Both the position numbers and the translations under genes were made by a program. A DNA stretch of 64,000 bases from contig CM060734.1 of assembly GCA_030704615.1 (NCBI GenBank), positions 57,102,001-57,166,000 on the forward strand, written 5' to 3'. Below the pieces are notes generated by a model that did not search any database, was not told where the DNA came from, and was given only the letters and a program-made list of their open reading frames with translations. The stretch comes from Takakia lepidozioides. Its lineage: Eukaryota; Plantae; Bryophyta. The stretch's first letter is position 1; the number at the start of each line of letters is the position of its first letter. Positions 1 through 64,000 of the stretch are shown here, piece after piece.

Positions 1-495
1 AATTACTAGTGTAATTCTTGAAGGCCAAACCCAGCTTTATTTTGAAGGTAAGTACTGCTCCTGAAGAGATTGGCAACTGCCTGCAGCTCCCCTTTTTACC
101 CCCTCACCCCCTCTTTTCTACCCCGTCCACACAAGGTGCAAATGACCACAAGGGCACTCTGGGAATAACAGTTACTCTCTTTCTCCACGGCTGGCTTTCT
201 GATAATTTATTTGTTTCTTTTGCTTTTCTCTGATAGGCTGTTTGGGCTTTTGCTAAGCTCCTTTCTATTTGTCTCTCTCTCTCTCTTCTCAGGGCGGTAT
301 GAAGATTTCTCTTTCTGCCCTCATCATTGGATTCTGAAAGACAGAATTGTGTAATTTTGACATGGCCCCATATATTACAGCCATTCATTGCCCATTCTGA
401 CTGACATATCAAAGTCAAGTTTGTTTAGCTTCAGCTACTGTCCTTTTCTCCACAACATGGGAAGTAACATAAAGTTACCAAGACACATTCCATAC

Positions 496-3400
496 CTCTG
501 CAGCACCGAAGGAATAGCCATACATCTCACTGATCCAGCCCTTCCCATATACATCACCCGTGATGTTGGTGCTCCAATGCTCCTTATCAGCCCGAACTTC
601 CTGTGTCTTTGAGAGCCAGAGCGGTGCAAAAACACGCAAGTCGTCAATATGCATGAGTATGAAGCCCCCCACCTTGTCACAGTATTCAGGGTGCTTTGTA
701 TGCAGTTTTGCCAGCTCGTTGTCACAGCCTTTCAGATACCTGCCATACACACACCCTATCCATTTCTCAAACCAAGGGAATTCCATAACCTGAAAAAGTA
801 ACTTCAATGCTAGGTTCTCATTCTCTCTCTCTCTCTCTCTTTCCTTGAATGTGGATATGTTCATTGTAACAACACTCAAGAACTGCCTGATCCCTCTGGC
901 TCTTTCTCCATCCTTGAGCATACATGACATTTCATGGCAAACTAATAGATGATATCTTGTGCTAGGCCCTGTCGCAGCAGCATAATAGAGTATATGTGTA
1001 CACCTTCTACATGATCCGGTCAATGTACATTGCTCTCTTGGCTGGTCTACTGTAGCCAATGCCTTAGGAAACCTGAAAATGAAAGGCTTGAGGAATTTTT
1101 TTCTCTCTCTCTCTTTCCTTGAATGTTGCTAAGATCATTATAGATAGCATTCAAGAATTGCCTAATCCCGTTATTCTGTTCAGATTTTTTTTGTCTACAA
1201 AGGAACGGGAAATTGGATAACGACTAGGGTGACTCATTAGGGTTCACCCTAGAGGTCTTAACCTAAAGCTGCTGCCCTATATGGTTAGTAAGCTTGGCCA
1301 CTCTTCTCATTTGGAAGAGGAGCAGGCAAGAGCTGAAGGAGCTGACTATACTATGGCTACAAGCAAGGTATCCATTCAGACTCCTTCAACACTGTGATGG
1401 GCTGCTTAGTATGGCAACACAAAGTGTGTTGACACAATGAGGAAGTTACATGGACTTGACTAAGCTCTACTCTGAGTCTAGGAACACTTGAGCAAAACCA
1501 AGGGCTTCTATATGGGTCCTTGCTTGAGTACTTGGTCTTCCTTTTTGGGAATAGGTGCTTGTTGTCAAGCTTACTCACATGGATTTCATTAAGCTCTACT
1601 CTGAGTCTAGGAACACTTGAGCAAAACCAAGGGCTTCTATATGGGTCCTTGCTTGAGTACTTGATCTTCCTTTTTGGGAATAGGTGCTTGTTGTCATGCT
1701 TACTCACATGGATTTCATTAAGCTCTACTCTGATTCTATGAATGCTTTTGCGAACCAAAGACCTCTATGTGTCCCCTTGCTTGAGTACTTGGCTCTAGTG
1801 ACAGCTTCCTTTTGGGAATGGGTGCTTACCGAATGAGACCCCCCCTCCCTCTGGAGCATGGGCTGAAATAGGTGCTGCTGATTTCTGTACCTATGTTGAC
1901 TAAAATGGCTGAAAGGACCTCCCCTACCTCTCCTCTCTTTGCTAGTATGACCTGTTGCAAGGATGACATTGAAAACAAATGTGAAGGGGTTTAAGCCTGG
2001 GGGTCCACAGGGATCACTAACCTGTTGGTAGTTGGTTGGCTGTGATCCAGGTGATGCCATTTCACCTTCTTTAGTTGCAGGAAATGGTACTAAGGGCAAG
2101 AGACTAAGGAAGTGCGGCATTGAACTCTCTCAAACCTCAAATCTGTTTGTATGTGTTGATTGTACACATACTACTGCTGTTTTGCTCTGTTTGGTTTGAT
2201 GGATGTATGAGCTTGTAACCTACATGGAGCTATTCATTTGTCCAACCAAGGGAATTACATAACGTGAAAATTAACTTCAATGCTAGGTTCTCTCTCTCTC
2301 TCTCTCTCTCTGGACTTTGAAGTACCTTTCTACCTTTTGTGGTCAATGGCCACAAGGCTACGGCAAACAACGTCTTATGAGTGCATTCTCTCTCTGGACT
2401 TTGAAGTACCTTTCTTTCTTCTTCTATTGCCCTCTATATTACGAGATCCGTGGGGGATTCCACTGTCTATTCCGCGGAACTCAATCTCTCACTGAAGTCT
2501 TCCACTATGAGGATCAGAAATGCTTGGCAGCTTACCTGCACAAGCCCTTCACCCTTAGACAATCCCTCGAGCAAAAGCTTTATTTTTGGCTCGGGTTTTG
2601 TTTCCTCTCTCATGTTTATTTCCATTTTGTCCCATAAGCTCTATGAGCTTTCCGCGGACGTTATAAACTACCATTTCATTTCTTTCATTCTCTCTCTACT
2701 CCCACTTGACATAAATAATGCAAACTATCAAAGAAACAAAAACATTCACACCAAGAAAGTGACACACCCATATCGTGCTGCCACAGGCTTGCCACGCTCA
2801 GCTCCACCTTCCCAGGCAGTAATAGGGCGCCTTAGAATTTGATCAGCATCTAGAATGAGCACCCAATCAACCGTGTTCGAATCTTGGCTACTATTGAGCC
2901 AGTGGACCACGCCTGCAGGTTTATTGATTGCTGGATACCTGAACCCATAGTTGTTGGTGCAAACAACTGTTAAGGGATCCAAAGTAGTAATTCTTCAGAG
3001 TCTGCAAACACCTAACACGAGCTAGGAATAGGCTGCACATAAGGCTGATGAGCAGAGGTTCAACAAAGCACTCAAATACATTGCGGTGCTGGATCCCATC
3101 ACCCGAAGTTTGGCATGCTATAACTGAACATCCCATTGAAAGGTTAAACAGAGAGCATACCAGTCACCAGTAATGGGGTTGTGACTCATAGAGGGAACGA
3201 CATGTGTGGGTGCCAAGTCCATGCCCCGGTAAGACTTCAATTCCTCATCGGTGCAGCTCAAGAGGCGGGTGATGGGTCCAGGCTGCCCACTCTTTCTGAA
3301 GCTGTGCATGAGTCCCACAGTCTGCCAATCAAAGTATACACCACACTCCACTGAAAAAAGTGTGTGCATCCGCCATGGAGGATTCGTCGAGTTATCGAGA

Positions 3401-3546
3401 ACATCTCCTGGGAACTCCTTGGGATCATTCAAAATTCTTGCACTGGAAACGTGTACCATTTGCAGTATCCACAAGGCAATTAGAGCCCACCAAAGCTGCC
3501 AGCCTTTGGCAAACGCCATTACTCTCCAGTCCAATGGAAAGGCCAT
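496..3546 (-). CDS. SERGT1: Peptidyl-serine alpha-galactosyltransferase, first 3 coding exons (3161-3546 or 3519, 2768-2938, 496-739); gene continues off the left edge
   Basis: Signal-peptide-like N-terminus; RMHTLFSVECGVYFDWQTVGLMHSF, WYPAINKPAGVVHWL, ILDADQILRRPI and CDKVGG...GWISEMYGYSFGAAE match plant SERGT1; GT-AG junctions join in frame. Confidence 0.9.
1462..1830. repeat. 129-bp tandem repeat (2 near-perfect copies plus a degenerate third) in a SERGT1 intron
   Basis: aagctctactctga starts at 1462, 1591 and 1720. Confidence 0.9.
2332..2394 (+). mobile_element. Extremely 5'-truncated RTEX-like LINE 3' end
   Basis: ggtcaatggccacaaggctacggcaaacaacgtcttatgagt is shared with copies near 31 kb and 62.1 kb; flanked by 21-bp duplication tggactttgaagtacctttct (2311-2331, 2395-2415). 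Confidence 0.8.
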
Positions 3547-5554
3547 CTCTATCACTCTCTCTACTGTCTTATTTTCCACACTTCCAGTTCTTATTGTCAA
3601 GTCGAACACCTCTATGACTCTCCTCGGAAAATGACCTAAATTGGAATTTCGATATGGGCATCCATCACAGGGCCCAAGTAAGAACGCCATTTTGAGCTAC
3701 AGTACACTCACTCAGACTCCCTAGAAAGAAGAAATCACGCCTTTCCACACAGTAAGACCGCCTACTAAGGACCAGTTTACAGACAGCGCTGTACACCATA
3801 TCAGAATGTTGTGTTGACAAAGAATTGATAAAAGTAATCTTCTTGGGTTTGAATTGAAGTCGAAATCTCAAAGGCTCATGAACCATTGCAGAATGCCTGC
3901 ATTGGCTGCACGAAGAATCTAACTCCCTTACGCCAGGAAATCTGAACTAAGTAAATCTATCAACCACTCAAGGTACGTATCTGAACGGCCAAAACTTTAC
4001 GAATCTACTCCGTCTGTAGTTGGAGGCATTCAGAACTATAGAGAGATTGCCCATGCGTAGGCCTGGGAGCTCAAAGTGACTCGGGGAAGCTTCTCTTTGC
4101 ACCACCCCTGTCTGAATGATGTACGCACCTCCAAGCTACATCACTTACAAGACGCAGGTGAACATGCAGCCTGTACAAAAATGCTGTCATCCTCACGCAA
4201 TCATTCTCAAAGCACGAACGAGCTCATCGCCATTGAACAAAACAAGGACGAAGTAAAAGCCTCGTTGACTAGAACACAGAACCCACAATGGCACAAACCA
4301 TCCCACCGCACACTCATGTTTCGTGCTGTAATGGCTGTCACCCGCACGGAGAAAGGACAAATCGCAGGACAGAGGTATTGTCCACAGCCCCCCAACCCAT
4401 GTGTCGATACAAATAGTCCAAGCTGAAAATGACCGACATCGGCTAACCTACCCCAAATCTCAGCATGACAGAAGAAAACTCCAACCTTGGCAGGTGTGCA
4501 GAGACAGGGAGCTATGGGTCACATTCGATGGATGAATACCGCAATAATCACTGTAACCTATACATTCCTGGCTGATACAGTGAAGACATGATGGAGAAAA
4601 CAAAACTGAGTTTTCCAACTTGTCTGTCACGACATTGATCAAATGTTGTTCAGCGACGCTCGCAGCAACATTCAAAGAGTGACTGTCTCTCTCCGATCGC
4701 TGCACGCAGCAGCAGCATTTATGTAATAGATAATGCTCCATCAGAAGATGGATACCAGCTGGCACCATTAACTCGTCAAGGATCATCATTGGTTATCGCA
4801 CTGAATGCTATTCACGAAAATGGACCTCAGTGTTTGAAAATGTTGAAAAGGCATGCTTTATGAACATTTTCCAGTGTAGGTGCATCTACTGTTCCTAGTA
4901 TGTAACTATGTCCTTTGCAGGCTTTAGTGGGGGAGTGCAAAGGGACACAATAGTGAGGCATTCAATGCAGTTGCTGCACTGGGCTGCCCGCTGTCTGGAG
5001 CTACCGGCCTCTGCAAGTGCGCCATAAAGACGCATTGAAGACATAGATGCTCTCACTTTGCATGCTCCAGGTGCAATGTCAAGGTACTGATCAAGTACAT
5101 GATAGTACCCCACAAAGGGTACATTATCACAGTCTCAGACCCTTCTCCTTGGCTTTTTAACACGAATGGATTCTCCATTGTAGGTGAGTGGTATTCATCC
5201 TCCGAATCGATGAGTGCATGTGGGTAAGTCCTGCTCCAACTCTCCACTAATGATGTGATCCTGGCGGACAAAAGAACTTAGCCACTCTTGAAATGTGTAT
5301 GACTCAAGAGTCAAAAGTTTGGAGTTTGGATATCCTCTTGGGCTCAAGTTGAGAGTGAGGATACAATGACCAACTCCCAAGATAAATGACATCACACACT
5401 TTTTTTCCAAATCATCCCAAACAAGTGACGTGTGGCTTCTTTGCTAATAGTGAAATGTACTTTCGTCCAAGTTGTAGCTCACCGGTAATGGGCACATGCC
5501 ACCTCGGAGTGGTTGTGGGTTCAATCCACACCTTTGTGTCACAAAGGTGTCCAC

Positions 5555-6395
5555 CAGTGTTGGACCGGTATATATGGTCAGACCTGGGTATACATTAAAG
5601 CTATGAGTAATGGTACGAAGAACCATACCCTAGTGGTATGAAAGAACATTACACCCATTTACATAACCGACTGGGGTGGATATTGAGTCAAGGAATTGTT
5701 GGTCCATACCATTGTCTCTGCTTTTATGCTGCCTGCGAAACCATTATTGAGGGTTGCAAGTGGCGATGGAGCTCAATATAAGTAGGGATATGAACAAGTA
5801 GGGTATGAATATGAGCTCCACTCAGCACTTGAGACATATCAGGCAGTGCAGGCTGAACAAATTGCTCACACTTTTGACAACCAGCATGTAGCCCAGTGGT
5901 AATGGGCACATAGCACGTTGGATGTGGTTGTGGGTTCAAACCACGGTCTGGTGTGTCATGAAGGCGTTCACCTTTTAGCTGGAAGGCAGTAGCCCTTGTG
6001 GTGAAGTGACACCATAAGTTACCGCTTCCTTTGGGAGGCGTCATACTTGCTCACACTTTCCGGGGGGAAGTGGAAATCTGGTCCTGGCTACCATGATTGG
6101 GTAGAAAAATAACTGAAAGACAGTCTGACAATTGTACTATATACAAAGGCTCAGCAACATAACCACCATACCAATGCTCATATACCCCCCACTATCAATA
6201 TTAAAAAAAATAATACCAATACCATACCGATACACTATCCATTTTAGAAGACCTATTACCCTATTGATACCATTAATACTCTATCAGGTCATACCTGCCA
6301 CCATACCCTTATTAGCCTGGTATGCAATAGCGACTCAGATCCTTCATACCAGGTCCAGTCTGGTATTTAAAATAACATATACCTGTCCAACACTG
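5555..6395. mobile_element. Non-autonomous hAT element (MITE)
   Basis: TIRs CAGTGTTGGACCGGTATAT / ATATACCTGTCCAACACTG (18/19); perfect 8-bp TSD GTGTCCAC (5547-5554, 6396-6403); many atacc subterminal motifs. Confidence 0.9.
5887..6047 (+). mobile_element. tRNA-derived SINE-like element inside the MITE
   Basis: tagcccagtggt (A box), ggttcaaacc (B box), same body and 3' end gggaggcgtcatact. Confidence 0.7.
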
Positions 6396-6650
6396 GTGTC
6401 CACCTTCCTACTGGCAGTAGCCCTTGGGGGTCAAGAGACACCATAATTTACGCTTCCTTGGGGAGGCGCCATACTTTCTACTTTCATCCATAATAAACCT
6501 GAAAAATCATCCATTTATTTTCATAAATTGTATAAGAAAGATGTTATCTAAGCCAGCAGGCCTGGTATTGCATTGAGAAGCATATGAGGTTTTGAGCAAA
6601 GGAGAGGTAACGCCTATTTGATGCGCCTAGTCTCATCTTTAGTAGATAAT

Positions 6651-6781
6651 AGTATTTGACGCATCCCGAAGGAAGCGTAAATTATGGTGTCTCTTGTCTC
6701 TTCACCCGGAAGGGTTATTGCCTCCCGCTAGGAAGGTGGACACCTTTGATAAGTGGATTGAACCCACAACCACTTCCGAGG
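6651..6781 (-). mobile_element. Third, inverted and 5'-truncated SINE-like copy
   Basis: Reverse complement of the B box (ggattgaaccc) and of the body (ggaagcgtaaattatggtgtc). Confidence 0.65.
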
Positions 6782-6907
6782 CTAAAGATAATAATATTTT
6801 ACACACCTAAACGGAGATGGGGATCACCCGCAAGGCTAGAATTTGGGCGAGCAAAAACAGCACAATGGCTAGCCGGATGAAAGCAAACAGCCTATGCGCC
6901 TGTTTAA

Positions 6908-7460
6908 CCCTCAAACGATGAACTACCTTTTGGTGGGCCCACTAAAAAAACGTGCATATGTACCCTCATGGATGAGGGTGTAACTTTTACCCCCAATCAT
7001 CCATGGGGATGAACCTTAGACACATATCTACTACATCCACGTCCTGTCAAAAGTGTAGACAATTTGACCGTTGCATTTGGGAGATTATAACAAAATAATC
7101 TGCCCCAATTTGTAAATATATTCCAAAATTGCATGGAAAAAATTGCTTGGCCACAAAATTCAAGTATCGAGTTGAATTTTTTCCAGCACACAGACCCTCC
7201 ATAATCTGATTATATTATGGCACCTAAAGGACTGCCTCCCCCAAAAATCAGACCAAAATTCCAAAATTGAGATAGGCTACTTTGTATGTGAAATCTGGGG
7301 GATAAATTGTCATGTTTTGACTTCTTTCCCAAGTACACCCATGAGGTGATATTTGTTTTCTAATTCCTCTGGTAAATAAGTGCTCACTAACATTATGCCT
7401 TGTCCAAACTTTTTGGCATTATGATAAATTTTCAGCCTAGATGTTATTTACAAAAGCCTC
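6908..7460. mobile_element. Partial copy of the TTAA-flanked MITE seen at 22733-23512
   Basis: About 500 bp colinear similarity with 22733-23270; begins ttaa|ccc. Confidence 0.6.
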
Positions 7461-8756
7461 TCATTTTTTAATAATAGGGTCATGATTGCACAAGCGGGCC
7501 CCGCCAGGACGGCCCTTGGGGTGAGCTCATAAGACCACCGCCCATTCACCGGATCGGCCAGATTCTGAAATTTTTCTAAGTCCTTGTTCATCTACCGTGG
7601 CGGACTTTCTAGCAGACCGGGCAAACCCTCCAACACACCGACTCCAACCTTCTAGCAGACAGGCAGGCAGACCCTCCAGTAGACCGGGCAAACCCCCCTC
7701 CAGCAGACCTCCAGCAGACCGGCAGACCCTTCGACAAAATATATATTTAATAACACACATTACTGCCGCAATACAACCTGATAGGATTTGAACACTACAC
7801 CTTGTATTCATAGTACATTGCTCTTAACCACCACACTAGAGTGATCTTCCGCCCACTGGTGAGGGTTGTGATTGTCTTTTCATCAGCAATCAGAAGTCGA
7901 CATAGTTGCTGACACACAGTTGCAAAGAAGGTAGAGAGGCCATTTGGTGCTTCAAAGTAAATTGTTTAATAACCGAAGATTCATTCCGACAAAGAATATT
8001 TTGTGCTACTGGAGTCGGCGTCCAAAACGAAGGCAGAACTGTCTATGAAGACACTAGCCCTGCTTTGCACAAAACCCTTTCTGTTTAAAAGCAAACCAGG
8101 GAAAAAGAGAGGAGACTAAATTCCGAAGCTGCAGCCTCCGCATAACATGGCAATTTAAAATCTGCTTTCGGACTTGGGAAAAATTGCGGGTTTGCAAAAA
8201 AAGGGAGGAACCGTGGCGACCTTGGGCTCCTGTACACACAAACAAACAATGTAAGTCCATATACATTCAGCTGGCCCAACTTGTGCAGGAAAGATGGAAA
8301 TGGAAGGATACGCCGTCGTGTCAGTGAATTGCCACAACTGAACTAGCACTTACTCACATGATAAATCAGAATCAACATCCAGAGCATCGGGCTCTTGCAG
8401 ATCCTGCTCCACAACAATGTTCTCAGTCTGGGTCGAATTGTCGCGGCCCTTTGCCTTGAGGGCAGGGGGTCGGGACACGAGAGGGGCTGCCCCTGTGGTG
8501 GGGGCAGTGACAACAAAAGAGGCGAATGCGCTCACTAGGTGGAGCCCCACACACCGGGTTGCGGTGGGGGTGGTTCCACGAGGGGTGGTGGTAGCTTAGT
8601 GGGACTTAGTGGGGGTGACATAGGACTCACCATGGGGGCGGAGACCTTGTGGTGGGAGTCGTGGGGAGTCTTGGGACTCATCACGGTCCAAGGGGACCGT
8701 GGTGGGTAGGCCAAGACTCACCGCGACTCATCACCGGGAATCGAGGGTTTTCGTGG

Positions 8757-9170
8757 AGAATCTTATCCATAACCCTCTGAAACTCTACAGGAGCATTCTT
8801 CAACCCAAACGGTAGGAACCGCCATTGGTACAAGCAATCCTTCCCATGTTGGTCAATCCCCCAGAATGCCGTCTTTTGCTTGTCAGATTGGCAACTGGTG
8901 GTAACCGGATTGCAAGTCCAATGTGCTAAACACCTTTGCATGCCCAATGGCATCAAAGATTTCCTCTGGAGTTGGCATGGCATATCTATCGGACTTAGTC
9001 TGACGGTTCACAGGACGATAGTCCCCACACATCCTTCTTTCTGTCCAATTGCCATAGATATCATTCTTAGCTGGCATCACCGTTGCCGAGGCATACTCCC
9101 CGCCTGACAACTCCACCAATCCAGCTTCGAACAACTTCATAGTCCGTGACTGGATCAATTACCTCTCCAT
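8757..9170 (-). pseudogene. Gypsy reverse transcriptase, N-terminal half (ends before YxDD)
   Basis: RMCGDYRPVN, YAMPTPEEIFD, FSTLDLQSGYHQ, KTAF, LPFGLKNAPVEFQRVMD. Confidence 0.9.
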
Positions 9171-9799
9171 GTCACTATACCGGTAGGGCCTTCAAAAGAT
9201 TGACGTGTCACTAATCAATACGAATCTCCTGACCCTTCAAACTCCCCAAATCCTTCAAACCGAAGGCAAAGCAATTTCTATAAACCCTTAGAAATTGCTC
9301 AATCCTCCGTCTCTCTCCTCCGGTGACTGTAGGTCCAACATCTGGTTCCCAATTGTCCTCAGTGACTGCAACCTTGGGTACATCAAGCTTAGGGGTAGGA
9401 GACGAATCATTTGGTTGCTAGATAACAACCTCTTGGGCCTTGTCCGCCCAATCTGATTGTGGCGTAGCCTCCATTTGCTCTGCAATAACCACCTTGAGAA
9501 CATCCTCTGGGGAAGAAACATTCTCAACCTCTTCAAAAACATTGGTCACCTTGGCCTCCAGCTGATCCTCAGTGTATGGCTCTCCCCACTCCTCATATTG
9601 TTGCTTGAGAGATCCAAGGACTCTCTCTTTCCGCATCTCATCCCACATCTGTCATGGGTGTTTGTACCCCATGATCCTGTGCTCGCCCCCACTCACTGCC
9701 TCAACCATCCCAGTTGGTAGAGGTGATACAATACCAAATGGGAATGCAAAAATAGCCACCACTGTCTGCAACCTCCGTTGCTCAGCCATGCACAAGCCA

Positions 9800-10760
9800 A
9801 TGACCCATGTCAAGCAATTTAGATCCATTGCTTGATCCAACACATGTCGGCGTGATGCCTTTGACAAAGCTGGCACAGCTGTAGTGCCCGTGGCAAATCC
9901 CATTGCCCGCTCTCGCTCATCTGCATTGGGCTCCACCAATTATTGTAGCGCATTGTCCCAAATCAACCCAGGACCATTATCTCAAAAAGCATGAGATGAG
10001 GGAAAGCTCATGAGCGTAGGCAAGGCCGCACGTGGCTGCCCCACTCAATTTACCACTGCTAGAGGTGGACGGTCATCATGTCGCACCCTCTGTGGTTGCG
10101 ACCCTTAGTCCAAAATGCCCTCAACTGTGAGATTGGGTGGCCGTTGAATGGAATCGTATGTTCTCTTGAGCAACTCTGGTGGTGCAAGATTGGTCCACCA
10201 CAATCGAGGTCGATACGCTCGTGATCCCATCGCTGTTGCATCCAATAGCACCGCCGATCCAATCCAATACCACACCTGATGCACACTGGCCGTAACCCTG
10301 GCCCGAGAGTCCCTCATAAGAGGAACATTCTCGAAGATATAGGCTAGAGGTTGCACTTGTTTCGTCTGCAAGTCACGCAACACTCTCAACATCTCCCAAA
10401 ACAAATGCGATCGTGCATCATGCAAGCCGTTCCCATGACCTGCAGGAGAGTGTCCTTGGCAAGGCCATCCAGCTATCACCAAGTCAATGGCACCATGCAC
10501 GTCCAAATCATCCGCCCCCAGCAAGGTAATGTATGTTGGCAAGGCCTTTTGATACCCTTGAATTGCTGAGAGAGGCAACAACTCAGGATACCGGTGTGTG
10601 AGCAAGGCGATGTGGCGCATAGAAATACGCCGAGCTATTTCATCCTTCTCCACATACAAGTACTTGCGTACTTTAATCCCAGCTTGCAACACTCATGTAA
10701 GCCCAGTGCTCATGCCTCCAAACAAGTCTAGCAAACAAATCCCTGAGTCAGGTGGTTGCC
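9800..10760 (-). pseudogene. C5 cytosine DNA methyltransferase domain (DNMT3-like motif spelling) inside pol
   Basis: One frame with stops: motif I LLDLFGGMSTG (10696-10740), II VEKD, IV DLVIAGWPCQGHS, VI YIFENV, VIII RAYRPRLWWTNL, TRD LPTLMS, IX ERERAMGF, X RRHVLDQAMD. Confidence 0.9.
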
Positions 10761-11169
10761 AGGTAATGGGCACTGTATCCAAAGGAGCTAACTGAGGAGG
10801 TCCAGGTGATGTCACTGAACTCCCCTCACTCACCAATGGGAGGCCTCCTGCCATGCTTGGTGCACACACTCGCCTGCTACTCGATGCAAATTCCTAACTG
10901 TACCCCACAGTGGAATATGAACAGACACATGAGGAAGCAAATCAGCCTTGTATACCAGTTGTTTGTCCTCATCAGGCGGTGGCCTATTATCTGCATGGCT
11001 ATTGCCCTCCAAGAGCTCACCACCCCAAGCCACTATCCCCAAGAATGCAGCCAATGTGGGCATCATGTTCCTATGATCCACCGCTACATTCCCAATAAAC
11101 CGCACTGGGAGCAGTGCACGCCGACCATCCCCTGACTGTCATTCCGACATGTAGGATGTCGTTTCCTCC

Positions 11170-11500
11170 CAAAAGTCCAAAGTAAAGCCCATCGGGTATA
11201 ACACAGCCCCACCAACAAGCACATTATAAGACATCGCGTCCGTAACAATGGCTTTAGCTCTCAGGACAGAGCCATTTGTAGGATGATCTGGCTGCAATCA
11301 AAGGAAGAGTTCATGGCGTGTAATCCCTTGTGCCTTCTCTAAACCGCCCAAAGATGTTTGAATTTGGAAAGGACAAGGCTCCAAATCCGCCTCTGTAAGG
11401 CTCAAGCCTGCAATTGCTGCTTTCCCCAACATCAATGGCTGTGCTCCCGAGTCCAACAAGACCCGCAGTGGCCTATACCTCCTCCCAGCCGAGCCACCCA
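11170..11500 (-). pseudogene. Retrotransposon aspartic protease
   Basis: RVLLDSGAQPLMLG catalytic motif at about 11445-11460. Confidence 0.8.
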
Positions 11501-12299
11501 ACTGAAACATATCATCCTGATTGTCCACCAGGACTACCCTAGGAGTCATCATACTACGCTCAATGGCTGGTCTAGCTGGCAACTCTTGCAACCTTACAGC
11601 TGCCGCTTGCCATGGCGCAACTGTGGCTGTTTTCACCCTTGAATCCAAGGCATCCATGCAATGCACCTGATCCGCTATGCCTGCCAGATAGTGCCGATGC
11701 ATCACCACTCTTACAGAGTGCAGCTGCCAGTCTAAACACTGCAATTGGCCGCATCCCTGGCATTGCAATTGTCGTGGCAGAAAATAATGGAGCTTGGCAA
11801 ATTGCCGTAGCCGCCCCCAACAATGTACTGGCTGCACCTTGCTTTGCAGTACCACCCATTGGCATTTCCCGGGCTACACCAACTCTCCCCACCGGTACTC
11901 GTGGCTCTACCTCTGACACACTTGGGCGAGCGGGTACCATCGATGGCGTAGTTGGCACTATCTCAACCAATGTGAAAGACTGTGGAAGCCTTGTCTGTTG
12001 ACTTGCTTCCCCTCTTTGTGGATCAAAATCCACATCTGCTCCTCTTGGCTCAGGAGTACGCGTTGCTGCTCGAGTGACAGCAGCTGCAGAGTCCACATGC
12101 AATGGTCCTATAAGTGCGGCTCCACACATGAAGCCCATACCAATTTGGTCTTCCCTAGGCATAGGAGGTTGTGCAGGTGGGGCTTGAACCTCAGGCCTTG
12201 GAGCTGGCGCAACATGAGTAGTGGCCATGGTAGCAAGACGTTGCTCTAGCTGGGCAAGCCTATCCACCATGCCTTGGTCATGACCTTGACCTTGACCCT

Positions 12300-13653
12300 G
12301 TGCTCCTTGGTTTTGGTTACGACCTCCACCATGACCTCTGCCTCATCTACCTCTTTGGACTACATTGCCTCGTCCTCGGCCACCATTGTTCCCTTGGAAC
12401 TGGCCTGGCCGTAGCTCAGGATGCAAGTCATAACAATGGGCCTCTTCATGCCCATACTTGCCACAATGCCCACATTGTAGTTGTGTAGGCTGTGCCTGTG
12501 CCGACCCTTTGCCTCTCTCCGGGCAATCTCTCTTAACATGGGGTCCTCTACAATCCCAACATGTCACACCCAACTGTTGTTGGTCTGAGAATGAAGGAAG
12601 TGACCTCTGCAATTGAGATCTTCTCGGCCCTTCCCTGGGCTTCGCCTAAGCCCCCTTATTGCCTTGAGCACGTTGGGATAGTGGTTGTTGTTGGCCAGGA
12701 ACCCCACTTCGTTGTGTCTCCTGACCAAACCCCACCAAGACCACTCGCTCCTCCACCATATTGAGCTCTATCCGTTTTGCCAGCAAAAACACATTTGCTA
12801 AGGTGGGTTGATCCACTTGTAGGAGAGTTGCATCCCGCACCCTTCTCCTCAGCTCCTTGTCCAAGATCCCATACCAGAACTGGACTGCCTAAGCTTTTGT
12901 AACCCCTTGGGTTACGTTTATCAAGCGCATCATGCGAGTGTAAGCCTTCCTCAAACTCTCGGCAAGCTTTCGTTGGAATTCTTGCAAACTCCGCAATTTC
13001 TCCGTCCTTATCCCCTGGTAGTTTCTCCTTAACTCCTCGGAGAACTCCACAACTGGGTTAAAGGCAGGCACGGGTGTTGGTGCTGCAGCAGGAGCTTAGG
13101 TGGACTTCCCACCTCCTGTTCCATTTGACGTCCCACTGCTGCTTGCAGAAGCTGCCGGTGTAGCTACCGGTGTCACCACTGCCCTTGTGCCTCTAGTGAT
13201 GGAGACATAGTTAGGTGACCAATACACCCGCCATTCCTCAATCTCCACCTTATGTCCTCGCCTAAACTCATTGTAATCATCCATGGGCGGCCCCTCAAGG
13301 TGCTGAAACAGCCCCTTCCATGCCATAAAAGACGTAAACAGTTGTGGATTGCGCATCTGCTACAAATCACACCAACTATCAAACTCATGTATGAAATCAT
13401 CAAGCTCGATGGTGCCCACAACTCCAGAGTACGGACGTGGCCCCTTGGTAGCTCCATACATTTTCTCCATCGTATCCCACAACAATGGCACGGAAACGGC
13501 TTGCACCCTCGGCGAGAATCCTCCTAACTCTGAGTCTGAACCTTCATCAAAAGACACTGAATGTGAAGGTGGCCTAAACCACACACATCGTCTTGTGTAC
13601 CCACTAGTATCGTTGGTGCTCGTACCGGCTCTCTCCTCAGCAACTGGTGGCAC
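12300..13653 (-). pseudogene. Retrotransposon gag with two CCHC-type zinc knuckles
   Basis: YSG..ELDDFIHEFDSWC N-terminus; CWDCRGPHVKRDC and CGHCGKYGHEEAHC; several in-frame stops. Confidence 0.8.
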
Positions 13654-14671
13654 CTCCGTGATGAAAACTCACAACCACACCTGTTGTAAACCTGTCTCTA
13701 ATCCCCCTTTCCACAAGGTAACCGGGTAGAGAACCTGTTGCGGCTTATGGCTTAGACTACTAGGTTCGTAACATAAACCTGTACCTGCATCCACCGCAAG
13801 CACTCATATGGTCTGTTGGTCATCAACCCAGCCTCACCATAAGAGAAACAATGGTGGTCTGACTGGTCATCACCCCAGCCTCACCACCGACAGCATGCTC
13901 TAGGATTGGCCGGTGATCAAATCCGGACCAACCTCCTATGAAAACAAACGTCCACACAAAATTGACATGGCGCACAGTCAAGCATGCAGGTGTAGGGGGG
14001 ATCCAAACACAAGAAAATCAAGACAGTAACTCCCCCACACCAAAAAAAACACTCCACAGTGTCGCTCCTGCAAGGACACCCCAACCCAAACCCGGACTGA
14101 CTCTTGCCTCCACCTACGGAAAGGTTTTGGCCTACATAGAGGGTGGAAGACTACAAGGAAGAGAGACTAAAGCAATTCCTAATCCCAAAATTCTCTCATC
14201 CCACTAGTCTCCCCCTATCTCTAAACACTCTTGCTCATGACCAACAGACATAACTACCTTCCAGGGTCTCTCAAATAACTCTCCAAGAGCCCTCAAGATG
14301 TCTCTCAAACAATCTCACTAAGGCCCCCAAAGCCTGCCAAATCTTGGCCCTCAAGGACCCCAAAAAGTCCTTCAGACAAGTTGCCAAAGACTCCTTAAGC
14401 TCGCCAAATATTAGCCTCCAAGGACCCCAAAATAGTCCTCCAAATAGCCCTCCAAAGCTCCAAATGTTTGCCAAATATTGGTCTTCAAGGACCCCCAATA
14501 GTCCTCCAAACAGTCCTCCAAACACCCTTTCAAGAGAACTTCAAGTGTCTTACAAAAGCTCCTCAAAGGACCCCCCAAAGATCCTCCAAAGGCAATACTC
14601 CTCCAGATACACCCTAGATGTCATACACTTTTAATGCAAAAGTATGGCAGGCAAAGTCTCTCCACTTGTAT

Positions 14672-14840
14672 CCATACACTGTTCAAAACAGTGTATGGTG
14701 GGGCAGAGGGAGCCCATACACTTTTCAAAAAAACGTATGTTGGGTAGAGGGGGCCCATACACTGTTCAAAAAAGTGTATGCTGGGCAGATGGGTTCCATA
14801 CACTGTTCACAAAAGTGTATGATGGGCAGAGGGAGCCTAT
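14672..14840. repeat. About 41-bp tandem repeat x4, each unit an internal hairpin
   Basis: Unit ccatacactgttcaaaa-agtgtatg-tgggcagaggg; arms catacact / agtgtatg. Confidence 0.85.
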
Positions 14841-14859
14841 TCCTTGAAGAGTATGGAGA

Positions 14860-16693
14860 CTAAGGTTTGTAGAGTATAGTAAGAAACACCTTCTTCATGG
14901 TATCTTCCTCCCTAACATGCATGCAAGATTGCATTATCTTATTTTGCAATGCATTCATCCCAAATTGACAAGTTCCTCTTGATCTCTTTGGAACTCATAG
15001 CAAGCTAATGTGCCCAATGACAAGCGCCAAGCCTTGCTTGAATTTGAATTGTATGCCATCTTCCATGTGCTTTCCCTTGCATGGGCTAGTCACACACACT
15101 TCCACCTCTTGACCTAGGTGTTGTCTTCATTCATCATAATGTGTATCCACACCTCTATTCAAGAGCTCATCTTCTCAAACTTGAAGTCACAACCCTTAAG
15201 AGCATGCTCCACATAAGCATCACTTGCTTGATCAACCATCCACCACAAAACTTAAGCAAAAAGGGAATGAATACATGAGCTTCACCTTCCCCTTCCTTGT
15301 CTTGTCACATGCTAATGTATGGTTGAAGCTGTTATGCATGCCGTGAGCCACAGTCTCCTTTCTTCATGAAGACCACCTCCAATGATCTCCCACATGTACT
15401 CCAAGTTCTTCAATACTCTAGGCTTGGTTTCACATCATCATGGATAGAATTCTCACCCACATGCTTCCCTTTGGAGTCATCTTGAGCTTCTTGATGCTCT
15501 CCAAGTGGTTGCTTTTGTTGTCTTCAAGCCCTAGCCTATGTAGCTCCTTGGCTTTTCTTCCACAACATGCCCCACCTCATACACAAGGAATGAATTTGCT
15601 CACTTCACCTTCTAGCTCTCCTCAAGCTTGAATTGGAAGCCACACTTGGAAAGCATGTTCCACACATGCGCCACTTGCTTGGTCAATCACTTGCTTCATT
15701 AAGAGCAATCCAAGAACTCATAGAACTAGCAAAAGCACTCCATTCTAGCGCTACCTTCGCTTGCTTGTTTGTCAACCAAATGAAACCCCACTTGGCTTCA
15801 TTTCACCATGGATAGAACAACCACTTCTTAGCGTCTCTTGAGCTACTCAATGCTCCTCAAGCTACCCTTGTTGTACTCCTTCTATGGTATTTCCAACCCA
15901 AGCATGTGCCGCTCTTTGGCTTCTCTTTCACACCATGAACAAGTACTAGAGCTTGCTCTTGAAACCCTAGTGTCTATCTTCTCCACACACAAGACGCTTC
16001 TCTTGTGATGCAAGAGCTATTTTCCAAGCTCTCAAACCCTTAGTGCACATACAAGCACTTACCTTGCAAAACCATGCAAGCTTTGTGATACAAGAGCTCT
16101 CTCCTAAGCTCTCCACCTCTGCAAAGTCTTGTAACTCAAGAGCTCTCTCCTTGAGCTCTCCACCTCTTTGATGCAATGCAAAAACACTCCTCCTTGCAAC
16201 ACCTTGCAAGCCTTGTGAGATACTTGAGCTTTCCTAGCTCTCTCACTCCTTGGTGTATACCAACACAAGTGTTAAAACTAATCCTTACACTCCGCACTCA
16301 CAAGCATAAGGTGATCTTCTTGTAGTGATAATAGAAGTGAACACACAATGGAAACACTTCACTCATGAATCCACTCAATCACATAAACTAAGTCAAGCCA
16401 AGGGCACCTTTGCTAAAGGAATCCATCCTACAAAGCCCTCACCATACTCCCTTTCAATACCTAGAGCTATGGAGGTGGGAGAAGCTCATGGAGGCTCAAC
16501 TACAAGAAGATGAGCCCTCCTCAACACTCACAAGGGGAAAACCCATCCCCATGTCTCAAGTGAGGTTTGACACCTCACTTGGCATGTGAGACCAAATGAA
16601 GTCCCAACACACAAAATACAAATATAAATATCCAAAATGTCCTAGTTAACTAGAAGTAGGTAATTCTAGTTAACCATGACTAAAACCATGACA
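14860..16693 (-). mobile_element. Possible second decayed LTR element (LTR-like 16270-16693, PBS-like 16248-16262, degraded coding-like region)
   Basis: Minus strand reads TGTCATGG...TTTTAACA, then tggtatacaccaagg (loosely like an iMet PBS), then purine-rich ORF remnants. Confidence 0.35.
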
Positions 16694-17386
16694 TATTACT
16701 CAGCGCAGGAGTCAAGACCTCACAAGTTCTGGTTCTGCCCCGATGACATTCAGTGTTGTGTGATGGGGACTTGTTGGGATTCAGTCATCAGCAAGCCTAC
16801 CATCCCTGTCGTCTGGCCAGTCAAGGTCGGAACATCTCTCTCCAAACAGGAGATTGACATGCTGGAGGATGCAGGGTTTCGACTTCCAAGAGACCCAACA
16901 GTCCTAACACCAACATCATCTCGTGGTACGCCATCTGCATTCCCTGCACGTCCACCACATGGGAACGACTGGCCAACGAAATGGAATGGAAAACCGTTTT
17001 GTCGTGTTGAGGCAGGTGTAGATAACCAGTGCAAAATTGAGTCTGCGAGAACCCTGCAGTGTCGGGTTACCCAAATTGTGAATGTCCCCCCTCCAGGCTA
17101 TGGGCGGGTGTACAATATGGTGACTTCGGGATTGGTTCTTCATGATAGGACCTATGAGATTACTATTGGGAATTTTCCTAATTGCACATGCCCGGACTTC
17201 GACAACACGATAAACAGCTTCATTGGAAAGAGAGGTAAATTTGTTCCATGCAAACATGATCTATACTACATCTACATTCACATGATGTTTTGTGATCCTC
17301 AACGAGACACGTGCATTCACCAATGCACAATGGGTCCCAGTGACGTTCAAACACTTCTGCATAGAGATATGATAGTTAACATCTGA
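16676..17386 (+). CDS. SWIM zinc-finger ORF, probably a 5'-truncated transposon-derived fragment
   Basis: YEITIGNFPNCTCPDF...FVPCKH (CxC-xn-CxH); intronless; TE context. Confidence 0.65.
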   Translation: MTKTMTYYSAQESRPHKFWFCPDDIQCCVMGTCWDSVISKPTIPVVWPVKVGTSLSKQEIDMLEDAGFRLPRDPTVLTPTSSRGTPSAFPARPPHGNDWPTKWNGKPFCRVEAGVDNQCKIESARTLQCRVTQIVNVPPPGYGRVYNMVTSGLVLHDRTYEITIGNFPNCTCPDFDNTINSFIGKRGKFVPCKHDLYYIYIHMMFCDPQRDTCIHQCTMGPSDVQTLLHRDMIVNI

Positions 17387-17579
17387 TGTGTTTTCTCGGA
17401 GTTCTGTATGTGTCAATGCCTCCACTTTGCTGAATTACTTTGATATGCTCCACTGTCGCGAGTTCACCAATGTTTCTTAATTTGTCCACTATTGGAAATG
17501 AGACCAGACACTCTTCATGCAACCTTTCCCCATTTTTGGGCTTTTATTTATTTATTTTATTTTAGTCTTTTATCGTATC

Positions 17580-17815
17580 TGGTGAAATTCCCATGTCCAA
17601 ACAGGGCATGGGATTAAGATGTCGTTGACGACATCTTAATTAGTGCTTCCCTGAGCAGGATTACAGTTCCCCCCTATGGGTCTCTCCAGGAAATCTTTTT
17701 TTATATGCTCCACTATCGCAAATTCACCAATGTTTTTAATAGATCTACTAATGCAGTCACTCTTCATGGATCCACTTTGTTCAAGTAAACCCAAGCCTTT
17801 CTCCATTTTGGGGCT

Positions 17816-17849
<34 letters not shown>

Positions 17850-18400
17850 GGTTGATCCTGTTTGGTGAAATTCCCATGTTCCAAGAGGGCAGGGGATTAA
17901 GATGTCGTTGACGACATCTTAATTCGTCATTCCCTGAGCAGGGTTACAACTCCCCCCTATGGTTTTTTCCAGGCCACATTTGTTTTCTTGCAACGATTAT
18001 CATGGGTTCATTTCTCATGCTGAGCATGCGATTTAAGATGTCGTTGACGACACCTTAATGCATGGTGCATGCGCTTGTTGATCCCTCAAGAGACATTCAT
18101 GGATCCACTTTGTTCAAATAAACCCAAGTTTTTCTCCATTTTTGGGCTTATATATATATTGTGTTTTATCATGTTTGGTGAAATTGCCATGTTCAAAGAG
18201 GGCAGGGGATTAAGATGTCGTTGACGACATCTTAATTTGTTATTCCCTGAGAAGGGTTACAACTCCCCCTATGATTTTTTCTAGGCCACATTTTTCTTCT
18301 TGCAACGATTTTCATGGGTTCATTTCTCATGCTGAGCATGCGATTTAAGATGTCGTTGACGACACCTTAATGCCTGGTGCATGTGCTTGCTGATCCCTTA
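17580..18400. repeat. About 312-bp tandem-duplicated block with five 28-bp palindromes
   Basis: ATTAAGATGTCGT-TG-ACGACATCTTAAT at 17613, 17896, 18209; variant at 18032, 18344. Confidence 0.9.
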
Positions 18401-19499
18401 TGAGACATGCTCATACAGTCCTCCATAGTCCCCTCATCTGGACAACTTCTCATCCGTGCTTCATCCAACGTTCATCCATTACACTTTTACGTCCATCCCA
18501 AATCCATTCATCCGTGAATGTATCATCGTGCAGTCGTGCCACTTTGTCGTCATGGAGCCTGTCTGTCTTCGGTCCGATGGAGCGGAGACTGCGTCTTTGC
18601 AGTGAAGTTGGCGTCCACGGAAATAGACCCACTTGTTCCCACAGTTTTGGGGTCCAGCGCGAAATTTGCTCACGCTTTGATTCTGCTCACGCATCCAGGA
18701 ATCTGCTCACAGGTTCTGCTCACGGCTTTTCTGCCCTCAGAAATACTCATGTTATGAACATGTTGCCCCTAGTAAATCCTAAAGTAATACCCTAACTTCT
18801 ACTAGACGCCCAGTATGGTATTCAATTTTGTTCTACCTCGTAAATACCATTATTCCCCATCAACGTTGTCGCAATGTCTCGGGTAGTGTTTGTTGTTATA
18901 CATCATAGCTGCGGCGACGCTCTTTTAATGTTCAATGTAGTGGCTGTAATTTTTTAGGGTGGAACTAGACGTTGTCATAGCTGCGCCTTCAATGCCATGA
19001 TTATGGTGTGTTGATTTAATAAATTTTTCTTGGTACTAGAAGTTCAAAATGTTGCAAATTATGTTCTAGGTATTTTGTGTCATTCGTGCTTGACATTGAT
19101 AAGATCTGCTTGATATGGTGTTGTTTTTTGTGACTATAGTGCTTGAGATCTAGGTGTGAGGCTGCAGATTTTTCTTACGTTTTGGATTTGGTGCATAGAA
19201 TGGAAGATTTTGACGGGTATCATGCACATAAAGGGAAGTATATAGGGCAAGAGAATGAGTCTAATATAGATGGAACACGAACAACAGAAGATGTTGATAT
19301 CACAGAGACTACCACAAAGATTTTAATAATAGAGAAAGAAACGTTATGGCAAGTTCGATATGCAACACTTGCTACCAACCAAAAAATTGGTTTCCCTATG
19401 ATCGAAATTCAACACTTTGGGCAATCTTTTTTTTGTAGGGAGAAGACATATAGGTAGATGTGCGAGGAACCCAGACGATGATGGTGCATCATCTGTCAC

Positions 19500-20022
19500 T
19501 CTATCGCATCAACATGAAGTTCGCACAACGGCGCTACATGTGCGTAGAAAGACATTGTGTAGTATAACCCCTCCTGTGGAATCATAAGCATGAAGAAACA
19601 CCTGTTGAATGAGCATGGCAAAGATCTAACGATAGACAAAGCTGAATCAGAAGTTGTAGCAAATGTGGTTGAAGCTGGGCGCCAATAGTGCAAGAAGTGG
19701 AAAAGAGTGTTTCCATCAGCCATCACCGAGTATTTTGGGACGTCGCATCCATACGAAAAGACCAACACACAAAATATATATCTCTCTCCAACAAGCTCTC
19801 TGGGCTTCTTGTTGACATTATAAGTCATTTTGTTATTTTTCTCTCACCTCTATCGCAAGATTACAACTACTATTTTCTCATGTATCAACAAGCCCCTAGG
19901 GACCCCAAATCAAGTTGTGATGAAGTTCACAACAATGCGAATCAGCACTGAAGAGAAGAGCTAACTTAATTTTCATCAGACAATTTCCTGGCAACAGACA
20001 TAGCTTTTGGAAACTACAGCCT

Positions 20023-20071
<49 letters not shown>

Positions 20072-21832
20072 TGGTACTCTTCATCATCAAAGGTTGTACG
20101 AAGTTTTTTCAAAGGTTGACAATCCCTAGCTTCGGCGACTCGTCATGCAACGTGATGACAAAGTAACATTTCCCACTCGTAAACAATTGGTAAAATAACA
20201 CATTTCTGCGATGTTCGCCAAGACCATGGAGCAACATATCAATTCAACTCTTACAAGTTGTACAACCGCCAGTGTGACTTTTAAACCTTTGAATGTCACG
20301 CGCAGGGTTTGATACATTTGCTTTGGCGATTAATTTCATCTATAGATGACGGTTGGGTTCCTCAACATGTAACTGTAGGCCGCTTTTTTGAGGCTCCTGA
20401 TATAGCAAGAGCAGCTTTGGCTGAAATTGTGAAGCCTCTGCTTGCACAATTTCAACTTACAAACAAGCTTATGTGAAGTGAACTCTTGCAACAACCTTAA
20501 TATCAAGTGTTCTTAGTTGCGCACCGCTTGAAATATATAAACCCTCTTTTGGCACGTGCTTTGGGCATGCGATGTCAAAAGTATGTCAATATGCTACAAA
20601 GGAGATGAAAGTGTGTCAAGGGAGATGAAAAGTGTCTCTAAATAATGCATAGACAACATTTCAAAAAACTATAACCTGGACTAAGAAGTCAGGGAAAGGT
20701 AAACAGGAGTGGGACAAAGCATATATTGAGGCTGACTTACCAGCACGAAAATTGAAAACCTTTGTGAAAACCACATTTGCATCAAAGAATGTGCTACGAC
20801 AATTTTTTTCATTTTCAGTGGTATTCAATAGGACAATGCACATAACATGCTTGCATTAATGTCGAATCATCCGTTCAAGGGATTGCAGTGCATCTCCGAG
20901 TATGTAGGTCATGACAAGACTAAGGTAATTGTACAAGAATATGACAAGAAAGACCTCATCCCTCTTCTTGTGAAGGTCAATAAATTCATCTAACCCTGAA
21001 AGTGGGATCAGCCCCAGTCCACGAGATGATGCATTACTTGAAGATTCACTATTTTGATGCTCCTACTTGGACTGAGAAAGCTAGTGAGGGTTTATTTAGT
21101 TTCTGAATTGTCTTTGTTTTCGTCATCTTATTGTACCAATGGATGAAGCTACAAAATCTCCTTTGTTGTGGTGGAAGCAAAATGCTGACAGATTCCCTAA
21201 TAGTAGTTTCCTGGCAAGACAGGTTCTAGCCATTCCAAGGTCTTAAATCGAGACCGAAATTTTTTTCAGCATTGCAGGAGTTCTCACAAGCTTGAGACGT
21301 TGCCGACTTTGGACTTGATAATCTAGACAACTTAGTGATGATCTATAAGAACTGGCCGCTGGATGATGCAAGGCTTGGATGCTTTTTAGGACCAACATTA
21401 TTGAATTTTTTTGTTACGTAGATTGATTTGGTCAAGGATCATGATGATAAATTACAAGATGATATTTTGATGACCTGGGAGATTAAATCAATTCTTAGCG
21501 CATAACTAATGTGATTGATCTTTTAGCATGCTGTTAATGTGATTGATTCCATCAAACACTTAATCACATTCTGCAATCACTACATTATTCTAGAGACACT
21601 TACAATTTGTTTTGTTACTACAACAAGACTTCTTTGATTTAAAGTATCTTCAAGAGTTTTGATACAATTTTTAAAAAAAAAAAACCTTAAGGTTTGCTTG
21701 TGTCCAATACCAGTGCATATCTAAATTGTGAAATTAATATAATACCAGGACCTACAATGTCTCAAATTTAGTCCATATTTCAATACCAACACCAATTTGG
21801 TATGTAAAATTTCCGATGTTGGTACAACACTG
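19500..21832 (+). mobile_element. Dead hAT transposon (BED-finger remnant, dimerisation domain, right TIR)
   Basis: SMKKHLLNEHG near 19590; PLLWWKQNADRFP..FLARQVLAIP.S*IETE.FFSIAG at about 21160-21310; terminus ...caacactg at 21832; many stops and frameshifts. Confidence 0.8.
19960..20067 (-). repeat. Short RTEX-like LINE fragment abutting an (AG)22 microsatellite
   Basis: Reverse complement of 19960-20023 aligns with 30412-30478; (AG)n at 20024-20067. Confidence 0.7.
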
Positions 21833-22732
21833 GTGGCTACGTCTATTCAGCTGTTATACTAAAGCTTTTAGCCATGGCTAAATTTTTGCCACGTTAAGAT
21901 TCACTAACTTCCCCGCCTATTTGCCCAACCTGTTCGCCCCTAGTCCCCCCCCCACCCCAACGTATTAAATTAGCCCAAGCAGACAGGAGGAGGAAATTTC
22001 AAAAGCTCATCATTGTAGGTACCTCTTCCTCCTCCCTCCTCTCCTTCTCCTATGCAAAGTACGAAAGCAAAAGCAGCATGCATATGGACGGGCTGCGGTA
22101 ACATCCCCTTAACCTGACTTATTTTAGTCACTATGTGCACGGCTAACTAACTACATTTAGCCACCCGGTGCGGCCGACGTGGCTTTAAGATCAGGACGTA
22201 ATGCAGAACCAAAACTAAAAGCTGAATCAACGCTTTTGACATAGGGGCTTGAAGTAGAGATGTGACTTGAACTTGGAGGTGCCAAATTTTCGCATCATGT
22301 GCCAAAAATATGTCTCCACCTCATAAAAGTCTTGGGTGAGTGTAGTCCTCGTATCTTCATCGCATCGGAGGAAAGCTACAGATCCTACCATCCCCATGTT
22401 TTAACTCCTTTAATAAAATGATCATTATTTTATATTTCTTAAATGCATTGTCGAAGTAAGCGTAACTAATTATGGTGTTACTTGGCCCCAAAGGACTAGT
22501 GAATTCCGGGGGGAAGGAGGTGAACATCTTTATGACATCCAACATATGATTTGAAACCACAACCAGTAGTGAGGCGGCTTGTGCCCTTACGCTTGTGCTT
22601 GAGCGAGCATCTCGACTAGTACCACAATGTGAGAGTTCTCAAGGATGTCCAGGAAAACCTCTCCAAATGACTCCATTGCAATTTTGAGCAAATGAACCTC
22701 TAGACATGCCACCTAGAACTGCCGAACCTTGA

Positions 22733-23512
22733 CCCCTAAAAGGCTGAGCACCTTTTGGGTGCGCCCGCTACAAAAGGGTGCATACCCATGGAGGATGGTG
22801 TAACTTTTTATCCCCAATCATCCATAGGGATGATCCTTATACTTATGTGCATATCTATTACATGTGAAAAATGTAGGCAATTTGACCATTGCATTCAGGA
22901 GCTTATAATAAAATAAAATAATAAGCCCTAATTTTTTAATGTACACCAAAATTGCATATAAGGTTTGAGCACCAAATTCAAGATACAAGATACAGGCCCT
23001 CCACCATCTGATTATATGGCACTTAAAGGATTAATGTCTCCCCCAAAATTTAGACCGATCCAAAAATTGAGATAGATTGATATGTATGTGAAATCCGGGG
23101 CATAGATTGTTAGATTTGGCTTGGACCTTCCCAAATACCGTCATCCATGAGGTAATATTTGCTTTCTAACTTCTCTGGTAAGTGCGTGCGCACAGTCAAC
23201 TTAGATAGTGCCTTGTCTAGCAATTTGGGCATTGTAATAATTTGTGAGCCCTAGATGTTATAATTCAAGATTGCCCATTTGGCCCGCCACATGGGGAGGT
23301 CAAGGCTGCTTTTCCAGCCCCATGCACTTTGCAAAATTCTAGAGAGCGGAGCTTTACTTAAATATTTTAGGGAGTCGTAAATTCCCACATGTGCTCCTCC
23401 CTAATGTGCACCATTTACTTTCAAGGTTCACCTCCATCCGCTGTCATCCATGAAACTACACCTGGATGAAATCTGAAACACGTTGATTCAGGTGGCCTTT
23501 GTCCTTTAGGGG
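22733..23512. mobile_element. piggyBac-like MITE
   Basis: Ends CCCCTAAAAGG / CCTTTAGGGG flanked by TTGA (left) and TTAA (right); second copy at 6908 starts TTAA|CCC. Confidence 0.55.
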
Positions 23513-24266
23513 TTAAACCACAGAGTGCGAGTGAAATTGCAATGACAAATGATAACAACATGGCAATGAACAAGATTGGCTCACGTGAGCTTCCCTAGAC
23601 AACAACATGGCAATTAACCATCTTCCTTCGAGGGGAAATCGCCTCAGATAGGAGCCCCAAACCTTTACCTTGATACACCACAGTTGCATAGACTCAAAAT
23701 ATGTAGAATCAAAATATTGATGGTAGACCGGAGAATCCCTGAATACATATATTGTTCAGCCGAGGAGGCTATTGAACTGAAGTGTAACCAGAGGTATTCC
23801 CAGAAATGGAGGCACTATCTTGGACTGACATTCTAGCCCTAAAATGTGAACATCCACAATTATGCATGGAATTTGAAGGAGAAGTAATTTGAAGAGCTGC
23901 CTATGCAAGTGCCTTTGCGTTCAGAGGCGGAGGACTTGGGAAGAATCCACCGGGAGGAACAATGACACTCGTGAAGAAATCAAAATCTGTCTCCAGCCCA
24001 AAAAGGTTTTTCTAAAGCAGACAACAAGCATATGAGCAGAGGAAAACAAGTTGAAAGACACAAATATTTAAAGAAAGAAATCATTCAAAATGGATTACAA
24101 ACCTATTGACAGGGACATGTTAACAACAGGGGCACCATTCAGGCTGATTGGAGCGAGTGTGGTTGCAACAGGAGTTGGCCATATGTATAGTTCGGATGAT
24201 ATGATATAACATTAATAGTAATAATGTGATTATTATAGGCTATTATCTGCCATGTCGGGTCCAGTC

Positions 24267-24948
24267 CAGTGTTGGTATGGTATCTGGGTTTCGCCGGGTA
24301 TCAACCCGGGCATCAACCCTGGTCTCTCCTAACCTAACCTAACCTACTGTTCTCTGTTCCCGTAAATTGTAGTACCCTACCAGAAGGTGCTCGAGTTCTT
24401 TGGCGGCCCCCCAAACCCTAACAGGCGGCAGTTAGGGTTCTCCTTTCCCCGCCCCCTACAAGAGCTCGACTCGTCGCTGCAGGTCTGTTCGGGTATCATG
24501 TTAATATGCACTGGGGTACTTTGTAATGTAGAGTAGAGATTTAGGGCTAGGGAGGGGCTAGGGGCATATACTAGCTATTTGATTGATCTTTCATTTGCGA
24601 GACACTATGGATGCAACAATTCTGATTCAGTGTATAATTGTATGGGGGTTGGTATCCTATGAGATGAGCAGGTACCCCTTGTGGTATTCTTGAATATTGA
24701 ATACTAGTACCATTTTTATTTTATTATTTTCTCAATACCATATCCGAGTTCATATTTCTAGGTTATTGACATTCAGATACCATTGCTCATATCCGGATTG
24801 ATTTATTTTTAAAACCACTCTATGCATACCAGATTCATACTTGAAAAAATCAGGGGCTGCATTATTGGAAAACCTACCTTAAAAAAATTCAGCACTTCAT
24901 ACCAGGACCCTCCTGGTATTTTCAATTCAAGATACCAGACCAACACTG
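24267..24948. mobile_element. Non-autonomous hAT element (MITE)
   Basis: TIRs CAGTGTTGGTATGGTATCT / AGATACCAGACCAACACTG (18/19); perfect 8-bp TSD GTCCAGTC (24259-24266, 24949-24956). Confidence 0.9.
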
Positions 24949-25030
24949 GTCCAGTCCATAGTTGACTAGCCATTCTATGCGATTCCATGCATTGTACAAC
25001 AAAATTAAAATAAATCAAATATATTAAATA

Positions 25031-25065
<35 letters not shown>

Positions 25066-26625
25066 GGAAATACCCGGGAGCGACCGCTCACAAATCAGGC
25101 TAATATTTAGTCAGAGAGATTCAAGATTATGTCGCAAGATGTTTTCCTTGTCAGATCTGAAAACATAAAACATGAAATCTTCAGGTTTGTTGCAATATTT
25201 GGATGTCCCATATATGTGTCAATTGGGAATCCAATGGCAAGGAATATATTGTCGTTCAGCTAAAACAAGACATAAGCATGATAGCATTTCAGTTTGGTAG
25301 AATTTGGTAGACTGTCCAAATTGTCACATCTTGTGCGCCCTAAGATGACAACCACAACTTCTAACATCGCAAGTTTTTTAATGAAAAAGATCTATAGCTT
25401 GCAATATATGATACCTCAAGAGATGGTTAATTGTGATAGATACACTGGTAAGGTAACATGTCGTATGATTGTGTACCATATCTATGATGCATAGGTGCAT
25501 ATATTATATTGATAAAATAAGGTGATGAAGTAAGTTTGAGTGTTTATTGAAGGGAAAAAAAAAAAAAAACTACGAAGAATTATTAAGTGCATATTAAGAT
25601 TGAAAGATTCATCACGTCGTATAAAAAAACACTAATGGATCAGACAAGCTTTGTCTATCTGTCGTTTGTGGCACCATTTACTAGCTGAACCATGCTAGTA
25701 TCAAAAACACATAGATTTTACGATTTGATGATATCTACACAAATATGGAATCTGTTGTCACTCATCACTCATGTCAGAACAAACAAGGGGCTAGTCGCGT
25801 AATGGCTCCACCCTAATTACAAAACTGAAATGTTAGTGTTGGCGGTCCTGATTTTATTGAATTAAAAATGATAAATATTTAACCCTTATCTTCACCTTGT
25901 GGTGTGTGAGCATTACATACACACCACCACTGGGTTTTAGAAATTATGTAGAAAAAAAAAGTACTTCATTTGGAGGCATAATTTATTTTATTTTTACAGG
26001 GAAACACCTAGGAGCGACAGCTCACAAATCAGGCCCCTTAATTATAGTGAGGAAAAAAAATAACCTCTTTCAGAGTAACCTCTCCGTAGGCTTTCGCATG
26101 AGACACCGCCCAAGGGAAGGGGGAGAAGAACATACACATTTTCCCTTGTCAATTTTGAGATCTTCAGGGTGGAATTGGCTCATTTTTTGATATGTCGTGC
26201 ATGAATGAGCTGGGCCCACTTCCATATGGCTGGAATCTATGGATGATTTTTGGTAGGTTTCTGTGTGCAATTTACTGCAGTTGGGTACCCAAAATTGTTA
26301 AGAAGTCCAAAAAGGGCTTGGGAAATTAAGGGTTAAAACATAAAATCCGAACTGTCAGCACTGCAGAGTTCCCTGAGGACAACAATTAACAAATAAATGT
26401 CAGATTTAGAACCAGAATATTTTCTGTTTTCAGCTCGTTTCTTTAACGTCCAGTGAATTTACAGAGAATAATAATAATAAATTAAACGAAGGAAACAAAT
26501 GCGAAAATATAAAATTGAATGTGCAATTGGAGGGACAAATCTGAAGAGAACTGAATATAATGGAATTCAATGTGATAAAACTGACAGGAACTGAATATAA
26601 CGGAGGTCATTCCGATAAGATTGAG

Positions 26626-27772
26626 GCGCAGCGCACACTCCTTGTTGGGGACACGACCTGGGCCTCCGGTGGCTGCAGGAAGGAGAGGCTCACAACCTTC
26701 TGGGTCACTTGGTGGGCCACGGGCTCTATGACTCCCAACGTTGCGAGGCAGTTATTCAAAAGCTCAAGCGCTCCATGAACCACTGGTGCGCGCTTTTCCT
26801 TTCAATTGTGTGCAGAGCCCTTGTGGCAAACCAGGTATTGCTAGCCTCTACTTGGTTTAATGCTGCGGATAAGTCGCCTAGCTCTTCCATGGTTAAGACG
26901 ATCAAGGCTCTAATTAGAAACTTCATTTGGGGAGCATCCAACCCAGATCAAACTCGCAGAGCCCTAGTTAGCTGGGCTCAGATCTCGCAGAAGAGAAAAT
27001 ACGGGGGGCTTGGCATCTTAGACCCTTTCGCGCAGATAATTGCACTACTTGCAAAATGGGTCCCTAGAATGCTTCTCAATCTTTCGTCGCTACGGAGTCT
27101 GCTCGTCCGGGGACACGTCTTGGATGCAGGCCCTACCTCTGATTTCTGGCCTCAGTCATTAAGATGGATCGTTCAGGGATCTAGATCCTCCAGAGCCCAA
27201 CCTTTGGGCTCCCCGGCTTGGCAACCTATATGGGCAGCTTGGACCCGTATGCGTCATTTACTTTTCCAGTCTTCACCTTCTACGGTGGAGGAAGCCCTTG
27301 GACAGCCACTCTTCGCTGCTGCTAGATGTTCAACCACGAGAAGGAGAGGGCAGCTATTCACTCGCTTTGATAACTCCTGGGGACAGAGCGGGAGATTATG
27401 CACAAGAGCCTCATAATCAAAGATTGTTTGGAACGACGACTTCCCCCCAACATGTTGGCAGTTCCATCAGCGAGCGTAAATCTAGAGAGCTTGAGGAATC
27501 AGATGTTAATTGGCGTCACAAGCGCCTTAGGAAGGGCAAATCTAAGGCCCACCTTTCCTTTGACTCCTCTAGACGCTAGATATTATTTCTGGCATCATCT
27601 CTAGCAGCGGATCTTCTCATCCTCCGTATGCATTCTTAGATTTTGGGTCACGGGCCAAAGTCCCTTTTCTCATCCTCATGGTGTTGTTTTCCCGAGGTTA
27701 TTTTTTCCTCGATTTTATTAATAAAATCTTCCAGGACCCTGTCCCCTGTTAATTAAAAAAAAAACAAAAAAC
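26626..27772 (+). mobile_element. 5'-truncated L1/Tx1-clade LINE
   Basis: ORF2 C-terminal signature IRNFIWG...LVSWAQIS..RKYGGLGI.D; A-rich tail at about 27755-27771; TSD AGATTGAG (26618-26625, 27773-27780). Confidence 0.85.
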
Positions 27773-28806
27773 AGATTGAGAGAAAATGAATATAATAGAG
27801 CTGAAGGGATAAATTTGAAGGGAACTGAATATAATGAAATTATAACACTCACCAAGTTATGCCATGGATAACAATAGAGGGATGAGTATTTAGAGTATAC
27901 TGAAAATGGCTATTTATTGGGGAAGGTATCATCTTGATAAATAGGTATTAACTAGGGAAGGTACATCAGGAGAAAACAATGGATGCCTGGTCTTTCCCTA
28001 GGGACATAGTTCACTCAAGTCATCGGAGCTTCCGGAAAGCTCTAGTAAAGTTAGCAGATTTAGACCCAAGGCATGTGGCCCGATGTTCTGGGGTTTGAAC
28101 CCGTTCTCTCTGCCTTTTGGCAGGGGCTCTGCTTTCATGGTCCCCAAAGGCTGTTTATTTCCGTCCTCAAGGCCGAGTTGCCAGGGCTGGGTTTTTCCCC
28201 TTGGAAACAAAAAGCAAAGCAAAGAAAAATTTCACAGAAATATAATCAGATCAGACATTTCGACAAACATACCACCACCAATTGGTAGTAGAAGATATTA
28301 TTGTATGATGGTGCATATCTGGCTTTGGCAAGAATGAATCGAAGTCAACTGCCATCAGCCCATGGATGCATTACAACGGCAAAGACGTTAGTTGCAGAAT
28401 AAGAGAACCAATATACATTTTTAGGTGCTCAATAACAGTGTTGAGTAAGTTGCCGCACAGCAGAATTGTCATTCACATTCATCTTGACCTGAAGTGCCAC
28501 CCGGCTGACTAGGCCAAAAGGCTCCCATGCCAAGGCTCTCCCTTGTTCTGAACTAGTGTGTATTATCCATAAAAGGGCTAACTTGCTGGCCCTTACAAAA
28601 GAGTATGTCACTATTGGTCCATGGTGCACCCTCATAGTGGTTGGCAGCAATAAGTAGCCTTCAGGAAATTTGTGGATACAATAATACGTTGGACAGCCAG
28701 GTTACACATTGAGAAGAAGCACACCATAAGCCAAAGCAGAATGGCCATTGATCCCATGCTTATCGCCACCACCAAGAATTTGCCAAACACTGATTTGTGT
28801 AAGGAT

Positions 28807-31800
28807 CTAGCCATATTTTGTGTAAAGGACATCCTCCCATGGATGGCGATAGAGAGGCTGCTTCAAGCGCTTTTGATCGAAAGTGTGCCTGCATGATGGA
28901 AACAAGAAAGTGAGTGGAAGAAGAGTGACTAAGGGCTGCTAGTATAGAGCATCCTTGCACAACCATGGCCCCTTAACTGCTGAGGCTAGGGCATCATTTG
29001 TTTTGAGGAACCCTGGGCACCTCAATAGTTTTAGAGATTAACTGTAAAATTCCTCCTGCAGGTCTCATTCACCTTGAGAGGAGAGAGGTGCTTGTTCAAA
29101 TCACAACACATTGGAAAGTTTCACTCCTCAGCATGGGTTAGACCTATGAATTTCCTTTTACCCGGCTCAGTTATGTACTCTGCAATGTGTCTGGATGGAA
29201 AGGGCCTTGAATACCAGCGGTTCATCAAAAGTGCAAAGAGGCTGAGAGTACTTACATGCTGGGCTTCTGCTTGGTCACTTTTAAGCAACGTTCACTAATC
29301 TTGGCCTCAGTCCCCTCAACTTACTTCTCTAGGAGGTCAGTCTTTGAGACACTCAATGACAGGAACCTCAGGCTTCCCTCTTCAGAATTGCTCAGTTCTC
29401 TTTTCATAGGATAGAATCGAATTTTTCAGGCACCTAATTTTGTCCATTTGAGCCAATGTCACACATCACTTCAATTCACCTCTGGAGATCGAGGTGGGAG
29501 AGTACATCCCGTTCAGGAGAAGTAAACTTTATAATGTCCACGGGACGCTCTTATGGGACAAAGAAACAGAAGATGAAATGAATCGAATAAATGGGCCCTC
29601 ACCAGCCAGCCTCCACCAGAGAGACACAGAAACTCACCCAATTAGACCGATGCTCCGAGCCAGTACAAAAAGGCCATTCAGGTACCCAATCTCGATGATC
29701 TCATCAATCTCCTGTTGAGTGAACATGGCACAACTCGAAAGCAGATCTAGGAAGAGGGATCCAATACAGCCATCCACATTCATAACAAGGTTGCTGGCTT
29801 TGGAAAGAGTGTAGGTCTCCACTGTCACAGCATAGTCCATGTATTTCACCGCAGGGAAATGCTGCCGCGCATAACGTTGCAGCAGCTCCACCCTCTTATC
29901 ACGGTTGTCACGACTTTTGATCCTGTTTGCATAAACACATTGTGAGGTTCGTCTGTTTCTGTGTCTCTCAACTAACGTATGTAAGCTGCACTATCTGCAC
30001 TTTGAAGTAAGAAAAACCATGCGTTGCCGCTTTATTAGGCAAAGCGGCCTGCCTTGGAGTACGCATCTGCAGTATGGGTTGATAACTCTAACCAGGCTAA
30101 GTCTCTAGAATCCATTCAAGTGGGGGTGCTTAAGGAGTGCATGTCAGCATGCTCCGAAACAGCCAACATGGCTATTCGAGGTGAGTTTGGCATCCCTTCC
30201 TTAAGCTACCGACGAGATGAATACAAGGTCAGATGGTGGGGTCAGCTGCAACATATGTCTAATATCAGATATCCTAAGTTAACTGACTCTATATCTTGGA
30301 AGCACGATCGCCCTGTCAAACAGGCTAGGTCCTGGTGGAAGAGAGTAGAAGAGATTCTCAAGGATCTGAATCCAAGCTCGCAAGGCTTGACCCTGCTGGA
30401 TAAATCTGACTTAGAGGCTGTAATGTCCAAAGCCATGCGTGTTGCCAGGAAATTGTCTGATGAAAGTGAAGTTAGGCTGAAAACTTCCCCGAACTTGTTT
30501 CCAGTCTGTGACATGGAAGAGGCCATCATGGATGACCTCAATGGTTTACCCACCCTCGGTAGTAGACTAAGCTCAGGGCAGGAAGCCTACCTTTGAACAG
30601 CAAACAGATGCAGAGAGGAAAGAGGGATTGCAATTGCCCATTGTGTGCGCAACCTGAAGACAATATTCAATTTCTGATTCCTTGTCCTGGGTACTCTCGC
30701 GAAAGAGACGCCCTCTTCAAATCCATGAAGGGAATTGTGCCTGAACCTCTGTTTACCAACTTTGAAAGTCTCGAGGCTGAGGCAAAAAGCCCAGGCCCTA
30801 TTAGGGCCTAGTTATTGGGCAAACCACACACAGCAGATTGATGCATGTGTGAAGGGATTTCTAGAGGGTATCTGGAAAACTCGGATTAATTGTCTGTTCC
30901 AAGGCAAGTCATACTACTGGCATCAGCCCCTGACAAGGTAGTTTCTGTCCCTTCGTGTTTCGCTCAAACTGAGCGCAGGGTCAATGGCCACAAGGCTACA
31001 GCAAACAACGTCTTATGGGTACACTCTCTCTCTCAGCCCAGGCCCTTTTGGTAGTATTGGGCAAATCACACACAGCAGATTGATGTTGTGTGAAGGAATT
31101 TCTAGAGGAAAAAACTCGGATCAATTGTATGTTTCAAGGTAAGTCATACTACCGGCGTCAGCCCCTGACAAAGGTAGTTTCTGTCCCTTTGTGTTCCGCT
31201 CAAACTGGGCGCAGGGTCAATGGCCACAAGGCTACGGCAAACAACGTCTTATGAGTACATTCTCCAAGTCCTGCTATCGGAGTAAGCCCCTCACATGGTT
31301 CTCAAAAGGTGTTATAGCCTTAAAGATGACCAAATCCAAATGAACAACGTCTGTTGAGTCTGTCAACTCTCGCCGGCAGTTGATTTCAGGATTGAATCCT
31401 ACAATTTTGCCAAGGACTACAACTGTATCCATCCAATGCAAAGCATCTGTAGAGCCAGGCAAGTGACGCATTAATGTAGGTTCCAGAGTTGCAAACGTTA
31501 CCGGTGACCAATACCCGGTACACGAATGCCCTTCTTCTTCATGCTTTCCACAAAGTTGTAGGGTGTCAGGCCTCTATCGTGAGCATCTTTGAAGTAGCGG
31601 GCAGCATCATCAATAGCTCCACCAAATCGTGGTCCAATGGTGAGAAGACCTGCTCAAGGGAGACATAATTTGGTGCAATTGCTATCATAGAATTGACAAG
31701 AACAGAATTGATAGAAAACAATGCAGAATCATTTGGAGAGCACTAGGTAACATGTTACATGACATGCCAAGTTACTGACTCAGGTTATTAGGATTTGCTA

Positions 31801-34800
31801 GGCACAATAAACTCACCTGACACAAGGCTAGAGACCAGATCTTTCCCAGCTCGGGCTGTGACAATGGTGTTGTGTGCCCCAGACACACATGGGCCATGGT
31901 CTGCACACAACATGATGCACATCTGCACTCCCACCACTACCACTTTAAAGCCAAACCTCCGTCTTGGAAAAGGAATACATTCCATGTCTACGTGTGGCCT
32001 GAGCATGCATTATGTCCCTCATGCTTGTTCTAGTTTAAGCATCATTGCCTTCAGTTTTCTTGTACATTGTTGACATATTACATCCTTGCCTATATATAGG
32101 TTTTCTGAGAATTCCAATCACCATCCCTAACTCAATAAATTTCCAGGAAACATTATGTTTGTTTATGGATGCAAACATGGCCAAAGGAGACTGCACACTA
32201 TTCACCTCAATAAATTTAGTACAGTAGCGTGGCAGACTGCGTTTGAACCACAAAAGCGAGATCACATCACCAATGCCATAGTCTTGCTCAATTATGGTTG
32301 ACATAGCCACACCTGCATATGTTGGCTCCTCTCCTGCACAAGCCATAACATAAAAGCTGCAATCTTCAAACCCTAGATTCCTTGGACCAACTGACAGTCA
32401 CCTTTTGACCACTGGCTGCTTAGGCTGGTGGAACATGCGGATATACCTGGCTATTATCTCATGGAACCAAGTGAAAATAACCCAGTGTATTGGAGTGAAT
32501 GTACCTTGGAAATTAGCCTGCTATGTATGAGTTATCCAGATGAAACCACCCAGACAGCCTACAGCCTAACCCACGTTATATGGTTTCAAGTTACCTCTAT
32601 CATCGCAAATAGTTGAAACAATGTGTGTCGGCGCCCTTACTTTCCCACTTTTGATAGCCATGTTCAGATCCTCCGGAACGGGGGGTGGGGTGATGTCCTT
32701 CACAGGTGATATGACCTTCTTTTCTACCTGCCAACATGTACAACTCTCGCATCATCCGTCACCACACTACTTGTTTACCTGACTGATTGAGCTCTGACTG
32801 TAGTTTTTATTCTATTCCCACCAAAGCAAACAAGACTGACACAAGATTCCATATTGAGAGACGAATAGGGACACTGGCACACATACCAGCTTGTTGTAGG
32901 TCTCTTTGATGGTGGCTTCCAAGCCTTCAAAGGAGGTAGGTACAATAGCACCGGCCTCTTCTAAAGCCTTGTTCTTAGCCTGAGCTGACTCCAAATCTCC
33001 ACCACTCTTGGCACCCTGTTCCAGACCATCACAGCATAATGGAGAACTAACTTGTCATGGGAACATAATTATAGTCCGTTTCATACACAATATGCCATAC
33101 GACAGAAAAATAGAGAAGAGATTTCCAACTGAGATTGTCAAGAAAGGACATAACAGGTATGCTGGTGCTGCGTGCACATAAGGAAGGAAGAAAGAAACTT
33201 GTATAAGGTCCACGAGAGACAAAATTACTCATGAGCCATTGTTTGCCATAGCCTTGTGGCCATGTACCACCATCTTCCCTGATGTCATTTTTGTCTCAGG
33301 TACAGGACAAAGAACTGGTGAAAGAAAGCAAGAAAGGAAGAAAGCGGGACTCACAGCATGGCCAAACTGGACTTCTGACTTGAAGAGACGGGCGCAAGTA
33401 CCGCTAACCCAGGCCACCAAGGGCTTCTGCACCTTCCCCTGTTGCAGTGCTTCCACTAGCGAGTACTCATCCCGACCTCCCAACTCTCCCAATACCACTA
33501 TCATTTTTATCTGTTCCACACTCCACAAGAGCGGATTGAATCTTAAGTTTCATCAGGTAGCTCAAAAATCTGGGCTGAACCCTTGTGCAAAAAAGACATT
33601 GCCTCCTCTCATACAGTGAAGCCTGGTAGCCCCCACAAAGAGCAAATTCACTTTGATTCACATCATAGGCCCTACTGCTGTTATGAAATTCTTCAGCACT
33701 TGAACATTAAGGAGCAACATAGTTCCTACAAAGTTTTACGGCAACAAACACTGTCAACGGGAAATTGTCACATCCATTTTCTCAATCTCCCTTATGATAC
33801 ATAACGGTAGACATACAACAATTACTGCCTATTTGAGGTATCAGTTTTATCAGAGTGACCCATTCTCCAAAGAATTCTGACATTCATAAGCTCTTTAGTA
33901 GGACAAAATCCCAAGAGGCATTCTTTAAGTAGCATCAACCAGCACCACAATTAGGACAACATTTACTAGTTCCAAAGGGCTCAGATAACTTAGCCTACCT
34001 GAGGAATATTATTGAAGCGCAAAACATGGTCTGAGAGTGTGGAGCCCGGGTAGACATCCCCTCCAATTGCAATGCCTTCATAGAGGCCATCAGTGACACG
34101 AGCAAGGACATTGTACATCTCATTCGACATACCCCCCTGCCCAAACCACAGGCGTACATGGTGGTGTCACTACTACCCTAAATGGACATTAAGGGGAGTT
34201 TGGAAACACCATGTTTCAGGCTAGGTTTTTTGAGACTGCATGCAGCTAAACTAAACCTGTGCACCTATGATTCCACTTCTAAGGATTTGAGTTCTGGATT
34301 TTTCACAGGGCTCCCTCCTTACAATCTCAATTTTGTGGACGGGTCTCACATGTGAACTGCCCCGAAATCTCTACAACAGAGAATCTATGTGAAATTGTTA
34401 AGAATCCTAACCAACCCACCAGGCACAGCTCGGACTAATGCATCGAAGCCCAACTATCTTCTTTGAACACTGATGTATGATTACTGATGTAGTCAAATTA
34501 CTGATCAAGAAAAGTTTCTCCGAATGGTGACTTGACATCCTATATGTGCACCTCCGCAATTTCAGACAATGTTGGCCAAACTAACACCAAGGTGAAGTTG
34601 AGTGAAACTTACAGATTTCGATACAAAACCAACAGAGCCAGGTCGGTAGAGCTTGCAATGAATTATATTGTCCAGAGTACCAGCCGTGTCTCCAATTTTG
34701 AAGGCACCGGCCTGGATGCCACCAACTGTAGCAGGGCCTATGATCACCTATCAAGTCAAAGCCCATGTGAGCAGATAACATCCTCCCTTGCCATCTGTTC

Positions 34801-37698
34801 CTATCTTTCTATTGGTCTTATGAGTACATTCTATTGGTCTATCTGCTCCAAAGATCTTGTCTGCTAGACAGAATTCTGGACACAGACGTCCAACAGGTTC
34901 TAGAGCTCTTAACAACATGTGCACATATGCATCTCATTCAATCCCCAAAACCTCAAAACTTATTCCAGCAAAAATCACTGGCCTTTCCCCGCAATAGCTT
35001 ACCATGTCCAGGCCAGGAGTCTTCTGAGGTCCTTGGTTGACACAGCCAATTAATGTTTAGTTCTGTGTTGAAAAAGGAAGACAGCAACCGGTGGGCATGT
35101 CTCTAGGGGCAAAACAAAACAGACTACATAATAGGTCCTCCACCAACCTTGTTGTTAGCGCGAGCATAAGCAATAAGTTTCTTAGCATCTGCCTCCGGCA
35201 CTCCCTCAGCAATTATTGCCACCACTCGAATTGTTGGCTGCTTAAGCGCCTCCATGGATGATACAAAAGAACTACCAGCACACACAACTTACAAATCAAC
35301 ACCTGTGTTCCAAACCAACAATTGCAACGTTTCCTCCAGGCCGTATATTTATTTAGCTTGCTGGTAGCTTGTAGCCTTCAGAATTTTTCAACTTGCAAAA
35401 ACATAAACTTCTTCTTTGCATCTGGATTCACCACTTCTATATGCCATGGCAAGAAAGTATGGTCACATGTGGTAGGTCCTAGCCCCAAAGCCTTCTGCAT
35501 GGACACCATTGAAGAGTGGTTCATGGCTGATCTATTTGATGCATGAATAACTCTTATCAGCTCTGGATGGACAGAAGTCAGAAGAATAGTATTATTTGAC
35601 ATGTTCCCAGGCATCCTAATCAAACTACTCTACTAAAGATACCTCTTCAGTCCGGGCAATATGATCACAAAACCAAGAGGAGTGTCAAATGCTATGCTCA
35701 CGTACATGAGGCACCCTGTCTCCAAGTGATGTTAGGAGAAGTTTGATACATTCTTGTGGTTTTAAAATGTGTTTCTCATAGGTCCTCTGGGCTTATCTAT
35801 CTTTGCTGCGTTTTTTCTTGTTGGTCTCTGTGTGCATAGGTCTCTTTGGGCCTCAGGTTTCTGTGATTCTATTGTGTTCTCCTATTCGAATTTCCTTGGG
35901 CTGAGCTTCCTGCAGACATAAGAATTTTCTTTCTTTCTAAAGTACCATTTCATTTCATTCTCTCTCTCAGTGGGAGTAAACAACGTCTCGGGCATTCTCA
36001 TCAGAGAGTGACACTCTTCAGGACCGTCAAGAACATAGTGCCTGAACAAGTTTCAAAATCTCGATCCTAAACCCAAAGCCCTGCCCCTGTTGGGGTGTAT
36101 TTGCTGGGCAGCTCACACACAGCAGATTGATGCTTGTGTGAAGGGCTTTCTTGACGAAATCTGGAAAGCTGGAACTGATTCTTTCTATCCAGGTAAGTTC
36201 CACAATTGGAGTGAGCCCCTCACAATTCCCTCTTGCTTCGGCCAAACTGCTATGGCCACAAGGCTACAGTAAATACTATCTTATGAGTACATTCTCAGTG
36301 GGAGTGTGGTTAAACCTGCGAAAAGATGAAAAGTTGATGAAGACATCGGCTGTTGCATGAGCCTTGCAAGCAGCAGAGATGCTGATACACACCAACACCA
36401 AAAACAAGTGAATTTCATGTCGGGTGTGTTGAAGAGTGAGCAAAAAGGAGCAACAACCAAATACATATATCCCCATACATAAGAAAGCATTTGTAAATGT
36501 TCCATGTATGACAAATACAGACTTGGAACGCTCAAATGAGAGAGATAAATCCCCAGATAATTCCAGTCGACTTTCCCTTCTCAAACTGTCGAAAGATCAC
36601 TGCTTTTTGTCCAACTGGCAGCTTCTGAAAAGATGCAAGAGTGTGAAAGAGACGTTGAATCCGAGCCCCAGAATATGACCTCCAGTTTGACATGCATTTA
36701 AAGGTCTTGCTACAAACGTCACAAGATATCTAGTATGCCAATCAAAAACAAGTATGTGAGAAAGGTTGTTTTGTCTCATCAACGAGCACACCTGCCATGA
36801 ACTGGCACCGCAATTTCTTCTTGTCCAAAGAACAACTTATGAAAGCCCTCTGACCCGGGGTGAATCACTCCTGCAACAGATGGTATCTCTCTTCCTGCCT
36901 CCCAAGTTCCATCCACAGACGAAGAATGAGGAGTCTGGAAAGAACTGGTCAATAGTCTCACACATTTCCGTTCTGTAACTTCTGAATACTGCCCGATGAG
37001 CAATTTGCATATAGAGAAATAAGAAGGCCAACCCTGCCTGTCGCACTCCTTGCAACTTCCAAATCCGAACTATGAACAACGTGCGTCAGCTGAATTGCTG
37101 TTAAATCCGTCCAAATATGCAATTAAATCCGTCCATGCAAACGGAGTAAATATCTTCACAAGCGACATAATTCACGAACGCCCCTCATTAAAAGTATGAA
37201 AAAGTATGCAGACCATCCCCGGTAATGTAGACTTCAAAAGATGCTTCTTACAACATTGTCGCAGACTGTTTAGGTGCCGTTTGCAAATAAAACTAATGCA
37301 ATTCTGCGCTTTCAATTACATGTAATTTGGTAGCCAATGCAACATTTTGCAATATTCAAGCAATTGTTCCCTCTCATAGAATTCTCGAAATCATCTCTCA
37401 TGCTGCGTCACCAAAATTTCAAGCACAAACTACAATCTGCAACACCGAAATCGATTTCTTCTCCAATCCATGCGAAAACAGTAATCCCTTTCGGCAAAAA
37501 TTCTGAACAACCGCAGGAAAATCTAAGCAACTGGACTAACTGATTTCCCGCGGGTGAAAGTAGAATGCACTTGTGCCAAACACAACTACACGACATACCA
37601 CATAGAAAGTCAAAATCAAGCATGCGCTGCACCGGGCTCTGTTTGTAGTTATAGAACAGGGCCTGAGTAGTGCGCGAAAAAAGTTGTCCCGTCGACAT
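28807..37698 (-). CDS. ACLB: ATP-citrate lyase beta subunit, 14 coding exons, 610 aa
   Basis: Exons 37599-37698, 36792-36894, 36316-36381, 35148-35271, 34613-34747, 33999-34136, 33355-33510, 32887-33015, 32595-32727, 32206-32333, 31817-31922, 31502-31649, 29638-29922, 28807-28888 total 1833 nt; [15 protein letters not shown]...VQFGHAGAKSG...[12 protein letters not shown]...[10 protein letters not shown]. Confidence 0.97.
30040..31264 (+). mobile_element. RTEX-like LINE 3' fragment plus a second, shorter 3' fragment in tandem, in an ACLB intron
   Basis: LEYASAVW...AIRGEFGI; C-terminal CPLC..ED..QFL..CP.Y; 3' ends cttatgggtacactctctctctc (about 31033) and cttatgagtacattctc (about 31264). Confidence 0.8.
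35978..36292 (+). mobile_element. RTEX-like LINE 3' fragment in an ACLB intron
   Basis: [16 protein letters not shown]; TSD tctcagtgggagt (35965-35977, 36293-36305). Confidence 0.75.
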
Positions 37699-39599
37699 CG
37701 TACTCTCTTTCGTGAGCTCAGACTGTGCAAGAATGATAGCAACTATATCCTAAGGCTACTAAATTAGTGTCTTTCAGCTTCCTTCTTCCCTCCTCTTTCA
37801 GATGCGCATCTTCTTCCTCCTTCAACGCAGTCCAGTCCCGCTGATCGGAATGCAACCCGTCTCAGCTATGGAAGATTAGCAGTGTGCTTGCCTCAAGAGC
37901 AGAGGAGGTCAACAGAGGCGGGCGGGCACCGTCACGGGCAGGGAAAAAACAACTGAGCAACACAGATACACGGCAAAGAAAGAGAAAAAAAGTAGCACGC
38001 ATCCTTTACTCTCTTTCTCGCACAAAAAGTGTGAGGACCTTTCTCCTCCTTGCTGTCGCACTCGAGTACTGCACAATGCACTCTCCTCACCATTTCCTTG
38101 CTAGCCCTAATATTCACCATCGCTCACCACTCATTCTGCTAAACATGGTACAGAGCCTCAATCAGATAATATCAAGTCGGAAGGATCAGCAACAAAGTAT
38201 GCACAACGCTACTCGCACCGTCACTTACGTGAAGTTGGATGGACCAATCCGCCAATTTCTAGGACGGGTCAGAGCACGAAAATGTTCTTCAGGCATGCCC
38301 AGCAGCCTGCTCGCTGACTTGGTTGACGGCATGCACACTGGGAGACGTTGGTCAATGGTCTGAGCTTGACTCAACACAGCAGTTAAGCCAGCACACTAGG
38401 TCGCCGTTGTTAAGCTCCAGGGATCAGCGTCAAAGATTGTTTAGTTTACCGAGTTGATTGCTGACCGGCCCTAATCCTGAGGACTGCAACAGAAGTAGGA
38501 ATACTCGGTGCAAGGACACCGCTGATGACACACAACTCTATTGCAAGGTACATTACCAAGGGAGAATAGTTTTGAACAGGGAAAAATGGACTTGTGCTAC
38601 AGTTTGATCAGGAATGCATATCCTTCCAGCAGTGAATCTACCTAATCAACCTCTATGAACCATGAACTGGTATCCCACTCCAGTGGACCTTTTGCAGGTA
38701 CATCCTACATGAATCCAGACCCGAGGTTTTTGTGTGCAACCAAGTGTGATAGAGAATCTCCTGCACGAGAGATCTCGGTCAACTCTGAGGAAGTTCTAAA
38801 ATGAGATTCCATGCCTCAAACATCACTAAAAAGCTGTGAAATCATCATCTGTGTAAGTATAAAGTAACAACTCCATCCAGAGTGTACCCCAAACAAATGT
38901 TGCACCAGTCCAAGTTTTGAAATCTAAACTATTGCGAGATAGGGAGTGCAGTGTTAACTGTGCTCAAAATAAAAAAGTCTCAGACCCATCAACATCACTA
39001 TTCCACTGGCTTCATCAGCACCAGATGTAGATCAAACATATGATACTACACTCAAATTCATCAGCATACTATTGTACATATCTTCTCTGCCACTTTCCTG
39101 GAAGTAACTGGAAAACTCAGCCATGATGTTTGCAGGCAAAGCAATTACACCAGTTGGCATCTTCACTTAAGCATAACACTTCTGAAGTAGGACATGAAGT
39201 TTCATTTAAGATTGTCCTGAGAAACTGTTCAAGAAGGGTAGCTGAAGGGGTCTCCTACACTAGAAAATGTCAACTTCTCGGTCCTCAGCTGCATCCAGAT
39301 ACAATCACGTCAACACCCAGCTTGCTTTTGCTTTGCAGTGATGCACTTCCACATCTCACACATGCCGTCTGAAGCCAGCCTTGAGGTCTGGCTAATGTGC
39401 TAGTCAAGGGCACAACCCATGTTGTATCTCCCCCCATCAAGCCTCAGGCCACTGGCAATCCACAAAGTGACACAGATTTTCAGATGCTTACTTCTGGACA
39501 TTGCAAGATTTTTGTAAGGTGGTCTCTCCACAATGGAAGTCACATGTGCTGGCACACTGAACTGGAATGTGGTCCTGGTATCACACCAAGAATCTGTGA

Positions 39600-42500
39600 T
39601 TAAGGGGGAACGCCAGCAGCTGCACTTGTGCAAGTGGTTTCTTCCACAGTTGAATTCACACCAAATTCTTCATGACATTCTTGGGTCAGGGGATTTGAGG
39701 GGTCCATAAGGTTACTGTTAACTTGGATACCTGTAACAAGAGGTGATTTGCCTCTCTCTGTCTCATCTCCTCTCTCCACACTGTTCAAACGTGTCCGTGG
39801 TTGCTTGTGATCTGAGGAGACTACTTCGTCGATATTTCTCTCTGAGACCCGAAAAGCCAAGAGAACCACTGCAAGTATTAGCATTTAATCATACTAGATG
39901 AAAAAAGGTGCAAAGGAAAAACAGTTTGAACTTAATAATAGTTTTTGCCTGTCAGATGGTGCTGTGGAGTTCTCAATTAGGCCGGCTCTAAATTCATTCG
40001 CAAGACCCTGGAGCTTTCATCCCAGAAATACATGAAGGTAGGGCGGATAATGAGAACATTGGAGGCAAACTGGATGGTGATATGAACTAAGATGCCAAAA
40101 ACCCATTTAACAGTCAGATTGGCACACAAACCTGGAGTGGAAGAGGGAACAGAAGTTGGTGGTTGAGTAGATGTGACAGCTGGTTGCCCTTGTTTTAGTC
40201 TTCGCTGCAGCAACACGCAACCCCGTAAAAGCTAGTTTAATCACCAATTTTTCAGAAGAACAGAACAACTTACTACTGTCCCTGGCTTCCAAGAAAGTCA
40301 TCCCTAAACTTTGATTGTTCATAACCACAAGGTTGCGCAAGTATTAAGTCATTGCCACCTTAGCCTGCTCCTCGCAATACTTGACAGCTTCTGCCACACT
40401 ACCCGTGTGCCCGTGTACCAAAGCAAAAGCCCATAGCAAAAGCTTTCGAGGTGTACTAATTTCCAGAGCTCCAGCAGCAAATGGTGGCGATTCTGGTAAA
40501 ACTGGAGTACTGACATGAGCTGCATCGCTTACTGCCTCTTGGCTAGAATTACCAGGCCCTGTAACAAAAAGATTTATCCCACTTGGGAATGGCCCGGAGA
40601 AGCTATCGCGGTAAAAGATATAGGTGGATCGCAGTAGTAATGTTGCCTTCTCAAGGTCCCCGAGGGCTGCTTGCACCACAGGTACATTCTTCAAGCGTGC
40701 TGGGGGGGAGGATAGAGGGGAATTTGATTTTCCACCACTTGTCCCCCTCTTGTTGGCCTCTCTGCCCGGTGCTTGAGGGTCCCTTGGGGAAAAAGGGAGC
40801 TCGTTACTACTGAACAGCCCCTCTTTCAACTCGGCAGGGTGGCATGGTGGTGTAGGAAGGTGTTCGGCTTCATAAGCAGTTGGCATTGAAAATTCTTCCT
40901 GTAAATCTACAACTAAATGCACTTCCTGGTCCCCATTGTTGTCTCCAGAGATAGGAATTGGAAATGGGGATGAGATTGTTGGCGGGGTATCTGGAGGCAG
41001 GGGAGTTATGGAGCACAGGGCCGAACACAGTGCCCGGCACCATGCTAGTGAGGCATGCCGGCAGACCTGTGCTGAAAGGGAGCCTACAAGCTTGGGGCTC
41101 TTGAACCGCTTTCTTACACGCTCGTGCACTGCCTCAAGTGTTTCAAACCTGATGTCACTCTCCAGCAGTTGGAAGTAGCGATGAATGTAGCTGCAATCAT
41201 TCAGCATCAATAATTCAGCACCCCATCTCTGTTCTTTGTCCAAGCTAAGATAAAACGGAAAGCAACTTTGATGGGGTTGAGAAACTGGGGGAAAGCATCC
41301 AATTGGCAGATTTGCCACCTAGAGACAAGCCTTTGCATGAGCTGGCAGGATGACCACTAGGTTTGACACTACATACTAGCAACTCATATAGAGTATAGGG
41401 CCACATGTCATGTCCACAATATCGCACCTGCAAATGGCACTTTCAGCAACCTCTGGAGTGTTCAACACTCCAGCCTCAGCAAGGCTTACACCTGCAGAAT
41501 CTGACCAGGACGTTCCGTAGTCCATATACAAGTTGAACATCTTCTCTAGCAACAAGTGAAGGAAAGTATCGGAAGTGAATCCTTCACTGTCAGCCTGGCC
41601 AATTGCTCGTGCCAGTGTATATATGTATCTTCCTAGTGCAACTCCAAACATGTCCTCCAAACAGAGTGAAAACTGCAAAGCCACCCCAGTTAGATGGATG
41701 GCATCAAAAGCCCGAGGTTTTCAAATAAAAACAGTTGAGCAAACAGAAGTCCATTATGGCTAGTAATGAGCAGCCCTAAATTTAACCCTAAGCAAATACA
41801 ACTTGCAATGCAATGGGGTCTACAACTCAAATCAACGGTCTCCACCTTCCAGAGCAGATAGCAGACAAAAATATAGAGCTGACATTTCCCATGACTCTGG
41901 TTGCCTATGTTCACATGCATCGTGCCTTAGTCTTTCCAACCACCAACAGCAGAAGGGGGCACATGATTTCATGTGGCCAACATCACATGTTCTACAAGCC
42001 ACAGTGAGAACTGTGGGTTGAAAAGTGCCTACTGTTGGAGGTGTCAAGGCTATAGTCTTTGCACGGCACTCGGAGAACAGAACGGGACGGGTAGCTCAGT
42101 GGCAGAGCACCCCACCGGAATGGGGGAGGTCCTAGGTTCAATCCCTAGACCGACAACACGCCAGTGGTTTTCTGACACCTACCTTGTGATGGAAGATGAT
42201 ATACTGCAGAGATATTCATCAAAGAAAAGAGATTTTATCAGTAGGGACTTACTTTCTTGACAGCTTTCAGAGGTGAATAGGCGCGTTCCAGTGTGCAGAC
42301 ATCCCCAGTTTCTTGACATAAATATAGATAGAACAACAGGTACTTGCGCACACAAGTGATGAATTTACGATAGCTCTCCGGCATACCCAATGCTCGTTGA
42401 TGTGCTGGTTTCCGCCTGCAAGGGTTGCACAAAGCTCCACTTTATGCTGACCTTCCTCAAGCTACAGGTATTCCCATGCGGAGGGCAGCTACAAGAAAGC

Positions 42501-45500
42501 TTCAGATGCTCAAAACATGGTTCTCTCCCTTATCCATATCCTTCCCTTTTCCACCCTCCGCCCCAGTACCTTAAGTTTATCTCTACTGTGAACCAGAGAA
42601 CCTTGCAAAGTTACTTACAGACAGTCGACAGCCAACTGCGTACCTGGCTTTGCGGAGTGAATCATCTATCTCCCACATGTTGATGGTGAACAAGGACCTC
42701 TGAGTTTTGAAGCAAAATGCAAGCTCCTCTTTGGCCCTTTGTGAGTCGAGATCATCTCCTCGGCAGTGTAAGCCCCGTGCAATGCGATAACGGGCCTTGT
42801 GGAAGTGTTTGAGCTCCCCTTCCAGACATGATTGCAAAGCTGCTATACAATCCTCAAACAACACCCTCCAAGCTCTCTTCAGCTGCTCCTGGTTGTCTTC
42901 TTCATGAAACTCGGCTACAGTTGCCTTGTCTCTCTGGCAAGTTTGACTGTCCTTAGGTAATTCCTATGGTATATCATAGCAACCATGCAAACGAGCAAAA
43001 ATATCAACAGACAACCAGTAAGAAATATGGAGGACTTGCTGTAAGGCATACGAACAGAGATAGAGTTGATTGGTCATCACAAAAAGGCATGAGGCACACC
43101 TTCCCTGTTTCACTGGGTTGAGAACCTTCTTGAGAGCTAGTATCTCCATATTTTTCCACACTGTCCACTTGCATGAGTGTTGCCTTATCAGCGCTGATGA
43201 GAGATTGGCAGGCGGCATGCACATTTTGCTTGGTGGAAGGAAGGAAGGAGTACTGAGCTGCAATCTGGATAGAAAACCAGGTGGAACTTAAACTGTGAAT
43301 GTCAAGGATGGACAATGTTCAACTGCCTCCATTTTGTAACCATGAAAACGGAGAATCCTACCTCTTAGTAAAAAGGGGTCTTGATGGGAGGAACACTCCG
43401 ACCCTTGTCCCTACACGTCCTAATCATTCAAGATGACTAACTCCAGCATCAAGTGGAACTGACAGATATTGGCCAGTAGTCCTTTACGGTGGTTTTGCAC
43501 ACACGCCAGAATGTAATCCTTAAAGCAAACAGGGTTTGCACTTGCACGCAAGGTAAGAGAGTAAACTGGGACTCAATAAAAATGGGATAGACACTCACGT
43601 GAAGCACATCTGGATCGCTCCGGTTACTTCGACACAGAAGCTTGAGACGGGAAGCATGGAGACGGTAGATTGGGTCAACAGCTGTAGGGTTCATGTCACA
43701 AGCTGTTTTATAATAAGAAAGGGCTTCTGCAGTGGAGTGACCCAACTTTTCACTCAGCTTACCCAGATAAAATGGATGGATCCAGCGGGGCCTGTGCTCC
43801 AATTCCACCGAAATAACATAATCAGTAGCATGCTGTGCCCTCTTTTGGCTTTAGGACATAACAAAGTTGTTGGTTACAACTTTAAGCACAAGAATATGTT
43901 AGCCTAAAAAATACTGGGGAAGACAAGATCAGTCAACTGTTACCTCTAAAGATAAACCAGAACACAAATAAGGAGGGCAAATGCAAGAAAGGTACAATTA
44001 CTTTAATGAAAATGCCACCTCAAAGTGCGCAAAAGCTTTCTGGCAGCCTGAGGACCAGTTGCCATCCCTGATGGGCATACGACGGAGCTGGTCATAGGAT
44101 GGAACTGCATTCTGGAGACAGTCATAATACCCCAGTGCCAGCAGCTCATTCACCTCGCTCTGTCCCACACAATGCCACCACTTGACAAGTACTTGAGTTC
44201 CACATATTTAGGTATTGCTTCATTCTGTTTCAGAAGGAAGGGGCAAGATTTGAGATAACAAGAATAAAATAGGATGTTCCAGCCCCAAATGTGCGCATGG
44301 ATATTCCAAGTTTCCCTTCCGACACATCTCCAAACCAATGTGCATGGATACATACAGAGCAATTCATCTCCTGGGTTGTTCATCCAACAAAATCAATATG
44401 AGCTACCACCAGAAGCAAACCTGTTGTTCAGGAGTAATAGCCAGTGTGAGAGCCATCATCAGGCAACGCCGGCTTCGACGCCGACTGATCTCCACACGGG
44501 AAGTCAAAAGCCCTCTTTTCTGCCACTCCACTGCATTGATGTTCTTGCTTCCATCATTTAACAGCAAGTCCACCTCCTGCAATGGGGCCAAAGCTAGAAT
44601 ACATGAGTATCTAGGCTAGGCTGCATAATAGTCGTCTTTAGCAGTGCGAAAGTACAAGCACAACCAGCCCACCTATATTACTACAGTTCATGGTCCCCAG
44701 TCAGAGTCCTTTGCCCATTGGCTACTCTTCAAAGAGAAGAAACAGTTCTTTACTGTCTCCGTCCTGTGGATATTGTACGGTTTCTTTCTTTCTTTGAAAG
44801 CTCATTTCATTTCTTGTCCCTCTGGGATTATGTGGGCATAAATTTTTTCTTTCTATCCTCCTCTTCTTCTGTTGGCCCCGTCTGCCCTTTAACTGTGACT
44901 GCAGAGCAATTAGTCAATTGTGTAGCAGCTGCGTAAGGTACGGGACTGCAATAGCACTGCTGCAATCAAGACTGCAGCATCACATCAGGACGTCACGTGA
45001 ACTCTTTAGCCCTAAACACATTGTCATCAATGGTGCTCGAAGCCCATGGCAATCGTCAAGGGTATGTGATTGACCATATCTGCAGGAAGGATCAAACATA
45101 CATTTCTCTCTGCCCTTCTTCCACATCTAGAACTCTCAATATCTGACTTACTGCGGGCCATGGGGGCCTTGCTTTAGGGTTATAAATGCTCAATGGTGGC
45201 CTCCCTGACCTGCCAATGTGAAGTTCTGGACAGAAAGAGATTTGGCTTCTTGTATCAACTTGGATGTCAAATTCTAACGCAGCACAGTACAAGCAGGAGC
45301 AAAAGTTTTAGGCTAGTGCATAACTTACACCACAGTTTGCATGTGAATATCAAGTTGCTCCCATCACTTCTTTGATCCAGCTTCTCTTCTTGACTTGGTT
45401 AAGGAGCTCCATAACTCAAATTTGCAGACACTGTCATGCTAGTCAACTTTTTCTTTCACTACATTCATTTGACTAAAGCTAACTCAATCCATTTCATGCT

Positions 45501-48500
45501 TGATCTACTCTATATTTTGCCCATTCCAGATTACCTTTGGAAATGATGATCTTAGGAGCTTCCGGGCAGGCGTCCGCCGGCTGGGCATAGTTCCAGCAAG
45601 GCACTGACAACCTTGGGAGCCCCGCAGGGACGCCCGACCGGAGGATGCTCCCAACACATAGTTCAGCATCAAGTCCAACTCCTGTACCAACTTGGATGCC
45701 AAATGTTATAGTACAAGCTGTTGTCCTAATCAGGTCTGTGTTAGGTGACCCCCTGCTGGCTACGTTTAGTTATATTTCTAATTTAGAAGCCTAACATTTG
45801 TGACCTTCCTTTTGCAGGTTTCCAGGTTTCCAATCAAGGGTAGGATTGCCATATACTGAAAGACTACTTCGTAGCCAAATCCATCAAAACTGGAGGAGTG
45901 GGTTTGGGGTGTTTTCACATAACAAGCAAGATTGGGTAATGAGGCTCACCTGTCGCTTCTTAAAGCTTCATATAAATTTCCCTGCTTACATAGTTAACCG
46001 AGCATAAAATGCTTGAAATGTAGCCTCAAATTTTGGAACTGTGGTTTTAGTGCTACAAGTCGCAACAGCAAGCAACTCACCCTTTTGAAAGTGAATTCAA
46101 GGAGCCTAGAAACTCCTATCTGTTTGTGCTATAACCAGCCAACCCTCAAGCGAGGCAGAGCCAGGGTGTAATAAGATGCCAATGCTACCATTCTCCTGTC
46201 CTTAGGAACAGTTGCCAAGCGCACCCAGCCCCTTCAAGCAGGGCTGCGGTGCAGCCCAAACAGCAAGGAGCAAACAGATACTGTGGTTTGGGGGGAATGC
46301 AACAGTAATGGCTGCTATATCCCAGTCAAACATCGGAGACACATGAACATACTCACAAAGCATGACTACTCACAAAAAAGATGGATGGATGTAAAGCAAC
46401 CATGTTAAAGAACAGTGCCAAGGTGAAAGCTTGAAATAGTCTCCTTTCCAACTTCCATGATTCTGAAGGGGTGAGCAGGGTGAGAGCTAACTATCTCCCT
46501 CCTGTGGACATGGATTTAATATATCTAACTTATAGAGTGTGATTTCAGTGGTATCTACCTCATCATAAATCTTTGCCAGCTTTCGCCAACTCTCATATCG
46601 CAGTGGATTATAGCACAGGTCATACTTGAAAAGATTTGCATTTTGCTTGATAAATTCCTCTCCCTCATTTGTGAGCACAAAGCCTGCCCATTTCTCACTG
46701 GCACTCATGTCCTCAACCTGAGCCAGAAGATGGTACAAATTCTCATACACCTCTTTGTAGGGCTCCACGGTGGCAGGTTCTGTCTCCAACTGAGCCCTGG
46801 CTGCCCCTCGGCCAATTTCCATGCCAGAAAATACCGATGATGCTGTGACAAAAGATGCCTGCGAACTGGTGGATCCAGCAGAAACCTCGGCCCCTTCTGA
46901 CTCACCTGTCGGGTTTGCAGTTTTACTTTTCATCTCCAAGCTTTTGGTTCCCTCACAGCCCTGACCTGTCTTTTGCCCTGCTGCAAGAGCATATTGTATG
47001 ATATGTTTAATGTTTGTGTCAGAGGCCTTCATCTCCCGCAGTTTATCTTCATTGAAGTCTGTGTCTTCCAGAAAAGCATCTATCCCACTCTCAGCTAGCA
47101 CAAGTGCTGGGGGGCATGGGAACTGCCTGCGGACAGCCCTCAAGACTTTTCGAAGTTTTACCAGGCGAGGTCTCTGCAAAACCACATCCCTGTACTTGGC
47201 TCTTAAGAAAAGTAAAAGAGAGCAAGACAAAATGTGTAGAACGCTTGAAGATTAAAATAAGGTGTGAAGGTGGAAAACATGACTAAACCTCCATTTTATG
47301 CTGTTGAAAAGATAGAGAACTCCCAAACAACCTCAAGAGCCCAAAAGGAACGCAATACTATATCCAAATCAAACGAGATGGATATGAAGCTTTCTCAAAA
47401 TGAACATCAAGGCCAGTAACTGAACCAGAACTCGTTGCACCAGGTCAGCTAGCAGCATATATTCCCCCCTTCAGATTAGATTAATTGGCAAGCTATAGAA
47501 TGTCTGGCTCTAGAAGTTGAGGCATCTGGCATTCATTGCCGACTTTGGTGGCAGAAGAAACCCAATTGCCAGGAGTGGCTGCAGAGAGGGAAATACCGAG
47601 CAAGCCTTGGCGTAAGGCAATATGTATTGCAAGACACCAGCACACTGCTCCTTGGTGTTGTAATCGCCCCGATTAGTGTTTTGGTGCTCCAGAAGGCCTT
47701 CCTGGTCGAAGATCTCGAACCCACCCCGGAGATTCAATCCATACAGGCAAAAGAAGCTCTGATCGAGTGCACAGTCTAGACCAAGTTCAACCCTTTTTCT
47801 GTCCAAATCATCCGCTTCCTGCACGTCTCTTTCATCAATGGCTGCTGTATCTGCCTGTCCTCTCTCCCTGAAGCCAGATCTTGTTTCCGTCTTTCCACTC
47901 TGTTGATTCTCTGGGAGATGAGAAGGGGTCTTCCCTGGGATGCCACCATCACTTTTGACCCCAAAGTCATGTGGTTCACTGTTGGATTTGGAAGAATGTT
48001 TTTGGAAGGTTGTGGGTACCAACCGAAGTGCAAGAGTCCCGAGATGCTTGATGGCCATTTTTAGAAAGGCACCTTCCCCCCCCTCGCACCCTTTCCCTGC
48101 ACAGCAAAGTCCATACTCTGCCAGCAAGTTGTGTATGGTCACTAGAAGTGCCACCTGCAAGCCACACTCAAATTCTGTCATGTTTTGCCTGAAATATATC
48201 ATAAATTATACCAACCAAGCTCTGGTAGATTGATGTTCACACAAACAACATAATGTTCCTGAATATTTATGCTGATCAACCCCAAGTTCACCAGTGCGGA
48301 TTTTCAAAAATCTGGAGATAACCAGACCATCTGTGGCATATTGGCACCTAGGTAAATTATAACTACCAACCTTTTGGGGCTGCAATTCCTTCCACCTCAG
48401 TAAAAAAGGCACCAAGATTCTGACCAATATCAGTACATCATACCCTTTCTAATTTGCCATGTACCTGTCAACGATCCCACCCAGCCAATCCTTGTGAAGA

Positions 48501-51500
48501 ATATTCATGAAACTTGTTATAGGGACATGCACAATTTTGTCCAACCTGTTGTTCCATGGAGACTGCCGGATCCAGATGCTGCAGCCGGCAAAATGCAATG
48601 GCAGAATCAACAAAGCAGCTGCCATCGAACTGAGCTCTGAGACTCAAATTGGCCAATCCAGTCTGACCCTTTCGTGCCGTCAGTGCTTGAATGAAGTGAC
48701 ACATCAATGCCAGCAGTAATCTCTGGATATGACCAAGTACTGGTGGTAGGATAGCCCCCTTTACCTGGACATGAGTTGGATAGCAGTTAGAAAGAACTTC
48801 AGAACAAACTGTACCAGCCCACCAAACTCAATTCATGAAGTTCAAATGTTTAAAGAGATTTCTACAAGTTGAGTAAGGCTGTGATTTGCCCTAAGGGGTC
48901 CGCATGTCTGGCCACCCGGCCATGATGAGCATGTTGATATGCTGGAGTCCAAATAAACTCAAATAAAACAAACATGACAAACAGTGTCTGAATAACTTGG
49001 GCTAGACAGACAGAATTTGAGAGAAGCACAATCAGCATTACCAGATACCACAAAACAAGGAAAAAGAAACAACACCTCAAGCCAAAGCGCAACGAAACTT
49101 CATAACAGTAAACCTACAGTTTTAGGATTGAAAAAACAGACACAAATACCCCCTCCAGAGCAATGATTTCTCAAGAATACTGTAGGAGTAGAAGCTAGGC
49201 ATACCAAGCTTCCTGGTTCATCCAACTTCTCTTTCACAAGGGCTGCGCATCTTGAAATAAGCTTCACTTCGTCAGCAACCAGCTTGATCCAATCCACATT
49301 CCATTTGTGTTGTCCATAGTCCAATTCAGAGTCAAGACAATTCGTTATGTTCAATCCTGCAGAAGGCGCAATGACCTCGCCCACATTCACCTCTACCATC
49401 CCCGCAGCTTGGCACAAGATAATGAGCCTTAACTCCCGACATTGCAATTCCAAGAACAGATTTGTCGGTCTCAGCTTCTCACAGGCAGTAATCAGCATAT
49501 CTAGCCCTGTTAATTCGTGGGAAAACACAGCAGTTTTCCCCCTCTCCATTCCACCACCTTCCAATATGGGCCTACCAAATCCCCTGCCTTTGCCAGAAAG
49601 TAACACTGGAGCAAGCAGGTCTATTATATCTGAATACTGGCCTTGTTCCAGCACTTTATCTGCTGCCTTTATCAAATTCCCCATCTGCAGTTCGAAAAGC
49701 TTGCGACGAACACACTCTACTGAAATTTTGTTGTCCAATTTGCAGTGTGGCAGCAAAACCACGGCTCCAGGGATGGTGTTTCCCTGACTCCCAATCACCA
49801 TCTTACATCTTTCGAAGTGTTTGTAGGCTTGCTCCAATTGGCCAGAGCGCATCCGCAATCGACCACTCAACCAGTGGAAACGTGCCCAAAACGACCAACT
49901 ATTTAAATTTGACAAAGAGTCTGGTTTGTTCGACGTAGCATCTGTGACTGATACCAAACCCTTTTGTCTGTAAGAGTCCAAATTTGTCATTACATTCCTT
50001 TCTAGCTCAGTTGTTTGAGTTTGACTTTCTGCCGCAGATGTGTCTCTCTCAATATTTCTTACATTATTGGAGTCTCCCTTCACACACGTGGAGTTCTCCC
50101 AATCAGTTCTGTCTTGATCACAGCGCAAAGGTGAAGCTGCCACCTGCAAAGCACTACTTTCCAAAAAACGGTAGAGATTGTAGTTGCAATCACTAAAATA
50201 CTGTGTGGCAGTCACATCGTTGCTGGTTGATGTGGCCATGTCCATGTACACTTCTGCGAGAAACAGGCTGCAGCGAGTACTCCGGTCAGCTGCCCACATC
50301 CGTGTCAGCTTGTCAAGAAGCAACAAACAAGATAGAGGTTTTCGATGTCTTGGGCTACTAGCGACCACCCGTTCTAACAATTGCTGCCCTACATGATAGA
50401 TCCCACTATTAATTTCCATTTCCTTCAAGAACTGGAGCACCACCTTTTCTTCCTCCTCACTGACTAGACTTGGTTGGTGGTGTTCTCCCCAGCCATCTCC
50501 CTGCAACCAGATGCTGGACCCATCAGCAGGCACAGTGATGCAGCCAGCATCCATGGATCTGGGGGTCCTGGTCAACTCAGATGCATCCTTGTTTAGACAC
50601 TCTTGCGGACAACCAAACATATTGCTGTGCCCAGAAGCAAGTTCGCAAAGAAGAAAGGGCTCCAGCAAATGCTTTAAACCTTTAGATAGGTCTTTACTCT
50701 TATCTCGAACACTAAGCCCTTCATCCTCCTTGCTAAGTCTGCGAGAACTACGTATCCTCTCCAAGCGCGTGCTGCGTCGTTCTTGCAAAGGGGGCTCCCA
50801 GTCGTAACATGCATCTGGCGGTTTGAACCCATCCAATTTCTCATCCAGATGTGGATATTTGGGTTCACCTCTCTCACTTCCTCCATTAGCACTTGATTCT
50901 TTGCATCTGTGTCGTTCCTCAAAAGCATCAAGGACCTGTCCACTACACACAATAGCTTCATGCACCCCAGGTGCATGTGTCTTGTTCAAAGTGGAACCCA
51001 TTTCACTCTCTTCCTGTGCCATATTTCTGGCATGGACTATTCCTTCCTCCTTACGTCCTTCAGTAGGGTCAATAAGCATTGGACTCACTTGATGCACTGA
51101 GAAGACCACAGCAGCATTGACAAGTCCCGAATGCATTGAAGAGACTGGACGCTTCTGCTCATTAGATTCATCCCCACCCGGGGAGACCACTATTTGGGAA
51201 CTGAGGAAGGATCCACTTGCTCTTACAGTGGTATCTCCCTTGAGCACATCTGTGACAGCATTCAGCAAAACAAACCAAGAAGCCTCTGGGAGGATCACAT
51301 CAATTATGTGAAGCTTGCTTTTCTTGCTAAATTGCTGGCTCTCCATGGTATCAAGCTTCCTTTTGGTGGAAAATGACAGGCTAAAGTACTCAGGCTCTAG
51401 CAAGTCAATCCCTCGCAGGTGAACCTTTTGTGACAGTTCAGACTCCTGGTGTTCCATTTCCCTCTCAGATTTCTGGTCGTCATGCACCTCAATAACATGC

Positions 51501-53680
51501 TGGATGTGCAATGCTCGAGGATGAGAAGGGGACAAACGGAGCAACTTTCTGGTAACAGAAAGGCAGGCTGCTTCATCTCCAAGAGCAATCAAAACCTCTG
51601 CTAGCTTCTCCATGCAGCTCCCTGTGCATTATCCAATTGAAAAACAGAATGTTATGTTCTCTCTGAGATTCACAGTTCTGCCACCAATGCTTTACCCTAT
51701 TGGTTCTCTTTTATTAAGACCAGAGATACAAGCCCCAACCCGAGGTACCTCTCTACCAGAAGTACTTGGCAGCATGACTACACAACCTTCATAGAACAAA
51801 CCCTGTACACATTACAGCGAGAGCAAAGGGAAACAGTTACCACACAGTTAGAATATGCACAGATGGAGCATGACGGTAGACAAGAGGATCTTACAGTGGC
51901 GGGGGCTGCAACATAGGCCCTGCTCGAAAGCCCGGCGAGCAACATTGAGAGAGCCAACAGAGCATGCAAGTGTCCCTAGCCGGTTCCACAATACCACATC
52001 CTTTCCATCAATGGCCGCTGCCTTTATATAGCACTCCAATGCCTCGTCATAGTGGTCAGCACCTTGCTTGGAGAATGTTTCAGCCAAATTTCTCAAGGTT
52101 GAAAACCTAACAACCCAGGGCATGAATCGAGCTGATTCAATACTTGCATATAGTGGTAAACAAAGAACGAAGCTTGTAAATTGGTTGCATGCATTCCAAA
52201 CCCTATATGCAACACAAACAACTCTTAAAGACGTTTCCAAATCCCACCAATTGAATGCTAGATAATCAATCTCCAATTCAGCAAAGATTAGCTGCTATTT
52301 ACGTATGTAATACAAGCCAATTAAAGCATGTACAATATGCAGTCATTTGGGTGCCTGGAAACGGATCCAACCTCAATTGTAGCATGGTGCCAGAGCCTGT
52401 CACACTGTCTCTCTGCCAAAAGACCACTAAACATATCAAACCTTGAAACATTTGTGCAACATAAGCCTCTGTCCTTGAATTACAAATAAGTCATCAGAAG
52501 AGCTGAATTCAACAACAAACTCTTGAGAAAAAATTGTCAAGGCATTTCACCTGAGCCTTGACTGAAATAGGGTCTTGTAAAATGGCCTGGAAGAGATTTT
52601 TGGCCTGATCCAGTCGGCCCAATTGCAGTTGAGACAGTGCTTCTCCATACATTTGTGTCAGCCGGAACTCCTACAGCATTTACAATTTCAAATTCATTCA
52701 GCAGCTCATGGCTCGATCTCTGTTTTTGACAGCAACATTCTAACGAGGTTCAGGTCCTCAGGACATTAAACTCTTGAAGTAATCATGCAAATATGTCCCA
52801 ATCAACCCCTCTCTCCTTCTCACTCTGAGCCTGGGTCTAATGATTTCTTCATTGGTTATAGGTTCTTGGGCCTTATTCTCTCCCTCTCAAGATGTCTCTC
52901 AGAGTGAGGGCAAGAACTCTGAAACACGTTCAAAAACCAAAGGAAGGAAGACAAATGTCCAACCAATCCCACCTTGTGCTTTCACAAACACTAAACACAA
53001 TGGGCTACCCAACTACTCTTTCACACACATTGACTAACCTACCAGAAAATGTGTATTGCTCAATAAAAATACACACAAATGAAGTAGTTTCTAACAACCC
53101 CGCACACATCACTGATGGAATATTGCCTAGATCACAAGCTCAAAGTTTGGAGGAAGAGATGAAAATGAAAACTTCATAACATACAGCAAATAAGATTTGA
53201 AGTGCACACCTGGGCTTCTTTGGTGGGAGCAAGGGGTTCCCCCTGCTTCCGTGTGGTGTCCACATCATTGATGGCCTTGATGGAGAACTGCAAAGCCCAT
53301 TCCATGCAATTCAAGTATAATTTGCCAGAGTTGCACGAGCAGTGGAAACCTACTAATGGCTATGAGAGTTTGAAAACACAACCACGTAGACAAGAGGAGT
53401 TTACATGGAGAGAGCCCATCCAACCCCAACATACACTCTTGGTAAAACTAAATCAGCAACAACTGCAATCACAAGCAAAAATGAGTGGACAATCTCCCCT
53501 TATCAGCAGCAGAGACTGCAACTGTTAGAGAAGCTAGAAATTGCCATATTTCTGAGCCAAAATGTCATAGACCAGACATGCCAGTTACGCATGTGCCAGT
53601 TCTTGCAAAAACCCTCAAGAATTTTCAAAAGAACTTTTTTTTGATCTGATAAACACATTCAGAGAAGAAAAATTTACCAT
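39600..53680 (-). CDS. CABIN1: Calcineurin-binding protein 1 (HIRA-complex TPR subunit), multi-exon; exact 3' end uncertain
   Basis: M|[16 protein letters not shown]|EF; [22 protein letters not shown]; ERRSTRLER; [13 protein letters not shown]; [16 protein letters not shown]; [15 protein letters not shown]; [14 protein letters not shown]; large exon at about 49.2-51.6 kb. Confidence 0.9.
42033..42177 (+). mobile_element. 145-bp solo LTR carrying a tRNA-derived Pol III A/B-box segment, in a CABIN1 intron
   Basis: TG...CA ends; perfect 5-bp TSD CCTAC (42028-42032, 42178-42182); internal tagctcagtggcagagc and T-arm ctagg-ttcaatc-cctag. Confidence 0.65.
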
Positions 53681-54821
53681 AGCTTCAATAAACCACAGTC
53701 ACATGCAGTCAAGCCCGTTCAGAAGTATTTGAAAGGCTTGGCCCCAAATCGGAACTCAGATTTCACTTCAAGCGTCTGCACGTAGGCGACGTGTTGCTCA
53801 GAAGGCCGATAGAATATTGGCCTTAAAAACGAAGCTTCACCAATTCCACACCTACTGCCTTTCACGTATGCCTCTCTCCTAACGAGCTCATCAGCTCTCG
53901 GATGGAATCCATGCTCTAGACATTTTCGTCTGCATATAAACAACCCACAAGGGCATGCGACACAAAATCAGACCATGCAAAAATACTTCAGGATACATGC
54001 ATGAAGTTGTTTGTTGAGAGGCCCGAGGCAAACGACAGAACAACACACTTTGTACATCTCTATAATCCAAACCTCCCAGCTGCCACGCAATCATGAATCC
54101 CAGCTTTAGACGCCAAAGTGATGCACTTGAACTGGGTACCAACAAACCTTCAAATTTAGCTTCAGAAAAACAAAGAAATCCCGCAAAGTGAAATTGAATT
54201 TGAAAGGTTCTCGGCTAGGAGGCATTTTTCGTTCACCACAGAACCTAAAACCCTGTAGCAAACCCTAGCTGCAGGTGACACATTCAGGTTGAGCCTAACC
54301 GACTTTGTTGAAATGGAACCGGAACACGGGGCCGGCTTCCGCTTCTCCTTGAAAACCATTGGGAATGACTCAATGAGGAATCTGCGCTTGCTTGCATTCC
54401 CAGTTTAAAAAGCTTCCGTAACCGAATCGTGATATAGACCATTGCAGACTCTTGCACTCCTTCGTTTTGAACCCGTCCTTGTCACTGTTTTGCACACAGA
54501 TAAATTTCTTACGGATCCCAGTATACCACGACGAACAAGCTCAAACGCAGGTTATAATCAGTCACAGTGCCAGGCGATCTGTCAAAAACTTCTGAGGCGA
54601 CACTTGGTGAAACTAACAAGAGAACCGACAGATTCCAAGAATTGCAGGAGATGCTAGAAACACGCAATGAATGATGTCGACAGATTCAAATACCTGCACG
54701 TAAAAAGAAATCTTCAGTTGGGATTGGCACCTCACTCGCTATGCATGTTCCCTCGCATTCGCTTCCTGTTCGAAGCTGAGCTTCGCGCGCGAGGCACCCT
54801 TGCTTTATTAGGGCAAATCAC

Positions 54822-55010
54822 GACTACTGGATGAAATAAGAGAACAGATTAAGCATCCGGAGAGTCATTCCCAGTTTAATCAGAGAACCTTAACGAATGA
54901 TCCGTTTTCTGTCAAGACTACTGGATGAAATAAAAGAACAGATTAAGCATCCTGAGAATCATTCCGAGTTAAATGAGAGAACCTTAATGAATGATTCGTT
55001 TTCTGTCACG
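54822..55010. repeat. 95-bp tandem duplication upstream of CABIN1
   Basis: gactactggatgaaataa starts at 54822 and 54917. Confidence 0.85.
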
Positions 55011-57007
55011 ATGCATCGATTGTTTGAAGTACCCCCGTGCTTAGAAGTGAGGATATACTCCAGGAGTGAGAGAGAGAAAATGCGCAACGATGATGGTGAT
55101 GCGCATTAGGAGATGGTGAGATGGATTAGGTCGGCTGGGTCCAATTCGCTCTCCAGAGCAGGATGGAGAAGAGCATTTTGGAGAGTGTATTGAGCCGGGT
55201 GTCAATCTGTGTGCTCCTGGTGGTGCTGTTGGTGGAGTTCACAATAGCATGCCACAGGAGCGATGTCATCACTTTCGCAGTCTATGTACAGTTTCAGGTG
55301 TTTTGGCTCGAGTTCCTCGGAGTTTCAACTTCTCGACTCGACTACGTGGAATGGAGACCGGTAGAACTGAGAACACATCTTGCGTTCTCCGTTTCACGCT
55401 TCAATGCCTCTTGTTTTGCCCTTTTCGAATACTTTCCTGCACTGTTTCCTTGTGTCTATTTGTGTTTGGAAATGTTGCTACAGGCCTAATCGCTCCCCTT
55501 TCAAATTGGGCAACTTCTTGTGGAGTATCGGGAGTCGGCTCCAGGAGTGGCTCAAACTGAGAGTATGAAGCTTGCCCATGCAAGATGATGTATGAAACCA
55601 AAATCTTTTGCCCACTCATGAATAAAAATCAACATGCATTGAATTGAAATGAAGAGTGTGCACAGCGGCTGGCCCTAGAAGAACTGAGAGGAAGCAAGCT
55701 TGCCACTTTCAAGAGTCACCCTGTACTTTTCTCCACAGTTTTAACAAAATCGGGCAGAATTTGTCCAGAGGAAAATATTAACTCATGGGCTTTGTTCGCT
55801 CCATGGAACATCTCACGAAACACTAAAATTTGAAGAGTGTTTCAAATCCTACATCCTGAGTACAATCCACCAGGCAAAGATTCGTGTGCTGGACCCACCT
55901 TCTCTTTGTTTGGGATGTTTGGAGCTCTTATGTGCCTCTTTGCAGACATACTCCTGAACAGAACTAAAATGATCATATTGTCAGTTAGACAAAACCACTA
56001 ACTAGTACTTGGTCAAGTGTAACTATGGCTCGTGCGGCATCTATATGTGGTGTGGATGGTCACTTGTCTCTGGCAGGCAGTGATTTATGTGTCTCCACCC
56101 TCCCTACATTTCATGTATGGAGACTGCATCTTCGAAGGTCTAACTATATGGCAAGTTTCTGTTCTCTGGAACCACCCTTGAATTACAAATTGTTATGACA
56201 CACCAACGGGAAATTTTAGCTTGAGATATTGTAGCTTTCTATGAGAAAGTTCACTACAGGATCCCTCGACCCCCTTTACGGCAGAGTCCCTTTGACTTCG
56301 CAAGGAACACAGAACACTCAGATTGAACACATAGTTGACCATTGTTGGATGTCCAATTTTGTGGAGCTTCCAAAAACCAACTGCCATGTAGTTACAGAGA
56401 GGCCCACATCGCAAATTATATGGAGAACCCATATACAGCCAGCTCCACAGTTTTACACAAGCAAGAAAGAAGACAAACCTCCAGTTCCCAAAGTGGTCTT
56501 CAGAAATTAGTTTTAACTTAAAGAGTCTCTTCACCCAGAACAGGGTGTGACATATAAATTAGAGGACAAGCCTCTATGGAAGCTCAATGGCATTCCTCAT
56601 AACCATAAATGAACTACTGTCTGCCTTCCCCAGTAAACTGCATAATAGATATCCAAGTGCCCCTCGATGTCCTCTTTGGAATCGACCCTCCAGTCAGACA
56701 TACCACGACAACCCTACCTTTTCCCTTGGATCAAAGATTGCGCATCTTGACGTGAATCCAAAGAGTATCGTTCTAACATTTCATTGTGAAATGTACTGAA
56801 AGCAGTGAGATATGGTGGTAAACGGGTGATTCAAACCCACAGTAAAGCTACAGATGCTTGTCCGTATGCGAGCCAGATGATGGATATGAAGTGTTAGCTC
56901 GTGCATACGGAAAAGCCCTCAAAAAATGATCGAAGATGAGCGTGTGGATCAAGACAAGTGCGAGCAAGGGAGTGTGATATTTGATGCAAGGACATGCCAA
57001 GCATCCA

Positions 57008-57619
57008 TTACCTCTCCTTCAATTCTGACTCGAATTGCTGAAGCTTTCCTCGGATGGCTGGTAAGAACGACGTCATGAGCGCCTGCGTGATTCTGCTCCT
57101 CTGATTTGAATCTGCAACCTGCGTTTGGCTCACGGAAACCTCCAGCTGAATGTCATCCAACTCGCCATAGCAGGCCTCTGGAACCTTGATTGTGCCCTCC
57201 AGATCCTTGTTCCCCCCATCCGAAATCACCTCTCCCTTATACTTGATCATAATCTCGAACGAGTACCCCACGCGCTTCCTTTGTCTCACTGTTACCAGGG
57301 TTGCATCACCCGTGCAGCTCGATACCTCCATCACATGCGCCCTCCCGTCCGGAAACTCCACAGGACCCACACTGCTTATCAGTTCCTTCACTCTTCCCCA
57401 CGCCCAGCTGTTGAGGCTCCTCTCCTCCCACGTCCCAGCCCGATTCCACACCGATCCCAGCGGAGCAGGTTGCACATTCGCCGTCATATCCATGGCCGAC
57501 AGCTTCCTGGGCACAGCCGCCGGTGCCGCTCCCTCCATACCATTCCGCACACTATACGTGTATGACGAAGCCGTCTGCTGGGTCTCTTCCCCCATCGCCC
57601 CTGGATCCGCCATCGCCAT
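57008..57619 (-). CDS. Activator of Hsp90 ATPase N-terminal (Aha1_N) domain protein, single exon
   Basis: GSVWNRAGTWEERSLNSWA and CTGDATLVTVRQRKRVGYSFEI; intact 203-aa ORF; GA-rich 5' leader. Confidence 0.85.
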   Translation of the reverse strand: MAMADPGAMGEETQQTASSYTYSVRNGMEGAAPAAVPRKLSAMDMTANVQPAPLGSVWNRAGTWEERSLNSWAWGRVKELISSVGPVEFPDGRAHVMEVSSCTGDATLVTVRQRKRVGYSFEIMIKYKGEVISDGGNKDLEGTIKVPEACYGELDDIQLEVSVSQTQVADSNQRSRITQALMTSFLPAIRGKLQQFESELKER

Positions 57620-57796
57620 TCTCCTCCCTCCCCTCTCTCTCCCTCTCTCTCTCCCTCTCTCTCTTTCCGCTCACAAAACTCCACGGCCCCCAAGTCTTGA
57701 ACGTGAAAAGGTCAAACCCAACGAACAGGGGCGGCTATGATCTGTCCTGTCTTAAAGACAGAAGAAAAGAGACGTAAAAAAATGCAGGTTTTACAG

Positions 57797-60560
57797 ATCA
57801 GTCCAAAATCTCCAGACTATGTACAGAGATAACGAGTTAACACATGTTTGTGGAGCAAGGGTTGTTTCAACCCTCCTTTGGTGAAAGGAAAACTAATTGC
57901 CATGCCAGGTGATCGAGAACAGTATGGTGACGGAGGGAAGATATCAGAGCGCTATTCTCATTCTGGTGTAGATGGTGGTGCTCGTTGGAAGCTTGCAGAT
58001 GAGAGTGAGTATGACCCAAGCAAAATAATATCTTGGACATCTTTTCCAAGGGCCTCAAAAATAAACTTAGGACTGACTGATGGTCATATGTTCCTCATTG
58101 TGTAGAGTCCAATGGAGCCCACAGTGACTTGTATGAATGTTGGTGAAAGCTATGCTAGCACTCCTCTATAAAGGAACCTGTCCAAGTGTTGATACAGTTT
58201 CGGGCACGAAGGTCTACCGGGGAGCATGGAGCAGCCCTGGCACGAGTATTTTAAACATCCTTCGCAATGGTGGGACAACAACAACAATGGCAAGGTGTGT
58301 CTTTCTTCATGTATGATGTGAGTAAGTTTGCCCATTTTGCAAAAGTGGGCTCTTCATTTCAATTTCATGATTGTTCTGTTTCCTAGGTACTTGCGAGGGT
58401 TAGCTTTGTCTCAGGAGGCCGTGCTTAAACCTATGGCTGCTCAGCTGCACTGTGGTGGTTCTTACAGACCCATCCGCGATCACCTGACTACAGACATAAG
58501 CAGCGCACACAAGAGGTCCTTTCAGTTGATGGTTGGTTGAATCCTCCTTGGGTGAAAGAAAAGCTAGCTGCTTTCATGACACAAGGTCAAGGACAACGTG
58601 GTGAGGGCACCTTCGTCAACACACTTTGACCTGAGTTGTCCCTAATTTTTTCAAGTTGAACTCTGCCAGTTAGCTTGTCGGTTTGGAGTTAGTGACATGC
58701 TACTGCCAATGTGGCAACAGGCAAAGGTCCAAAAACTGAAAAAGCTGGAAAACAGGTGCATTCTCACATTACCCAAAGCGGATTTAATCCGAACGTTTTT
58801 CTACACAACACCCTTGTGAACTTGTATGTTAAATGTGGGAGCATTGTGGATGCACACCAAGTATAAAAGAAGATGCCTGGATGAGGTCTGATCACGTGGA
58901 ATATAATGATTGCAGGATTTACCAAGCATGGTTGTGGTAAGAAAGCTTTGGAGACGTAAAATGATGCGGGAAGGGGTGAAGCCTAACCACATCACATTTG
59001 TGTGCGTGTGCAATGCGTGTGCAAGTCTGGCAGCCCTCAAAAAGGGCAAGGAGGTCCATGGTGACATCATCAAAGCTGGAATTGTACCAGATGTCATTCT
59101 TAATACTGCCCTGGTGGACATGTATGCCAAATGCGGCAGCATCAAAGATGCAAAGGGAGTGTTCGACAATATGGCTGACCAAAATGTGGTGTCCTGGACT
59201 GCCATGATTGCAGGATTTGTGCAGCATGGGTCTGGGATGGAGGCTTTGGAGGCCTATTAGCAAATGATGCGGGAAGGGGTGAAGCCCAACCACATCATGT
59301 TTGTTTGCGTGTGCGAGCATGGCAGCCCTGGAAAAGGGCAAAGAGGTCCATAGTGACATCATCAAAGCAGGAATTGTACCAGATGTCATTCTGAACACTG
59401 CCCTTCTGGACATGTCTGCCAAATGCGGTAGCATCAAAGATGCAAAGGGGGTGTTTGACAATATGGCTGAGAAAAATGTGGTGTCCTGGAGTGCTATGAT
59501 ATCAGGATATGCGCAGCATGGGTGCGGGATGGAGGCTTTGGAGACCTATGATCAAATGATGCATGAAGGGATGAAGCCAGACCGGGTCATGTTTGTTTGT
59601 GTTTGCAATGCATGTGCGAGCCTGGCAGCCCTGGGAAAGGGCAAAGAGGTCCATGATGACATCACCACAGCTGGAGTTACACCAGATGTTATTCTGAACA
59701 CTGCCCTCGTGGACATGTATGCCAAATGCGGCAGCCTTGACGATGCCAAGGGAGTGTTTGACAATATGGCTGGGCGAGATGTTGTGACCTGGAACGTGAT
59801 GATCACAGGATATGCCCAGCTTGGGTGCAGGATGGAGGCTTTGGAGACCTATGACCAAATGATGCAGGAACGGGTGAAGCCCAACCAGGTCACATTTGTT
59901 TGTGTTTGCAATACGTGTGCAAGCTTTGCAGTCCTGGAGAAGGGCAGAGATGTCCATAATGACATCTTCCAAGCTGGAATTGTACCAGATGTCATTCTGA
60001 GCACTGCCCTGGTGGACATATATGCCAAATGCGGCAGCATTGAGGATGCAAAGGGAGTGTTTGCCAATATGGCTGAACGAGATGTGGTGTCCTGGAACGC
60101 GATGATTGCAGGATATGCCCATCAAGGGTGTGGGATGGAGGCTTTGGAGACCTACGACAAATGATGCGGGAAGGGGTGAAGCCCAACCGGGTCACATTTG
60201 TTGGTGTTTGCAATGCGTGTGCAAGCCTGGCAGCTCTGGAGAAGGGGGACATCATCAAAGCTGGAATTGTACCAGATAGCATTCTGAACAATACACTTGT
60301 GGACATGTATGGCAAAGGTCTGAAGGTGAAGCCCTGCAACTATCTCAAGAAATGCAAGGGGAAGGCCTGAAGCTGAACAGTATCACCTTCATATGTGTTC
60401 TCTCTGCATGTAGTCATACTGGTCTAGTGGATGAAGGCAGATACTATTTCAACTCTCTGAGTCAAGATCATGGCATCACTCCTGCAGTGGAGCACTTTGG
60501 CTGAATGGTGGACCTTCTTGGCCGTGCGGGGCGATTAGTTGAGGCAGAGGACTTGATTAT
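57797..60560 (+). pseudogene. OSB-type PDF-motif plus PLS-class PPR fusion pseudogene
   Basis: PDF exons at 57797-57900, about 58198-58294 and 58468-58600; PPR exon from 58721 with about 303-nt PLS triplets (LVDMYAKCGS, VVSW.AMI.G); C-terminal LSACSH.GLVDEG...MVDLLGRAG; several stops and frameshifts; no DYW seen. Confidence 0.85.
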
Positions 60561-61534
60561 ATACTGTTGAGGGCATTTCCTCTTGCATGTGAACCTTCCA
60601 ACGGCCAGGTTCTACTTTGGACCCAGCGTAGGCAATCCCACAACGTGGGACACTTTGTCATATCTGGACGCGTGGGTTTTGCCCCACTATATTTCATAGT
60701 GTGAATACGGTATCAGCCTCAATATAATCCAATTCCTCAGTCACATAAGAAGCCATAAAGTCCACATCGTACTGCAAGAAAGCGTGCCTCTACTGACCAT
60801 AGATCTGAAAAGAAAATTCTGGGCTTGAACTATCATGCCACAAACCCAATTAGATCATTAAGGATTATATGCCACTTGAGCATAAGAGCCACGTCACGTC
60901 AGGAATGATAATTAGGCTAAGATGTCCTTGCTTTTGGTCTCTTCCAAGATGAGCATATTCATCTGAGAAAACATATCCAACTCTAGTTCATATCATATGA
61001 AAGAAAGGTTTGCTGCCGGATCCCATGGAACTTTTTTTTTTTTTTTTAAGCAAAGGTGACGGAGGCCCTTTAAATCATATTAATAAAAAGGTGTCCTCGA
61101 AAAAATAACCAAGTCTGGAGGAACTGGAAGCATGCCCTTGGGGGGTGTCTCATGCGAAAGCCTTCACGGCGAGGTTACTCTGAAAGAGATTCTTTTTTCC
61201 TCTCACTCTTTTTTTTTAAATTTTTTTTTTTAAGAACAGGGACAGAGACCCTGAAGCTTTATTTTATAATTATTGTTACTATTTGTGAGGTGTCGTTCCC
61301 AGGTGTTTCCCTTTAAAATTTAAAGAAAAAGAAAAAGAAAAAGAAGAAGCATGTGTTCTCTTCATTTTATATCTCCATTAATATACTGTGTTCTCTGTCC
61401 CAACTCCACAACACACATTCCTCAAATGACACTGTACATTCATTTGCCCCTAATTGTTAGGTGTGGTCTCTTTTGGAGACCTCGTGCAAAGGAATTTCCC
61501 TGACAGCTCGAGCGATGGCCTAGAGTGATGGTCC

Positions 61535-61830
61535 TCCTTTCTTTCACAGACTCTACTAGATCTACATAATTGCGTCTTGTTGGAATATCTGAGCTTCTAA
61601 AAAGTTCATCGGTGATGAGGAGTGTCTGAATTGCTAGACACTCATGTACAGCTTTGACATGCCCCGGCCCATAGAATGCCCGTGAGGAGTCCTTGGTAAG
61701 CATGCTGTGGAAATCCTGCATAACTTTCACCTCCTTGGCTGCTTTTGTGTCCTTGATCTTTGCCATCACCTCAGGGGCACTCAGCACTTCCTTTAACGCA
61801 TGCTTGTACCCAGACGACGCATGTTGGAAT
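61535..61830 (-). pseudogene. PELO: Pelota (Dom34) internal fragment
   Basis: [29 protein letters not shown]...RAFYGPGHV...[16 protein letters not shown]...[10 protein letters not shown]. Confidence 0.85.
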
Positions 61831-63153
61831 AATTATAAGTCACTTCTCATTGCTGCTAGGTTGTGCTTTGCCTGTTTGGTTAAGTGCAGTGAGCCCAATG
61901 GATCGACCACTGGCCCCCTATGCTGGCATCCTTAGCCTTGGCATTGGAGACACTATGGTATCCGTGATTGGCTACAATTTTGGATCGAGACGGTTGAGCA
62001 GTACCAGCAAGAAGACAGTTGAAGGAACCATTGCAGGTACATTTGCAGCATCCATAGTACCCTAATCATAATACTATCTTAGTATAAGATTGTACTCATA
62101 AGACATTGTTTGCCGTAGCCTTGTGGCCATTGACCCCGCGCCCAGTTTGAACGGAACATATAGGGACAGAAACTACCTTTGTCAGGGGCTGACACCGGTA
62201 GTATGATTTACCTTGGAATAAACAGTTGATCCGAGATTTCCAGATATCCTCCAGAAATCCCTTCACACAAGCATCAATCTGATGTGTGTGATTTGCCCAA
62301 TAGCTAGACCCCAAAAGGGCCTGGGCTTTTGGCTCAGCCTCAAGATTTTCAAAGTTGTTAAACAGAGGTACAGGCACAATTTCCTTGATGGAACTGAAGA
62401 GGGTGTCCCGTTGGTGAGAGTACCCAGGACAATGAATCAGGAAGTGAATATTGTCTTCAGGTTGCCCACACAACGGGCACTTACAATCCCCCTTTCCTCT
62501 CTGCGACTGTTTGTTGTTCAAAGGTAGGCTACCCGCCCTGAGTTTGAATTTCAGTCTAGTGCCGAGGGTGGGTAGACCCTTGAGGTCATCCATGATGGCC
62601 TCACCCATGTCACAGACTGGAAAGAGGTTCAGGGAAGTTTTCTGCCTAACTTCATTTTCTTCAGACAATTTCCTGGCAATAGACATTGCACTCCTTGAGC
62701 ACCCCGACTTGGATGGATTCAAGAGACTTAGCCTGGTTGGAGTTATCTTAGTATAAGAGTAGACCTATGAGTAACATGATAAATCCTTTGTTCTAGCAAT
62801 ATTCATAGGTGCTTTTTTCAAACCAATCCTGCTTTAAGGATGGCCAATATAGGCTACCAGGCTGCCAAGCTGATCACTTGGACAAAACACTTCACAGCAC
62901 AATGGCTGGGAGCAAGGCATTCTCTTCTCTGTACATAGGTCTGAGTGAACTTGTTGGTATTTTGGCAGGCATCGGGAGTATGATCGTGGTTTGCTTACTG
63001 GTGCTCCGACTGGTGTCAACTTCCCCCTTTCCAGCAAGTCAGATTTGGTCAATAGTGGGTGCTAGTGTAGGAGCAGGTCTAATTGAAGCATATACCTCTC
63101 AATTGGACAATGCCTTTGTGCCCCTCCTATTCTATGCACTTCTCTGTCTCTGA
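61830..63153 (+). pseudogene. DOK1: Dolichol kinase 3' fragment (last two exons, intron retained)
   Basis: SHFSLLLGCALPVWLS...GILSLGIGDTM..KKTVEGTIAG then LIEAYTSQLDNAFVPLLFYALLCL*; no upstream exons. Confidence 0.8.
62090..62743 (-). mobile_element. RTEX-like LINE 3' fragment in the DOK intron
   Basis: Similar to 30082-31020; 15-bp TSD tatcttagtataaga (62075-62089, 62744-62758). Confidence 0.85.
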
Positions 63154-63268
63154 TATGGATACCAGATGAGCAAGCCATAGGTAGACAGAAAAATCCGTTC
63201 TACTACAACAGGCGTCTTAGGGCACTATGTTTTATCACAATGGTGGATCAGCTGTTAGTTCTTACAGA

Positions 63269-63725
63269 AACTATCCAAGATCGCCAGATTACAGACATGA
63301 GGAGCGTGCACAAGAGGTCCTTTGGCTTGAGGGTTGGTTGAATCCTCCTTGAAAGAATAGTGAACTGCCAGGCAAGCACAATTTGGTGAGCGCACCCTCT
63401 TCTTTGAGACAATTAGGCTTGTTTGTCCCCTTATCAGATTCATCCTACTATTTCGTCTCTGAATCCTGTGCTAATGATGTATGAAGGGGTGATACCTAAC
63501 CAGGTCATGTTGATCCGCATTGTCAAGGTGTGTGCCAGCCTGGTAGACATGAAAAAGGGCAAAGACGTCCATGCTGACATCGAGAAAGCTGGGATTGTGC
63601 AGAATAGCATCTGGGAAACTAACTTCTTTTCCATGTATCCGAAAAGCAGTAGCATCAAGGATACAAAGTGACTAATAGACAATATATCTGAATGAAATGT
63701 GGTATCATGGCTCCATATCATTGAG
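63269..63725 (+). pseudogene. Second, more decayed PDF-motif plus PPR relic
   Basis: NYPRSPDYRHEERAQEVLWLEGWLNPP* followed by EGVIPNQV..VCASL...GKDVHADI PPR remnant. Confidence 0.7.
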
Positions 63726-64000
63726 AAGCATGTGTGTGGTGACTACCACATGGGCCGAGCTTTTGTTGTACTGGCCCCCACATCAAACATGGGGTTTGTT
63801 CTTTAGGGAAGTACTTGATGAAATGATGTGTTTCTTCTAAGGTGAGAGTGTCTTGCTTCACTCAGCATTCCTCGGAATGTTGGCTATGAAGCAGTGTTGA
63901 GGACATTTCCTGCACGGCATATCATCCTCCAAGAGTTTATTGTGCATACTAGGAGGTGGAAACTCAGCCTGAAAGTGCGATATCCTGTGGAATCTGGTTA

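Follow-up and report, generated by a model that had tools for sequence, protein, structure and literature searches.

A gypsy-type retrotransposon lineage with a DNMT3-like cytosine methyltransferase in mosses and liverworts

Since 2018 it has been an open question why retrotransposons retain cytosine methyltransferases; at that time the sole plant-side case came from an alga, and its enzyme showed no activity in yeast (PMC5890265). This element, KnitGypsy-Dnmt3 of Klebsormidium nitens (de Mendoza et al. 2018, PMC5890265), resembles the bryophyte family described here in its non-permuted, intronless Dnmt3-related domain within a gypsy coding region, in its DIRS-like A-coding-B-A-B repeats and in the purifying selection on its DNMT. 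Moreover, KFL_013780020 and KFL_000540010 of K. nitens show homology to proteins of the bryophyte family, in line with kinship to the charophyte elements that an earlier note on this DNA had cited. However, the hosts differ (an alga versus land plants), the algal DNMT has only ~36% identity to that of Marchantia, and it is located in the Pol ORF with RT (PMC5890265), whereas a conserved stop follows the DNMT in the bryophyte clade. Because its DNMT is not in the RT ORF, the clade is a variant lineage of the KnitGypsy-Dnmt3 kind and not a plain member; KFL_013780020 likewise ends 12 aa after its DNMT. Readthrough, self-priming, target duplication and a PHD finger are not mentioned for KnitGypsy-Dnmt3 in the searched text of that report or its three supplementary text files (PMC5890265).

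Several other systems share single features with this family. EpiLTRs of Cymbomonas and Euglena are likewise gypsy-like with a C5 DNMT, but they possess DAM, a chromodomain and a DNMT4-sister enzyme, and the preprint sets them apart from streptophyte Gypsy-DNMT3 (bioRxiv 10.64898/2026.05.21.726589). Compared with mammalian DNMT3A/3B and moss DNMT3 (Yaari et al. 2019, PMC6453930; PMC10952607), the element DNMT has no PWWP/ADD or plant accessory domain. Instead, it sits in a retroelement polyprotein. DIRS, PAT and Ngaro elements are usually modelled as passing through a circular intermediate. These, including SymbioDIRS-Dnmt3, share the split direct repeats A-coding-B-A-B with our relatives (PMC5890265), which differ in having a DDE integrase (rve, H2C2), a Ty3-type RT, TG..CA ends and a 4-bp duplication; no tyrosine recombinase appeared in Pfam scans of the relatives. 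Tf1/Sushi and Tcn1 chromoviruses are, like the relatives, predicted to self-prime, on the strength of complementarity immediately 3' of their 5' repeat (Neumann et al. 2019, PMC6317226), although the relatives have a PHD finger instead of a chromodomain, a DNMT and permuted repeats. The available text of the REXdb paper (PMC6317226) yielded no mention of PHD, Marchantia or a methyltransferase domain. Troyka was rejected, its CG..CG ends, 3-bp target duplication and animal hosts (PMC12440569) contrasting with TG..CA and 4 bp here.

Elements of this kind have been described before in one green alga, and none were found for land plants in the literature searched. Judged by sequence comparison, a DNMT-bearing gypsy-type lineage is common to mosses and liverworts, and the DNMT is an integral and conserved part of it.

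The Takakia copy and its methyltransferase

The window, a stretch of 64,000 nucleotides from Takakia lepidozioides, holds on its minus strand (13470-8757) gag, protease, a DNMT3-like C5 methyltransferase and half of a Ty3/gypsy RT, with every part decayed. The parts read in the earlier note lie within its coordinates, and the copy and its surroundings divide as follows:

13471..14120, minus strand: 5' leader; left boundary approximate and inferred from contig cover (run X1), which drops sharply past ~14120
12433..13470, minus strand: gag, start of ORF1, decayed; zinc knuckles at 12561-12523 and 12474-12433
10839..11654, minus strand: aspartic protease region and spacer; LDSGA at 11456-11442, with a frame break on either side
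9790..10740, minus strand: DNMT3-like C5 cytosine methyltransferase domain, non-permuted, with five in-frame stops
9421..9789, minus strand: ORF1 C-terminal tail, with one stop at 9654, taken as decay
9412..9420, minus strand: conserved ORF1 stop TAG (9420-9418), then CAA CCA; likely readthrough site
8757..9411, minus strand: start of ORF2, N-terminal half of Ty3/gypsy RT, with two frame breaks, truncated at ~8757
8440..8756, no strand assigned: end of a very high-copy repeat adjoining the truncated RT, placed by contig breakpoints

The gag part (13470-11686) is colinear with residues 1-562 of Marchantia Mp4g09160 (46% identity), while the protease part has 45% identity to residues 571-844 and the DNMT part 62% to the same protein. 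The profile search proposed in the earlier note succeeded for the DNMT, whose translation, with X at stops, matched PF00145 (48.8 bits, cut-off 22; E 8.8e-13), but not fully for the rest: the RT pieces matched RVT_1 at E 1.2e-6 (28.9 bits, slightly below the 29.6 cut-off) and E 0.016, and gag and protease of the window gave no Pfam match at E ≤ 0.05. The Asp_protease_2/gag-asp_proteas matches of the relatives' protease are themselves near or below the Pfam cut-off.

The RT half is 84% identical to the RT of the near-intact relative L008 over 151 columns, and the homology stops at ~8757-8760. Neither RNase H, integrase nor terminal repeats occur in the window, and a search there for an LTR pair, an A repeat and a self-priming pair found none; the leader has no recognisable terminal repeat and no repeat partner within the window. 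At the adjoining repeat, 64 contigs depart at 8439 with mixed flanks and 104 run past 8756 into other sequence, and no match to the relatives' termini or to the leader was found. Of the 594 gag-spacer codons 5 are in-frame stops, as are 2 of the 272 protease-region codons and 5 of the 338 DNMT codons; frame breaks lie near 11686, 10839, 9220 and 8885. Decay is therefore of the same order across gag, protease and DNMT, as the earlier note had it.

Motifs I to X of the DNMT follow the standard order in a single intronless frame: LDLFGG (10731-10714), YVEKD (10656-10642), GWPCQ (10470-10456), FENV (10335-10324), RPRLWW (10212-10195), RERAMGF (9915-9895) and DQAMDL (9837-9820). A captured plant DRM, which the earlier note had also dismissed, was rejected because the motifs are not circularly permuted and DRM2 scores 21.5 bits versus 43.8 for DNMT3A. 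By its sequence the domain is DNMT3-like, an affinity read from best matches in sequence and fold. Its closest solved relatives are DNMT3A/3B (best sequence match E 1.4e-10), and the fold of an intact relative is nearest to DNMT3A (Z 24.2, rmsd 2.8, 270 aligned), followed by DNMT3B (Z 24.0) and then M.MpeI (20.5). Phage DNMTs reach at most 31% among the 12 of 227 matches listed; viral contigs gave one distant DNMT (27%) and no RT relative, and the ESM Atlas only generic C5-methylase clusters.

The stop between DNMT and RT is present in 42 of 44 covering loci, against stops in at most 31% at each of the other 1155 positions. The loci were picked by DNMT and stem from a handful of related metagenome series, with the same insertion sometimes represented more than once, which means that locus counts overstate independence. 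The context of the window's stop also occurs in L008. Sequence comparison thus identifies the stop at 9420-9418 as a conserved family feature, not decay. Because it parts the DNMT from RT, the DNMT closes ORF1; the earlier note, which took it for a pol domain, was right that it is integral to the element. Marchantia and Calypogeia ORF1 end 97 and 99 aa past motif X. The stop is not universal, as the DNMT-RT linker has none in a second subfamily (L071, L078, L079) and in P0250, where the DNMT shares an ORF with RT and RNase H. At 9415-9420 no variant of at least 20% was listed and 17 nearby places varied, but a control stop (9652-9654), 12-18 nt from the edge, was also unlisted, which makes this a weak sign. 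This second stop, at 9654, comes before the TAG and is perhaps not private to the window copy.

Terminal repeats, priming and integration in relatives

The terminal structure and the putative priming site described here are those of relatives, the window copy being truncated. In complete relatives the repeats are arranged A-coding-PPT-B-A-B, the ends read TG..CA, and target duplications of 4 bp flank the element. The A-coding-B-A-B form is seen in L014, L038, L044 and L075/L077, and B-A-B also in L021, L048 and L068. The duplication is exact in 6 of the 8 copies with both ends and has one mismatch in the other 2, with two more copies lacking the left end. The relatives do not have one full LTR flush with each end; they carry A on the left and B-A-B or a lone B on the right, a layout that LTR finders expecting a flush pair would miss.

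The enzymes are of another character. The relatives' domain order is gag-PR-RT-RNaseH-integrase (the window copy ends inside RT), the best solved match of L008 ORF2 is Ty3 Gag-Pol (E 3e-86), rve and Integrase_H2C2 are present, and the integrase C-terminus bears a PHD finger (E 4.5e-9 and 2.1e-9) with no chromodomain match. On these sequence features the family is gypsy by its enzymes, not by classical LTR layout.

Reverse transcription is likely to be self-primed in a Tf1-like manner: the RNA would begin at an AGTT ~31-34 nt downstream of a TATA box within A, and the 11-12 nt directly following A would be the site at which it primes the minus strand itself. Ordinary LTR-type reverse transcription would then yield (B-A)-internal-(B-A), the ends of which may be joined into a circle, and the DDE integrase would cut one internal B/A junction (CA-nn-TG) to give A-internal-B-A-B. 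Integration from a two-LTR circle cut at its internal junction would fit the repeat layout, and A/B-A-B would then offer a natural example of a circle junction as integrase substrate. In 5 of 6 main-family loci the A2/B2 join is precise (one intervening purine), as it is in a second family; this precision tells somewhat against the circle, since it supports fresh end-joining only weakly. A near-fixed join is what templating would give, and it is a real possibility, though we hold it tentatively, that A-B-A-B forms on a linear cDNA and needs no circle: an additional template switch would copy B onto its right end, and the integrase would then trim the ends. Against such a switch, L014 has ~20 extra bases at A2/B2 that end like the PPT end, and the uncut B1/A2 junction reads CA-nn-TG in 8/8 loci where it is intact, a place where a staggered cut would yield processed ends.

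Lone-B right ends make up 8 of 14. Their origin as one-LTR-circle products was rejected, because L023 (B) lies at the insertion site of L048 (B-A-B); the lone B would come from B-B recombination or assembly collapse.

Role of the methyltransferase and access to ORF2

We consider it fairly probable that this is a streptophyte gypsy-type lineage with gag-protease-DNMT in ORF1 and ORF2 likely reached by readthrough, in which the enzyme is made at Gag-like levels and likely methylates new cDNA. Since the DNMT lies in ORF1, before the readthrough stop, it would be packaged at Gag-like levels. The protease may free it inside the particle, where it would put 5mC on the cDNA ahead of integration, so that the new copy probably arrives resembling the host's methylated DNA; the PHD finger may read the target chromatin.

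Nevertheless, it is conceivable, if rather doubtful, that the DNMT is kept for another job, either non-catalytic binding of cDNA or RNA, or a damping of the element's activity by methylation of its promoter or of the host's chromatin. The CpG observed/expected ratio agrees with such a job in showing no element-specific signature: ORF1 of the window has 0.43 versus 0.38 for a host exon, and the relatives 0.26-0.62 versus 0.49 for a nested gypsy in which no DNMT was seen, so the element is not singled out. In yeast the K. nitens enzyme produced no methylation, a result its authors call inconclusive, and slowing that benefits the host is among the options discussed in the text of de Mendoza et al. 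2018 (PMC5890265). However, the catalytic Cys, ENV and the motif VIII Arg are kept in ~90% of covering proteins, and placement in the Gag ORF would put the DNMT in the particle beside the cDNA.

The RT-RNaseH-integrase-PHD ORF is likely made by readthrough of the TAG-CAA stop, to judge from its context. In plants, CAR-YYA after UAG drives readthrough (PMC2754532), and CAA follows the stop in 39/39 anchored loci, although the strict CAR-YYA occurs only in the window and 2 of the 39. Most have CAA CCC, and an ATG lies two codons past the stop in 36/39; both features suit entry into ORF2 of the same element by reinitiation, an internal promoter or splicing, which we nevertheless regard as unlikely. 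In Candida Tca2, moreover, the nucleotides around the stop were found not to direct readthrough in yeast (PMC2194720). Opposed to such entry are the constant CAA and the copies without that ATG, namely the window (AAT), L008 (GTG), L009 and L046, which still keep an in-frame stop-CAA-CCN.

A broader picture is possible but improbable in full: a green-plant-wide lineage, probably still young in Marchantia, with a de novo methyltransferase at Gag stoichiometry, tRNA-free priming, DDE integration from a two-LTR circle cut at the internal junction, and a DNMT that moved between two polyprotein slots in streptophytes and chlorophytes. If so, the layout of recombinase elements would have been reached with a retroviral-type integrase.

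Distribution and conservation of the lineage

Relatives with 55-68% DNMT identity are found in Marchantia, Calypogeia, Riccia and Sphagnum, a wider range than the earlier note claimed when it proposed a DNMT-bearing gypsy lineage in a land plant. The gag-protease-DNMT order of the window recurs in Marchantia, Calypogeia and Sphagnum, and protease-DNMT ORFs occur in Closterium and Klebsormidium (K. nitens); between a Klebsormidium-cluster protein and Marchantia the protease-to-DNMT alignment is unbroken (595 aa, E 5e-51). RT begins at most 900 nt from the end of a complete DNMT in 43/81 loci. Among the 181 of 205 matches listed there is no protein named as coming from a vascular plant, a hornwort, Physcomitrium or Ceratodon, but most matches are unnamed, and as decayed TEs are seldom annotated this shows no absence.

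The window clusters with Marchantia and Sphagnum-like elements in both the DNMT tree (100/99) and the RT tree (100/100), and K. nitens falls on the same, protease-DNMT side of the DNMT tree (100/99; tree unrooted, deeper branching unresolved). The sequences show that the DNMT, with its catalytic motifs, is under purifying selection: dN/dS is 0.13, 0.17 and 0.19 for three pairs (dS near saturation; pairs with L067 saturated), and covering proteins keep PC in 184/194 and ENV in 196/219.

The window's own genome holds many copies (39,392 public contigs matched to the window), and contigs ~85% alike span the protease-region/DNMT and DNMT/tail joins. Contigs from two runs presumed to be RNA are scattered, and nothing on expression follows from them. 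Neither outcome named in the earlier note as speaking against its reading was seen, since the PF00145 match reached significance and the DNMT occupies the same position in relatives. It is extremely improbable that a host methyltransferase retrocopy or a neighbouring gene sits by chance in one decayed gypsy copy, as nothing beyond the decay of the window copy favours this. Against it stand the constant place of the DNMT across relatives, those of Klebsormidium, Marchantia and Sphagnum included, the congruence of the trees, purifying selection and many copies in the same genome.

Marchantia has five full-length ORF1s of 1278-1281 aa, 95.5-97.8% identical, with FGG, PCQ and ENV. As Marchantia polymorpha is a genetic model with methylation mutants, the question of why such enzymes are kept becomes directly testable. 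The usual tally of five Marchantia DNA methyltransferases (PMC5784723) omits several TE-borne ORFs with complete catalytic motifs, which could act when silencing is lifted.

A dead copy of a widespread element family

As the earlier note described, translation of the minus strand yields gag with zinc knuckles, a protease, a DNA methyltransferase (DNMT) and a reverse transcriptase (RT), the DNMT motifs I to X lying in standard, non-permuted order in a single frame. Marchantia gene model Mp4g09160 is colinear with this element (identity 46% in gag, 45% in protease and 62% in DNMT). The feature is real and the copy in the window dead, with stops and frame breaks distributed across all its parts and the DNMT as decayed as the rest, as was claimed. 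With its five stops read as X, the DNMT matches PF00145 significantly (E = 8.8e-13), the profile check that had been proposed.

8440-8756: end of a repeat with very high copy number; + strand begins TGTCGCG, near the family left end TGTCATG
13470-8757, minus strand: gag (two zinc knuckles), LDSGA protease, C5 methyltransferase, tail and first half of RT, from translation
9420-9412, minus strand: ORF1 stop TAG CAA CCA, from the window sequence
14280-14840: short tandem-like repeats upstream of the element

The window copy lacks RNase H, integrase and terminal repeats, and its RT homology stops at about 8757, adjoining the high-copy repeat. By its terminal motif, the latter may be an A repeat (a terminal repeat unit) of the same or a related family in opposite orientation.

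The element represents a family and not a one-off accident. A protein cluster search with the window DNMT found 61 longer relatives and 144 of similar length; the named ones among the 181 matches listed are from Marchantia (17), Calypogeia (5), Sphagnum (4), Riccia (1) and a bacterial bin (1). Five full-length Marchantia ORF1s (1278-1281 aa, 95.5-97.8% identical) possess FGG, PCQ and ENV. Eighty metagenome loci (of 112 confirmed), selected via the DNMT and including the same insertion more than once, have the order gag-knuckle-protease-DNMT-RT-RNase H-integrase-PHD up to each contig's limit, and cluster with S. troendelagicum in the tree. For the window's own organism, one run has 39,392 contigs matching 7500-16500, the majority at <99% identity, and diverged contigs connect the DNMT with its neighbouring parts. 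Our profile search gave 536 DNMT clusters at E <= 1e-30; among ten checked, one is from Closterium and one from Klebsormidium nitens, both protease-DNMT. A protein 98% identical to a K. nitens fragment can be aligned to Marchantia from protease through DNMT, hence the fusion is homologous and kinship to the Klebsormidium elements is upheld. The Marchantia ORF1s, metagenome loci and charophyte proteins all carry the DNMT at the same place, which speaks against the one-off insertion that the earlier note had considered.

Sphagnum-like elements and Marchantia form a group (99/92) within the bryophyte clade, apart from the window's moss copy, reflecting either old paralogous lineages or horizontal transfer. 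Another protein, P0085 (DNMT 49% identical), is labelled as a Candidatus Obscuribacterales MAG and is probably plant or algal DNA inside a bacterial bin.

The DNMT closes ORF1

The DNMT appears to be DNMT3-like, judging from its best relatives. The closest solved structures by sequence are DNMT3A and DNMT3B, and the structure predicted for an intact relative (pLDDT 81) is nearest in fold to the same two (Z = 24.2 and 24.0), followed by M.MpeI (20.5) and CMT/DNMT1/MET1 (<=15.7); phage enzymes among the matches listed reach at most 31% identity. Of the proteins covering each motif, 184 of 194 retain PC and 196 of 219 retain ENV; dN/dS is 0.13-0.19, with dS close to saturation.

DNMT and RT trees are concordant, separating the window's clade from a distinct clade with the order RT-RH-DNMT-INT-PHD. 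In this sister lineage, which includes chlorophyte Hariotina reticulata, a related DNMT lies between RNase H and integrase (P0051, P0237, P0247 and many other proteins); the full order occurs in 29 of 139 new representatives from the profile search, and motif IV is commonly GWECQ (60/109 matches), not GWPCQ. No chlorophyte host for this DNMT was found in the literature examined. A second, deeply diverged family (DNMT identity ~40%) occurs in the same metagenomes (L056, L059, L061, L065, L067, L071, L073-L080).

The DNMT was previously taken as a pol domain, which our survey corrects for this lineage: it closes ORF1 at a conserved stop before the RT. On a 1156-codon ruler the same site is a stop in 42 of the 44 close loci examined, and every other site in <=31%. 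Among the 39 that could be anchored, 38 have TAG (26) or TAA (12) at this site 3' of the DNMT, and CAA follows directly in all 39. Near-intact L008 reads TAG CAA CCA, with ORF2 then open to the contig end. ORF1 continues 97 (Marchantia) or 99 (Calypogeia) residues past motif X, and the K. nitens protein 12 past the DNMT. The TMV-type plant readthrough signal is described as CAR-YYA after UAG in the consulted parts of PMC2754532 and PMC2194720; against readthrough, most loci have CAA CCC, and ATG comes next in 36/39. Nor is the stop universal, as none occurs there in the second family, whose DNMT-RT linker is without a stop, or in the related protein P0250. An additional, earlier stop in the window at 9654, Trp in relatives, is taken as probable decay.

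Termini, priming and putative function

Complete copies, found only among relatives, consist of A (~340 bp), coding region, polypurine tract, B (113 bp), A and B. They end in TG..CA; among eight copies with both ends, the 4-bp duplication is exact in six and has one mismatch in two. At the inner B/A junction, all 8 loci in which it is intact read CA-nn-TG, two of these being one insertion; in L040/L041 it is deleted. Lone-B right ends, seen in 8/14 copies, are secondary. The second family shares the A-B-A-B layout and the 4-bp duplication; its putative self-priming pair is spelled in another way, its A and B sequences differ and its B is ~173 bp.

Inspected by eye, the sequence start 3' of A is unlike a tRNA primer site. 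The 11 nt just after A match a site within A at 10-11/11 in 17 of 24 copies (controls 0-6/200), six of the 17 having their best match at a second site further 3'. When RNA is folded from AGTT 3' of the TATA box, the 5' end pairs with that A site in 6/7 foldable copies; a TATA match is absent in 7/14. From repeat layout, ends, duplications and A-site pairing we infer that element RNA would prime its own reverse transcription, giving a (B-A)-internal-(B-A) cDNA whose ends would be joined, with integrase cleaving one CA-nn-TG junction. Alternatively, the join between right-hand copies A2 and B2 may arise by a templated route, as it is almost fixed (5/6 loci).

Being part of ORF1, the DNMT would be synthesised along with each Gag and reach the particle, where methylation of new cDNA would be the simplest predicted use. 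Sequence composition gave no methylation signature. In the consulted parts of PMC5890265, the DIRS-type SymbioDIRS-Dnmt3 gave CG methylation in yeast, with cDNA methylation proposed, and the K. nitens enzyme gave none. That both the packaging and the circle mechanism hold seems rather doubtful to us.

Known relatives and other features of the window

The element is a land-plant variant of KnitGypsy-Dnmt3 from K. nitens, whose A-coding-B-A-B layout, as reported in the consulted part of PMC5890265, is that of the complete relatives here. The bryophyte elements differ in their land-plant range, the DNMT at the ORF1 end before a conserved stop, an integrase that bears a PHD finger, and permuted repeats whose ends are of integrase type. 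No account of such elements from land plants turned up in the open-access literature consulted, in agreement with the earlier claim of an uncharacterised embryophyte family. The same part of PMC5890265 names K. nitens as sole plant-side host; its proteome table has Physcomitrella and Selaginella, with no match for Marchantia or Sphagnum. PMC12344493 and a 2026 preprint (bioRxiv 10.64898/2026.05.21.726589) mention, in the parts consulted, only 'streptophytes', hence bryophyte sequences may be present in their supplementary data or FigShare trees. The consulted parts of PMC11982613, PMC10952607, PMC6453930, PMC6317226, PMC5784723 and PMC2864245 do not mention such elements.

Further features of the window, ordinary host genes apart from the dispersed repeat, are as follows.

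475-3696: HPAT-like exons (PF23452, weak)
30081-31263, 36045-36301 and 62087-62747: another dispersed repeat, several copies
40344-52294: large TPR gene, presumably CABIN1-like
57008-57622: intronless AHA1 N-terminal gene (PF09229)
58959-60190 and 63472-63771: ~300-nt repeats, which we take to be PPR motifs
61440-61832: eRF1 domain-3 fragment

The ORFs of the dispersed repeat have no Pfam match and are assumed to be LINE 3' ends. Sphagnum clusters give the AHA1-type gene its best matches (68%); liverworts come next (58-60%), followed by other mosses and a fern (54%). The host is probably a moss of an early-diverging lineage, as a 25-row tree of this one gene places the gene in the moss clade (99/98), sister to Sphagnum plus the other mosses.
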